This document shows positions 1-40,250 of a stretch of 40,250 nt of DNA, in pieces. This DNA comes from Candidatus Korobacteraceae bacterium (lineage in GTDB: Bacteria; Acidobacteriota; Terriglobia; Terriglobales; Acidobacteriaceae). The stretch covers positions 1 through 40,250 of the forward strand of contig JBEKQR010000001.1 in the NCBI GenBank assembly GCA_049519515.1, in the 5' to 3' direction. The notes under the pieces are model-generated. The model was not told where the DNA came from. It was given only the letters and a program-made list of their open reading frames with translations, and ran no database searches. Every line of letters begins with the position of its first letter. The first letter of the stretch is position 1. The translations under genes and the position numbers were made by a program.

Positions 1-2
1 CA

Positions 3-242
3 GGCGAACTCATCAACCAGAGCGGCCAGATCGTCAATATCCCCCACGTGCTTGCCACCTACTACGACAATGCCGGGCGCGTGATCTGGGTGTCCGACGG
101 CTACGTGAGCCACGCCCTGCTGCCCCAGACCCCGTTGCCGTTTTCAGTGGATGTGCCCGGCGAAGTGGTGGATAACGTCCACAGCTACCGCGTCACCGTA
201 AACCAGTACAGCCTGAATGCGAGCACCGCCAGGAGGCAGTAA
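3..242 (+). CDS. 3' end of a gene starting upstream of the window; product unknown
   Basis: Frame of the 48..242 ORF stays open back to the window edge. TAA stop (240-242) overlaps the ATG of the next gene (TAATG). Confidence 0.5.
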   Translation, partial: GELINQSGQIVNIPHVLATYYDNAGRVIWVSDGYVSHALLPQTPLPFSVDVPGEVVDNVHSYRVTVNQYSLNASTARRQ

Positions 243-1093
243 TGAGGAGACCGGTTTCGCTTCTCGCCCTTGTCCTGGCAGGCTCGTGCTGGCTGGCCGG
301 GGCCACCTTACAGCTCCCGGAGCAGGTCACAGCCGGTCAGGGATTCTCAGTTCAGACCAGCGGCAGCGGCTCCTCGACCCTGTACCTGTTCGGCCCGGCA
401 GCGGCCTCGAAGCACAAAGTCAAGCTGGGGACCGCAGTTGAGATCGAGGGCAACGAAGTGGCTGCCGCCGGACGCTATGCGCTGGTGCTGGATGGCGCCT
501 CGACGAGTTTCTTCGTCAGCCCAGGTCCGGTCTCAAGCCTGGCCTTCATTGCGCGGCCCTCGCGTGTGCCGGCGGCCAAGCAGGACGTGGTGAGCGGTAC
601 CGCCTTTTTGCTTGATCGCAACCAGAACCTGGTCCTCTCGCCCCAAACCGTGACCTTTACGCTGACGGTTCCGGGCGCGCCTGACGTGCAGCGCACGGAG
701 CAGTCTCGCGGCGGGGTTGCCTGGACGCGGCTCGACTCCAGCCGGCGCGCGGGCGCGGCCCAGTTTGTGGCCCGCGCGGGAGACGCTTCGGTGCGGCGCG
801 TGGTGCAGGAGGTTGCCGGTGAACCGTGCAACATCCGCATGAGCGCTCAGCGCGGCAATGGCGGCACGATCCTGGTGCAAACCGATCCCATCCACGATTG
901 CGCCGGCAATCCGGTTCCCGACGGCACGATCGTTACCTTCACCTCCGTCGACGGCAGCGGGCGCAATACGGTCGACGCCCGCATCAAGCGCGGAATCGCG
1001 CAGGCTGAATTGCCGGGTTCGGCAAGCGCCAGCATCTCCGTGGCGGCCGGGGTGGTTGTGGGAAACGAAATTCACTGGGGAGGTGGACGCTGA
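242..1093 (+). CDS. secreted protein with bacterial Ig-like (Big/invasin-type) repeats, function unknown
   Basis: Signal-peptide-like N-terminus MRRPVSLLALVLAGSCWLAGA. AGGAGG lies 6 nt upstream of the ATG. Beta-rich segments such as GTIVTFTSVDGSG...AQAELPGSASASISVAAG resemble Big-type domains (by eye). TGATG overlap with the next gene. Confidence 0.6.
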   Translation: MRRPVSLLALVLAGSCWLAGATLQLPEQVTAGQGFSVQTSGSGSSTLYLFGPAAASKHKVKLGTAVEIEGNEVAAAGRYALVLDGASTSFFVSPGPVSSLAFIARPSRVPAAKQDVVSGTAFLLDRNQNLVLSPQTVTFTLTVPGAPDVQRTEQSRGGVAWTRLDSSRRAGAAQFVARAGDASVRRVVQEVAGEPCNIRMSAQRGNGGTILVQTDPIHDCAGNPVPDGTIVTFTSVDGSGRNTVDARIKRGIAQAELPGSASASISVAAGVVVGNEIHWGGGR

Positions 1094-1620
1094 TGCGGCT
1101 GCGCACAGGTAGATTGCTGCTGCTGGGGCTGCTGGCAGGCATGGTGGCTGCCTCGCTTCCGCGCTCGCTGCGGGCGGCTGAAAGCGGATTTTCGGTGAGC
1201 ATCGACGCTTCCCATGCGCAGCCCCGGCAGGTCGAGGAAGCCACCGTGGCCGTCCTGCAACGCGATTACGGGCTGGCCTGGCGGACGATGGCCAAAGCCC
1301 TGGAGGAAAACCGCCCCGAGCTGCTCAACGCGGCCTTCGTTGGCATAGCCAAGGACAAGCTGACGCAGGCCATCAGCAACCAGGCCAGCAACGGGCTAAG
1401 GCGGCGCTATATAGATCGCGGACATACGGTGCGGGTCGTTTTCTACTCTATAGATGGCTCGGCGATCGAGATGCACGATACCGCCAGGATCGAAATCCAG
1501 TTGCTGGACGGCGACAAGGTCGTGCACAGCGAGAAGGCGACCATGTTCTACGTCGCCCTCATGTCGCCGGCCGAAAACAGTTGGAAGGTGCGGGCACTGC
1601 AAAGCGTTCCGGGGTTCTGA
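1093..1620 (+). CDS. secreted hypothetical protein
   Basis: Hydrophobic signal-like N-terminus (LLLLGLLAGMVAASLP). GGAGGTGG upstream. Start overlaps the previous stop (TGATG). Followed by a strong terminator. Confidence 0.6.
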   Translation: MRLRTGRLLLLGLLAGMVAASLPRSLRAAESGFSVSIDASHAQPRQVEEATVAVLQRDYGLAWRTMAKALEENRPELLNAAFVGIAKDKLTQAISNQASNGLRRRYIDRGHTVRVVFYSIDGSAIEMHDTARIEIQLLDGDKVVHSEKATMFYVALMSPAENSWKVRALQSVPGF

Positions 1621-1646
1621 GCGGGGAGTCTACCGCTACACACCAA

Positions 1647-1678
1647 AAGCCGGACCCGAAGGTCCGGCTTCTCTTTTT
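1647..1678. terminator. bidirectional rho-independent terminator between convergent genes
   Basis: AAGCCGGACC-cgaa-GGTCCGGCTT, a perfect 10-bp stem with tetraloop. Flanked by AAAA on the left and CTCTTTTT on the right, so it carries a U-tract on either strand. Confidence 0.85.
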
Positions 1679-1696
1679 GTATCCCTCGTATTTGAA

Positions 1697-2230
1697 CTAT
1701 GCCGAGAGCGTGTTGCGGGCCGTCTTGCCCTTGAGCAGTTCAACCGTTGCCGGAATGCCGAAAAACACGGCCGTGAACAGCAGGTCGGAGACCGCGGTGT
1801 TGCGGAAGAACGGAACCGCCGCGGCGTAGCAGGCCAGCAGACCGTTCAGCGTCCGTGGATACATCTCCCAGGCCGCCCACACAGCCAAGTTGCTCAGCAG
1901 GAAAAACGAGAGGGATGCCGCCAGCGAAGCGCCGCCTATGCGCAGCACGCTGGCCCGTCCCTGCAGCAGGCTGCCCAGCAGAACGATAGCCAGGTACCAG
2001 GCCCAGATCACTATCTGATCGGCGCGCCACGGGTAGCCGTACACATGGAGGGTCAGCAGGACATCGCTGAACATCAGGGCCGCCACCGGCACCCACGCCT
2101 GGCGGCGCGGCATGCGCGAGCCGAAGAACAGGAGCGAAGCGGCCACTGGGGCGAAATTAAATGCCGAAGCCTGCATCAGCAGGCGGAATACGACGGCGAA
2201 CAGCACGAACAGGTACGCCAACATGGTCAC
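1697..2230 (-). CDS. small polytopic membrane protein (about 5-6 TM; resembles DUF6580-type proteins)
   Basis: 177-aa ORF, almost entirely hydrophobic helices. The N-terminal pattern ...FNFAPVAASLLFFG... recalls the DUF6580 family (recollection only). Confidence 0.6.
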   Translation of the reverse strand: MTMLAYLFVLFAVVFRLLMQASAFNFAPVAASLLFFGSRMPRRQAWVPVAALMFSDVLLTLHVYGYPWRADQIVIWAWYLAIVLLGSLLQGRASVLRIGGASLAASLSFFLLSNLAVWAAWEMYPRTLNGLLACYAAAVPFFRNTAVSDLLFTAVFFGIPATVELLKGKTARNTLSA

Positions 2231-2367
2231 CTCTTCTCTCTTCCTGGTGACGACTCATTGTCCCGCTTGTCGCCACGCACCAGTGTTTATGATTCTTGCG
2301 CCGCGCGCGCCTGCCGTCAAGTGCGTCACCTGCGAGTCAATAGCAGAGGCGCTCCAGCTCTAACCCG

Positions 2368-3477
2368 TCACCGCTCTTCTCCTCCGACCGGCGAGCCGGC
2401 CTGGAAGCCGGTCGCCAGGCTAGCTGCCCGGCCGAAACCGGCATCTTCCGCCTGCAGAGCCGGCGAGAGCAGGACGTAGGCCGACAGCGCCGTGCGCCGC
2501 GAATCCGGGTACATGAACCGCAGATCGCGAAATCGCACCAGGTAGCCCGGCTCGTTTCCACCGAGGCGCTCGGTTTCCACCAGCGGATATTGCGCCCAGT
2601 TCAGATACACCTGGCCCAATCGGGTGTCATCGGCGGCCCTGCTTGCCGGCGTCGGCTCGGGCTTTCGGTAGACGCGCGCGCGTCCTTGAGGATCAACTGC
2701 CGGAGCCAGCGAGTCGACGTACATCGCCGTGTAACTGTCGCCCGTGTCCACCAGGCCATACCAGGCGAAAGGGTTCACCATGTAGGGAAAAGCGGAGACG
2801 CGCACGGGCACGCGCCCGTGATATTCGAGCGCCTCGATGGCGTATACTGCCCGGCGATGCTCGTAGTCGCGCACTGCCCACAGCGCCGCCATCAACACCA
2901 GAGCTACGATGGCGCCCAAGCGGCCACGCGGGCCCCTGGAACGCGCCCCAATCTCCCGGTTGATCAGCGCAAACAGCGCGGGCAGAGTCAGACCTGCGAT
3001 CAGGAACAGCAGCAGCAGGGGTTCCACGATAAAGACGATGTCCCAGGAGTACCATTTTGGCCACCAGGGCCAGAGCGGACGCAGACCATAGCTGTTGGTG
3101 AAATCAAGCAGCAAGTGACTGTATCCCGCGATGCAGGCGAACAGGTAAAGCAATCCCCAGCGCGGCCGGGCTGCGGGGTCTGCCGCCTTTGCGTCTGCCG
3201 CGTTGGGAGACGAGTGTGGGCGCTTGCGTGGCCAGAAACGATAGACGGTGAACACAACCGCGATCACCAGCGCCGCCACCAGCGGAATGCCCCAAATGGT
3301 GTGCGTCGCCCCACGATGGCAGGCAAAACCCGTGACGGAGCCCTTCGCGTAGGCCGCCCAATCGATGTCCGGAGCCTCCGCCGCCAGCGTCATGGTGACC
3401 GTGGCAAGCGCGGTCTTGCGGTTGAACCCGGAGCGTGCCAGGCAGGCTCCGGTGAGAAAGTGCGTGACCGGTTCCAT
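2368..3477 (-). CDS. membrane-bound metal-dependent hydrolase, YdjM/DUF457 family (long form)
   Basis: MEPVTHFLTGACLARSG...EAPDIDW...HRGATHT is the YdjM-type signature, followed by several TM helices. The ORF-track start at 3525 would translate the CCCTA-type repeat, so ATG 3477 is preferred. Confidence 0.7.
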   Translation of the reverse strand: MEPVTHFLTGACLARSGFNRKTALATVTMTLAAEAPDIDWAAYAKGSVTGFACHRGATHTIWGIPLVAALVIAVVFTVYRFWPRKRPHSSPNAADAKAADPAARPRWGLLYLFACIAGYSHLLLDFTNSYGLRPLWPWWPKWYSWDIVFIVEPLLLLFLIAGLTLPALFALINREIGARSRGPRGRLGAIVALVLMAALWAVRDYEHRRAVYAIEALEYHGRVPVRVSAFPYMVNPFAWYGLVDTGDSYTAMYVDSLAPAVDPQGRARVYRKPEPTPASRAADDTRLGQVYLNWAQYPLVETERLGGNEPGYLVRFRDLRFMYPDSRRTALSAYVLLSPALQAEDAGFGRAASLATGFQAGSPVGGEER

Positions 3478-3488
3478 GCTTATAAGCA

Positions 3489-3597
3489 AGGGATTAGGGA
3501 TGAGGGAGTAGTGATTAGAAGTCAAGAACCTGTTCCACGACTTCTCTAATCGCTCATCGCTGATCCCTATTCCCTAAACCCTATTCCCTACCCCCTG
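3489..3597. repeat. CCCTA-rich imperfect palindromic (REP-like) element
   Basis: Left arm is GGGATTAGGGATGAGGGAGTAGTGATTAG. Central perfect stem AGAAGTC (3517-3523) pairs with GACTTCT (3539-3545). Right arm is CTAATCGCTCATCGCTGATCCCTATTCCCTAAACCCTATTCCCTACCCCC. The arms are about 17/23 complementary. Confidence 0.7.
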
Positions 3598-4552
3598 GCG
3601 GCGGCATCAGCAGGGTGAGCGCGCGCGGCACGATGGCAATCTCAGCCGGCATGCCGTTCAGCACCTCTCCATCCGCCTGCGCCCGAATGCCGGCCGTGGA
3701 AACGCCGGCCAGGGCGCGACAACGAACGCACAGCGCCCGGGTGAACTCGACGGTTGGCGGCTGTCCTGCCGAGTCCGGCGCGGCCCCGCGCACGATGGCC
3801 GAAACCGCGTAACGAAACAGCGCCCAGCGGCTGCACGGCTTCACCGTGACCAGTTGCAGGTAATCGCGGTCCAGCGCTCCCCCCGGACGCCAGCGGCTCA
3901 GCCACTTGCCGAACGAACGCACGCGCATGGCCACCACTTCCAGCACCTGCTCGCAGCGCACCGAGCCGTCCGGCAGCACGATCTCGACAGCGAAGGGAAC
4001 AAACTGGTGCAGGAAGATCCGCGAAAACCCGGCAATATAGTATGTGGCAAACCCGCCATGCTGCTTGCTGCGCGCGCTGGCGTCGTAGATCAGCCCGGCA
4101 TGAGCGCCAATTCCCGCGGCCACCGAAAAATAGGTCGGTTGCCCGCCTGGCCAGCCGAGTTGCCCGGCGGCCACGCGGCGCGGCGCGTAGCTTAGCACCG
4201 CGCGGGCCGCGGCTTGCACGTCCATGGGAAGCCCCAGATCGTTGGCCAGAACGTTGGCTGTTCCCAGGGGCAGGACGCCCAGGGCGACTTGTTCCGGGCC
4301 GTGCACCATGCCTTGCAGCACGTCGTAAACCGTGCCATCGCCGCCGCAGGCAAAGATGGCGTCGAAGCCGCGGGCCATGGCCGCCCGGGCTTGCTTCCCT
4401 CCCTCTCCGGCGGCGCGGGTGGCTTCGAGCTCGACCTCGACGCCGGCGGAACGAAAGACCTGGGCCGCGGCCAGCAGCGCGGCTTCCTGCCTGCGGTGCG
4501 CGCGGCCCGCCATTGGGTTATACAGCAGCAGTGCTTGGCGAAAGGATGGCAT
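3581..4552 (-). CDS. diacylglycerol/lipid kinase family protein (YegS/BmrU type)
   Basis: Motifs LLYNPMAGR, FACGGDGTV and GVLPLGTANVLA of the DAGK catalytic domain. Start overlaps the mogA stop (TGATG). Confidence 0.8.
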   Translation of the reverse strand: MPSFRQALLLYNPMAGRAHRRQEAALLAAAQVFRSAGVEVELEATRAAGEGGKQARAAMARGFDAIFACGGDGTVYDVLQGMVHGPEQVALGVLPLGTANVLANDLGLPMDVQAAARAVLSYAPRRVAAGQLGWPGGQPTYFSVAAGIGAHAGLIYDASARSKQHGGFATYYIAGFSRIFLHQFVPFAVEIVLPDGSVRCEQVLEVVAMRVRSFGKWLSRWRPGGALDRDYLQLVTVKPCSRWALFRYAVSAIVRGAAPDSAGQPPTVEFTRALCVRCRALAGVSTAGIRAQADGEVLNGMPAEIAIVPRALTLLMPPPGGRE

Positions 4553-5031
4553 CAGGCGGAGTGCGCGGTATGGCCGCGCAGCAAGTCGAGGGCATGCGGC
4601 AATAGGCCAAAAACGGCGGAGAGAGATTCGACCGCCCCCTTGGGACTGCCGGGCACGTTCAGGATCAGCGAGCGTCCGCGAATGCCGCAGAGCCCGCGGC
4701 TCAGGGCGGCAAGCGGGGTTTTCTTCGCGCCCTCGGCGCGCATGCGCTCGGAGACGCCCTCGACCAGGCGCGTGCAGACGCCGCGCGTAGCCTCGGGCGT
4801 AACGTCGCGGGCGGCGATCCCCGTGCCTCCCGTGGTCACCACCAGTTCGGCGGTAGCGCAGTGCCGGATCAGCATCGCCTGGATCTGCTCGACCTCATCG
4901 GGCACTATCTCCACGGCCACGACCTGGAAGCCATTAGCCTCCAGGAACTGCCGCAGCGCCGGGCCGCTCGAATCCACGCTCTCGCCGCGCGAGCAGCGAT
5001 CGCTAACGGTGATCACCGCTGCCTTAGGCAT
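4552..5031 (-). CDS. mogA: molybdopterin adenylyltransferase, MogA/MoaB family
   Basis: 159 aa. AAVITVSDR..., VVTTGGTGIAARDVTPEA and NVPGSPKGA are typical MoCF-biosynthesis (MogA) motifs. Confidence 0.8.
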   Translation of the reverse strand: MPKAAVITVSDRCSRGESVDSSGPALRQFLEANGFQVVAVEIVPDEVEQIQAMLIRHCATAELVVTTGGTGIAARDVTPEATRGVCTRLVEGVSERMRAEGAKKTPLAALSRGLCGIRGRSLILNVPGSPKGAVESLSAVFGLLPHALDLLRGHTAHSA

Positions 5032-5037
5032 AAATGT

Positions 5038-5532
5038 TTATTTGCTCCGCCTCGGCTGCTTTCGCGACCCGCGCTTATAAGAGCCGCTTTTGCCGCCCGT
5101 CTTGCTCTCCAGGACAACTTCACGGATTTCGATCCCCTTATCCAAAGCTTTGCACATGTCGTAAACCGTCAGGGCGGCGACGGACGCCGCCGTCATGGCT
5201 TCCATCTCTACCCCGGTCACGGCGGTGGTGCTGGCCGAAGCGCGAATGCGGACGCCATTCTCGCACAGCTCGATATCGACGGCAACGTGGGAGAGCGGAA
5301 TCGGATGGCACATCGGCACCAGCTCCGAGGTGCGCTTGGCGGCCATGATTCCCGCCACCCGCGCTACCTCCAGGGGATCGCCCTTGGGATTGCGCGGCAG
5401 GGCCGCCAGCACATCAGGACTCATGCGGACCATGGCCGTGGCTACTGCCGTGCGCTTGCTGGCCGTCTTGCCGGAGACATCCACCATGCGCGCGCGTCCG
5501 CGGTTATCGTAATGGGAGAGCTTCTGCGCCAT
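5038..5532 (-). CDS. moaC: cyclic pyranopterin monophosphate synthase MoaC
   Basis: From the internal ATG at 5532: [22 protein letters not shown]...[11 protein letters not shown]...[24 protein letters not shown], the canonical MoaC sequence. The upstream 119 codons of the ORF-track ORF are low-complexity and not MoaC-like. Confidence 0.85.
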
Positions 5533-5771
5533 GCAAACAGTTTCAAGTTTCGAGTCAAGAGTTTCAAGTTGAAAAAATAATTTCCGATTGGCAGCCTGGA
5601 GCCGTGAAGCCCGAGAACTGCCCCATCTATGACGCAGATCGGCGTTGTCAAGCTGGTTTTTGTCTGCGCCACGATCAATTTTGGGAACACGACGACGCCC
5701 GAGCCGAGAACTGCTTTTTCTCTTCCCCAGCGTTTTTGTTTTTGTCTTTCGTCGCTGCCGACCAAGGCTCG

Positions 5772-5933
5772 CGTCTCTAATCGTTACGATGGAACCACCC
5801 GGTTCCACCAGCCATCTATTCGATCCCGCAAGGGGACCATGATTAACCGATCCGAACTCCCGCCCAGTGACGGGAGGCAGGGTGCTCAATCACTACAATC
5901 GAGGATCAACTTCACCCCAGTGGGGCAGTCGGC
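5772..5933 (-). ncRNA. candidate IS110-family bridge/seek RNA (3' non-coding tail of the IS)
   Basis: About 160 nt between the transposase stop and the inner edge of the IR, with no plausible ORF and dense with hairpins. Examples: TGGAACC-N4-GGTTCCA at 5790-5807, CTCCCG-N8-CGGGAG at 5857-5876, CCCC-N3-GGGG at 5915-5925. Confidence 0.35.
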
Positions 5934-6953
5934 TTACCCTGCATGCGAACCGGACCCGAACATGGCCCCATAATCGAGTCCGCGAATCCACATCCACCAC
6001 AAGCGCACCGCCAGCTTGCGCGCCACCGCTATGGTGGCAATCTGCCGATTCTTCTTCATGGCCAGGCGCCGCCAGCAGCGCCCCAACTCCGGCTCGTGCC
6101 GTACCGCAATGTGGGCCGCCTCGGCCAGCAAGCCCCGCAACAGGGCGTTACCTTGCTTGCTGATTCGCCCTAGCCGTTGCTTGCCGCCACTGCTCGCCTC
6201 CTGGGGAATCAACCCCAGATAACTGGCCAGGTGCCGGCCAGAGGCAAAGCGCTGTGGATCCCCAATGGTCAGCACGAACGTCAGCGCCGTCACTTCGCCT
6301 ACTCCCGGATGAGTCATCAACCGCTGCACTTGCTCCCCGGCCGCCTGATCCCTGACCGCCTGGTCCAGCGGTCGGCCCAGTTCGCACAGTTGATCGTGCA
6401 ACTGCAGCAACTCCTGTCGCCGCCGTCCTGCCCAGGGCAGTAGCGGCAGCGCCTGCAACTCGGCCCGCCCCGCCCGACTCCACAGCTTCTTCTTCTGACA
6501 CAGCCCCTGGTTCATCGCCAGCGCCTGCAACTGGTTCTTTACCCGGGTGCGCATCTGCACCAGCCGATGCCGATGCAGCACCAGTTGCCGCAAGTCCCGT
6601 TCCACCAAGCTCGGCCGCCACACCCGCGGAAAACGCTCCTCCCACAACAGCTTCAGAATGTGCTCAGCATCGCGGCTGTCGGTCTTCTGCTTGCGTACCA
6701 TCTGGGCACGAATCTCGGCCGGATCCCCGGTCCATAACTCGTGCCCCAGTTCTCCCAGCAGCCGCTCGAACCACAAGCTCTGCCCGCTGGCCTCTATGCC
6801 TACTCGTACCCTTTGGCCCACCAGACGGCGATAAAACCGTTCTGCCTCCCCGTCGGCGTGCTCCAGACGAGCCGTGCCATACTCGCCTGTATCGCTGTTG
6901 ACAAAAGCAATTTGCTGAAACCTCGGGTGGTAATCACAGCCTATAATCCACAT
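5934..6953 (-). CDS. IS110-family DEDD transposase/recombinase
   Basis: 339 aa. N-terminal MWIIGCDYH...VGIEASG...D segment (RuvC-like DEDD). C-terminal HPGVGEVTALTF...LASYLGLIPQEASSGGKQRLGRISKQGNALLR segment (Transposase_20-like). GGAGGAAGG precedes the ATG. Confidence 0.9.
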   Translation of the reverse strand: MWIIGCDYHPRFQQIAFVNSDTGEYGTARLEHADGEAERFYRRLVGQRVRVGIEASGQSLWFERLLGELGHELWTGDPAEIRAQMVRKQKTDSRDAEHILKLLWEERFPRVWRPSLVERDLRQLVLHRHRLVQMRTRVKNQLQALAMNQGLCQKKKLWSRAGRAELQALPLLPWAGRRRQELLQLHDQLCELGRPLDQAVRDQAAGEQVQRLMTHPGVGEVTALTFVLTIGDPQRFASGRHLASYLGLIPQEASSGGKQRLGRISKQGNALLRGLLAEAAHIAVRHEPELGRCWRRLAMKKNRQIATIAVARKLAVRLWWMWIRGLDYGAMFGSGSHAG

Positions 6954-7036
6954 GATCGGTTCCTTCCTCCCGAGCCTTGGTCTTGTTCAGCGACAACCAA
7001 TGTACTCGGGTCGAGGAGCCGATCGCGTCATGAAAT

Positions 7037-7063
7037 CACTCAAGCCAACAACCGGCTTGAGTG
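7037..7063 (-). terminator. hairpin downstream of the dehydrogenase gene (possible terminator)
   Basis: CACTCAAGCC-N7-GGCTTGAGTG, a perfect 10-bp stem. On the minus strand it is followed by ATTTCAT (weak U-tract). It lies 75 nt past the 7137 stop and just outside the IS repeat. Confidence 0.35.
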
Positions 7064-7098
7064 GGCCACCCACCTGAAAAGCGAAAATCAGAAATATG

Positions 7099-7136
7099 CT
7101 CCCTACCCTATTCCCTATTCCCTAATCCCTACTCCC
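7099..7136. repeat. half copy of the CCCTA-rich repeat
   Basis: CTCCCTACCCTATTCCCTATTCCCTAATCCCTACTCCC abuts the stop codon of the 7137..8096 gene. It has the same CCCTAWW periodicity as 3563-3597. Confidence 0.6.
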
Positions 7137-8096
7137 TTACTTCTTCGGCGACAGGCCGTCCCAGACCTCTACATTTTCCGGCTTGATCTCGATGCCCGAG
7201 CAGTGCGCCTGAAATTCGAGCAGCGTGGCAAAGTCCTTGTCGATATACCCTCCGCCCTTCAGTACGGCATATCCCATGTGCGCTTGCAGGACGTCCCTGG
7301 CGACGGCGCTGGTGGGCATGGGAACGTCGAGCTTCTTACCCAGCGCCAGTCCCAGGTCAAGATCCTTGCGCAGCAGGACCGGGGTGAAGGTCGGGGTGAA
7401 GTCGAGGTTTACATACGCCGGCCCCTTGTAGCGGGTGAAAACCGAGCCCATTACGCTGGCGTTCATGAAAGCCAGGAAGGCGGAGCGGGGCAGGCCCGCT
7501 TTTTCCGCCAGGATTACGATCTCCGCCATGTTCTGGGCCACTACGCCCAGCATGACGTTGTGGCAAATCTTGGCGATCCGCGCCAGCTCGCCTTCCCCCA
7601 CGTAGCTGACGCCCGCTTGCGCGAACATGCTGATGTAAGGACCCGCTTCTGCAAAGGCATCCTTGGGACCGGAGGCGACGGCGCTGAGCTTACCGGCCCT
7701 TACGACCTTGGCGTTGCCACTGACCGGACACGCCAGGAACTTGCAGTCCATGCTCGCCAGCTTCTGCCTGACCTCGGCCGAGGCTTCGATGGAGACCGAG
7801 GTGCAGTCCACCAGGATACGAGGCGCCTTTCCGGCGGAGACCAGACCCTTGGGGCCGATGGTCACCTCTTTGAAATCGTCGGATGCTGCCACCATGGTGA
7901 AAACGATGTCGCATCCCGCCAACTCCGCCGGCGAGTTCACCACCTTGGCTCCGACAGCCGCCAGCGGCTCGGCCTTTGAGCGCGTGCGGTTCCAAACCGC
8001 CAGCTTGCACCCCGCTTTGGCCAGGCACTCCGACATGGCATATCCCATACGGCCGCATCCGATCCAGCCGATAGCGTGCTTGTTCTGTGTCTGCAT
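7137..8096 (-). CDS. NAD(P)-dependent oxidoreductase, 3-hydroxyisobutyrate dehydrogenase (HIBADH/6PGDH NAD-binding) family
   Basis: N-terminal Rossmann motif IGWIGCGRMGYAM. The family's central GxGxxAKxxxN-like block is GEGELARIAKICHN. Confidence 0.8.
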   Translation of the reverse strand: MQTQNKHAIGWIGCGRMGYAMSECLAKAGCKLAVWNRTRSKAEPLAAVGAKVVNSPAELAGCDIVFTMVAASDDFKEVTIGPKGLVSAGKAPRILVDCTSVSIEASAEVRQKLASMDCKFLACPVSGNAKVVRAGKLSAVASGPKDAFAEAGPYISMFAQAGVSYVGEGELARIAKICHNVMLGVVAQNMAEIVILAEKAGLPRSAFLAFMNASVMGSVFTRYKGPAYVNLDFTPTFTPVLLRKDLDLGLALGKKLDVPMPTSAVARDVLQAHMGYAVLKGGGYIDKDFATLLEFQAHCSGIEIKPENVEVWDGLSPKK

Positions 8097-8216
8097 TCAG
8101 GCTCTCTCCCATCTTTAGTCTTTGGCTTGGTATTCTCCAGCGGTATCGCTCAGGCAAGTATATGGAAACAGTGGGGGCCAATATACCACAAGCTTCCGCG
8201 ACCGCACGCCGCAACC

Positions 8217-8292
8217 TGCTCCTGAGCGGCTCTGCAGGAGACGCGAAGCACCCTCATATAGTCACTACGCTTCGCACCGTGTCGAGTTTCCT
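8217..8292. repeat. partial copy of repeat family B (left half only)
   Basis: TGCTCCTGAGCGGCTCTGCAGGAGACGCGAAGCACCCTCAT...GAGTTTCCT aligns at roughly 80% with 18504-18579. Confidence 0.6.
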
Positions 8293-8304
8293 GGGGGAGC
8301 TGAT

Positions 8305-8440
8305 TAGGGCTTGTTTCAAAAACATTCCTTGGGGAGTAAGGCGTATTCCCTCAGGGGCTAAAGCCCGCATTTTTATTGGCTCTGGACGGCGCGGCTGAAG
8401 CCGCGCCCCTTCAAAGCACTATTTTTTGAAACAAGCTCTA
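8305..8440. repeat. MITE-like structured repeat, family A, short variant (copy 1)
   Basis: Terminal inverted repeats TAGGGCTTGTTTCAAAAA / TTTTTGAAACAAGCTCTA. Internal hairpin GGCGCGGC-tgaa-GCCGCGCC (8388-8407). Homologous to 21214-21392 and 29276-29454. Confidence 0.8.
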
Positions 8441-8577
8441 AAGTCGTGCCCTGATACAAGACGGCCACACTAATTCCTAATCAGCTCTAATCCTCAACTG
8501 CTCTAACAGGCAAAAATACAGGGAAGTTTGCCGGACTCGGCCCGTCCAGCTCCAACCGAGGCTGCGCAATTTTAAGC

Positions 8578-8600
8578 GGCGAATGCAAAAAGCATTCGCC
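8578..8600 (-). terminator. rho-independent terminator ending the redox/two-component operon
   Basis: GGCGAATGC-aaaaa-GCATTCGCC, a perfect 9-bp stem 7 nt after the response-regulator stop (8607). On the minus strand it is followed by GCTTAAAATT. Confidence 0.6.
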
Positions 8601-8606
8601 GGCGAA

Positions 8607-9011
8607 TCAAGAGACCAGTGTCCTGGCGCCTATCAGCTCATTGATTTTTGCCAGCAGTTGCTCCCGGTCCGGTGGCTTATCGAAGTAGCCTTCGGGCGGC
8701 GGAACCTGACGGCGGGTTTCGATGAATTTCTTGAAGTCATGAGAAACGCCGGTCAGCATGACCACCGGAATGGTAGCGGTTTGCGGGTCGCCACGCAGGT
8801 TGCGGTACATGCGCACGCCGCTCTCTTCCGGCATGCTGATGTCCAGCAGGATGAGGTCCGGACGCCGGGCCTTGGCCTGTGAGAACCCCTCTTTGCCGTT
8901 CTCGGCGCAGATTACGGCAAAGCCGTTGTCTTCCAGCAAGGTCCTGATGAAGGTGAGGACGTCGGCTTCGTCGTCTACGACCAGTATGGTTTTTGTGCTC
9001 TTGTCAGTCAT
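8607..9011 (-). CDS. single-domain response regulator (CheY-like receiver)
   Basis: From ATG 9011 (GAGGTG SD): MTDKSTKTILVVDDEADV...PDLILLDISMPEESG...PVVMLTG...K, the receiver-domain acidic pocket, phospho-Asp and conserved Lys pattern. No output domain. Confidence 0.85.
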   Translation of the reverse strand: MTDKSTKTILVVDDEADVLTFIRTLLEDNGFAVICAENGKEGFSQAKARRPDLILLDISMPEESGVRMYRNLRGDPQTATIPVVMLTGVSHDFKKFIETRRQVPPPEGYFDKPPDREQLLAKINELIGARTLVS

Positions 9012-9021
9012 GGTGATCACC

Positions 9022-9531
9022 TCATTTCTTCTTAAGGGCGTCCAGCGCGCGCTGTAGACTTTCACGGTCGGCGCCGGACAAAGCAGCGGCAACCTGCTGA
9101 CGAAGTTGATCCGGGGCGGCCGGCTCCGCGCTTTCGGGCTCCATTCCCAACAGCGTGCGCACGGCCGCCACGTAGGAGCCGGGCCGCACGGGTTTTTCCA
9201 GATAAACGCCGGGGCCGGACATGGTCATCTCGTTAAAGTCCGCCTTGCCCAGTTCATCGCGGGCATGTCCGGTGACGATCAGGACGGGAATCTTCGACAG
9301 CCGCTTGTCTTTCTGCAGATCGCGATAGAACTTGGCGCCGGAATGGCCGGGCATGACCAGGTCCAGGGAGATCAGGTCAGGCGCCTGCTGCCTGACCGAC
9401 GTCAGGGCCTGCAGACCATCGCAGGCGGTCGTCACCTGAAACCCGGAGTCCTCCAGGGCAGTCTTCAGATAGACGCGCACATCATCCTCATCGTCCACGA
9501 TCAGAATTCGTTTTTGTGTAGAGTCGCTCAT
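9022..9531 (-). CDS. single-domain response regulator with short C-terminal tail
   Basis: KRILIVDDEDDV...PDLISLDLVMPGHSG...PVLIVTGH...EKP receiver motifs. ATGA overlap with the kinase stop. Confidence 0.85.
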   Translation of the reverse strand: MSDSTQKRILIVDDEDDVRVYLKTALEDSGFQVTTACDGLQALTSVRQQAPDLISLDLVMPGHSGAKFYRDLQKDKRLSKIPVLIVTGHARDELGKADFNEMTMSGPGVYLEKPVRPGSYVAAVRTLLGMEPESAEPAAPDQLRQQVAAALSGADRESLQRALDALKKK

Positions 9532-11408
9532 TGTTTCACCGTTCCTGCCGGCTCTCTCGCGCCGGCAAGCTCGTCATCCGTGTTTGCCGGGGGCCCTGGC
9601 TGGCGGGCCGAGGCCTGCGCAATTGCCTGCAGACGCTGGCGCGACAGCCTTATGCGGAAGGTCGATCCCTGGCCCGGAGTGGACTCGACATCGATTGTTC
9701 CGCCGTGTTCCTGCACGACCTTGTGCGTGGTGAGCAGCCCGAGCCCGGTGCCCTTGCCGCCCTTGGTGGTGAAGAATGTGGTAAAAACTTTGCCTTTCAC
9801 TTCCCAGTCCATGCCGCCGCCATTGTCGATGACTTCGAAGATCAGCTCGTCGTCTTGATCGCGCGTGCGCAGCAGGACCTTGCCATCCCGCTTCGGGCGC
9901 ATGGCCGCCGCATCGATGGCGTTGGAGATCAGGTTGGTGACGCAGATCTCAATCCCTTGCGGATCAAGCAGCGCCGGCTTCGCCTGCGCCTGCGGCTCGC
10001 AGCGCAACTCCACGCCCTGCATGCGCGCAGCCTCAATGTAGAGGTTGACGATGTCTTGTGCAAGCGCGTTGGGGTCGGTGGGACGCAGCTCGGGCGTCCG
10101 CCCTTTGGCGAAGGCGAGGAAGTCCTTTACCAGCGAGGTCATTTTTCCAAAGTTGCGCTGCAGCATCTCCCAGCCGGTCGTAAGGCGGGTGGCGTCAGAG
10201 CGGTGAAGCCCGCTGTCGACCATGTACATGCCGCCTTCGAGTCCGGTGAGCAGGTTCTTGATGGAATGCGCCACTCCGGCCACGGTCTGCCCGACTGTCG
10301 CCAGGCGTTCGGCGTCCAGCTTCTCCTGCTCCAGGCGTTTGATCTCGCGCAGGTCTTGCATGAAGGCCGCCCGCCCGAGTTGGCGCCGTCCGCTTTTCAG
10401 CTCGACTGCCGAGAAGCTCACCGGAATTTTCTGCTGCTGCGCCGATTCGAGGTAAGCCTCGGGCAGCTCCAGCCCTTCCACCTGGCCCGTGGGGGCGGAG
10501 AAAAACTGCTCCGGCAACATCTGCTTGAGCCGCGCCGCGGTGGGCGACTGCCCGGCTGTCCATTGCAGCAGAAGGCGCGCTGCCGGGTTAATCACCCTGG
10601 GCTCGCCGTCGGCATCTACCGCGATGATTCCCGCCGGAGAGTTGCGAATCAGCGCCTCGAAGAAATCGTGCGTGTTCCTCAACTGGCGCTCGAGGGCGTA
10701 GACGTCTGTCACGTCGGTCGCTACCTGCATGACGTGCCGCACGCCGTCCTGGCCGCGCGACAATGGAGTGCTGGTCACCAAATAATATGCCGGCGATCCG
10801 TCCTTGTGAAAACCCACTTCGCTGGAGGAGTGCTCGGCGCCGTCGCTGAACGCCAGGCGGGCGGTGCAACTCCGGCAGGGGCCGCGGCGCCGCTTACACG
10901 TCTCATAGCAGTACCGGCCGCGCGGCTCGCCAAAAATCTCGCGAAACTTCTTGTTCTCGCGCACGATGCGGAATTCACGGTCGACAACGAAGATGGGACA
11001 AGGCACGTGTTCGAATAACAGGTCGTACTCGCGCTGCCAAGAGCGCGGCTCGGTCAAATCGGTCGCCATTGCCATGAGGTAGGTAATGGCGCCGCTGTCG
11101 TCCCGCACAGGTGCGAAGTGCACCGCGAACCGGCATGTACGTCCGTGCCGGTCGACCCCGGTCTGCTCTATTACGCGCACGCGTCCGTCCTGGAACGCGG
11201 CCTTCGCCGGACATCCCTCGCAAGCCTCCGAGGCCCGCTTGTAAACTTCATAGCAGCGGCGATTACGCCACTCGCCGAAGTACTCCTCGAAATGCCGGTT
11301 GGCCGCCGCGATGTTGAGTTCGCGATCTATCACGGCCACACTGAACGGAACCTGCTGAAACATCCCCAGCTTCAGTTCATCCAGAACGGGTTGTGGCAAT
11401 TGCGACAT
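9528..11408 (-). CDS. soluble multi-PAS sensor histidine kinase with Cys-rich PAS modules
   Basis: No TM segment. Three PAS-like modules, two with Cys clusters (CYEVYKRASEACEGC; CYETCKRRRGPCRSC). H-box VAGVAHSIKNLL. ATPase N/G boxes NLISNAIDA, DNGGGM, GKGTGLGL. Confidence 0.85.
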   Translation of the reverse strand: MSQLPQPVLDELKLGMFQQVPFSVAVIDRELNIAAANRHFEEYFGEWRNRRCYEVYKRASEACEGCPAKAAFQDGRVRVIEQTGVDRHGRTCRFAVHFAPVRDDSGAITYLMAMATDLTEPRSWQREYDLLFEHVPCPIFVVDREFRIVRENKKFREIFGEPRGRYCYETCKRRRGPCRSCTARLAFSDGAEHSSSEVGFHKDGSPAYYLVTSTPLSRGQDGVRHVMQVATDVTDVYALERQLRNTHDFFEALIRNSPAGIIAVDADGEPRVINPAARLLLQWTAGQSPTAARLKQMLPEQFFSAPTGQVEGLELPEAYLESAQQQKIPVSFSAVELKSGRRQLGRAAFMQDLREIKRLEQEKLDAERLATVGQTVAGVAHSIKNLLTGLEGGMYMVDSGLHRSDATRLTTGWEMLQRNFGKMTSLVKDFLAFAKGRTPELRPTDPNALAQDIVNLYIEAARMQGVELRCEPQAQAKPALLDPQGIEICVTNLISNAIDAAAMRPKRDGKVLLRTRDQDDELIFEVIDNGGGMDWEVKGKVFTTFFTTKGGKGTGLGLLTTHKVVQEHGGTIDVESTPGQGSTFRIRLSRQRLQAIAQASARQPGPPANTDDELAGAREPAGTVKQ

Positions 11409-11414
11409 AGTCTC

Positions 11415-13328
11415 TTATCGATTGGGCGCGGGCGCGGGCGCGGCCGGCGGCAGCACGACGTTTTGCGCAAACAATCCATGGCGGCGCAGGATGATCTCGC
11501 GCGAATCGATCACCTCTCGCCGCTCCTTGTGGCACCAGCCGCAGCGCGTCATCTCGGGTTTGTTCTTCTCCTGCGCCTTCTGCAGGTGGCAGCCGAGGCA
11601 AAGACGATGCATCGCCTCGGTGTAAGCGACGGCGCGGTACTGCTTGATTTTGATCGTAGCGCCCGCCGGAACGAGATCATTGTGACACTTATCGCAGGCG
11701 ATGGCGCTCTTGGCGGTGCGTACCTCGCCCCTTCGATGGCATTGGTAGCAGGCCACGCGTCCCCCGGCGGATGATGCGTGCCAATCGTGGCGGAAGGCAT
11801 CGGCGGGCAGGTACATGTCGCTGTGGCAGCGGGCGCACGCCGTGTTCTTGTCGCGCGGGAAATTCATGTGATGGCACTTTATGCACCCGGGGCCCCCGGC
11901 AAGCGCCGTGGTTGCGCTTGCTGGGGTGGAGGACTGCTTGTCGCCTTCGCGCTTTACGTGCTCCTCGTGCTTGAAGGAGACGCCAAAACCGTCCAGGTTG
12001 CCGTCGATGAACAGGACCTCGCCGCCGCGCGCCCGATGGACGGGCGTGGGCTCGATCCCGCGGCTTTCAGCCGGCTGAACCTTTAACAGTCCGAAGCCTA
12101 AAGCGGCCGGCAAGATGAACGCCAGCGAAAAAATCGTGCGCGCCGCCACTCCAGGCACTCCCAGCCAGGTGCTGCCCACCGGGTCAAACTCGGGCAGCTT
12201 CAGGGAATCGGCGCTGGAGTCGGCAGGCCGCTGCTCCCAGATCTTGAAGCGCTCGATGATGAACAGGAACACCAGCCCCATGGCCGCGACCACGCCCAGC
12301 GTGATGGCAATCTCGGTCCACGATGGCAGATAGAAAGCGCCCTCCGGACGGAGATGAGCGACGCCGCCCACGTCGATGCGATTGAGCACGATCCCGAAGA
12401 CGGCCAGCGCCGCCGCCGTGAACTGCCCAGCCTGCGCGCGCCGCATACGCTCGATTGAAAACAGCGTGATCGGAATGCCGGCCATGACCAGCACTTCGAA
12501 CCAGAACCATCCAGTGCGCCATTGTGGCGCCGCCAGCTGCGCCGCCTGGCCGCGCACGATCAGGTCGGCGAAGCGCACCACCAGATAAATGGACAATACC
12601 CACCTGGCCGCCTTGGCGAAGGACGAAAGCAGCCCGGTTTCCGGTTGGCGGCGGTAAAGGTAGGCGGTGATGTGGCTTTCCACCATCACCATCGAGAGCC
12701 CGAGGGCGATCGCCGAGATCAGGAACAGCAGCGGCAGGATGGGCGAATACCACAAGGGGTGCAGCCGGTACGGCATGATCAGGAACAGCGAGCCGAGCGA
12801 GGACTGGTGCAGCGTGGACAGACCGATGCCCGCGATCACCAGCGGCAGGCGGAACTTGATCAGGACAGCGCGAATTCCGGCCAGCCGCGGGAACTCCTCC
12901 GCCGGCACCGGCAGGAACTCCAGGCACAGAACAGTCAGGTAGAGCATCACGCACCAGCCGACCTCGAACAGGGCCGAGTGCGGATTCCAGAAGACCATCA
13001 TGTGCCAGATGTTCCAGGGCAGGCCGAGATCGAAGAGCAGCGAAACCGCGACTGCGATGTAGCCTAGAAACGCCGTCAGCACTGCCGGGCGCACTACCTC
13101 GTGGAAACGCTCCAGCTTGAAGATGTAAACCGTGGCGGTGACGATGAAGCCGCCGGCGGCCAGCGCCACCCCGCCCATTACGTCGAAGCCGACCCACAGT
13201 CCCCAGGGATTGGCGTCGGACAAGTTGGTGGTGGCACCCAAGCCGAAGAGAAAGCGCGCGGCGGCCACCGATGCGGCCAGGCCGGCCAGCATCCAAAGCG
13301 CAAGTTTCAGCCTCCGCACCCTATTCAT
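11415..13328 (-). CDS. NrfD/HmcC/DsrP-like polytopic membrane protein fused to a C-terminal six-heme c-type cytochrome domain
   Basis: About 10-11 hydrophobic helices in aa 1-430, with an NLSDANPWGLWVGFDV... NrfD-type start. The C-terminal ~180 aa carry six CxxCH motifs (CIKCH, CARCH, CYQCH, CDKCH, CLGCH, CGWCH). Confidence 0.8.
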   Translation of the reverse strand: MNRVRRLKLALWMLAGLAASVAAARFLFGLGATTNLSDANPWGLWVGFDVMGGVALAAGGFIVTATVYIFKLERFHEVVRPAVLTAFLGYIAVAVSLLFDLGLPWNIWHMMVFWNPHSALFEVGWCVMLYLTVLCLEFLPVPAEEFPRLAGIRAVLIKFRLPLVIAGIGLSTLHQSSLGSLFLIMPYRLHPLWYSPILPLLFLISAIALGLSMVMVESHITAYLYRRQPETGLLSSFAKAARWVLSIYLVVRFADLIVRGQAAQLAAPQWRTGWFWFEVLVMAGIPITLFSIERMRRAQAGQFTAAALAVFGIVLNRIDVGGVAHLRPEGAFYLPSWTEIAITLGVVAAMGLVFLFIIERFKIWEQRPADSSADSLKLPEFDPVGSTWLGVPGVAARTIFSLAFILPAALGFGLLKVQPAESRGIEPTPVHRARGGEVLFIDGNLDGFGVSFKHEEHVKREGDKQSSTPASATTALAGGPGCIKCHHMNFPRDKNTACARCHSDMYLPADAFRHDWHASSAGGRVACYQCHRRGEVRTAKSAIACDKCHNDLVPAGATIKIKQYRAVAYTEAMHRLCLGCHLQKAQEKNKPEMTRCGWCHKERREVIDSREIILRRHGLFAQNVVLPPAAPAPAPNR

Positions 13329-14199
13329 TGGACCCTTCCTTTTCCAGGGGTTCCCGCGAAGCGCCGTCGTTGCGCTTCGTGGGGTCGAGTTTCATGCGCC
13401 GTTCGATCACCCAAGTGACTCCCGCGCAAAGCGCCACTACGCCGGTAAAGGCGAAGGGCACCGCGCCCATCGCCACCTTGGTTGTCGCCGGTAGCGGCGC
13501 GCTGCCAATCGTCCGGCCTTCGTTCAGGAACGAGAGATTGACGTTGGAGATATAGAGCACGGAAGTTCCGCCGGCTTCGCGCTCGCCGACAATTTCGTGG
13601 AGATAGAAATCCGGCTTGGCGGCGATGCGGCTGCGGGCTTCGGCCAGCAACTCATCGCGATCGCCGAAAATGGTCGCCTTGGTCGGACAGGCCTCCGTGC
13701 ACGCCGGCTGGCGGCCCGCGACCACCCCAGCAGACGCGGCGTCTGCCGGGGACCCCGGGGCAGTGATGCGGTCGTAGCACAGGATGCACTTGCGCACATA
13801 AGGGACCGAAGCCTGCCATTCGTAGCGGGGGATTCCATAGGGGCAGGCCATCATGCAGTAGCGGCAGCCCATGCACTTGGCGCTGTCGTAGACCACCGCG
13901 CCAATGCTGGTCTTGTGCAGAGCGCCGACCGGGCAGGCGGAGGCGCAGGCCGGCTCCAGGCAGTGGCGGCACTGCTTGCGCACCTGCGCGGAGGTTCCCG
14001 CAAGGCCCTGCTGCTGCCCGTTCTGGGGCGGTTGCTGCGGCCCTTCAACTATAGAGGTCCAATTCCGGGAAGACAGACCATCATTGGCGTCCCAGCGACG
14101 AGGCAGATCGCCAGCGAGGTTGTTGGCCTTCTTGCAGGCGACGACACACTCGTAGCAGCCAATGCACTTGGTAGTATCGGTCAGAATCGCGGCCTTCAT
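13321..14199 (-). CDS. 4x[4Fe-4S] ferredoxin-type subunit (DsrO/HmcB/NrfC-like) with C-terminal TM anchor
   Basis: Cluster motifs CIGCYECVVAC, CRHCLEPACASACP, CMGCRYCMMACP and CILC...CTEACP. Hydrophobic C-terminal helix GAVPFAFTGVVALCAGVTWVI. No twin-arginine signal visible. Confidence 0.8.
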   Translation of the reverse strand: MKAAILTDTTKCIGCYECVVACKKANNLAGDLPRRWDANDGLSSRNWTSIVEGPQQPPQNGQQQGLAGTSAQVRKQCRHCLEPACASACPVGALHKTSIGAVVYDSAKCMGCRYCMMACPYGIPRYEWQASVPYVRKCILCYDRITAPGSPADAASAGVVAGRQPACTEACPTKATIFGDRDELLAEARSRIAAKPDFYLHEIVGEREAGGTSVLYISNVNLSFLNEGRTIGSAPLPATTKVAMGAVPFAFTGVVALCAGVTWVIERRMKLDPTKRNDGASREPLEKEGSNE

Positions 14200-14999
14200 T
14201 TCTTCACCTCCTCGGGCACCCCGGCAGGCGCCGATTTAGCGCCTGCTGGGACGGTGACGGAGGGTGCGCCAGCTCCAAGCCTTGCCCCTTTCAGCCAGTT
14301 GGGCCGGTCGGCGTAGCCCAGGGTGGCGGCGACCAGGTCGCCCGCGCCCGCGGGAAACTTCCAGGCGACGGCCGTTACCAGTTGCGAGAACGGCGCCAGA
14401 ACACAATGGGCAATCTTGGTGAACGGAATGAGCAGCATAATAAGGTTAGCGGAGTAAACGTGAACGAGCATCATCGTCTCGTACGCCTTGGGCCTAATGG
14501 CGAGATTCGAGCAGATGAATCCGGTCAGGAAAGGCGTAACCAGCAGCAGCGGCCAGGCGTAATCCTGCTTGCGGCTCAAGCGGCGCGATGCCCTGTCGAA
14601 CAGCCGGCTTAAGAACAAACCCAGCCCGGCCACGATCGCCAGGCAGGTTAGGTAGTCCGCCAGGCGCTGAGGAATGGCGGGCCAGGCAAATCCGGCGGAG
14701 CGCCTCCACAGCAGCGTGTGCGCGGCCAGAAACGGCGGGACCAGCAGCAGGCCGGCGTGGAAGAGAATCGAGACCGTGCTGTATGCCGGCCGCTCGTGCC
14801 AAAAACGGTTGATCGGAACCAGCCAGCCGAACGTCTGCCGGCGAACGGCGCGCCAGTTGACGATCTTGTCCGGATTGCGCCGGTAGGCCTCGACAACCCC
14901 AACGATGGTAAGAACCACGCTGCGCAGCAGCCCCAGCAGCATCAGCGCAAACGCCAGGCGGAAAAGAGGACCGCGGCCGAACTGTATCCAGGTTTCCAC
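14196..14999 (-). CDS. NarI/DsrM/HmcE-like integral membrane (putative di-heme b) subunit
   Basis: 267 aa, about 5-6 TM, with conserved-looking His residues in helices (FHAGLL, AAHTLLW, KIAHCV). GTG start overlaps the upstream stop (TAGTG). ATGA overlap with the downstream gene. Confidence 0.65.
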   Translation of the reverse strand: METWIQFGRGPLFRLAFALMLLGLLRSVVLTIVGVVEAYRRNPDKIVNWRAVRRQTFGWLVPINRFWHERPAYSTVSILFHAGLLLVPPFLAAHTLLWRRSAGFAWPAIPQRLADYLTCLAIVAGLGLFLSRLFDRASRRLSRKQDYAWPLLLVTPFLTGFICSNLAIRPKAYETMMLVHVYSANLIMLLIPFTKIAHCVLAPFSQLVTAVAWKFPAGAGDLVAATLGYADRPNWLKGARLGAGAPSVTVPAGAKSAPAGVPEEVKK

Positions 15000-16423
15000 T
15001 AGCTCTCCTTTGCCTGGTCGAACTCTATGGCCTTGTAAAGCAGGTCATGCAGCCCGACGATCTGACAGTCGATGCCGTGTTCTTCCATCAGTTCGCGCAG
15101 TTGCTTTTTGCAGTTGGCGCACGGCGCCACGCAATACTTGGCCCCGGTGGCCTTGATCTGCTCGGCTTTTGCCCGGCCCCCGACAAGCATGCGGTAAGGT
15201 TTGATCTCGTCAATCGAGACCGTGCCGCCGCCCCCGCCGCAGCAGATGTTGTCGCGCCGGTTGGGCGTCATCTCGACGTAGTCGCTGCAGATCGCCTTCA
15301 GCAGCTCGCGCGGCTGCTCCACGATCCAGCCGGTGCGGACGTAATTGCACGGGTCATGGTAGGTGACGCGCTCGGTGATGGCGTTGGCCTTGAGCTTGAG
15401 ACGGCCTTCGCGCCACGCCTTGTGGGCGTACTCCATGATGTTGATCACCGGCTCGGCCTGCTTGCCGCCACAGAAGGTCGGATAGAAGAACTTGGCGGTG
15501 CGGGAAGCGTGACCGCACTCGCCGATCAGGATCTTCCTGGCGCGCAGGCGTTTCACCTCCGCCTGCATCTTGTTCAGCACGCGCTCCAGAATCTGGTCGT
15601 TGTAAAACAGCCCGTAGTTGATGCCGTCGAAGTATCCGGTGCCGACCGTCCAACTGTCGCCGGTGGCGCGCAGCACGGCCGCATTGCCCATAAGGGTCTC
15701 GGCCTCCATGATGTAGTCGGAGACGGCGGGGAAGAAGATGTACTCCGCCTCCTCCTGATCAACGGGAATGGTGGCGTCGACGCCGATACCTTCCTTTATC
15801 TCTTCGCTGATGAACTCCAGGGTGTCCACCAGCGCGGCCGTGGGCACAGCGGAGGTGTTGCCGCTGGCGCCGCTCAACTGCTCGCGGACACTCACCACCA
15901 AAGCGCGGGGCGCAATGCCGATCTCCGAGAGGATGTACCGGCCCAAATGTGTGATCAGGGCGTGGTCGATTCCCATCGGGCACTCGAAATGGCAGCGGCG
16001 GCAGGCGGTGCAGTTGTAAAAGGCCTCCGCCATCTCCTGGAGCGCCTCGTCGGTCAGCCCAGGGTCTCCCAGAAGGCGGGCACGCAGCGAGCCCGACAGG
16101 GTGAAGTGTCGCCGGTATACCGACAGCAGCAGCTCCGAGCGGCGGCAGGGGAGATCTTGCGGGTCGCCGGTGGCCAGGTAAACCTGGCACTTTGCGGTAC
16201 ATCGTCCGCACTTGGCGCTGACCCGGACATAATGGTCCAAGGCCAGACGGTAGTTCGTATGCTTCAAAATGGTGGCAAATGCCTGCAGGAACCGCCGTGG
16301 CCTGTTTTCCACGTCGAAATCTTCCACGTGATACCGGACCGGCAGGCGCTGTTTGCGGATCACATCCGGCTTTTTGGCCGAATGAAACGCCTTGTCACGT
16401 TCTTCTCTGGTGAGGAGTTCCAT
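14999..16423 (-). CDS. HdrD/DsrK/HmcF-like Fe-S protein with CCG domain
   Basis: From ATG 16423 (MELLTREERDK). Ferredoxin motifs CGRCTAKC and CTACRRCHFECP. C-terminal Cys-rich CCG-type motifs (DNICCGGGGG; CVAPCANC). The 37 upstream codons of the ORF-track ORF lie in AT-rich promoter DNA. Confidence 0.8.
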   Translation of the reverse strand: MELLTREERDKAFHSAKKPDVIRKQRLPVRYHVEDFDVENRPRRFLQAFATILKHTNYRLALDHYVRVSAKCGRCTAKCQVYLATGDPQDLPCRRSELLLSVYRRHFTLSGSLRARLLGDPGLTDEALQEMAEAFYNCTACRRCHFECPMGIDHALITHLGRYILSEIGIAPRALVVSVREQLSGASGNTSAVPTAALVDTLEFISEEIKEGIGVDATIPVDQEEAEYIFFPAVSDYIMEAETLMGNAAVLRATGDSWTVGTGYFDGINYGLFYNDQILERVLNKMQAEVKRLRARKILIGECGHASRTAKFFYPTFCGGKQAEPVINIMEYAHKAWREGRLKLKANAITERVTYHDPCNYVRTGWIVEQPRELLKAICSDYVEMTPNRRDNICCGGGGGTVSIDEIKPYRMLVGGRAKAEQIKATGAKYCVAPCANCKKQLRELMEEHGIDCQIVGLHDLLYKAIEFDQAKES

Positions 16424-16485
16424 AGGACCCCAAACATCTAGATGTAATTTGTTCCTAATTGTACTGACAGAATAGCTGTAGAGGC

Positions 16486-16513
16486 AGAATAGCAACTCGC
16501 GATCATTTTGCAA
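16486..16513 (-). promoter_or_regulatory. candidate sigma70-type promoter of the redox operon
   Basis: Minus strand reads TTGCAA-N16-TATTCT, about 60 nt upstream of ATG 16423, in the only AT-rich stretch of the region. Consensus match only. Confidence 0.25.
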
Positions 16514-16779
16514 GAAAAAAATTACAACCAGCACAAGTTGTTGAATAAAAAGAGTCAGAGCTTAAGCCGCGACCAGAGCCGAACGGCAAAAAGGTGCCTG
16601 GATTGGCAGCGTCCATGAATCTGTAGTTACTTTACGCAAAAATTTTCACGCGTATTATTGATTTATCAGTTAACAACGCACCCTCGCGCGAACGAAAGCA
16701 GATCGAGAGCAATTGACAGTGAAGCCGGTAACTGGCACCATCTCCCTTCCAGCTCTATGGAATGCGCTAGGAGATTCAA

Positions 16780-17685
16780 GTGACCATCAGGCAAATCAGC
16801 GTGATAGTGATCGTCTTTTTGCTGGCGGTGGCGGGCATGGCGAACGCGGCGCCCCCGCAACCTGCCGCGCAAATACTGGTGCAGACAAACTGGCTGGCCG
16901 CGCACCTCAAAGACCCGGCGATTGTCATTCTGCACGTAGGCGGGAACAAGACTTCTTATGATGCGGAACACATCCCCGGGGCGCAATTCCTGCCGCTGAG
17001 CGCCGTGGCTGTCGCCCGTAACGGCATTCCCAACCAACTGCCAACCGTGGCCGCCCTGAAGGCCGCCTTCGAACAGGCGGGGGTGAGCGACAAATCCCAG
17101 GTCGTGCTCTACGGCGACATGATCGGTCTGTTTGCCGCGCGCGCCTATTTCGCCCTCGATTACTTGGGGCATGGCCGGCGCGCCGCCCTGCTTGACGGCG
17201 GCCTGGAAAAATGGAAGGCGGAGCACCGCGATCTGAGCACAGCCGCCGCCACACCCAAGGCCGGCAATTTGAACGTGAAGCCCCATCCGGAGCTTATCGC
17301 CGATTTGGCTGCCATGAAGCAGATTGTCGCCAGCAAGCAAGCGACGTTGATTGATGCCCGTCCGCCGGCCGAGTATTCCGGCGCGCAAGCCAGTGAAGGC
17401 GTGCCGCGCGCCGGACATATCCCCGGCGCCAAGAACGTCTTTTGGATGGATAACCTGGCGAGCAAATACAACCCGGTCCTCAAGCCGGTGGCGGAGATGC
17501 AGGCGAAGTACGCGGCAGCGGGCGTGAAACGCGGCAGGAAAGTGGTTGTCTACTGCCGCACCGGGGTGCAGGCCGCGCACGACTACTTTACCCTAAAGCT
17601 GCTCGGGTTCAGTCCCGTCCTGTACGAAGGATCGTTCTTCGAGTGGAGCAACGCCCCGGGAACAGCGGTCGAGACGGGGCCATAG
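16780..17685 (+). CDS. periplasmic tandem-rhodanese sulfurtransferase (thiosulfate/3-mercaptopyruvate sulfurtransferase family)
   Basis: GTG start with an AGGAGA SD. Signal peptide ISVIVIVFLLAVAGMANA-AP. Two rhodanese-like halves. Active-site loop VVVYCRTGVQAAH in the C-terminal half. Confidence 0.8.
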   Translation: MTIRQISVIVIVFLLAVAGMANAAPPQPAAQILVQTNWLAAHLKDPAIVILHVGGNKTSYDAEHIPGAQFLPLSAVAVARNGIPNQLPTVAALKAAFEQAGVSDKSQVVLYGDMIGLFAARAYFALDYLGHGRRAALLDGGLEKWKAEHRDLSTAAATPKAGNLNVKPHPELIADLAAMKQIVASKQATLIDARPPAEYSGAQASEGVPRAGHIPGAKNVFWMDNLASKYNPVLKPVAEMQAKYAAAGVKRGRKVVVYCRTGVQAAHDYFTLKLLGFSPVLYEGSFFEWSNAPGTAVETGP

Positions 17686-17879
17686 AGTACGAAGAACTGA
17701 TGGAAGCGCCCCACCTTCGCGGGACTGGGTGAGGCGCTTCCGTGCTCCGCCAAAGAGAGAAACCCGGGTGGTTCCTCTCCTTCTCTCGAACCGGACTATC
17801 CTATTGGCCGGTGGAGAATCCCTCCCAAAAGCGCGATTCCGGTCCGGCAATGTATACGAAAAATCGATGACCGGGACTG

Positions 17880-18296
17880 TCAGGCAGCCTTTGGGGTTAT
17901 GCTCGCCGTGCAAAACGCACACTTGTGTGCCCCCACCGGAATTTCGCTGAGGCACTCCGGACATTGCCTCTTGGTGGGATCAGGTGGCCCTTCACCGCGC
18001 TTCTTGTAAGCCATGAATGCGTTCATCGGCACAATCACGAAGAAGTAAACAGCGAAAGCGATCAGCAGGAATGAGACCAGCGAATTGATGAAGTCGCCGT
18101 ACATGAACCTGCTGCCGTTCAGTTCCGCGTACAAGCCAGAGAAATCCGGCTTGCCCAATATCGCGGCGATGAGGGGCGTGAGCAGGTCTTTGACAAAGGC
18201 TGCCACTACCGCTCCGAACGCGGCCCCGATAACGACAGCGACGGCGAGGTCAATGACGTTTCCCCGAAAAATAAATTCCTTAAATCCTTTCAACAT
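17880..18296 (-). CDS. mscL: large-conductance mechanosensitive channel MscL with C-terminal CxxC...CxxC extension
   Basis: MLKGFKEFIFRGNVIDLAVAVVIGAAFG...KDLLTPLI is the canonical MscL N-terminus and TM1. The tail is RQCPECLSEIPVGAHKCAFCT. GGAGG SD lies 6 nt upstream. Confidence 0.9.
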   Translation of the reverse strand: MLKGFKEFIFRGNVIDLAVAVVIGAAFGAVVAAFVKDLLTPLIAAILGKPDFSGLYAELNGSRFMYGDFINSLVSFLLIAFAVYFFVIVPMNAFMAYKKRGEGPPDPTKRQCPECLSEIPVGAHKCAFCTASITPKAA

Positions 18297-18498
18297 TTCG
18301 TGCCTCCAACGTACCGGGACGATTTGCTTGGATTCAAGAAGAGCCTGCGTTGCTGCCTCGGACGCTGCCAGTTAAGGCCGTTTCCAGACGGCAGGTATTC
18401 AATCGCCGGAACTCTGCCGCCAATCCTGATGATCCGAGCAGGCGGAGAATGATCGACTGACACGCAGAGCAAATAGGTTTTGGTGTAGCCGTATTTGG

Positions 18499-18660
18499 GG
18501 TGTCATGCTGAGCGGCTCCGCAGGAGACGCGAAGCATCCCCATGCAGTCACTCCACTCCGCGCCGCGTGGAGTTTCTTACAAGAACCTTCAACTCCGTTT
18601 TGCCACAGGCAGTAGTGGGATGCTTCGGCCCGCCACCCCGGCGGGCCTCAGCATGACACC
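18499..18660. repeat. repeat family B: 162-nt nested-palindrome element (complete copy)
   Basis: Outer inverted repeat GGTGTCATGCTGAG (18499-18512) / CTCAGCATGACACC (18647-18660). Inner inverted repeat GAAGCATCCC (18531-18540) / GGGATGCTTC (18617-18626). Local hairpins GCCCGCC-N5-GGCGGGC and CTCCAC-N10-GTGGAG. Confidence 0.75.
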
Positions 18661-19068
18661 TTGAGAACGATCAATCCGGAACCACATTAATCCCTAAACT
18701 GCTTTAGAAAGCCCGCTGTGGCCGCTCGCGCTCCGCGAGCAAGGATTGCAACTTTTCCATCGTGAGGGTTTTAAAGTACATAGGGCGTCAGAGAATGACC
18801 CAGGCTGTGCAACGATCCGCCTCCAGCCGGAGGTTGCTCTCCTGAACACAATGATCCAGGGGCCGCGGCGGGACCGATTACCTTGGTGATCTTTCATCGG
18901 ACATCCACCTCTCCGATAATGGACAATCACGTACCAGTGTGGCAAAGGTGTGATGCCATGAGCCGCCCGGAATGGGCGATTATGGTATTTGCGGGTAATT
19001 TCAGGGCAGGAAAAACGAGCGGGTAGCAGTCCGGCCTTGGTGCACCTGATAGCGGGCGTTTTTCGGCG

Positions 19069-20169
19069 GTGGCAATGCGTCAAGCGACTCGACAATTGAT
19101 GTGCGCAGTCTGGCTCATCCTGGCCGGCGCTCTCGTTTGCGGCGCACAACTGCTGCCCGACGTTACCCCTGAACCAAAGCCGCAACCCAAACCTTCCGCC
19201 AGCCTGTTGGTTACCACCGATTTGGATTGCAACTGGAAGCTGGATGGCGTGTCGCAAGGGCAGCTGAAGGCCGACAGCGCGAAGACCGTGCGACTGTCGC
19301 CCGGCAAGCACCTGGTTCAGGCCTTCTCCAACGATCGGCAAGATAAATGGCAGGCCTTTGTCACCGTTGGACAATCGGGGCAGGAGGGATTGCAGATTCT
19401 CCTGTCCAGCGTGCGGCAAGCAAGGCTGGAGAAGGAACAGGAGGAAGCTGCCGAGCGCAGGCTGGCAGAAGGGCGCAGGCGTGAAGCAGAGCGCATCGGC
19501 AAGTGGGAGTTTGTGAGAATACCAGCCGGCGAGTTCGATATGGGCTGCTCGCCCGGCGATCGCGAGTGTTATGACGACGAGAAGCCGCAGCATCATGTCC
19601 GTATCAGAACAAGTTTTGAGATCGGCAAGTACCTGGTCACGCAGACAATGTGGAAGTCGGTGATGGGCAGCAATCCCAGCCGCTTCAAGGGGCCTGGCCT
19701 TCCGGTAGAAACGGTCAGTTGGAATGATGTGCAGGAGTTCTTGCAACGGCTAAACACCAGGAATGATGGTTACCATTACCGGCTGCCCACGGAGGCGGAG
19801 TGGGAGTATGCGGCGCGGGCGGGCAGCATGCCGGTTCGTTACGGGAACCTGGATGCAATTGCCTGGTACTGGGGCAACTCGGGCAAGGAAACGCATCCGG
19901 TGGGGCAGATGCAGCCGAATGCCTGGGGACTGTATGACATGCTGGGCAACGTGTGGGAGTGGGTGCAGGACTGGTACGATCAGAATTTCTACCAACACTC
20001 GCCGGACACCGATCCACAGGGGCCTTCCACGGGGCAGCACCGCGTGCTGCGGGGCAATTCCTGGGACAGCGGGTCAGGGGGCGTCCGTGTTTCCGTTCGC
20101 GGCTGGGACGAACCGGATGATCGCAACTACGGCAGCGGGTTCCGTTGCGTCCGGGAAGTTGCTGACTGA
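19069..20169 (+). CDS. formylglycine-generating-enzyme (SUMF1/FGE) family protein with N-terminal signal/anchor, beta-sandwich and coiled segment
   Basis: C-terminal 230 aa carry FGE-sulfatase-domain motifs: IPAGEFDMG, KPQHHVRI, YLVTQTMW, RLPTEAEWEYAARAG, GLYDMLGNVWEWVQDW, RVLRGNSW, GFRCV. Confidence 0.8.
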   Translation: MAMRQATRQLMCAVWLILAGALVCGAQLLPDVTPEPKPQPKPSASLLVTTDLDCNWKLDGVSQGQLKADSAKTVRLSPGKHLVQAFSNDRQDKWQAFVTVGQSGQEGLQILLSSVRQARLEKEQEEAAERRLAEGRRREAERIGKWEFVRIPAGEFDMGCSPGDRECYDDEKPQHHVRIRTSFEIGKYLVTQTMWKSVMGSNPSRFKGPGLPVETVSWNDVQEFLQRLNTRNDGYHYRLPTEAEWEYAARAGSMPVRYGNLDAIAWYWGNSGKETHPVGQMQPNAWGLYDMLGNVWEWVQDWYDQNFYQHSPDTDPQGPSTGQHRVLRGNSWDSGSGGVRVSVRGWDEPDDRNYGSGFRCVREVAD

Positions 20170-20225
20170 TCCTGGTTTTGATGTGCTATAAGCACGCGTG
20201 GTTATAGAGCGGCGCGGAGAATCTC

Positions 20226-21062
20226 TCAACGAGATGCGGGAACCGTGCCACGCAAGCCTGCCCGCTCAACCGCCTTGGCGATCTTGCCATCCCGCTGAGC
20301 TTCACTCAGAAACTGATTGAGTAGCGGCACAGCTTGCTCTCGCCCTTTGGGTATGCCCGCGGCAAAATTCTCGTAGCCCCAAGCCCCTTCAAGCACCCTC
20401 GAGCCGGACAAGCGATCGGACAGTTCATACAAGATAGCTTTGTTGGTGGCAAATGCTTCCAGTTCACCGGATTTCAACATACTAGCTGCCTGGTCCAGGG
20501 TCGGAACGGCCAGGACTTGCGTATTCTTAAACTTGCTGCCAAGCATTTTCTGCGAAGTGCTCCCCACGCTCACACCCACCCTGACGCCTTTGACATCGAT
20601 ATCCTCCAGGCGCCGGATAGCGCTTCCAGCGGGCACCAGGCAACCTTGCTCGACCCGCAAAAACGAATTTGAAAAGTCGATATCGCGAGCCCTGTCCGCT
20701 GTCGCATTTGTGAATGTAACATCCACCGAACCCGCCTTGACGGCGGCAAGGACCTCCGCGTTCTTCGGGAAGATGACAGGCTCAAAGGGAACCTTTAGAT
20801 ATCGTGCGAGCTCGCGGCCAAGATCATAGCCAACACCCTTAGCATCTGCGGGCGTTTGTCCCGGAATGATGGACGTCGGACTCCCTCGATAAACACCAAC
20901 CCGAAGCTTACCGGTTGGCGCCAGGATATCCCTTGCCAAGCTAAAGCTAGCTGTTTCGTTCGTTGGGAGAACCTGCGACGAGAGCAGCACAGGAGCCATT
21001 GCGGCAATGGCCACGCCAATGCCCAGACCCACGATGCTTGTACAGATGAGCTTGGATTTCAT
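20226..21062 (-). CDS. periplasmic substrate-binding protein (family 3, amino-acid type ABC transporter SBP)
   Basis: 278 aa with a signal peptide (LICTSIVGLGIGVAIAAMA). Overall SBP_bac_3-like pattern (LRVGVY..., GYDLGRELA, DVTFTNAT). No permease or ATPase gene is adjacent. Confidence 0.7.
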   Translation of the reverse strand: MKSKLICTSIVGLGIGVAIAAMAPVLLSSQVLPTNETASFSLARDILAPTGKLRVGVYRGSPTSIIPGQTPADAKGVGYDLGRELARYLKVPFEPVIFPKNAEVLAAVKAGSVDVTFTNATADRARDIDFSNSFLRVEQGCLVPAGSAIRRLEDIDVKGVRVGVSVGSTSQKMLGSKFKNTQVLAVPTLDQAASMLKSGELEAFATNKAILYELSDRLSGSRVLEGAWGYENFAAGIPKGREQAVPLLNQFLSEAQRDGKIAKAVERAGLRGTVPASR

Positions 21063-21213
21063 TACTATAGGCCTGCTTTCCTTACTTCACTTTTCTTAGC
21101 CTGAATCGCTCAAATTGTACTGCTTATAAGCTGTTTTGCAAGACCTATACTGCAGGTAAACGAAAACGAAGCAATGCCGCACCATGCGGGCTGCACTGCG
21201 CGCTCGAAATGGT

Positions 21214-21392
21214 TAGAGCTTGTTTCAAAAACATTCCTGAGGAATAAGGCGTATTTCCTCAGGGGCTAAAGCCCGCATTTTTATTGGCTCTGGACGGCGT
21301 GGCTCAAGGCACCCCAGCAAGTCAAATGCGGACTTGCTGGGGACCCCGCGAAGCCACGCCCCTTCAAAGCACTATCTTTGAAACAAGCTCTA
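21214..21392. repeat. MITE-like structured repeat, family A, long variant (copy 2)
   Basis: 16-bp perfect terminal inverted repeat TAGAGCTTGTTTCAAA. Hairpins CCTGAGGAA/TTCCTCAGG (21236-21263), GGCGTGGC/GCCACGCC (21296-21360), and the nested CCCCAGCAAGTC/GACTTGCTGGGG (21312-21342). Confidence 0.85.
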
Positions 21393-21601
21393 AGTTCTGC
21401 CGGGTGGTTTTGGTTCCTGGCCCCATACTGACCGAGCCAACCCGGGATCGTGGGCCGCGCGGGGACAGTCGTGGCGGGAGCCACTCTGGCCGGGGAGCGC
21501 GCGAGCCGGCTCCGTGAGCCCCAGCCTCGGCGACGCGATTGCCCTGGCACGAGATTTCGCCGAACGAATCAGGATTTATCCGGGAAGATAAAAGAAACAT
21601 T

Positions 21602-21628
21602 TTGATGGGTCCTGAGTAGCCTTATAAT
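21602..21628 (+). promoter_or_regulatory. candidate sigma70-type promoter upstream of the YjiH/YjiG-like pair
   Basis: TTGATG-N15-TATAAT (perfect -10), about 140 nt upstream of GTG 21768. Consensus match only. Confidence 0.3.
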
Positions 21629-21767
21629 AGCGGCCATTCACGGTCAGAACCAGCAGCAATAACGTTCATTCCGACAGATTGAGGTTGCACTCGGCGTCAT
21701 CCTGTTGGCAGGCTGCCGGGCTGCGGCTTTTCAGGAGCAAAAGAATCTTTCAAGGAGGCATCCACCA

Positions 21768-22445
21768 GTGTCAGGGCATGCACCAGTGTCAGAGGAGAAA
21801 AAGGATCTCCATGAAGCGCCAAAAACCGTAGTAGTTCCCTGGACCGGCTATGTGGCATTTGTATTTGCCATCATTTGCTTCTCGGGCTTGCTTGCCAGCC
21901 GGAAAGGACTGATTACCGCACTCGACTTCAACACGATTGCGGGAACATTCGGCACCATGAAGGACCCCGCCAAAGCAACCTTCATGGGACAAGCCGGGTT
22001 GGGCGCGCGTGACGGCTTCATGTTCGCGTTCAGCCTGGTTCCGGTTGTCATGTTTGCGCTGGGCATGGTTGAGATCATCGACCATCTTGGCGGCTTGAGA
22101 GCAGCTCAAAAATTGCTGTCCCCTGTTCTTCGTCCGCTGATGGGCATTCCCGGAATTACGGGCCTGGCCATGGTTACAAGTTTCCAGAGCACCGATGCCG
22201 GGGCCGGCATGACGCGCATGCTGAAGGAAACCGAGTTGATAACGGAACGGGAGAGAACAATTTTTGCCGCCTTCCAGTTTTCGGCCGGCGGCATCATTAC
22301 AAACTATCTGTCCATCGGCCCCGCCGTTTTCGGCTTCATCACCGTGCCCATAATCGTGCCACTCGCACTGATGTTTGTCCTGAAGGTCGTGGGCGCTAAT
22401 GTCATGCGGCTTTACTTGCGCTTGTTCGCGAAAGAGGAGAACTGA
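21768..22445 (+). CDS. nucleoside-recognition (Gate) domain membrane protein, YjiH-like
   Basis: GTG 21768 sits 8 nt after AAGGAGG (the ORF-track TTG 21705 has no SD). 225 aa, polytopic. Paired with a YjiG-like gene as in the E. coli yjiH-yjiG arrangement (recollection). Confidence 0.65.
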   Translation: MSGHAPVSEEKKDLHEAPKTVVVPWTGYVAFVFAIICFSGLLASRKGLITALDFNTIAGTFGTMKDPAKATFMGQAGLGARDGFMFAFSLVPVVMFALGMVEIIDHLGGLRAAQKLLSPVLRPLMGIPGITGLAMVTSFQSTDAGAGMTRMLKETELITERERTIFAAFQFSAGGIITNYLSIGPAVFGFITVPIIVPLALMFVLKVVGANVMRLYLRLFAKEEN

Positions 22446-22446
22446 G

Positions 22447-22908
22447 ATGGCGACAGAGCAGAAGAAAACGATTCCGGACATTTTTGTGGAAGGCGCCCGT
22501 AAAGGATGGGCCGTGGGAACCAACAGCATCTTGCCGAACGTGCTCATGGCATACGTGCTGATCCAGATTCTCCGCGTTTCCGGCGTGCTCGACGTCTTAG
22601 GAAATATTTTTAATCCGGTGATGGCGGTTTTCGGATTGCCTGGCAAGGCGGCCATGGTATTGATGGGGTCCTGGATGTCCATGGCCGGAGGCGCCGGGGT
22701 GGCCGCCAGCCTATATGCGTCAAATGCGCTGGACAGAACCCACGTGACCATTCTGCTGCCGGCGATATTCCTCATGGGGGCGCAGGTCCAGTACATGGGC
22801 CGCTGCCTGGGAACCGCGGGAGTGAAGTCCCGGCATTATCCGATGTTGTTTGTCATCAGTATCGTGAACGCAGCCATCAGCATGCTGGTCATGCGTCTGT
22901 TTGCGTAG
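22447..22908 (+). CDS. nucleoside-recognition (Gate) domain membrane protein, YjiG/SpmB-like
   Basis: ATG 22447 is 1 nt after the upstream stop. 153 aa, the same length class as YjiG. The ORF-track start 22399 overlaps the previous gene. Confidence 0.65.
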   Translation: MATEQKKTIPDIFVEGARKGWAVGTNSILPNVLMAYVLIQILRVSGVLDVLGNIFNPVMAVFGLPGKAAMVLMGSWMSMAGGAGVAASLYASNALDRTHVTILLPAIFLMGAQVQYMGRCLGTAGVKSRHYPMLFVISIVNAAISMLVMRLFA

Positions 22909-22922
22909 GCAAATCGAGGAGA

Positions 22923-24038
22923 ATGACGATGAACGATATGCAGACAAGAATTCAGGCTACTTACGAAGCGTTGCACGCGATTCCGGAGGCTGCCTTTGCC
23001 GAGCACCGGACATCGGCGTGGCTGGCTGAGAGGACCAAAGCCGCCGGGTTCGCGGTGAAGACCGGGGTCGGCGGTACTGGGGTAGTAGCGGTCCTGAAGG
23101 GAAAGGAACCAGGTCCGACAGTCGCACTGCGGGCCGACATGGATGCTCTGGAATATACCATCAATGGGAAAGATGTCTGTGTCCACGCCTGCGGACATGA
23201 TGCCCACTGTTCGATGGCGCTGATTGCCGCCGAAGAACTGGCGAAAACCGGCCTGCGGCGAGGTACTCTGAAGATCCTTTTTCAGCCGGCAGAAGAAAAA
23301 CTTGGCGGCGCGCTAAAGTTAATCGAGGCTGGTGCGCTTGACGACGTCGACGTAGTGATCGGCATGCACCTCAGGCCGATCCAGGAAGCAAAGCTCGGGC
23401 AGGCCACTCCAGCTCTATATCACGGCTCCAGCTACATCATGGAAGCGACCATCAAGGGCCGCACCGCGCATGGAGCCAGGCCTCATCTGGGAACCAACGT
23501 GATCGATGCTGCCGCGGCTGTAGTCAACGCCGTGAATGCGATCCACCTCAATCCCGTGGTGCCCTGGACCTGCAAGGTGACCAAGCTCCATGCCGGTGGA
23601 GCGACACTGAACGCGATCCCGGACAAGGCCGAGATGGCGCTGGACCTGAGAACTCAGCAGAACGACGCCATGGAGATACTTCTCGATAAAGCGGGAAAGG
23701 CCATCAAAGCCGGCGCGGCAACCGTCGGGGCGACAGCCGAAACGGCGGTAAAGGGCGGCGTCCCTGGAGCGGAGTATCACCCGGAGATCATTGAGCTTGC
23801 CCGGGAAGCTATCCGGGCGGTGCTTGGCGAACAAGGATTGCTGGAGCCGATCGTGACTCCCGGAAGCGAAGATTTCCATTATTTCGTGACAAAAAGGCCA
23901 AAGCTAAAAGCAGGCTACGTGGGCCTTGGATGCGATCTGACACCGGGGCTGCACGATCCGACGATGAAATTCGACCGTTCAGCGATGATTCACGGAGCCA
24001 ATATTCTTCTGTACATGAGCCGGAAACTGCTGAACTGA
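22923..24038 (+). CDS. M20-family amidohydrolase (M20D, aminoacylase/hippurate-hydrolase type)
   Basis: LHAIPEAAFAEHRTS, VALRADMDAL, HACGHDAH and FQPAEE are M20D metal-binding motifs. ATG 22929 has better SD spacing than 22923. Confidence 0.8.
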   Translation: MTMNDMQTRIQATYEALHAIPEAAFAEHRTSAWLAERTKAAGFAVKTGVGGTGVVAVLKGKEPGPTVALRADMDALEYTINGKDVCVHACGHDAHCSMALIAAEELAKTGLRRGTLKILFQPAEEKLGGALKLIEAGALDDVDVVIGMHLRPIQEAKLGQATPALYHGSSYIMEATIKGRTAHGARPHLGTNVIDAAAAVVNAVNAIHLNPVVPWTCKVTKLHAGGATLNAIPDKAEMALDLRTQQNDAMEILLDKAGKAIKAGAATVGATAETAVKGGVPGAEYHPEIIELAREAIRAVLGEQGLLEPIVTPGSEDFHYFVTKRPKLKAGYVGLGCDLTPGLHDPTMKFDRSAMIHGANILLYMSRKLLN

Positions 24039-24123
24039 TGGGTTTGTGCCAGAGAGAAAAAGACTGCTGAGTAACTTTCCACCCCAGCAACGGCAGCCGC
24101 GGCCGTTGCCGGGGCCACGCCGG

Positions 24124-24717
24124 TCATTGCGGCTTGTTCCAGCCCCGCAGTCGCGGCCACCAGCGGCCCACGTTGCGGCAGTACTCTTCGTACTCCGCGC
24201 CGAACTTCTTGCGCAAGACCGGCTCTTCATACAAGACCACGAACAGTTGTACGCCGAGCGCGACCGCGGCCGCGACAACAATCGCTGGCAGGCTGGCGTG
24301 CCCGAAGACGAACCACAGCCCGACCCATCCGGCCGCGAAGCCCACATACATGGGGTTCCGCACGTGGCGATAGAAGCCGACTACGACCAGCCGCTTCGGC
24401 GGGGCTACCGGCACAGGCGTGCCGCGTCCCGCCCACCCAAAGTCCCAAACGCACCGCAGGGCGACCGCGAATCCCAGAACGGATGGAACCGCCGCCAGCC
24501 AGCGCCAACGCGCCGCCTCTGCCACTTCCACACGGAACCCTAGCCATCCCGGCAGCAGCCAGAACCACAACGCGAAAAACGCCGCGCCCATTGCCAGCGA
24601 AGCGGCTGCCGGCAGCCAACGGTTGCCGCGCGTTGCCGCCGTGGAGCTTCCGGAGTGTTCGCCCGCCATAAACCCTCCTGGCGCCAATGCTAATCCGCGA
24701 TAGCTACGTTTCCCCAT
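24124..24717 (-). CDS. isoprenylcysteine carboxyl methyltransferase (ICMT/PEMT-like) family membrane methyltransferase
   Basis: Polytopic. C-terminal signature LVVVGFYRHVRNPMYVGF...EEPVLRKKFGAEYEEY. The start could be 24669 (MAGEHS) instead. Confidence 0.7.
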   Translation of the reverse strand: MGKRSYRGLALAPGGFMAGEHSGSSTAATRGNRWLPAAASLAMGAAFFALWFWLLPGWLGFRVEVAEAARWRWLAAVPSVLGFAVALRCVWDFGWAGRGTPVPVAPPKRLVVVGFYRHVRNPMYVGFAAGWVGLWFVFGHASLPAIVVAAAVALGVQLFVVLYEEPVLRKKFGAEYEEYCRNVGRWWPRLRGWNKPQ

Positions 24718-24725
24718 TGTAGCCG

Positions 24726-24753
24726 GAAGGAAAAGCCCCGAAGATTCGGGGCT
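24726..24753 (-). terminator. rho-independent terminator after NTF2-like paralog 1
   Basis: Minus strand reads AGCCCCG-aatctt-CGGGGCT followed by TTTTCCTTCC. Confidence 0.65.
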
Positions 24754-24814
24754 TCCTATCGCACGCAGCGATTTGACTCATGCGAGGGGACGGACAAGTC
24801 CTATCGCGCTTGCT

Positions 24815-25306
24815 CTATTTCCCGGAGAAGTCAAACTCATGAAAGATGGTGATGTACCACTGACCATTGTGCTTTGTCACGATCCAAGTTAGAAGACCCC
24901 TGCGGACGGGCGGAGCCGCCCCTCCGGAAGGAGAGGTTGCACCCGCCAATTCCCAGTCCGTATCCACGGAGGCCATGGTTGGGCTCAAAAACCGGATTCT
25001 CCGGACCGTGCCCGTCCTATGTGCATTCTTAAGGAACGTGGAGAATACCTGCTGATAGTGCTTCTCCAAGTCAGGGCGGCCCTGAGTGAACATGTCTCCC
25101 CGAGAGCTGGTGAATTCACCGTCCTCGGCATATAGCATGGTGCATCCGTGCGCGTCTTTGCGATTAAAACAGTCATTAAAATTGGCGACAAGCTGCCTGA
25201 TTGCAGCCTCGTCAGCCGTCCTCGATTTTTCTTCAGCCCAGGAAAGGGCCGTAGAAACCAAAATGAGGGCGAGATTCGCCACGAGCACTTTTAAGTGAAC
25301 CATCAT
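24815..25306 (-). CDS. secreted SgcJ/EcaC-type NTF2-like (DUF4440/SnoaL-like) protein, paralog 1
   Basis: AGGAGAcaATGATG start at 25306. Signal peptide MMVHLKVLVANLALILVSTALSWA. Core ADEAAIRQLVANFNDCFNRKDAHG...LLTWIVTKHNGQWYITIFHEF. Confidence 0.75.
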   Translation of the reverse strand: MMVHLKVLVANLALILVSTALSWAEEKSRTADEAAIRQLVANFNDCFNRKDAHGCTMLYAEDGEFTSSRGDMFTQGRPDLEKHYQQVFSTFLKNAHRTGTVRRIRFLSPTMASVDTDWELAGATSPSGGAAPPVRRGLLTWIVTKHNGQWYITIFHEFDFSGK

Positions 25307-25489
25307 TGTCTCCTGTGGCTGCAAACTAGGCGGAGCATTTGGCTCGCTCCACTCTGCTTGGCATTCGTGAATTTACAGCGGAAAACTTAACATAAGACTT
25401 TGCACAGTAAGTCCGATTTTTTTATCGTGATGAGTCTTTCGCTGCCCTGCATCGCGCTCAGCATCGTCGAAACGCCGACCGAGTCGGTT

Positions 25490-25982
25490 CTAGTAGCCGG
25501 GGTAGTCGAACTCATGGAAAAGGGTGATGTACCACTGACCATTGTGCTTCGTCACAATCCATGTGAGAAGACCTTTGCGAAGGGGTTTAGCGGCCTCTCT
25601 GGGATTGGGCGCGGTTGCTCCTGCCATTTCCCATTCGGAATCGACCGAGGCTATGGTCGGACTCAGAAATCGGATGCTCCGAACCTTATCCGTGCGGTGA
25701 GCATTCTTGAGGAACGTGGAGAAAATCAGCTTGTTGTGCTCCTCCACGCCTTTAGGGCCGTGATCCACATCACCGCGAACGGTGGTGAGTTCACCGTCCT
25801 CGGCAAATAGCATGGCGCATGCATGGGCGTCTTTGCGATTAAAGCAATCGCTCCAGGTTGCGACAAGTTTTTTAATCGCAGCCTCGTCAGCCGTTCTCGA
25901 TTTTTGTCTAGCCAAAGAAGGTACCCGTGGAAATCGAAAAGAGAATTACAACTGCCAGAATCGCATAGCCCCAAACCATCAT
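25490..25982 (-). pseudogene. NTF2-like paralog 2, with the signal-peptide exon out of frame with the mature domain
   Basis: AGGAGAtaATGATG at 25982 opens a 24-codon signal-like ORF (MMVWGYAILAVVILFSISTGTFFG) that stops at TAG 25908-25910. The conserved domain (ARQKSRTADEAAIKKL...) continues in the +1 frame from 25915. Confidence 0.5.
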
Positions 25983-26314
25983 TATCTCCTGTGGCGCAAA
26001 CCTGGGCGGGGCGTTTTGATCCGCTTCAGTTTGCCTTTTTTATCGTGGATTTCTGCTCGAAAAAGTAGCACAAAAATTGTGATATAGACAGGAAATCCAG
26101 AGCGTGTTCATAACCCAACCGCGTTTTTGCTTGCTCCTGACGGCATCGCTTAAAGCCATGCCCTTTCAAGGGATCAGTTATGAAATAGGGCTCAAGAGTC
26201 CCGCGGCAACAAATTGCCGGCTTCGGAATTAGCGGTAAATAGATGAATCTACTCGGCCCTGCTCACCATCCAAACTATAAGGCGTCAGGTTTATGACGGC
26301 AGCGCATTTTTGGT

Positions 26315-26578
26315 TTGGAGAGCCAGGTCTTGATCCAAGAATTTGCCGTAAACATCTGTGCAAATCCAGATTGCAAAGCAGAGTTCAGACGTTTAGGTGA
26401 GGGAGAGCTGTCAGTCTTTCCAATCGACAACCCGGAACTGTGGGGACTGCCTGCAGATACCAAGCAAAAAGCCGTATGGCTGTGCAGCCGATGCTCATCG
26501 TCGCTGTATGTAAGGGCAGATCATCGTCACCGCGCCATTCACCTTGTTCACAAGGCAAGGCGAAAAGCGGTCGCCTGA
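26315..26578 (+). CDS. hypothetical small CxxC...CxxC (zinc-ribbon-like) protein
   Basis: 87-aa ORF with a non-ATG start and no clear SD. Contains CANPDC...(40 aa)...CSRC. It is the only ORF candidate in an ~0.9-kb gene-poor stretch. Confidence 0.3.
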   Translation: MESQVLIQEFAVNICANPDCKAEFRRLGEGELSVFPIDNPELWGLPADTKQKAVWLCSRCSSSLYVRADHRHRAIHLVHKARRKAVA

Positions 26579-26875
26579 ACATGTTCGCGGCGGAAGGACA
26601 AATTCAGACCAGGCCGAACTTAGAGCGATTGCGCCGGATGAAACGAATCAAAGAACCGCCCAGTTTCGGGCGGAATTTATCTTCCATTGGGAGCGACCGA
26701 CATAAGCTGGTCGAGACCGCCGACCCAAACGCCGTGCCCGTTCGCCGGGTGAGCGCTTGCCGGGGCCGATCAGGCGGGAGTGCGCCGTCAGTTCTTCTTC
26801 CTTGGTTTGATCCCCCAGACCGGCATGGTTTACTTCCTAACAGGAAGTAAGCCTGCGCGCAGCTCTGCTGTCTGC

Positions 26876-28243
26876 TTATCGGGATACAAATCGTCCCCAA
26901 CCATCGTTAGACTTTATGGCGCCGTTTTCGGCGACCACCTTCCCCCTCACCATGGTCATCTCAGGACAGCCCTTGACCTTCATTCCCTCGTAGATGATGT
27001 AGTCGCTAAATTGCTTGATTGACTTTGCACTAAGCTGATATTCCTTGTTCAAGTCAACAATGACGAGATCAGCGTCATAGCCAATCTTCAAATCGCCCTT
27101 GGATGGGAGGCTGTAGAGCTTTGCAGGATTTAACGACAGAACCTCTGCTATTCTCGAAAGGCTTATACCCCGCTTGTAGTGGCCTTCAGTCAACACGATA
27201 GGCAGGATGAAGGGCGTCCCGGCAGCACCGGCAGCCGGACTCCACACCGTGCCCATCTTCTGCGCCAGCTTTCTGGGAACGTGGTCGGAGCCAATCGTGT
27301 ACACCCTGCCATCTTGCACTCCACGCCAGAGTTCCTCGTTGTCCTCAGGCTTGCGAAGCGGAGGGCGTACCTTATATAGATTCGTTCTTCCTGTCTCTTC
27401 GTTCAGAACCAGGTACGGGTGACATACTTCGACAAACATCCGCGAATTTCCGTTCTTAAATGAGACGGCTTCTTTCAGGGCAGCTTTGGACGTGAGATGC
27501 AGGATGTTAATACTGCAACCAGCTTCCTGCGCAAAGGACAGGGCCCTGCGAACGCCCTCGACTTCTGCAAAAACCGGCCGGGAAAGGGCCCACGCTTCCA
27601 TATCGTCCCGGCCCGCGTCCATCAGACGCTTCTTGGCCCTGTTTACGATTTCAATGTCTTCCGCGTGGACAATCACGATGGCTTTGGGGTGTTGAGCGAT
27701 GGCCTTGAAGCAATCGAGCATGAAGCCGTCGTCAATACCGGGAAACTCCATCATCTGGCCGCCAAAGCCCGCCATTCTTGCGTCTCGTCCACGGTAGGTC
27801 AGGTAAAACTTAAACGAAGTGACACCGAACTCGTGGATATACTTGGGGATCGATTGCAGGTGCTCGTCCGTCATCAGCACAATGTGGAAGGAAAAATCGA
27901 TGACCGATTTCTCTTCGCCAAGTGCTTTTACCTCCGCATAAATCGGCTCGTAGGGGGTGGGCTGGCGGAGAAAGAACAAGACCGTGGTCACACCGCCCTG
28001 GGCAGCGGCTTTAGTCTCGATATCAAGCTCTTCAGCGCCACACCCGATACCCAAGTGGGAGTGTGGCTCGATGACTCCGGGGAAAAGGTGCTTCCCGGTA
28101 GCATCAATTTTGTGTTTGCCTTCCAGCGGGACATCACGGCTGGTAATTGCCGCGATTTTCCCGGCGCTTATACCAATGTTCCCCGCATAAATCGGGCCAC
28201 CAGGAAATACCAGCTGAGCGCCTGAGATAACGGTATCAAACAT
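26876..28243 (-). CDS. cyclic amidohydrolase (dihydropyrimidinase/hydantoinase/dihydroorotase-like)
   Basis: ATG 28243 is preceded by GGAAGGAG. N-terminal metal-binding motif PGVIEPHSHLG. TIM-barrel amidohydrolase-like length (455 aa). DLVIVDL near the C-terminus. Confidence 0.75.
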   Translation of the reverse strand: MFDTVISGAQLVFPGGPIYAGNIGISAGKIAAITSRDVPLEGKHKIDATGKHLFPGVIEPHSHLGIGCGAEELDIETKAAAQGGVTTVLFFLRQPTPYEPIYAEVKALGEEKSVIDFSFHIVLMTDEHLQSIPKYIHEFGVTSFKFYLTYRGRDARMAGFGGQMMEFPGIDDGFMLDCFKAIAQHPKAIVIVHAEDIEIVNRAKKRLMDAGRDDMEAWALSRPVFAEVEGVRRALSFAQEAGCSINILHLTSKAALKEAVSFKNGNSRMFVEVCHPYLVLNEETGRTNLYKVRPPLRKPEDNEELWRGVQDGRVYTIGSDHVPRKLAQKMGTVWSPAAGAAGTPFILPIVLTEGHYKRGISLSRIAEVLSLNPAKLYSLPSKGDLKIGYDADLVIVDLNKEYQLSAKSIKQFSDYIIYEGMKVKGCPEMTMVRGKVVAENGAIKSNDGWGRFVSR

Positions 28244-28257
28244 TGCCGCTCCTTCCA

Positions 28258-29250
28258 TTAGGGTGCGATCTCCCTGAACGTGTCGCGAAGTTGGTCGAGA
28301 TTGCCTGTTAGAGGCAGCGCAATCATCAGGACAATTCTTGCCTTTGTCGCCGTAAGGTCGCCTGCGGTTATGACCCCGCATTGCCTCAGGTCGAAAGGCC
28401 CGCAGCCTCCGCCGGCCCCCGAGAGGGATGAGCCAATTGGGGAGCGCGGCGCCATCACGAAAATAAAATCTCTAAGTCTTGCCCGCCTCACGGCAGCCAT
28501 GATTTCGGGGGTAACGCCGCCTCCGCCCGGAAACGCCTCTAAGACAATGGCACGCGCCCCGCTGGCAATCGAGGCGTCCAGAAGACGCGCATCATCGCCA
28601 ATTCCGACTTTGATAATGTCGATTGCCATTTCCAGAGTCTGGGCGTGAAAGGTTTTTCTTCTTAACGGCGCTCGATGGAAAACAACGTCTCTTTTGTTGA
28701 TCACCATGCCCAAAGGGCCGGTATTAAGCGAGGCTAACGGAGCCAGGCTGGTCTTGTGAATCTTTGTCGCGTCCCGTGCCGCATGAATTTCTCCGCCCAG
28801 GCAAATAGTCACACCTTTGCCACGCGCCTCTGTGCTAATGGCTACCATAACTGAATTCATTATGTTCCTCGGGCCATCCCAATCTCTTTCGGAAGAATTC
28901 AGCATGGAGCCGGTAAACACCAGCGGCGCATCAACATCCCACAAGAGGTCGGCGAGGTAGGAGGTTTCTTCCAAGGTAGCGGTTCCCTGGGTGACGACCA
29001 CACCGGCGAAGCCCTCTTGCATCACTTTTTCTTTCGCCGCGCTCACAATCTGCATCACCGTTACGGGTGATAAGGCGAAACTCAGGACGTTACAGGGCTG
29101 AATTATCTCAATATCGGCAAGCTCTCGCAGGGCTGGGAAATCTGCCAGGAAATCAGCACCGGTCAGGGCCGGTGAATAGCCTTTTGCCGGGTCGAACTTG
29201 GATGAGATAGTACCACCGGTAGAAACCAATAATACCTGAGGGTTGGCCAC
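28258..29250 (-). CDS. L-asparaginase (bacterial type I-like)
   Basis: GTG 29250 is preceded by AAGGAG. N-terminal catalytic motif LLVSTGGTISS, then VVVTQGTATLEETS. The stop overlaps an alternative ATG of the downstream amidohydrolase. Confidence 0.8.
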   Translation of the reverse strand: MANPQVLLVSTGGTISSKFDPAKGYSPALTGADFLADFPALRELADIEIIQPCNVLSFALSPVTVMQIVSAAKEKVMQEGFAGVVVTQGTATLEETSYLADLLWDVDAPLVFTGSMLNSSERDWDGPRNIMNSVMVAISTEARGKGVTICLGGEIHAARDATKIHKTSLAPLASLNTGPLGMVINKRDVVFHRAPLRRKTFHAQTLEMAIDIIKVGIGDDARLLDASIASGARAIVLEAFPGGGGVTPEIMAAVRRARLRDFIFVMAPRSPIGSSLSGAGGGCGPFDLRQCGVITAGDLTATKARIVLMIALPLTGNLDQLRDTFREIAP

Positions 29251-29275
29251 CGTTTCTCCTTGGCGAAACACTTGC

Positions 29276-29454
29276 TAGCGCTTGTTTCAAAAACATTCCC
29301 GGGGAATAAGGCGTGTTCCCTCAGGGGCTAAAGCCCACATTTTTGTTGGCTCTGGACGGCGTGGCTCAAGGCACCCCAGCAAGTCAAATGCGGACTTGCT
29401 GGGGACCCCGCGAAGCCACGCCCTTTCAAAGCACTATTTTTGAAACAAGCTCTA
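29276..29454. repeat. MITE-like structured repeat, family A, long variant (copy 3)
   Basis: About 95% identical to 21214-21392 (9 differences by eye), in the same orientation. It lies 25 nt upstream of the asparaginase start. Confidence 0.85.
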
Positions 29455-29715
29455 GCGCATTAAGGCAGCTTGAGAATTGTGTGTGTTTTTTACCTCAACC
29501 GCTCGGCGATGTCAAGGCAGGGGCTGATGGAGGTAGTGAGATTCTGGCCGAGGTCAGATCAGATTATTCGGGTAAAATATCCGCATGCTGGCGCGTTGCG
29601 GCGTGAGGGCGGCTGCGAGAAAAAGCCCTAAAAATGCACTTGCAGCCTTGGCCGCGTTCGTGCGAATGTGGATTACAAAGGGAGAATTATTCCAAATATC
29701 GCAAGGAGGACGTTA

Positions 29716-30009
29716 ATGGCAACGATGACCAAGACCCAGCTGGTTAGGCTTCTGGCCGAAGAAAACGAAATCACCAACAAGCAGTCAGCGGCGTTTTTGG
29801 CGTACTTGGCGGAGCTGGCGGTGGCGCAGGCCAAAAAGACCGGCGTTTTCGTGCTCCCCGGCCTGGGGCGGCTGAAGAAAGTGCAGCGGAAAGCCCGCAT
29901 GGGGCGCAATCCGCAGACGGGACAGCCGATCAAAATCAAGGCGAAGACCGTGGCGAAGTTCTATTTGGCGAAGGCTACAAAGGATGCAATCGTGCCGCCA
30001 AAGAAGTAG
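29716..30009 (+). CDS. HU/IHF-family DNA-binding protein
   Basis: ATG 29716 sits 5 nt after AAGGAGGA. 97 aa. MTKTQLVRLLAE...FVLPGLGRLKKVQRKARMGRNPQTGQPIKIKAKTVAKF is the HU-type arm motif. Confidence 0.85.
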   Translation: MATMTKTQLVRLLAEENEITNKQSAAFLAYLAELAVAQAKKTGVFVLPGLGRLKKVQRKARMGRNPQTGQPIKIKAKTVAKFYLAKATKDAIVPPKK

Positions 30010-30030
30010 GCGGGATGCTGTTTTCGGTGA

Positions 30031-30057
30031 GGCCAGCGGGGACGCTGGCCTTTTTCT
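30031..30057 (+). terminator. rho-independent terminator of the HU gene
   Basis: GGCCAGCG-ggga-CGCTGGCC followed by TTTTTCTATT. Confidence 0.85.
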
Positions 30058-30178
30058 ATTGGGCGCTTTGCGTGGTCGTCTCTCTGCGCTAATCAAGGCT
30101 CGCCCGGCCGGGAGAAGGCCAGCGCCTGCCGGTATTGTGCGGCGATCTAATCGGGCAGATTCTGGTGAACTCCGGAGA

Positions 30179-30484
30179 TTACCGTTTATTGGATGGGGAC
30201 GACTTTCTGCGGTGGCGCTGAGTTGCCCAGTAACTTATTAGCAGGGCCAAAACTCCGACCCCGCATTCGGCAGCAATTTTCAGGTGGCGGTCTCTCATTC
30301 CAGATTGCACAACCGCAAAAACCCCTGCTCCCCAAGCTACGAAGAGCAGAATATTCGTGGCATTAAGGCTTAACCTGCCGCTGGCAGCAATCGATGCAAA
30401 CAGCAGCGCAATAACCAGGGCGAGAAGCGGATTTATGTGAAAAACCGTTTCCATATAGGGGATTGTACGCGCAACCCGGAACAT
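30179..30484 (-). CDS. hypothetical small membrane protein (3 TM)
   Basis: The ORF has three hydrophobic helices and a basic tail. No clear SD for either candidate ATG (30484 or 30454). No recognisable family. Confidence 0.35.
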   Translation of the reverse strand: MFRVARTIPYMETVFHINPLLALVIALLFASIAASGRLSLNATNILLFVAWGAGVFAVVQSGMRDRHLKIAAECGVGVLALLISYWATQRHRRKSSPSNKR

Positions 30485-30695
30485 GCGTCCTTGCCAAAGA
30501 GCTGGCGGAAACGCTGGCTTTTATCCTTACGTTCGGAAGAGACTGTCCGCAGACAACGCTGGGCGGCACGGAAGGAGGCTGGCAAGACAGCCTTTTAGGA
30601 TTGCTGGCTACAAACTGTTTTCCGAACTGGCAGCAAAGGTAAAGCCCCTCAGGCCGGACTGACCGAGGGGCTCAAGCAAAGGCGACGTGAGCGCC

Positions 30696-31004
30696 TCACC
30701 GCCGCCACTCGTATCCACGCGGTCCTGCATACCGGTAGGCGTACGGTCTCAGGTACTCTCGTCTACCAACAAAAACACGGCCCGGATAGACGTAAGGATA
30801 TGGGTAGCGCGGAGCGTACGTGACGTACGGCGGAGCCACGTATACATATGGGCGCGGTTGTACGGCTACGTACCCGTACGCCGGGCCGGGAACCAACGGA
30901 GCCGCACCCACTCCGACCACCACCTGGCCATTAGCCTTTGCCGGAGTGATAAGCGCTATGGCAAAGGCCAGAGCGAATAGCGCAAGTGTCATTTTCTTCA
31001 GCAT
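30696..31004 (-). CDS. small secreted Tyr/Pro/Val-rich protein
   Basis: From ATG 31004: signal peptide MLKKMTLALFALAFAIALITPAKA. The mature part is dominated by PYVY-type repeats (RPYVYVAPPYVTYAPRYPYPYVYPG...YAYRYAGPRGYEWRR). Confidence 0.55.
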   Translation of the reverse strand: MLKKMTLALFALAFAIALITPAKANGQVVVGVGAAPLVPGPAYGYVAVQPRPYVYVAPPYVTYAPRYPYPYVYPGRVFVGRREYLRPYAYRYAGPRGYEWRR

Positions 31005-31126
31005 ATCTGATACCTCGATGCTCGCTAATACAAACCCCTCCAAAGGAAAAAGTTGTGGGCTTTATGGAGCCGCATCCACCAGGTGGACATTGAGGCGGTC
31101 TGCTCCAGCAAGGTCCACCTTTCCCT

Positions 31127-32380
31127 TCACGCCCGACCCGCCGCACCGGCCTCGGTCTTGGTTGGCAATACGATCTGCTCGACCTTGCCGACAACAAACC
31201 ACATCGAGAGGGCCGCGAAGACGATCATCAGGCTGGCCACGGAAAATGCCCGCTGGAAATTACCCGTCCATTTCAGCAGAACCCCGGTGACGATTGGCGA
31301 CACAATCCCAGCCACCGCGCCTGCCGTATTCATAATCCCGGAGACTGAAGCCGAGGTGTTCACGGGCGCAATTTCGGCACAGGCGGCCCACAAAACAGTG
31401 CTTGCTCCGGACTCGAACACCAGGGCAATAACGAGCAGGACCACGGCCGTGTTCGCGCTGTCTACATAGGGAGCGAATACCACGCATGAGGCTATGAGCT
31501 GGCCTACGACAATCATCCCCTTGCGCGATGCGGTCACGCTCATGCCCCGTTTGATCAAGGTGTCGGAAAACAGCCCGATCAAGGGCAGGGCGCAAAAGGT
31601 GACGACCCAGGGAAGGGCGGCGTACCATCCCATCTTCAGCACCGTAAAGCCGCGTCCCATTACCAGGTAACCGGGCAACCAGGTAATGAACATGTTGTAT
31701 AAATATTCCTGAAAAAACTTGCACATCATGAGGCCGATGATGGAGCGGTGCTTCAGCAGCTCCAGCCACGGTATCTTCTGTTTGCTTGCGCCTTCCGTTT
31801 GCGCGCTCGCCGCAGGTTGCTTGTAGAAGATGACCCAAAGCGCCACCCATAGCAAGCTGCCAATTCCGGTGAGGTAAAACGCCATGCGCCAACTGTGCCA
31901 GTGGATGAGATAGGCCATCAGCACCGGCACGGCAGCTAGTCCGAGGCGGATACCAGCGTTGAAGATGCCAATCGCGGTCCCGCGCTCTTCGGTCGGGAAA
32001 ACAGCCTTTACAACCTTCACATTGCACGGCTGTATGGCTGCTTCGCCGGCACCAACTCCGATCCTGCACAGGACCAGGTGAACGAAGTTCTGCGCGGCCC
32101 CCGTCACCGCCGAGAGGAAAGACCAAATGAACGCGGCCCATCCCAGAGTGGCTTTGGCGCCGAATCTGTCGGCCAGCACCCCGGAGGGGATATTCATAGC
32201 AAAGTAGGTCCAGAAAAATGAGGAGAGTACCACACCCATCATTGCCGGATTAAGATGTAGCTCCTTCATGATCGAAGGAGCCGCAACCCCGAGGCTGCCG
32301 CGATCCACCGCATTCACAAACGTGCCTAAAAAAAGCAATAGAATTACCCACCAGCGGTATCCCTTCTTTCCCTCTACCAT
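31127..32380 (-). CDS. MFS transporter (anion:cation symporter/ACS-like)
   Basis: 417 aa, 12 TM. N-terminal FVNAVDRGSLGVAAP...GVLADRFGAK motif, typical of ACS-family MFS. Confidence 0.8.
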   Translation of the reverse strand: MVEGKKGYRWWVILLLFLGTFVNAVDRGSLGVAAPSIMKELHLNPAMMGVVLSSFFWTYFAMNIPSGVLADRFGAKATLGWAAFIWSFLSAVTGAAQNFVHLVLCRIGVGAGEAAIQPCNVKVVKAVFPTEERGTAIGIFNAGIRLGLAAVPVLMAYLIHWHSWRMAFYLTGIGSLLWVALWVIFYKQPAASAQTEGASKQKIPWLELLKHRSIIGLMMCKFFQEYLYNMFITWLPGYLVMGRGFTVLKMGWYAALPWVVTFCALPLIGLFSDTLIKRGMSVTASRKGMIVVGQLIASCVVFAPYVDSANTAVVLLVIALVFESGASTVLWAACAEIAPVNTSASVSGIMNTAGAVAGIVSPIVTGVLLKWTGNFQRAFSVASLMIVFAALSMWFVVGKVEQIVLPTKTEAGAAGRA

Positions 32381-32643
32381 TCTCCACGCACCCCTTTTCT
32401 CCGGTTGAGCCGAAAGCTAGACAAAGAACCTATAAATGATGTGGGTGAATCGTGATCCCAGGCATTGTACTGCTGATCACTGAATTTGCAAGATAAACCG
32501 CATCACGAATAAATTTCCCGCCCGCATTGGCAGTGACGCCATCGAATGGAATAGCAGCCGGAGGAGTTCGCGATGCGCGGAGCTGCCTGCGCGAAGCCGG
32601 AAACATTTCCTGAGTTTCCGTAATCTTAGTGTTGGAGGAGTTC

Positions 32644-32730
32644 ATGAGGCTGCGCCACCCATCTGAGGGCAGCATTCTGGCGGCAACAGGGCCGGGCTTT
32701 TGTGCCGAACTCGTGCCGCCGCGGTGGTGA
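32644..32730 (+). CDS. candidate 28-codon upstream ORF
   Basis: ATG lies 3 nt after GGAGGAG. Encodes MRLRHPSEGSILAATGPGFCAELVPPRW. Its TGA stop is 2 nt before ATG 32733 of the flavoprotein gene. No homology claim. Confidence 0.2.
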   Translation: MRLRHPSEGSILAATGPGFCAELVPPRW

Positions 32731-32732
32731 CC

Positions 32733-33851
32733 ATGCATCAACCTATGTGCGAGACAGAAGTATTCGTTATCGGAGGCGGTCCTGCCGGGCTTGCGGCCGC
32801 AATCGCGTGCAGGCAAGCCGGCTTCGACGTGAGAGTCGTTGATTGCGCGACGCCGCCCATCGACAAAACCTGCGGCGAGGGCATCACGCCTGATGGAGTG
32901 GCTCAACTTAAACGCCTGGGCATTTCGCTGCGCCCTTCCGCGGTGGCGCGCTTTGAAGGTATTCGCTTTCTGGATGCCGCCGGCCAGGCAGACGCGCGCT
33001 TTCCCGATGGCAGCGGCATCGGCGTTCGCCGCACCGTACTGCACCAGGCTCTTATTGATCGAGCCGCGGATTCCGGCGTGGCGATGCACTGGGGTGCGCG
33101 CATCTCGCATCTTTCCAACGAAATCATCATCGATGGGCAAAAGATCCGCTCACGCTGGCTGGTCTGCGCCGATGGCGAGAATTCTCAACTGCGAAAGATG
33201 GCTGGATTGAGCCGGCCTTGGGGGCGCGTGCGACGGCGTTTCGGCTTTCGCCGCCACTATCGAGTCGCGCCGTGGTCGGAGTTCGTCGAAGTGTACTGGA
33301 GCGACGTGGGACAGATGTACGTCACTCCGGTTTCCGCAGAACAGGTTGGCGTTGCTCTTCTCACCCGTATTGCCGGGCTGCGCTTCGACGAGGCACTTCC
33401 ATCATTTCCCGCCTTGGCCGGCCGGTTGAGCGGCCTGGAAATTGCGACCAGAACGACCGGCGGAATAACGACAACGCGCCGGTTCAAAGCCGTGCAGCGG
33501 AACCGCGTCGCCCTGATTGGAGACGCCTCCGGTTCTGTCGACGCCATAACCGGCCAGGGACTTTCGCTGGCGTTTCAACAAGCCATCGCATTGGCGCAGG
33601 CGATGCGCACGGACTCGCTTCTCTCGTACCAGGAGGCCCATCGCCGTATTGCCCGAATTCCGCGACTCATGGGCGGATTAATGCTTGCCATGGACAATCA
33701 TTCCGGTTTTCGCCGCCGCGTCTTCCGCGCCTTTAACGCCGAGCCGGACCTTTTCACGCGCCTGCGTGCCTTTCACGCGGGTGCGACATCGCCCATCGAG
33801 TTTGGCCTGCGAAGCACACTTTCGCTCGGGTGGCAGTTGCTGGCGGCGTGA
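32733..33851 (+). CDS. FAD-dependent oxidoreductase, geranylgeranyl-reductase-like family
   Basis: VFVIGGGPAGLAAAIACRQAGFDVRVVD dinucleotide-binding fold. DKTCGEGITP motif. C-terminal VALIGDASGSVDAITGQG. Confidence 0.75.
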   Translation: MHQPMCETEVFVIGGGPAGLAAAIACRQAGFDVRVVDCATPPIDKTCGEGITPDGVAQLKRLGISLRPSAVARFEGIRFLDAAGQADARFPDGSGIGVRRTVLHQALIDRAADSGVAMHWGARISHLSNEIIIDGQKIRSRWLVCADGENSQLRKMAGLSRPWGRVRRRFGFRRHYRVAPWSEFVEVYWSDVGQMYVTPVSAEQVGVALLTRIAGLRFDEALPSFPALAGRLSGLEIATRTTGGITTTRRFKAVQRNRVALIGDASGSVDAITGQGLSLAFQQAIALAQAMRTDSLLSYQEAHRRIARIPRLMGGLMLAMDNHSGFRRRVFRAFNAEPDLFTRLRAFHAGATSPIEFGLRSTLSLGWQLLAA

Positions 33852-33865
33852 TCCGCGGAGGACCA

Positions 33866-34687
33866 ATGAATTCACTGAGGCATTCGCTGCGCAATGGGCT
33901 GTTGCTATTTCTCGTCCTGGGAGCCGGTGGCGCCGCGGTTTCGGCCGCGGAGCAGGAAGTTGTGCAGTTCGACCCGGCGACAACAAAGGTCGACTTCACC
34001 CTCGGAAGCCTCCTTCACACCGTGCACGGAAGCTTCCGCCTCAAGAGCGGCGAAATCCGTTTCGACCGCGTAACCGGAACGGCAAGCGGCGCTCTGGTGG
34101 TGGATGCGGCCAGCGGCAATAGCGGCAACAATGCTCGCGACCGCAAGATGAAACGCGATGTACTGCAGACCGGCCGTTACCCCGATATCGTGTTCAACCC
34201 GACGCACGTGAGCGGCACGCTGCCCGCTGATGGGAATGCCACTCTGAACGTTCAGGGGCTTTTCCGCATACACGGCGCGGACCACGACATGATGCTGTCG
34301 GTTCCGGTGACGATTTCGGGCGGCATGGTTTCCCTCCGAACCGAGTTCCTGGTTCCCTATGTTGCCTGGGGCATGAAGAACCCCAGCACATTCATTCTGC
34401 GCGTGGATGACAAGGTACGGATCAATGTTGCCGGGACCGCGCGCATCGGGGTGTCTCAATCGGTATCGGGCAGACAGGCTCCGGCAAGTGTTGCGAGCAC
34501 TGGCCGCACGGAAGCTGCTAGCGCGCCAGCCGGGCAAGCTCCGTCGCATAGAGATGGTTGTGGGGAAACTCCCGCGACAAGTCTTCGAGCAGCGCGCGAG
34601 CGCCGGCCGCATCTTTGTCACGCAGGGCGGCGACAGCCAGTAGCAGGCGCGCATACGGAGCAAGATAGTGACCGTTGCTGGCGGTGA
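33866..34687 (+). CDS. YceI-family (polyisoprenoid-binding-like) periplasmic protein with an aberrant C-terminal extension
   Basis: GGAGGA SD. Signal peptide. FDPATTKVDFTLGSLLHTVHGSF...GNNARDRKMKRDVLQTGRYPDIVF is YceI-like. The last ~85 aa are low complexity and run antisense into the next gene. Confidence 0.65.
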   Translation: MNSLRHSLRNGLLLFLVLGAGGAAVSAAEQEVVQFDPATTKVDFTLGSLLHTVHGSFRLKSGEIRFDRVTGTASGALVVDAASGNSGNNARDRKMKRDVLQTGRYPDIVFNPTHVSGTLPADGNATLNVQGLFRIHGADHDMMLSVPVTISGGMVSLRTEFLVPYVAWGMKNPSTFILRVDDKVRINVAGTARIGVSQSVSGRQAPASVASTGRTEAASAPAGQAPSHRDGCGETPATSLRAARERRPHLCHAGRRQPVAGAHTEQDSDRCWR

Positions 34688-35429
34688 GCCGCAGCCGCTT
34701 GATCCCTTCCTGCTTGTTGGTCTCGGCGCCGCTGAAACGAAGCAGCCATCGAACCGGCGCCGGGGTCACGCCGAGCAGGTAGTTCTCCACTCCGATTGCG
34801 AGATAGGCGTCGTAGTATTGCGGATTGCGCCCCAGCAGCTTCTCGGCGATGCTGCGCGAGCTCTTCATGTAGCTAAGACCGGCAAGGTTCCGCTTTTCGA
34901 TCATGGCCGCGTAATCCCCGCGAAGCCCGTTGGCAAGAATCTGCGCGAACATCGCTTGTTCGCTCCCGGCAGAGACAGCGAGCATGCGGGAGGCCAACTG
35001 GTCCGAAATGGCAAGGTCCTTGTCGAAAGCCGCTTTAACGGCCGGATCCGGCGCCAGTTTGTGGCGCGACGCGAACTTCTTGTCGTCGGTGAACAGCTCG
35101 ACCTCGAGAACGTGGAGGCGGTCGAATTCGGAAAATAAATATGCGGCCGCGTCAGAAACGTATCCCATGGGATCTTCCGGATGCGACTGCTGCCAGGAAC
35201 GGAATGTATCGTGCGCTGTCGAAAACTCCAGGTTGTACATCTCGCGGTAGCCCGTATCCAGCGGCTCATCCGTTAATGGCACGGCAATGGCAGCGGTGCA
35301 AACCGATAGGACAAATATGCATGTTCGTATCAGCCCGCGCTGAAGGGAACTCTGAATCGCAATATCGTCTTTTGCCACAGGTAAGCGCACGCGCAGTCCT
35401 CGAGAGCGACAGTTTGCGGGAACCGGCAC
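34518..35429 (-). CDS. hypothetical secreted, helical-repeat-like protein
   Basis: ORF with a signal-like segment IRTCIFVLSVCTAAIAVPL and an otherwise helical, TPR-like composition. Start uncertain (several in-frame GTGs). Confidence 0.5.
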   Translation of the reverse strand: MPVPANCRSRGLRVRLPVAKDDIAIQSSLQRGLIRTCIFVLSVCTAAIAVPLTDEPLDTGYREMYNLEFSTAHDTFRSWQQSHPEDPMGYVSDAAAYLFSEFDRLHVLEVELFTDDKKFASRHKLAPDPAVKAAFDKDLAISDQLASRMLAVSAGSEQAMFAQILANGLRGDYAAMIEKRNLAGLSYMKSSRSIAEKLLGRNPQYYDAYLAIGVENYLLGVTPAPVRWLLRFSGAETNKQEGIKRLRLTASNGHYLAPYARLLLAVAALRDKDAAGARALLEDLSREFPHNHLYATELARLAR

Positions 35430-35552
35430 AGCTCTCTTTTAGATGCACGTGGCGTCAAATCGCTGCAGCGTGACCGGCCAGAGCAGCGCGTCCGTTCCGG
35501 AACGCAATCGCCACAGGAACAACATACGAGCAGGCCGGGCTGGGACTGTATG

Positions 35553-36317
35553 CTATCGCGAATAGAATCGAGCGCCTCGACGGAATCCGCGCACAAGAAT
35601 TTCGAGCAGGTCCTCATTGTCCGGACAGGAACCTTCAGGAACGGCGCACTTTTCACGCAGATGCGTGGCCAGCTTGGCTGCTGTCCGTTGGCGCACCTCC
35701 AGCGCCAGGTCGACCCTTCGCTGCAGGAACGTTTCGATCAGTTCCACCTCGTTTGGGCTCAGAGCGGCGTAATTGATCGCGTCCGCAACCTCGCCCTTGC
35801 CTGTGTTGAAGAAAATCGAGCCCTCTTCAGGCCGGCGATCGTGGACGACAATGGTTCCGGCCACGTAGTCTCCAATTCGCTTGTACTGCGGGCTGAGAAA
35901 CATCACCACAGCCCCCAGGGCGTAAAGGCCGGGAAGCGAATCGACTGCCCGAAGGAGATTTCGCGCTATGGCTTCATACGCCGACGCCTCGCGGCCTCTC
36001 TCATTCATGACGCGGATTCCGGCCTGCCGCTTGCCTGGCGTCTGCCCTTTCCAGAAGATCTCAAAGAGCACGAAGTATCCCCAGTGCATGAAGAAGGCTG
36101 ACAACACGAACAAGGCGAGCACCCAGGTGCGGCTACCGCGGAACGGGTTCACCGCCACTCCCGCGATCACCAGCACGATCACAAGGCAGATCATGGCAAG
36201 CAGCTGGATCATCAGGTCCACGAAAAGTGCCATGAAACGGCTGCCGGGACCTGCCAGCTCGTATTCCAGATTGATCTGCTCCGGGGTGTCGATGCTAAGC
36301 TTCTTCGGAACGGTCAC
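35553..36317 (-). CDS. RDD-family membrane protein
   Basis: GSRFMALFVDLMIQ..., GQTPGKRQAGIRV and RIGDYVAGTIVV match the RDD-domain pattern. GTG start. Confidence 0.7.
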   Translation of the reverse strand: MTVPKKLSIDTPEQINLEYELAGPGSRFMALFVDLMIQLLAMICLVIVLVIAGVAVNPFRGSRTWVLALFVLSAFFMHWGYFVLFEIFWKGQTPGKRQAGIRVMNERGREASAYEAIARNLLRAVDSLPGLYALGAVVMFLSPQYKRIGDYVAGTIVVHDRRPEEGSIFFNTGKGEVADAINYAALSPNEVELIETFLQRRVDLALEVRQRTAAKLATHLREKCAVPEGSCPDNEDLLEILVRGFRRGARFYSR

Positions 36318-36323
36318 GAGTCT

Positions 36324-37289
36324 ATGATCTCAAACTTCTGGCTCGAAACGCGAAAGCCTCACTGGGAACAGCTTGAGGCGTTGATCAGGCAGTGTGGCAG
36401 CCGCGGAACGGCGAACCTCACCCGCTCCGAGCTCCGTCAATTCGGGCTCCTATATCGCCAGATTGCAGCAGACCTGTCTATTCTGCGACAGGACGCCACT
36501 GGCGCGCATTATTCGCGCTATCTGAACCAACTGCTGGGCCGCGCTCACAGTATCATCTACCTGGGCAAGAAGACCAGTCCTCGCAGACTCGTCGGATTTT
36601 TTGCCAGGGATTGGCCCGTGCTCGTCTGGCGCATGCGGCCTTACATAGCCGTGGTCATGGCCGTGTTCCTCCTGTGCGGAGTGGCCGGTGTGCTCCAGAC
36701 GCTGCATAATCCGGACTTTGCCCTGCAGGTGCTCGGCCCCGGGATGATCGAAAGCATTGAACGGCACGAGATGTGGACGCAGTCGATCGTCGCCATCAAA
36801 CCTCTGGCCTCCAGCGAGATTATGACCAACAACCTCGCCGTATGCTTTGCAACCTTCGCCATGGGGGTGACAGCGGGCCTGGGCACTCTTTACATGATCG
36901 CATTCAACGGATTGCTGCTGGGCGTAGTGGGGGCGTCATGCGGGATGCACGGCATGTCGCTCTCGCTTTGGAGCTTCGTGGTCGCGCATGGAAGCCTCGA
37001 GATTCCTTCAATCTTTTTGGCAGGAGCGGCCGGTTTACGACTCGGCACGGGGCTTCTCTTTCCCGGAACGCTGAGCCGGCGCGAATCGCTCCGGCTGGCC
37101 GGAACCGAGGCGGTGAAACTGGAGTTGGGAACCATCCCGCTGCTGGTTGTCGCCGGCATCATCGAGGGTTTCGTGTCGCCGCTTGCCTGGAATCCGGCGA
37201 TCAGATTTGCCCTGGGCGCGGCGCTGTTTTCCGCGTTGCTGACATGGATCTCCTCGGGTGTACGCGTCAAAGCAGGTTCTTCTGCTTAA
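36324..37289 (+). CDS. SpoIIM-like/DUF95 family membrane protein
   Basis: The N-terminal cytosolic helix region (W..LE.L......L...EL..FGLLYRQIAADLS) followed by 5-6 TM with HGSLEIPSIFLAGAAG is the DUF95 signature. Confidence 0.7.
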   Translation: MISNFWLETRKPHWEQLEALIRQCGSRGTANLTRSELRQFGLLYRQIAADLSILRQDATGAHYSRYLNQLLGRAHSIIYLGKKTSPRRLVGFFARDWPVLVWRMRPYIAVVMAVFLLCGVAGVLQTLHNPDFALQVLGPGMIESIERHEMWTQSIVAIKPLASSEIMTNNLAVCFATFAMGVTAGLGTLYMIAFNGLLLGVVGASCGMHGMSLSLWSFVVAHGSLEIPSIFLAGAAGLRLGTGLLFPGTLSRRESLRLAGTEAVKLELGTIPLLVVAGIIEGFVSPLAWNPAIRFALGAALFSALLTWISSGVRVKAGSSA

Positions 37290-38640
37290 CCTCGAGATAC
37301 TTGTTCAGCACGGCTCCGGTAAGCTGAGGCGCATTCACTTCGATCGCGTGCACGCCGCCGCGCCGCAAGCGGGCTAGCGTAAGCTCGCGCCTGCGAATTG
37401 TCTCCGAGGCGGCGGCGTAGAGGAAGGTCTGCCCGGCTGTGGCCGGCGCGGTATCGATAATCCGCATCATGTCGGGCTGGCCAAGCACGGCCACCACAAC
37501 CAGGTGCCGGTTGCTTGCCTGGAGCGCGGCCGCGACCACTTCGGGCGTGATGGCAAGGTCGGCGAGATCCGTGATCCACACGATCATGGCCCGACGCTTT
37601 TGGATCGAAAGCAACGTTCCGGCGGCGTGAAGATGGTCCGCCTCGCCACTCTCTTCCTGCAGCAGAGCAAGCTGATCCAGCATCTCGTGCAGGTGCTGGT
37701 TTCCTTTTCCCGGCAACCGGCGCTGCTGAATACGCTGGCCGTAAGCGAGCATAGCGGCGGAGTCGCCGCCGTAATTGGCAAGCTGGGCGAGGCGGATGGC
37801 GCTTTCCGCGGCATAGTCGAGCTTTGAACGGCCATCCAGGCGCGCCCGCATCAGCCGTCCGCAATCGATCACCGCCCAGACCGTCTGGCTGCGCTCACTT
37901 TGGCGCAGGGTGGTCACCAGCTTCGATCTTCGCGCCGTTGCCGTCCAGCAGATATCGCGGCGCTCGTCGCCAGGCTGGAACTCACGCAGGCTTTCGAACT
38001 CGCGTCCGTGGCCCCGCTGCCTTGCCGTTCGCCTTTGCAGCTCCATCTGGCGGCTGCGCAGCAGGACCGCCTGTTGCCGGCCTTTTTCGAGCGCGGGATA
38101 GACACGCACGCTGCCTTCGAGCTCGAATGCAGCCCACCTCTGCGCAATCCGCAACCCGCTTTCGTAGCGGACGTAGGCCCTTCCGAACGCACTGTCGCCA
38201 CGCTGGGACGGGCAAATCTCGTAGCGGAGCGAGGCGGCCCCATTCGCGGGCAGGTTCACCGAGGACTCCGCCGGCAGCGGAGCCAGCGACTGCGGAACAT
38301 CGTCAATCAGCGAGCAGTGAAGAACGCTCCCGGAGGCATTGGCGATAGTCAGCGTGACATAGGACGGCTGAAGCTGGTTCAGCGCGCCACCCAGGCTGCG
38401 TTCGATACTCAATTTACCCGCTGCAGGCAGCCGGAGCAGATCAGCCGAATAGAGCAACGCCACCAAACCGTTCCAGGCGAGCAAAACCCATCCGAAACTT
38501 GAGGACACGAACATCAGAGGCACAAAGAGCAGGCCGGCGCACAGCAAGGCGAAGAGCCGGCGGCCGGCGGCGAAAGGCAGCCATCCATATTTCACCCCGC
38601 CGGCTCGCGTACTCGCCTGTTGCAATGAGCCGGCCCTCAC
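37267..38640 (-). CDS. DUF58 domain protein (MoxR-associated, degenerate vWA-like)
   Basis: Two N-terminal TM helices. LREFQPGDERRDICW matches the DUF58 R.Y.PGD..R.I.W motif. GTGA-type overlap with moxR. Confidence 0.8.
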   Translation of the reverse strand: MRAGSLQQASTRAGGVKYGWLPFAAGRRLFALLCAGLLFVPLMFVSSSFGWVLLAWNGLVALLYSADLLRLPAAGKLSIERSLGGALNQLQPSYVTLTIANASGSVLHCSLIDDVPQSLAPLPAESSVNLPANGAASLRYEICPSQRGDSAFGRAYVRYESGLRIAQRWAAFELEGSVRVYPALEKGRQQAVLLRSRQMELQRRTARQRGHGREFESLREFQPGDERRDICWTATARRSKLVTTLRQSERSQTVWAVIDCGRLMRARLDGRSKLDYAAESAIRLAQLANYGGDSAAMLAYGQRIQQRRLPGKGNQHLHEMLDQLALLQEESGEADHLHAAGTLLSIQKRRAMIVWITDLADLAITPEVVAAALQASNRHLVVVAVLGQPDMMRIIDTAPATAGQTFLYAAASETIRRRELTLARLRRGGVHAIEVNAPQLTGAVLNKYLEVKQKNLL

Positions 38641-39563
38641 TTCGGCACCTCCACCGAGCGGATCACCTGCTCCAACGCCTCATCCGGAGTGACGCCTTCC
38701 AGCTCCGCCTCGGGATTGAGCAGGATGCGATGGCGCAAACAGCAGCGGGCGGCAGACTTCACGTCGTCGGGAATCAGAAAATCGCGGCCTTCCATGGCGG
38801 CAAAAGCCTTCGCGACCCGCAGTACTGCAATGGCCGCTCGCGGACTTGCTCCCAGCCTGATCGCGGGCCATTCCCTGGTCTTGCGGACCAGCCGGGCAAC
38901 ATATTCGGTAAGTCCCGGCTCGACGGTTACCTCCACAACCAGCTGACGGGCAAGTTGCAGTGCCTCGGGGTCGATGGAACTGAGACCGAGGTTCTCGAGG
39001 TTGCGGGAATCCAAGCGGGCGCTGTGCTCATTGAGGATCTTCAACTCCGAACCCAGATCGGGATAGTGGACGGAAATTTTCAACAGAAAACGGTCCAATT
39101 GCGCCTCAGGCAGGGGATACGTGCCTTCGAACTCCACCGGGTTCTGCGTTGCGAAGACCGTAAAGCACGGCGGCAACGGATAACTCACCCCGTCGATGGT
39201 CGCCTGGCGCTCTTCCATTGCCTCGAGCAGGGCGGCTTGCGTGCGTGGAGGCATACGGTTGATCTCATCGACCAGCAGCAACTCGGTAAACAGCGGTCCT
39301 TTGTGCACCCGAAAGTCGGCCAGCTTGGCATCGAAGACGTTGGTGCCGATGATGTCCGCAGGCATCAGGTCCGAGTTGCACTGCACGCGGCGAAAGCCGA
39401 GGTTCAGCACATGCGCCATGCACTTTACGGTAAGCGTTTTGGCGACTCCAGGAACACCTTCGATCAGCCCGTGCCCGCCACAAAGAAAGGTGGCCAGCGC
39501 TTGTCTGATGAGCGGTTCCTGTCCCACTACGACTTTGTTCAGCTCATTGGTCGCCAGTTGCAC
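38637..39563 (-). CDS. moxR: MoxR-family AAA+ ATPase (5' end uncertain or disrupted by IS200)
   Basis: VVVGQEPLIRQALATFLCGGHGLIEGVPGVAKT (Walker A), LLVDEINR (Walker B) and RILLNPEAELEGV. The ORF stays open to 39716 but upstream of 39566 it reads through IS200 end sequences. GTG 39563 is the first start outside the IS. Confidence 0.8.
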   Translation of the reverse strand: MQLATNELNKVVVGQEPLIRQALATFLCGGHGLIEGVPGVAKTLTVKCMAHVLNLGFRRVQCNSDLMPADIIGTNVFDAKLADFRVHKGPLFTELLLVDEINRMPPRTQAALLEAMEERQATIDGVSYPLPPCFTVFATQNPVEFEGTYPLPEAQLDRFLLKISVHYPDLGSELKILNEHSARLDSRNLENLGLSSIDPEALQLARQLVVEVTVEPGLTEYVARLVRKTREWPAIRLGASPRAAIAVLRVAKAFAAMEGRDFLIPDDVKSAARCCLRHRILLNPEAELEGVTPDEALEQVIRSVEVPK

Positions 39564-39665
39564 AACAGTAATTAATCCCCCGGCAGAGCCGGGGGCTTTA
39601 GGTTGTGAGCCGCTCAAAGCGGCTGGCGGGGTCGCTAACGCGGCCCCGTTGTTGTTGGCCACCTG

Positions 39666-39711
39666 AAGGTGGCTCCTCAGCGCCACATAAGGTGGCTCCT
39701 CAGCGCCACAT
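39666..39711. repeat. perfect 23-bp tandem duplication spanning the tnpA stop codon
   Basis: AAGGTGGCTCCTCAGCGCCACAT occurs twice (39666-39688, 39689-39711). Each unit contains a GTGGC...GCCAC mini-hairpin. Confidence 0.85.
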
Positions 39712-40131
39712 ATCAAGCTGATCCAGGCGCTTCTCCTCTACCTCTTGCATGCGGATATACTCGCGGATCAATCCCTCATCCCGCCCTACCGTAGACACAA
39801 AGTATCCCCGCGCCCAGAAGTTCTGCCCGGCAAAATTCTGCTTCCGCCCGCCGTACACTCGCGCCAGGTGGATCGCGCTCTTCCCTTTGATAAACCCAAT
39901 CACCTGCGCCACCGCGTACTTCGGCGGTATCGAGATCATCATGTGCACGTGATCCGGGTGCAGATGCCCTTCCTCAATACGGCTTTCCTTCTGTTCCGCC
40001 AACTTCCGAAACACCTCTCCCAAATGTTTTCGTAGATTCCCGTACAACGTCTTCCGCCGCCCCTTGGGGATAAACACCACGTGGTATTTGCACTCCCATT
40101 TGGAGTGGCTTAAGCTTTCATATTCGTCCAT
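39700..40131 (-). CDS. tnpA: IS200/IS605-family Y1 transposase TnpA
   Basis: 143 aa. KYHVVFIPKGRRK, the HUH motif PDHVHMMISIPP, and a catalytic Tyr region (ARGYFVSTVG). AAAGGAG SD. Confidence 0.9.
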   Translation of the reverse strand: MDEYESLSHSKWECKYHVVFIPKGRRKTLYGNLRKHLGEVFRKLAEQKESRIEEGHLHPDHVHMMISIPPKYAVAQVIGFIKGKSAIHLARVYGGRKQNFAGQNFWARGYFVSTVGRDEGLIREYIRMQEVEEKRLDQLDMWR

Positions 40132-40250
40132 CCAGATTCTCCTTTGCGTGTGCTTCGCGGCTCACGTCAGGAGTTTCTTGGATGGACTCCCGTATTTGTC
40201 AAACTTCGGATGCCTCCCCGGCAGAGCCGGGGGAACTCCCATTTCATTAG

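What the first reader, a model, noticed from the sequence alone, without database searches (positions are those of the whole stretch)
5772..5933. Hairpin-dense 3' tail of the IS110-type element: candidate bridge/seek guide RNA
IS110-family recombinases are known to use an element-encoded structured RNA (bridge or seek RNA) whose internal loops pair with both target and donor DNA. It is reported at the 5' end in the IS110 subgroup and the 3' end in the IS1111 subgroup.

Here the 5' non-coding part inside the inverted repeat is only about 18 nt. About 160 nt without any ORF follow the stop codon. That tail is packed with stems: TGGAACC/GGTTCCA at 5790-5807, CTCCCG/CGGGAG at 5857-5876, CCCC/GGGG at 5915-5925, and ATCG/CGAT near 5780.

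If it is a guide RNA, its loops would encode the insertion specificity of this element, which could then be read and reprogrammed.
Basis: partly seen in the sequence, partly recalled or inferred. Interest (0 to 1): 0.7.

Follow-up and report, generated by a model that had tools for sequence, protein, structure and literature searches.

The report
Guide RNA of an IS1111-type element
The structured tail after this transposase gene is the element's own guide ("bridge" or "seek") RNA, which pairs with a repeated hairpin in the host genome to choose where the element inserts; this is a clear new example of a mechanism first described in 2024, not a new mechanism.

Summary
The gene at 5934-6953 (minus strand) encodes an IS110-family "RNA-guided transposase". 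Uninterrupted target sites in other contigs place the true ends at 5625/5626 and 7038. The element is 1413-1414 bp, with an 85-nt left end and a 309-nt right end.

It has the IS1111-group hallmarks:
- 14/15-nt subterminal inverted repeats
- a 7-nt left extension
- no target duplication
- a TTGACA-N18-GATGAT promoter that forms only when the two ends are joined.

The RNA spans about 5788-5942 and starts inside the last tnp codons. It has six helices: 91.5% of cells are paired across 58 relatives, and 32 of 41 pairs show compensatory changes. A covariance model built without the window or its closest relatives hits 5765-5950 (140.7 bits, E = 2e-41).

Single-stranded segments match the DNA:
- ACUGCCCCACU pairs with the top strand of the target (AGTGGGGCAGT).
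- AGUGAUU matches the left junction.
- AAUCA pairs with the left end.
- AUAGAUGG matches the right junction.

The target guide and the right-end guide change with their DNA partners across relatives. The other two could not be shown to covary.

The target is the 3' foot of a REP-like hairpin. No expression data exist. This is a new member of a known kind.

The parts
5625..7038 (-). The complete IS1111-group insertion sequence, 1413-1414 bp. The T at 5625 could belong to either the element or the target.
   Evidence: Identical copies lie in different flanks. Uninterrupted target sites read GGCTTGAG^TGGGGCAGTT in L058 and L100-L103. The ends are homologous to those of about 80 relatives.
5934..6953 (-). 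Transposase/recombinase gene, 339 aa, with the motif GLIPQEASSG
   Evidence: Pfam PF01548 and PF02371. NCBIfam NF033542, 'IS110 family RNA-guided transposase', 214.8 bits against a cut-off of 140. The C-terminal domain matches the IS621 and ISCro4 structures in the PDB.
5765..5950 (-). Full extent of the covariance-model match to the bridge/seek RNA. The structured core is about 5788-5942.
   Evidence: cmsearch with model R1, built without the window: 140.7 bits, E = 2e-41, the only hit in the window.
5936..5942 (-). Helix P1a, 5' arm GCAGGGU. It spans the last tnp codons and the T of the stop codon, and pairs with 5877-5883 (ACCCUGC). P1a closes the target-binding loop.
   Evidence: All 7 pairs show compensatory changes; 92.6% of cells are paired.
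5919..5929 (-). Right target guide ACUGCCCCACU. It is complementary to the top strand of the target, AG^TGGGGCAGT.
   Evidence: 11-nt exact match. The guide covaries with the target in relatives. The longest exact match to the element's own target averages 8.1 nt, against 3.9 nt for unrelated targets.
5900..5919 (-). Stem-loop SL0 (UGGGG ... CCUCG), the inner stem of the target-binding loop
   Evidence: 98.3% of cells are paired. At the two inner pairs, 28 and 26 of 58 sequences carry a changed pair (UA/GC/CG, CG/GC). The closing U-G pair is present in 56 of 58 sequences.
5888..5894 (-). Left target guide plus core plus read-through, AG-UG-AUU. It has the same sense as the left junction GAG|TGATT, so it would pair with the bottom strand.
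   Evidence: 7-nt match in the window; 9-11 nt in L099, L034, L051 and L074. Once the shared TGATT is excluded the signal is weak: 3.6 nt for own targets against 2.8 nt for unrelated ones.
5857..5876 (-). Stem-loop SL1 (CUCCCG ... CGGGAG), between the two binding loops
   Evidence: 5 of 6 pairs show compensatory changes. Relatives carry insertions of roughly 60-80 nt within the SL1 hairpin.
5840..5844 (-). Right donor guide AAUCA, complementary to the start of the left end, TGATT (7034-7038)
   Evidence: Seen directly in the sequence. Both partners are nearly invariant in relatives, so no covariation test is possible.
5821..5839 (-). Stem-loop SL2 (UGGUCCC ... GGGAUCG), the inner stem of the donor-binding loop
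   Evidence: 8 of 10 aligned pairs show compensatory changes. The closing U-G pair is present in 58 of 58 sequences.
5812..5819 (-). Left donor guide plus core plus read-through, AUAGA-UG-G. It has the same sense as the right junction CATAGA|TGG.
   Evidence: The RNA pentamer equals the terminal pentamer of the right end in all four classes seen (ATAGA, ATACA, ATCGA, AGAGA), with one exception. The identical run is exactly 5 nt in 13 of 15 cases.
5788..5809 (-). Stem-loop SL3 (GGUGGAACC ... GGUUCCAUC)
   Evidence: 7 of 9 pairs show compensatory changes; 90.9% of cells are paired.
5760..5771 (-). Right arm of the inner inverted repeat, CGAGCCUUGGUC, immediately 3' of the RNA. It is complementary to 6971-6982. 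Function unknown.
   Evidence: It is conserved in position in relatives, with compensatory sequence changes between subclades.
6971..6982 (-). Left arm of the inner inverted repeat, GACCAAGGCUCG, in the tnp 5' UTR. It abuts the ribosome-binding site GGAGGAAGG.
5646..5652 (-). CTTGACA, which holds the -35 box TTGACA of the promoter that forms only in the circular intermediate
   Evidence: It is conserved in relatives. 59 of 60 reconstructed right-end|left-end junctions give TTGACA-17/18-GATGAT; only 1 of 60 linear arrangements gives a promoter.
5629..5643 (-). Subterminal inverted repeat in the right end, GCCGATCTGCGTCAT
   Evidence: Seen in the sequence. It is homologous to the repeats in relatives.
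7018..7031 (-). Subterminal inverted repeat in the left end, ATGACGCGATCGGC. It is preceded by the 7-nt extension TGATTTC (7032-7038).
   Evidence: The 7-nt left extension is a stated feature of the IS1111 family (PMC11187229).
7039..7072 (-). Left part of the target: the REP-like hairpin TGGGTGGCCCACTCAAGCC-GGTTGTT-GGCTTGAG. This is host DNA, not part of the element.
   Evidence: The same hairpin occurs uninterrupted in L058 and L100-L103.
5609..5624 (-). Right part of the target, GGGGCAGTTCTCGGGC (host DNA)
   Evidence: It is contiguous with the hairpin in the uninterrupted sites.

Best explanation
Window 5625/5626-7038 (minus strand) is an intact insertion sequence of the IS1111 group of the IS110 family. 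Its 309-nt right end encodes a bridge RNA, also called a seekRNA, of about 155 nt (about 5788-5942).

**Likely mechanism.** Steps 1, 4 and 5 are inferred by analogy with ISEc11 and IS621. The matches in steps 2 and 3 are shown here by sequence; that they pair as RNA-DNA is inferred.

1. The element excises as a circle. Joining the right end to the left end creates the promoter TTGACA-N18-GATGAT. This promoter transcribes the left end, tnp and the 3' RNA as one transcript, and the guide RNA is then cut out of it.
2. The RNA folds into two modules of the same design: a guide, then an inner stem that opens with UGG and closes with CG, then an A, then a second guide. Both modules present single-stranded guides.
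   - Target-binding module, closed by helix P1. The 5' guide ACUGCCCCACU pairs with the top strand of AG^TGGGGCAGT. The 3' guide AG-UG pairs with the bottom strand of the left flank plus core, and reads on into AUU, which is the start of the left end.
   - Donor-binding module. AAUCA pairs with the top strand of the left-end start, TGATT. AUAGA-UG pairs with the bottom strand of the right-end terminus plus core, and reads on into G, which is the start of the right flank.
3. All four guides cover a shared TG core. The two 3' guides therefore match the two recombinant junctions exactly: AG|TGATT and ATAGA|TGG.
4. The DEDD/serine recombinase exchanges strands at the core. The circle is inserted, without duplication, at the 3' foot of a REP-like hairpin (GGCTTGAG^TGGGGCAGTT).
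5. Changing the guides retargets the element. Its relatives have done this naturally.
For: **Element identity and ends**
- Pfam and NCBIfam place the protein in the IS110 family of RNA-guided transposases.
- Identical copies sit in different flanks.
- Uninterrupted target sites exist: L058 and four metagenome contigs found with the predicted joined sequence.
- The element has subterminal repeats, a 7-nt left extension, and a right end far longer than the left (309 against 85 nt).
- 59 of 60 reconstructed junctions form a sigma-70-type promoter, against 1 of 60 linear arrangements.

**RNA structure**
- RNAalifold finds helices in which 19 of 24 pairs show compensatory changes.
- For the six-helix model, 91.5% of cells are paired against 79.0% in shuffles (0 of 500 shuffles reach it).
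- 32 of 41 pairs show compensatory changes, and sliding the partners drops pairing to 36-49%.
- Conserved U-G closing pairs (56/58 and 58/58) and frequent G-U pairs fit only the tnp-sense strand.
- An independent covariance model hits 5765-5950 at E = 2e-41.

**Guides**
- The window's guide matches its target over 11 nt.
- Close relatives show retargeting:

| Relative | Guide | Target |
|---|---|---|
| L088 (86% identical transposase) | GUGGCCCAC | TGGGCCAC |
| L091 | GUAGCCCAG | C^TGGGCTA |
| L099 | UCUGCCAA and CGGUUUUGA | CCGGTTT^TGGCAGA |

- Across 63 loci the longest exact match to the element's own target averages 8.1 nt, against 3.9 nt for unrelated targets.
- The right-end guide tracks the terminal pentamer of the right end in four sequence classes.

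**Published parallels**
- IS1111 elements have long right ends and 7-17-bp subterminal repeats. A bridge RNA is predicted in the right end of 93% of them (PMC11208160).
- In IS1111 seekRNAs the top-strand match lies 5' of the bottom-strand match, and the two overlap in the target (PMC11187229).
- The strand rule in IS621 is the same: left guides pair with the bottom strand, right guides with the top strand (PMC11208158).
Against: - There is no expression, processing or protein-binding evidence for this RNA.
- No promoter-like site was found in the integrated element.
- The left target guide is short, and its covariation is weak once the shared TGATT is excluded: 3.6 against 2.8 nt.
- The right donor guide AAUCA and its partner TGATT hardly vary, so that pairing is untestable by covariation.
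- AAUCA can also pair within the RNA, with UGAUU or with the 3' GAUU. The helix that closes the donor module is unresolved.
- Folding energy alone is not unusual, z = -1.47.
- No Rfam family matches.
- The metagenomic contigs used for the flanks may be chimeric across the repeat.
- Some natural insertion sites match the guides imperfectly, for example L023, L024 and L013.
Confidence: 0.9

Rival explanations
1. The tail is a structured 3' untranslated region. It might stabilise the mRNA, terminate transcription, or give the transposase a scaffold, but it does not read DNA by base pairing. Target choice would be made by the protein.
For: No expression or binding data exist. Folding energy is not exceptional. 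Two of the four proposed guides (LTG, RDG) have weak or untestable covariation.
Against: The 9-11-nt segment 5' of SL0 changes in step with the right flank across at least ten target classes: 8.1 nt for own targets against 3.9 nt for unrelated ones. The pentamer 5' of UGG tracks the terminus of the right end. The protein is an equivalog of RNA-guided transposases. No terminator-like site lies on this strand in the tail.
Confidence: 0.04
2. The matches are features of the DNA, not of an RNA. The right end would carry internal copies of target and end sequences that act as protein-binding sites, or that are leftovers of earlier recombination. The hairpins would be DNA cruciforms or simple inverted repeats.
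For: The element does contain DNA-level inverted repeats: the subterminal repeats and a conserved inner repeat. A further target-like stretch sits deeper in the right end at 5696-5714.
Against: The helices tolerate G-U but not A-C. The closing pairs are U-G in 56/58 and 58/58 sequences, and G-C alternates with G-U in 13 to 25 sequences at several other pairs. That pattern is strand-specific and typical of RNA. Stems keep their pairing while their sequence changes and while their loops accept inserts of roughly 60-80 nt. The guide arrangement matches experimentally validated seekRNAs and bridge RNAs (PMC11187229, PMC11208158).
Confidence: 0.03
3. The hairpins are chance features of a GC-rich non-coding stretch and have no function.
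For: The MFE z-score is only -1.47.
Against: Sequence and structure are conserved in about 80 relatives down to 54% transposase identity. The independent covariance model gives E = 2e-41.
Confidence: 0.01

Closest known systems
seekRNAs of IS1111-family elements (ISEc11, ISPa11, ISKpn4, ISPst6; Siddiquee et al. 2024, PMC11187229)
   Same: - The RNA lies directly downstream of tnp in a long 3' non-coding region.
- The transposase is about 340 aa and carries the GL-P----SG motif.
- The element has subterminal inverted repeats, a 7-nt left extension, no target duplication and a junction promoter.
- The top-strand match lies 5' of the bottom-strand match, and the two overlap at the insertion point.
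- Close relatives are naturally retargeted, like the ISEc11/ISXne4 pair.
- The target is a REP, as for ISPa11.
- The structured core of about 155 nt is close to the 154-nt 'long seekRNA' of ISEc11.
   Different: - The host phylum differs (Acidobacteriota MAGs).
- Transposase identity to the IS1111-family members found on plasmids (IS4321, IS5075) is about 30%.
- The RNA starts inside the last tnp codons.
- A second, conserved inner inverted repeat links the 3' flank of the RNA to the tnp 5' UTR. I did not find this described, though I did not search the papers for it specifically.
- Nothing here is tested experimentally.
IS621 bridge RNA (IS110 group; Durrant et al. 2024, PMC11208160; Hiraizumi et al. 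2024, PMC11208158)
   Same: - There are two modules, one for the target and one for the donor. Each carries two guides that read opposite strands on either side of a shared core dinucleotide.
- Left guides pair with the bottom strand and right guides with the top strand.
- Some guide extensions match the recombinant product, which resembles 'handshake' pairing.
[quoted passage not shown]
- The C-terminal domain of the recombinase is homologous.
   Different: - The RNA is at the 3' end, not the 5' end.
- The order of guides within each module is reversed: the right guide lies on the 5' side.
- The core is TG, not CT.
- The subterminal repeats are long.
- The product-matching extensions sit on the left guides rather than next to the right guides.
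- Only the C-terminal half of the protein aligns to IS621 by sequence.
REP-targeting IS110-family elements (ISPpu9/ISPpu10 of Pseudomonas putida, PMC12288879; Tobes and Pareja 2006, as cited in PMC11208160)
   Same: Site-specific insertion at a fixed position in repetitive extragenic palindromes. Circular intermediates. Structured 5' UTRs that affect tnp translation.
   Different: ISPpu9 has its own tnp promoter, an antisense sRNA (Asr9) and a hitch-hiking sRNA module (ssr9), and forms no junction promoter. The present element shows the classic junction promoter and a 3' guide RNA.

Membership tests
IS1111 group of the IS110 family (element level) | DEDD (RuvC-like) N-terminal domain plus a PF02371 C-terminal domain | tested here: met
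   PF01548 E = 1.8e-13 and PF02371 E = 2.7e-27. NF033542 scores 214.8 bits against a cut-off of 140.
IS1111 group of the IS110 family (element level) | Transposase of 330-350 aa with the GL-P----S(t)G motif (PMC11187229) | tested here: met
   339 aa. The motif GLIPQEASSG is in the translation. The G, L, P, S and G columns are invariant in relatives.
IS1111 group of the IS110 family (element level) | Subterminal inverted repeats of 7-17 bp, with a 7-bp extension at the left end | tested here: met
   TGATTTC + ATGACGC-GATCGGC (7018-7038) against GCCGATCTGCGTCAT + AGA(T) (5625-5643). The repeats are 14 and 15 nt and differ by one indel.
IS1111 group of the IS110 family (element level) | The long non-coding region lies downstream of tnp (right end longer than left end) | tested here: met
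   Right end 309 nt, left end 85 nt, after the ends were corrected.
IS1111 group of the IS110 family (element level) | Site-specific insertion without target duplication | tested here: met
   Uninterrupted sites read GGCTTGAG^TGGGGCAGTT. Only a single ambiguous T is shared.
IS1111 group of the IS110 family (element level) | [quoted passage not shown] | tested here: met
   In silico only. The window gives TTGACA-18-GATGAT. 59 of 60 relatives' junctions form a promoter, against 1 of 60 linear arrangements. The circle itself was not observed.
IS1111 group of the IS110 family (element level) | Transposase related over its full length to IS1111-family transposases | tested here: inconclusive
   About 30% identity to IS4321 and IS5075 over residues 51-330, whereas IS621 aligns only over residues 183-327. 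No phylogeny with ISfinder references was made.
Bridge RNA / seekRNA | A conserved structured RNA in the non-coding end, supported by covariation | tested here: met
   (91.5% paired; 32 of 41 pairs with compensatory changes; shuffle and slide controls). (E = 2e-41 with a model that excludes the window).
Bridge RNA / seekRNA | Two segments complementary to opposite strands of the target, overlapping at the insertion point, and covarying with the target | tested here: met
   The right target guide is strongly supported. The left target guide is present but short, and its covariation is weak.
Bridge RNA / seekRNA | Segments matching the donor, that is, the two ends of the element | tested here: met
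   The left donor guide equals the terminal pentamer of the right end in four covarying classes. The right donor guide AAUCA is complementary to TGATT, but both are invariant.
Bridge RNA / seekRNA | The RNA is expressed, is processed and binds the recombinase | not testable with these tools
   No transcriptome or biochemical data are available. No promoter-like site was found in the integrated copy.
Bridge RNA / seekRNA | The RNA is required for excision and insertion, and retargets the element when reprogrammed | not testable with these tools
   Only natural retargeting among relatives was observed.
Any curated Rfam family | A match at or above the family's gathering score | tested here: not met
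   Only two chance-level matches (E = 0.89 and 1.4), both far below their gathering scores.
IS110 group proper (IS621-like, 5' bridge RNA) | A long left end that encodes the RNA upstream of the recombinase gene, with very short subterminal repeats | tested here: not met
   The left end is 85 nt. It is filled by the subterminal repeat and a 5' UTR hairpin. The RNA is downstream of the gene.

The most novel reading that the evidence does not exclude
A 12-nt stretch immediately 3' of the guide RNA (5760-5771) is complementary to the tnp 5' UTR right next to the ribosome-binding site (6971-6982). The pairing is kept by compensatory changes across the whole clade. It may be a functional RNA-RNA interaction. 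It could act in cis, as a 5'-3' clamp or an RNase III-type processing site that releases the guide RNA. It could act in trans, with the long form of the guide RNA serving as an antisense regulator. Either way it would couple guide-RNA maturation to transposase translation. I know of no such autoregulatory layer described for IS1111 or IS110 bridge systems.
Probability: 0.2. Interest if true: 0.55.

Novelty: new member of a known kind. Interest (0 to 1): 0.35.

Why it matters
RNA-guided recombinases of the IS110/IS1111 family are being developed as programmable tools for inserting DNA.

This locus adds a fully dissected natural example from Acidobacteriota:
- exact ends
- target: the 3' foot of a REP hairpin
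- core: TG
- four guide segments
- a six-helix scaffold.

It comes with a series of close relatives (54-86% identical transposases) whose guides have been rewritten by nature for at least ten different targets. Such a series shows which RNA positions are programmable and which belong to the scaffold.

It also corrects the annotation. The element is 1413-1414 bp, and the REP hairpin next to it is host DNA.

For basic biology it is confirmatory: a bridge RNA is already predicted in the right end of 93% of catalogued IS1111 elements. The conserved pairing between the 5' UTR and the 3' tail is the only part that may lead somewhere new.

Tried and rejected
- **Rfam scan of 5000-7600** at a permissive threshold: nothing meaningful.
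- **Single-sequence folding:** the energy is not significant. The MFE fold pairs UGAUUGAGC with GGUUAAUCA, a helix that comparative data do not support.
- **First boundary estimate.** I first took the repeat shared by identical copies (5616-7072, 1457 bp) as the element. I rejected this when relatives showed that the left end always starts at TGATT, and when the hairpin plus GGGGCAGTT turned up uninterrupted elsewhere.
rejected. It is internal.
- **Empty site for this exact locus.** The metagenome scan with the predicted joined sequence returned four other REP copies, not the window's own locus. BLAST of the window flanks against them gave no hits. The junction sequence is therefore confirmed, but the pre-insertion allele of this locus was not found.
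- **Closing helix for the donor module.** Both xAAUC/GAUUx and UGAUU/AAUCA were tested and both were inconclusive, because the core bases never vary.
- **G-U against A-C bias in the inner inverted repeat,** to decide between an RNA and a DNA role: 21 against 11, not decisive.
- **Pfam scan of the short RAYT-like ORF next to an empty REP:** no hit. Its homology to a PF01797 gene was shown by BLASTP instead.
- **Promoter scan of the integrated element:** none found.
Full report
**1. Observation**

The stretch 5772-5933 lies directly after the stop codon of a 339-aa ORF (5934-6953, minus strand). The ORF carries DEDD_Tnp_IS110 and Transposase_20 domains. It scores as NCBIfam NF033542, "IS110 family RNA-guided transposase": 214.8 bits against a cut-off of 140.

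As a single sequence the region does not fold unusually well. The z-score is -1.47, and 23 of 200 shuffles fold at least as well. No Rfam family matches. Sequence alone therefore gives a weak observation. The case rests on comparison with related elements.

**2. True ends of the element**

Contigs encoding the identical protein (L001-L007) share window 5616-7072 and then diverge into three different left flanks and two different right flanks. That suggested a 1457-bp unit.

About 80 relatives from Acidobacteriota MAGs (54-67% identical transposases) and closer metagenomic relatives (68-86%) changed this picture. In all of them the left end starts at TGAT(T/G). It is usually preceded by a hairpin whose sequence differs from family to family.

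In L058 the window's hairpin occurs uninterrupted: GGGTGGCCCACTCAAGCC-CGGTTTT-GGCTTGAGTGGGGCAGTTC. A metagenome scan with the predicted joined sequence GGCTTGAGTGGGGCAGTTCTCGGGC found four more uninterrupted copies. These are other REP copies, not this locus's own empty allele.

Hence 7039-7072 and 5609-5624 are host DNA, a REP-like repeat. The element is 5625/5626-7038, 1413-1414 bp, with one ambiguous T.

- The left end is 85 nt: TGATTTC, then the subterminal repeat ATGACGC-GATCGGC, then the 5' UTR.
- The right end is 309 nt and finishes with GCCGATCTGCGTCAT-AGA(T).
- There is no target duplication.

The REP-like repeats sit next to RAYT-like Y1-transposase genes in L095/L096 and L100. This fits the known habit of IS110-family elements of inserting into REPs (reference list of PMC11208160; PMC12288879).

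**3. Junction promoter**

CTTGACA is conserved about 27 nt from the right terminus. Joining the right end to the left end in silico gives TTGACA-N18-GATGAT in the window.

A promoter that spans the junction forms in 59 of 60 distinct relatives. Only 1 of 60 linear arrangements (right end plus flank) gives one. The integrated element has no promoter-like site.

This matches the Pjunc promoter described for ISEc11 and IS621 (PMC11187229, PMC11208158). It also supports the assignment of the ends independently.

**4. RNA structure**

The tails of relatives align from the last tnp codons to the inner repeat. RNAalifold recovers the helices called here P1b, SL0, SL1, SL2 and SL3; 19 of its 24 pairs show compensatory changes.

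I added helix P1a: GCAGGGU at 5936-5942 pairs with ACCCUGC at 5877-5883. On alignment A3 (58 sequences) the six-helix model gives:

| Measure | Observed | Control |
|---|---|---|
| Cells paired | 91.5% | 79.0% in shuffles (0 of 500 reach the observed value) |
| Pairs with compensatory changes | 32 of 41 | 23.4 on average in shuffles |
| Cells paired after sliding partners 1-3 columns | - | 36-49% |

The closing pairs of SL0 and SL2 are U-G in 56/58 and 58/58 sequences. G-C alternates with G-U at several other pairs. This pattern makes sense only on the tnp-sense strand, and it argues for RNA rather than duplex DNA.

Relatives carry insertions of roughly 60-80 nt within the SL1 hairpin.

A covariance model was built from 34 relatives with transposases no more than 73% identical. 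The window and its closest relatives were left out. It finds one hit in the 40-kb window: 5765-5950, minus strand, 140.7 bits, E = 2e-41.

**5. Guides**

With the corrected target GGCTTGAG^TGGGGCAGTT, four single-stranded segments line up with the DNA.

(a) **Right target guide.** ACUGCCCCACU (5919-5929) lies between P1 and SL0. It is complementary to the top strand AG^TGGGGCAGT, an 11-nt match.

(b) **Left target guide.** AG-UG-AUU (5888-5894) lies between SL0 and the 3' arm of P1. It has the sense of the left junction GAG|TGATT.

(c) **Right donor guide.** AAUCA (5840-5844) lies 5' of SL2 and is complementary to the left-end start TGATT.

(d) **Left donor guide.** AUAGA-UG-G (5812-5819) lies 3' of SL2. 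It has the sense of the right junction CATAGA|TGG.

The two modules share one design: a guide, then an inner stem that opens with UGG and closes with CG, then an A, then a second guide. All four guides cover a TG that is common to the target (G^TG) and to the donor junction (A^TG). I read this TG as the core dinucleotide.

*Covariation of the guides with their DNA partners:*

- Relatives with 86%, 73% and 68% identical transposases have different guides and correspondingly different targets:

| Relative | Guide(s) | Target |
|---|---|---|
| L088 | GUGGCCCAC | TGGGCCAC |
| L091 | GUAGCCCAG | C^TGGGCTA |
| L095 | GGUGGCCCA | TGGGCCACC |
| L099 | UCUGCCAA and CGGUUUUGA | CCGGTTT^TGGCAGA |

- Over 63 non-redundant loci, the longest exact match between guide (a) and the element's own target averages 8.1 nt. 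It falls at a constant position. For unrelated targets the average is 3.9 nt.
- Guide (d) equals the terminal pentamer of the right end in four classes (ATAGA, ATACA, ATCGA, AGAGA), with one exception. The identity stops after exactly 5 nt in 13 of 15 cases.
- Guide (b) covaries only weakly once the shared TGATT is removed: 3.6 against 2.8 nt.
- Guide (c) and its partner do not vary, so this pairing cannot be tested.

*Comparison with published systems:*

- The order, with the top-strand match 5' of the bottom-strand match and the two overlapping at the insertion point, is what Siddiquee et al. report for IS1111 seekRNAs (PMC11187229).
- The strand rule, right guides on the top strand and left guides on the bottom strand, is that of IS621 (PMC11208158).
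- The helix that closes the donor module remains unresolved.

**6. Mechanism**

- *Shown here:* the ends, the target, the conserved RNA fold on the tnp-sense strand, the guide-DNA complementarities, the covariation of two of the guides, and a promoter that depends on the junction.
- *Inferred by analogy with ISEc11 and IS621:* excision to a circle; transcription from Pjunc through tnp into the RNA; processing of the RNA; binding to the recombinase; strand exchange at the TG core; and insertion at the 3' foot of REP hairpins.
- *Not testable here:* expression of the RNA, its binding to the protein, and whether it is required.

**7. Comparison and novelty**

Durrant et al. predicted bridge RNAs in the right ends of 93% of IS1111-group elements (PMC11208160). 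Siddiquee et al. proved the seekRNA function for four members (PMC11187229).

This element meets every family feature that could be tested. Transposase identity to the IS1111-family members found on plasmids is low, about 30% to IS4321 and IS5075. It is therefore a new member of a known kind, with a useful natural series of retargeted relatives.

**8. What remains unexplained**

- **Inner inverted repeat.** It is conserved in position in all relatives, with subclade-specific and mutually compensating sequences. It links the nucleotides just 3' of the RNA to the 5' UTR next to the ribosome-binding site. The excess of G-U over A-C, 21 against 11, leans towards RNA pairing but is not decisive.
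- **Second UTR hairpin.** It pairs the inner half of the left subterminal repeat with the region from the ribosome-binding site to the start codon, and it covaries in relatives. It resembles fold-back inhibition of translation.

These two features are the only part of the locus that might go beyond published descriptions.

Noticed in passing
window 5760-5771 and 6971-6982: A 12-nt stretch just 3' of the guide RNA is perfectly complementary to the tnp 5' UTR next to the ribosome-binding site. The pairing is conserved in position in all relatives, with compensating sequence changes between subclades. Its role is unknown: it could be RNA processing, translation control, or a DNA site.
   Followed up: partly
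window 7015-7024 with 6954-6963: The inner half of the left subterminal repeat (GAUCGGCUCC) can pair with the region from the ribosome-binding site to the start codon (GGAACCGAUC). Relatives keep 8-13 bp of this pairing with covarying sequences. It looks like fold-back inhibition of transposase translation.
   Followed up: partly
window 7039-7072 and 5609-5624; L058 2166-2210; L100 about 2985-3035; L102; L103: The insertion target is a REP-like hairpin repeat, GGGTGGCCCACTCAAGCC-N7-GGCTTGAGTGGGGCAGTTCTCGGGC. Uninterrupted copies lie next to RAYT-like Y1-transposase genes. The L100 ORF at 3049-3291 is 48% identical to the N-terminus of the PF01797 gene in L095.
   Followed up: partly
window 5696-5714: Inside the right-end spacer, GCAGTTCTCGGCTCGGGCG resembles the right arm of the REP target (GCAGTTCTCGGGCG). 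Close relatives do not share it. It could be chance or a captured piece of target.
   Followed up: no
window 5936-5947; protein residues 336-339: The last tnp codons (…CAT GCA GGG TAA, encoding the invariant SHAG C-terminus) double as the 5' arm of RNA helix P1a. The invariance of the protein C-terminus may partly reflect this RNA constraint.
   Followed up: no
window 5038-5889 (minus-strand ORF); L001 gene 1474-2244: The downstream moaC reading frame stays open upstream into the element's tail. Gene callers therefore produced a 256-aa 'MoaC' that overlaps the guide-RNA region. The real start is probably the ATG near 5531.
   Followed up: no
L009-L012, L014 right ends (about 3740-3800); window 5725-5757: The spacer between the guide RNA and the right terminus is A-rich and low in complexity. 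In one MAG, copies of the same element differ in the number of AAGAGC hexamer repeats. This is a hypervariable microsatellite inside the element.
   Followed up: no
L070 right end; L048 left end: Two relatives carry tandem partial duplications of an end: CCTTCTCTCTTATCGAGGGGCACCCGG twice in L070, and CCTGATTACATGACAGCGTCGGCTCC twice in L048. These may be scars of abortive or repeated recombination.
   Followed up: no
L016-L019 right junctions: Copies of one element in a single MAG have either TGG or CGG as the first flank bases after the right end. This suggests that a mismatch at the first core position is tolerated, or that heteroduplexes are resolved in different ways.
   Followed up: no
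L100 1838-1883: An Acido-Lenti-1 RNA (RF01687; 47.9 bits, above its gathering score of 37) lies on one of the contigs that carry an uninterrupted target site. This is consistent with an acidobacterial origin.
   Followed up: no

Follow-up and report, generated by a model that had tools for sequence, protein, structure and literature searches.

A seven-gene operon combining a compact Hmc/DsrMKJOP-like redox module with a two-component system in a Candidatus Korobacteraceae bacterium

The window analyzed here, i.e., the whole stretch of 40,250 nucleotides from Candidatus Korobacteraceae bacterium (GCA_049519515.1 JBEKQR010000001.1:1-40250), a peat-type acidobacterium, contains at positions 8607-16423 a genuine seven-gene operon, which comprises genes for four redox subunits (F, E, B, and C), a histidine kinase (HK), and two response regulators (RR1 and RR2). 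The operon and its flanking elements are as follows:

16780-17685, plus strand: tandem rhodanese, periplasmic, 301 aa, divergent from the operon, two Rhodanese domains in Pfam
16434-16445, no strand assigned: perfect palindrome ACATCTAGATGT, 10 nt upstream of the F start codon
14999-16423, minus strand: F, 474 aa
14196-14999, minus strand: E, 267 aa, GTG start overlapping the F stop
13321-14199, minus strand: B, 292 aa
11415-13328, minus strand: C, whole gene, 637 aa
12219-13328, minus strand: N-terminal part of C, a ten-helix NrfD membrane subunit of the HmcC/HybB type, cytoplasmic N-terminus
12078-12134, minus strand: eleventh membrane helix of C (aa 399-417), from hydropathy, conserved in the homolog alignment
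11415-12077, minus strand: C-terminal periplasmic domain of C, six-haem class III (c3-type), from CxxCH motifs and Pfam
9528-11408, minus strand: HK, 626 aa
9022-9531, minus strand: RR1, 169 aa
8607-9011, minus strand: RR2, 134 aa
8577-8601, minus strand: hairpin 3' of RR2, 10-bp perfect stem and 5-nt loop, 5 nt past the stop

The initial annotation had proposed this minus-strand operon, and each of its open reading frames was found where it had been placed, with junctions that match the sequence exactly: TAGTG between F and E (a 1-nt overlap), ATGA between E and B, ATGAATAG between B and C (an 8-nt overlap), a 6-nt gap between C and HK, ATGA between HK and RR1, and a 10-nt gap between RR1 and RR2. 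In the JGI gene calls, RR2 has an identical length and C begins 12 codons downstream, giving a protein of 625 aa; the overlapping start of C is preferred here because residues 1-12 are conserved in homologs. The same gene arrangement was seen in four independent JGI metagenomes and is therefore not an assembly artefact. As to the terminator postulated after the last gene, a terminator-like hairpin does lie there (-18.5 kcal/mol, z = -1.75), but it has no U-tract and was not called by a scan for the terminator consensus.

The identity of the subunits was judged by NCBIfam scores (in bits) relative to the equivalog cut-offs, together with Pfam matches. None of the four redox subunits attains any NCBIfam equivalog cut-off; the nearest families are HmcF/DsrK for F, HmcE/TmcC for E, HmcB/HybA for B, and HmcC/HybB for C, and the predicted functions given below are transferred from relatives at roughly 30% identity. 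The F protein matches the Pfam domains CCG, Fer4_8, and Fer4_17, and its top NCBIfam model is DsrK (290.7 bits, cut-off 400), followed by TmcB (210.4, cut-off 735) and HmcF (206.3, cut-off 750). It has no membrane helix, and its cysteines C72/75/79/93, C138/141/144/148, and C359...C394C395...C435xxC438 are invariant among 65 homologs. Judged by these features, F is a cytoplasmic HdrD/DsrK/HmcF-like protein that has two predicted [4Fe-4S] sites and a single, intact CCG domain, where thiol/disulfide catalysis would take place. The best models for E are HmcE (120.9 bits, cut-off 275) and TmcC (113.9, cut-off 240), with a Pfam match to Nitrate_red_gam (24.5 bits) and none to the NCBIfam model of DsrM. 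Three histidines of E (H81, H94, and H180) occur in all 74 homologs and a fourth (H198) in 96%, which would be enough for two haems b in a predicted NarI/HmcE/TmcC-like membrane cytochrome b. A catalytic CCG-domain subunit on the cytoplasmic side and a dihaem cytochrome b are traits of DsrMKJOP, and F and E display both.

The B protein matches Fer4_11 in Pfam and, in NCBIfam, HmcB (217.6 bits, cut-off 420), HybA (199.1, cut-off 263), and DsrO (85.6, cut-off 200). It has 16 invariant cysteines, sufficient for four clusters, and a C-tail membrane helix (residues 247-265) followed by a conserved RRMK; two low-complexity insertions (aa 56-69 and 147-160) are specific to the window sequence. No signal peptide or Tat signal was found in the window sequence or in any homolog examined: B starts 11 residues ahead of the first cluster motif, into which its N-terminus MKAAILTDTTKC leads directly in the 62 full-length homologs listed. 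These features describe B as a ferredoxin of the HmcB/HybA type that has four cubane sites, is anchored in the membrane by its C-terminus, and faces the periplasm.

The C protein scores 321.4 bits against HmcC (cut-off 550), 291.6 against HybB (cut-off 450), and 29.1 against DsrP (cut-off 350). Membrane topology was assigned by the positive-inside rule, with 16 K+R on the inner loops of C vs 6 on the outer ones (hydropathy); the haem domain and the B-docking face are periplasmic, and F is cytoplasmic. The eleventh helix returns the chain to the periplasm, joining the haem domain to the NrfD part. Six invariant CxxCH motifs (at C482, C498, C527, C545, C577, and C596) are accompanied in the haem domain by invariant histidines (H454, H487, H514, H517, and H574) and methionines (M488 and M505). 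This domain matches Cytochrom_CIII, c3_2, and C7 in Pfam, and its top PDB sequence match is the basic cytochrome c3 (2bq4); its predicted structure is a poor model. The previously suggested domain assignments, and with them the placement among Hmc/DsrMKJOP-like transmembrane redox modules, were borne out by the Pfam and NCBIfam searches of each subunit, all cofactor ligands being conserved.

This operon codes for a transmembrane electron-transfer complex from the class that sulfate reducers use (Hmc/Tmc/DsrMKJOP), in a compact variant for which no description was found. It resembles Hmc of Desulfovibrio vulgaris (HmcABCDEF) in that all four Hmc subunit types are best or near-best NCBIfam models, in the periplasmic multihaem c-type entry point, and in the regulator genes (rrf1/rrf2) that also trail the hmc operon. 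However, Hmc contains the 16-haem HmcA, whereas no separate cytochrome gene is present here and six haems are fused to C (against HmcA, the sole match is a local one of 23.5 bits, cut-off 400); HmcD is missing, since the overlapping or abutting junctions leave no space for its ORF; the gene order is F-E-B-C and not A-B-C-D-E-F; the C-tail ferredoxin of Hmc has a Tat signal, which B lacks; the scores lie far under the equivalog cut-offs (206/750, 121/275, 218/420, and 321/550 for F, E, B, and C); and the module occurs in Acidobacteriota and other non-Desulfovibrio phyla. Membership in Hmc was rejected on the absence of HmcA, HmcD, and the Tat signal, together with the scores of all four subunits. 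With DsrMKJOP, the likeness holds module for module (K to F, M to E, O to B, and P plus J to C with its fused cytochrome) and includes the DsrK model as the top match of F. In contrast, F is only 30-34% identical to the DsrK proteins at the same loci, six fused haems replace the three on the separate DsrJ protein, DsrM and DsrJ are not matched, and DsrO and DsrP score 86 vs 200 and 29 vs 350. The module is physically adjacent to DsrMKJOP in at least 12 related genomes, and true DsrM, DsrP, and DsrJ (over the cut-offs) are separate genes beside it in relatives; identity with DsrMKJOP was rejected on the scores and on this coexistence of bona fide DsrMKJOP at the same loci, which makes the module a separate paralog.

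Tmc (TmcABCD) shares the HdrD-like subunit (TmcB), the cytochrome b (TmcC), and a small c3-type cytochrome, and the best model of both receivers is the DVU0259 family (89-91 bits, cut-off 160); we take DVU0258-0260 to adjoin the tmc genes in D. vulgaris. Tmc, with its tetrahaem cytochrome TmcA, lacks the ferredoxin/NrfD pair present here, and TmcD was not found in the operon; membership was rejected on that pair and on the TmcB and TmcC scores under their cut-offs (735 and 240). The B and C proteins are also homologous to HybA and HybB of Escherichia coli hydrogenase 2, with a C-tail anchor common to B and HybA, but the module is always joined to the HdrD-like subunit, cytochrome b, and fused cytochrome c. 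Membership in hydrogenase 2 was rejected on scores under the cut-offs (263 and 450), and no recurrent hydrogenase-like gene family (a HybO/HybC partner) was found in the window or in 80 related loci.

These 80 species-representative loci, obtained in a genome scan, formed the conservation set, with a neighborhood of 10 kb. The gene order, whose conservation had been left to be checked, recurs: all 80 species-level loci have the F-E-B-C core, and the kinase and receivers adjoin it in approximately 40, in two arrangements, after C or before F. The hosts are Acidobacteriota, Zixibacteria, Calditrichota, LCP-89, and one MAG titled 'delta proteobacterium', a range that overlaps the lineages in which dsrAB has been reported, Acidobacteria and Zixibacteria (PMC6018805). 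For 32 of these loci, dsrAB, dsrC, dsrMKJOP, dsrN, or sat was found no more than 10 kb from the core, and in two of them (L012 and L055) dsrA, dsrB, and dsrC are directly upstream of it. The dsr and sat neighbors are bona fide, since their scores exceed the NCBIfam cut-offs (given in parentheses): DsrM 518 (300), DsrP 465 (350), DsrJ 141 (100), Sat 472 (387), dsrA 581 (393), dsrB 516-525 (341.5), and DsrC 120 (53.5). Other neighbors include DsrN-like, DsrL-like, and DsrT-like (Pfam RsbRD_N) genes, TauE sulfite exporters, and genes that by visual inspection look CysG-N/CobA-like. The two-component system and dsr/sat adjacency are almost mutually exclusive: both were found in 5 loci, the system only in 36, dsr/sat only in 27, and neither in 12 (Fisher P = 2e-7, the phylogeny of the loci not being factored in).

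A gene search across the whole window turned up neither dsr, apr, or sat genes nor any for molybdopterin or hydrogenase, in agreement with the initial annotation, which had found no partner oxidoreductase there. Its broader description of a module without any catalytic partner holds for the window but not for the relatives: the module is orphaned only locally, because the same core adjoins sulfite-reductase genes in related genomes. Moreover, the absence of a partner is no anomaly, as the Hmc and Tmc operons never encode a dedicated oxidoreductase, and DsrC or ferredoxin is the presumed substrate of their cytoplasmic HdrD-like subunit (PMC4215793). The corresponding HdrD/DsrK-like subunit here would itself be the catalytic site; its CCG catalytic motif is intact and invariant.

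Expression of an ortholog could be followed in MAG CO124, a sulfate-reducing acidobacterium with published transcriptomes (PMC10564751, Supplementary Data 2). Its genes 670-673 (1428, 765, 753, and 1842 nt), labelled "Hyb" by the authors, match exactly in length the F, E, B, and C ORFs of one of the scanned loci (L048). In the presence of oxygen, all four are silent (RPKM 0-1.2), and when conditions are anoxic and sulfate-reducing, they are expressed (RPKM 1-7.6), with log2 fold changes of -5.9, -5.4, -5.3, and -4.1 (adjusted P 1.6e-4 to 1.8e-12), in parallel with dsrP (-6.0), sat (-6.3), and aprA (-5.8) (PMC10564751). The ortholog in this relative, which is 65-78% identical and has no two-component system, is turned on with the dsr genes under anoxic sulfate-reducing conditions.

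We propose, with a probability of roughly 60%, that the complex is an accessory electron conduit of dissimilatory sulfite/sulfate metabolism and not an orphan awaiting an adjacent enzyme. The periplasmic six-haem domain of C would trade electrons with the four-cluster ferredoxin B, from which they would pass to the quinone pool (through C) or to the dihaem cytochrome b (E) and across the membrane. F would take them up, and its CCG-bound cluster would reduce, or in reverse oxidize, a thiol/disulfide carrier, most likely the DsrC trisulfide. Hmc and Tmc have been reported to take electrons from cytochrome c3 in the periplasm and pass them over the membrane, and DsrC or ferredoxin has been suggested as the acceptor (PMC4215793). 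The direction of electron flow and DsrC as the substrate are what we infer, as is the signal sensed by the kinase; as to the putative reduction of the DsrC trisulfide, genomic linkage to dsrC and co-expression were observed. In the lineage of the window, the module would have left the dsr gene cluster; it shares a transcription unit with two output-less receivers and a soluble kinase that has tandem PAS domains.

The complex could instead be the membrane and electron-transfer half of a Tat-exported periplasmic enzyme encoded elsewhere (a hydrogenase, formate dehydrogenase, or molybdoenzyme), whose electrons it would feed to quinone and F, the signal-less B being co-exported by hitchhiking; we consider this improbable. 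The absence of an export signal on the periplasm-facing B, combined with the C-tail/RRMK topology of a periplasmic Tat-anchored protein, hints at such a hidden partner, B and C score nearly as well against HybA (199 bits) and HybB (292) as against HmcB and HmcC, and both JGI and the CO124 authors call C HybB/HydB. A published precedent for hitchhiking is a C-tail ferredoxin/HybB pair, its ferredoxin signal-less like B, that is thought to travel with an FeFe hydrogenase that bears a Tat signal and whose gene lies directly upstream (bioRxiv 10.1101/2023.11.02.564894). Yet within 10 kb, none of the 80 loci has a hydrogenase, formate dehydrogenase, or molybdopterin gene or a conserved Tat-signal protein, and the constant partners are the HdrD-like subunit, the cytochrome b, and the fused cytochrome c; in addition, this scenario is compatible with an accessory conduit, to which it would add a donor enzyme.

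A sulfur-independent respiratory or redox-balancing conduit, tuned to the redox state by the two-component system, seems about equally unlikely. It would be akin to the multihaem/NrfD/cytochrome b quinol oxidoreductases of metal, humic-substance, or extracellular electron transfer or of oxygen defence, and it would agree with the window and 36 other two-component-bearing loci having no dsr or sat within 10 kb, with the many multihaem cytochrome clusters of Acidobacteriota (PMC8528874), and with the Hmc of Desulfovibrio alaskensis, which mattered for oxygen survival and not for growth on hydrogen (PMC4215793). It leaves aside, however, the constant presence of an HdrD/DsrK-type CCG subunit with DsrK as the best model, the same core inside dsr/sat clusters of 32 species, the induction of the ortholog alongside the dsr genes, and the overlap in taxonomic range with dsrAB-bearing lineages. 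Less likely still, the six-haem domain itself may be a reductase or oxidase of a sulfane-sulfur compound (thiosulfate, polysulfide, or tetrathionate) delivered by the periplasmic rhodanese, with F only balancing electrons on the cytoplasmic side. The rhodanese has a Sec signal and a thiosulfate-sulfurtransferase-type active-site loop (CRTGVQA), and it adjoins the operon in two arrangements in the clade; in the closest relatives (L003, L004, L005, L006, L007, and L009), its ortholog is on the operon strand and comes directly after RR2. This linkage could point to a periplasmic sulfur substrate, and octahaem cytochromes of the tetrathionate-reductase type are known to partner C-tail ferredoxin/HybB-like pairs, but the rhodanese link is confined to these 6 of 80 loci and the window's own population, and the six CxxCH motifs are ordinary. 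No haem is obviously open for catalysis, because the five invariant histidines and two invariant methionines could serve as distal ligands.

Returning to the accessory conduit and its regulation, the HK matches PAS domains and HATPase_c (83.5 bits) in Pfam and has no membrane helix. Tandem N-terminal PAS domains are followed by a third, weaker PAS, an H-box with an invariant His381 in AHxIKN, and HATPase_c. Each of the first two PAS domains carries an invariant Cx10CxxC triad: C52/C63/C66, together with H97, and C167/C178/C181 show no variation among 35 homologs or in an alignment of 34 homologs from databases. An AF2 model of aa 1-245 (pLDDT 86.6) contains two PAS folds and places the triads in the E-alpha/F-alpha region, and its top Foldseek matches are DosP, NifL, LOV-HK, MmoS, and FixL. 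The triads are the probable ligands of a redox-sensitive metal or Fe-S center. Both receivers match Response_reg in Pfam across its full length and nothing else, with the DVU0259 family as the best NCBIfam model (89.4 bits for RR1 and 90.8 for RR2, cut-off 160). RR1 has a helical C-terminal tail of approximately 45 aa, and its sequence reveals the acidic pocket, the T and K residues, and, within SLDLVMP, the Asp that is the phospho-acceptor. The classical two-component traits are thus present (a His box and ATPase domain in HK, an Asp pocket in the receivers), and the kinase and receivers indeed share one tightly packed unit with the redox genes, as had been claimed; however, no output domain, including a DNA-binding one, was found in RR1 or RR2 by Pfam or NCBIfam, and this system alone therefore cannot be a transcriptional switch. 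As to the regulators, considered unusual inside a respiratory operon in the initial annotation, there are precedents next to such operons: rrf1/rrf2 follow hmc, and the hmc cluster of Solidesulfovibrio has a response regulator at its side. The two-component system likely signals the cytoplasmic redox state via phosphotransfer and protein-protein interaction, and it is probably a different factor, acting on the conserved palindrome ahead of F, that controls transcription. The palindrome is a candidate operator common to relatives: the motif (at most 2 mismatches) occurs upstream of F in 13 of 67 relatives, with a maximum of 4-7 in shuffles, and most, although not all, of the palindrome-bearing loci have a divergent PadR-like gene upstream of F.

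The seven-gene operon proposed in the initial annotation is real: seven open reading frames (ORFs) fill positions 8607-16423 of the minus strand, and the junctions between them are as listed there (TAGTG, ATGA, ATGAATAG, a 6-nt gap, ATGA and a 10-nt gap). The ORF calls, in gene order, are as follows.

14999-16423, minus strand: F, an HdrD/DsrK/HmcF-like CCG iron-sulfur protein
14196-14999, minus strand: E, a NarI/HmcE/TmcC-like cytochrome b
13321-14199, minus strand: B, an HmcB/HybA-like four-cluster ferredoxin
11415-13328, minus strand: C, an HmcC/HybB-type NrfD subunit fused to a six-haem class III cytochrome
9528-11408, minus strand: HK, a soluble PAS histidine kinase
9022-9531, minus strand: RR1, a receiver-only protein
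8607-9011, minus strand: RR2, a receiver-only protein

The third-position GC content of these frames (0.74-0.83) indicates that they are coding, and independent JGI gene predictions for identical contigs in four metagenomes agree in length except for C, which starts 12 codons later; the longer, overlapping start of C is preferred here because its residues 1-12 are kept among homologs. As for the terminator proposed after the last gene, a hairpin with a perfect 10-bp stem is present at 8577-8601, 5 nt past the RR2 stop codon (-18.5 kcal/mol, z = -1.75), but it has no U-tract, and a sigma-70 promoter and terminator scan gave nothing convincing for the operon. The 356-nt spacer between F and the divergent gene (16424-16779) contains no match to the sigma-54 promoter TGGCAC-N5-TTGC, whose matches across the window are below chance. 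Rfam and tRNA scans across the window detected no non-coding RNA. The 510-nt non-coding gap between RR2 and a 3-hydroxyisobutyrate dehydrogenase-like gene (8097-8606), which has no Rfam family match, contains a GC-rich stem, GGGGCGCGGC...GCCGCGCC, near 8385-8412 besides the hairpin.

Subunit families were assigned by Pfam and NCBIfam profile searches judged against the curated equivalog cut-offs. F belongs to the HdrD type and has one CCG domain besides its two ferredoxin sites (DsrK 291, TmcB 210 and HmcF 206 bits). The profiles identify E as a cytochrome b of the NarI type (HmcE 121 and TmcC 114 bits) and B as a four-cluster ferredoxin (HmcB 218, HybA 199 and DsrO 86 bits); C combines an NrfD protein (HmcC 321, HybB 292 and DsrP 29 bits) with a class III cytochrome c domain at its C-terminus. 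The NCBIfam scores of F, E, B and C all fall short of the equivalog cut-offs. Judged by these profiles, F-E-B-C is a family related to Hmc, Tmc, DsrMKJOP and HybAB, yet covered by none of them; that it is a transmembrane redox complex of the Hmc/Tmc/DsrMKJOP kind is close to certain. The cofactor ligands of all four subunits are kept across dozens of homologs: eight iron-sulfur cysteines and C359...CC394/395...C435xxC438 in F; four histidines in E, three of them invariant and one present in 96% of homologs; sixteen cysteines in B; and six CxxCH motifs, five further invariant histidines and two invariant methionines in the haem domain of C. PDB sequence searches returned only a weak match to 9ojn for F and a sole match, cytochrome c3 (2bq4), for C, and the AlphaFold prediction for the six-haem domain reached a mean pLDDT of 53.5, too low to permit fold searching. 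At B residues 56-69 and 147-160 and C residues 467-481 the window proteins have low-complexity insertions enriched in Q, P, G, A and S; they are absent from nearly all homologs and bring B to 292 aa versus the usual 250 aa.

Eleven hydrophobic segments occur in C, and all but the last align with the HybB and HmcC profiles. Because its inner loops carry 16 K+R residues and its outer loops 6, the N-terminus of C is predicted to be cytoplasmic and the haem domain periplasmic; attachment of c-type haem requires the periplasmic side. In ten-helix NrfD proteins the N-in orientation is standard, and the ferredoxin partner docks on the periplasmic face (PMC8076601). In B, one C-terminal helix precedes a conserved RRMK, with an average of 4.2 K+R residues after the helix and 1.2 before it, the topology of Tat-inserted, tail-anchored ferredoxins such as HybA and HmcB. 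However, no Tat or other signal peptide was found on B in the window or in the 62 full-length homologs listed, in all of which the N-terminus (MKAAILTDTTKC in the window) leads directly into the first cluster motif. No conserved Tat-signal protein is encoded within 10 kb of the core in the best 80 of 333 loci, only sporadic singletons. For a signal-less C-tail ferredoxin paired with HybB, hitchhiker export with an FeFe hydrogenase that is encoded next to the pair and bears a Tat signal has been proposed (bioRxiv 10.1101/2023.11.02.564894); no other published parallel to B was found.

Homologs of the fused C protein number in the thousands, at 55-77% identity. A scan with one genome per species returned 333 relatives, and the best 80 were used for analysis of loci. 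These 80 are metagenome-assembled genomes (MAGs) of Acidobacteriota (Korobacteraceae, Bryobacteraceae, Solibacteraceae, Ca. Sulfopaludibacter and Acidiferrales), Calditrichota, LCP-89 and Zixibacteria, together with one "delta proteobacterium" MAG; the closest among them are peat Korobacteraceae, the family to which NCBI taxonomy assigns Ca. Sulfotelmatobacter, a dsrAB-carrying peat acidobacterium. The nearest relative by kinase identity (81%) was left out because its module genes are called as fragments (F shortened to 310 aa, B and C in two pieces apiece), probably through assembly indels. The order F-E-B-C is kept in essentially all of the best 80 of 333 loci, and the two-component system of HK, RR1 and RR2 adjoins the core in about 40 of the 74 scorable ones, lying 3' of C in 37 and 5' of F in three (L051, L058 and L078). 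Both receivers accompany the kinase in 34 of these, one in three, and none in three that end at a contig edge. The gene order is thus conserved in relatives; with the domains and junctions, it bears out the proposal of an Hmc/DsrMKJOP-like module coupled to a sensor system.

Neighbourhoods were compared by clustering the ORFs of the best 80 of 333 loci and checking representatives with NCBIfam and Pfam. In the first, window-like context, a divergent PadR-like gene is followed by F-E-B-C, the kinase and two receivers, and in the nearest relatives by a rhodanese. In the second, the core is part of a dissimilatory sulfur cluster and in most cases has no two-component system next to it: dsrT-dsrMKJOP-(86-aa ORF)-dsrN, then F-E-B-C; dsrN ... 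sat, then F-E-B-C; or F-E-B-C, then sat, TauE permeases and CysG-N/CobA-like genes, the last assigned by eye. In two loci (L012 and L055) dsrA, dsrB, dsrL and dsrC are divergent and directly upstream of the core, with scores above the cut-offs (dsrA 581, dsrB 516-525 and DsrC 120 bits). The third context comprises a hybrid (L031) with dsrL-dsrC-dsrT-dsrMKJOP, then F-E-B-C, kinase and receivers, and, in other phyla, an NtrC-type regulator and a NifX-like gene followed by F-E-B-C, kinase and receivers. The window itself has no dsr or sat gene, but 32 of the best 80 of 333 loci have one or more bona fide dsr or sat genes within 10 kb, and to frame the module as an "orphan" lacking any catalytic partner is wrong; the one feature in favour of a missing partner is B without its export signal. 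The two-component system and dsr/sat adjacency are nearly exclusive (both in 5 loci, system only in 36, dsr/sat only in 27, neither in 12; Fisher P = 2e-7, a statistic that ignores shared ancestry).

Several smaller features recur in these neighbourhoods. The conserved 86-aa ORF (L011, L015, L022, L024, L039 and others) always adjoins dsrN and has no Pfam or NCBIfam match; judged by position, it is probably dsrD. A recurrent block downstream of F-E-B-C in L057, L058, L062-L064, L066 and L078 contains sat, several TauE/SafE permeases, DUF1634, Cytidylate_kin2-like genes and, by eye, CysG-N- and CobA-like genes. In non-acidobacterial phyla and unclassified MAGs (L038, L073, L079, L080 and L081), a 264-aa NifX/NifB-like protein with a Nitro_FeMo-Co domain and a Cys-rich C-terminal half is encoded upstream of F; it is preceded by an NtrC-type regulator, recognized by sequence motifs, in all of these but L080, which is cut off just upstream. 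A strict sigma-54 promoter search 5' of the NifX-like gene in these phyla gave no match.

Transcriptional data are available for one relative. The acidobacterial MAG CO124 switches between oxygen respiration and sulfate reduction according to genome-centric transcriptomics (PMC10564751), and its genes 670-673 (1428, 765, 753 and 1842 nt) match in exact length F, E, B and C of L048, the locus on its contig NODE_7_length_92532, whose proteins are 65-78% identical to those of the window. These genes have RPKM values of 0-1.2 under oxic and 1-7.6 under anoxic sulfate-reducing conditions (PMC10564751, Supplementary Data 2), with log2 fold changes of -5.9, -5.4, -5.3 and -4.1 for F, E, B and C (adjusted P 1.6e-7, 1.6e-4, 1.7e-4 and 1.8e-12). 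Since these changes parallel those of dsrP (-6.0), dsrO (-4.7), sat (-6.3) and aprA (-5.8) in the same table, the core is co-induced with the sulfate-reduction pathway in this relative, which answers the call of the initial annotation for expression measurements. The dataset, the sole one found to include the complex, labels it Hyb (PMC10564751).

Among the known systems, DsrMKJOP has the same plan module for module, F-E-B-C corresponding to K-M-O-(P+J), but here the parts are Hmc-like; it is a physical neighbour of F-E-B-C in relatives, and membership fails on the equivalog cut-offs, DsrM and DsrJ. Hmc shares all four subunit types, and its operon is followed by the rrf1/rrf2 regulators, whereas HmcA, HmcD and the Tat signal on the ferredoxin are absent here and the Hmc cut-offs are not reached. 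The same role has been proposed for Tmc (PMC4215793), whose cut-offs are likewise not reached. HybA and HybB are homologs of B and C, but hydrogenase genes are absent here and the scores again fall below the cut-offs. The "dsrM2K2" genes or the four grey "syntenic genes" of Hausmann et al. 2018 may correspond to this module, but the published order is N-M2-K2, in contrast to F then E here. A search of the accessible literature found no paper naming the F-E-B-C complex or any Hmc/Tmc-like complex in Acidobacteriota.

We consider it probable (about 0.6) that the complex is a conduit in which electrons would pass from periplasm to cytoplasm, or in reverse, ending at the HdrD/DsrK-type thiol/disulfide site of F, and which would serve Dsr-based sulfur metabolism. 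The dsrAB-carrying Acidobacteriota are abundant in peat and soil and are believed to drive a hidden sulfur cycle by which methane production is suppressed; to our knowledge, their electron route to sulfite reductase is poorly known. The complex is kept across at least 80 species, has been filed so far as a hydrogenase subunit ("Hyb/HydB"), and, in the only acidobacterium for which transcriptomes were studied, is turned on along with the genes of sulfate reduction; its recognition as an Hmc/DsrMKJOP-type conduit would alter models of energy metabolism and give a better marker set. More tentatively, and with the odds somewhat against the whole combination, F-E-B-C may be a widely distributed, unnamed membrane complex that would join DsrMKJOP, Qmo, Hmc/Tmc and Qrc as a fifth Dsr-associated type, ranging over Acidobacteriota, Zixibacteria, Calditrichota and LCP-89. 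Such a type would be distinguished by fusion of its NrfD subunit with a six-haem cytochrome; by a periplasmic four-cluster ferredoxin whose Tat signal has been lost in the window and in every homolog examined, implying export by an unrecognised partner or route and raising a question of protein export; and by its occurrence either embedded in a dsr/sat cluster or free-standing with a dedicated kinase and two output-less receivers. The Cys triads of that kinase would then serve as ligands of a metal or an Fe-S centre. These two alternative genomic states would suggest that the module acquired its regulation anew on leaving the dsr regulon.

The kinase lacks a membrane helix, and each of its two N-terminal PAS domains contains an invariant Cx10CxxC triad: C52/C63/C66, accompanied by invariant H97, in the one and C167/C178/C181 in the other. 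The AlphaFold model of residues 1-245 (pLDDT 86.6) contains two canonical PAS folds with the triads in the E-alpha/F-alpha region; its top structural matches are DosP, NifL, LOV-HK, MmoS and FixL, in which this side holds haem, flavin or FMN. A PDB sequence search with the PAS region gave no match. We infer that the triads form a redox-sensitive metal or Fe-S centre, making the kinase a candidate redox sensor. RR1 and RR2 match best the DVU0259 family of NCBIfam (89-91 bits versus a cut-off of 160); in D. vulgaris, DVU0258-0260 probably form a two-component system beside the tmc genes. Consisting of a receiver domain only, neither RR1 nor RR2 can bind DNA on its own. At 16434-16445, 10 nt upstream of the F start codon, there is a 12-bp sequence that is perfectly palindromic, ACATCTAGATGT; it was revealed by k-mer comparison only, the repeat tool reporting no inverted repeats in the F-rhodanese intergenic region. 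It occurs upstream of F in 13 of 67 relatives versus at most 7 in shuffled controls, and most of these loci carry the divergent PadR-like gene. It is a likely operator, and a better candidate for transcriptional control than the receivers. Given this and the lack of DNA binding by the receivers, the two-component system is less likely to switch the complex on than to signal from it or in parallel with it; of the proposed "hard-wiring", co-transcription holds and the switching role is less likely. In relatives the palindrome is often preceded by a TAGAyGCA half-site. A tblastn search found no PadR-like gene in the window, which either lost the adjacent gene or never had it.

Other features around the operon in the window are as follows.

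16780-17685, plus strand: periplasmic tandem rhodanese, upstream of the operon and divergent
17880-18296, minus strand: MscL gene, just beyond the rhodanese
19069-20169, plus strand: FGE-sulfatase (formylglycine-generating enzyme) domain protein, just beyond the rhodanese
5934-6953, minus strand: IS110-family transposase (DEDD_Tnp_IS110 and Transposase_20), two genes downstream of the operon
5038-5889: MoaC-domain molybdenum-cofactor gene, following the transposase
4552-5031: MoCF_biosynth-domain (MoaB/MogA-type) molybdenum-cofactor gene, following the MoaC-domain gene

In the closest relatives (L003, L004, L005, L006, L007 and L009) the rhodanese lies directly 3' of RR2 on the operon strand; its change of position is a local rearrangement with linkage retained. 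The FGE-sulfatase protein and MscL neighbours recur in the matching JGI contigs.
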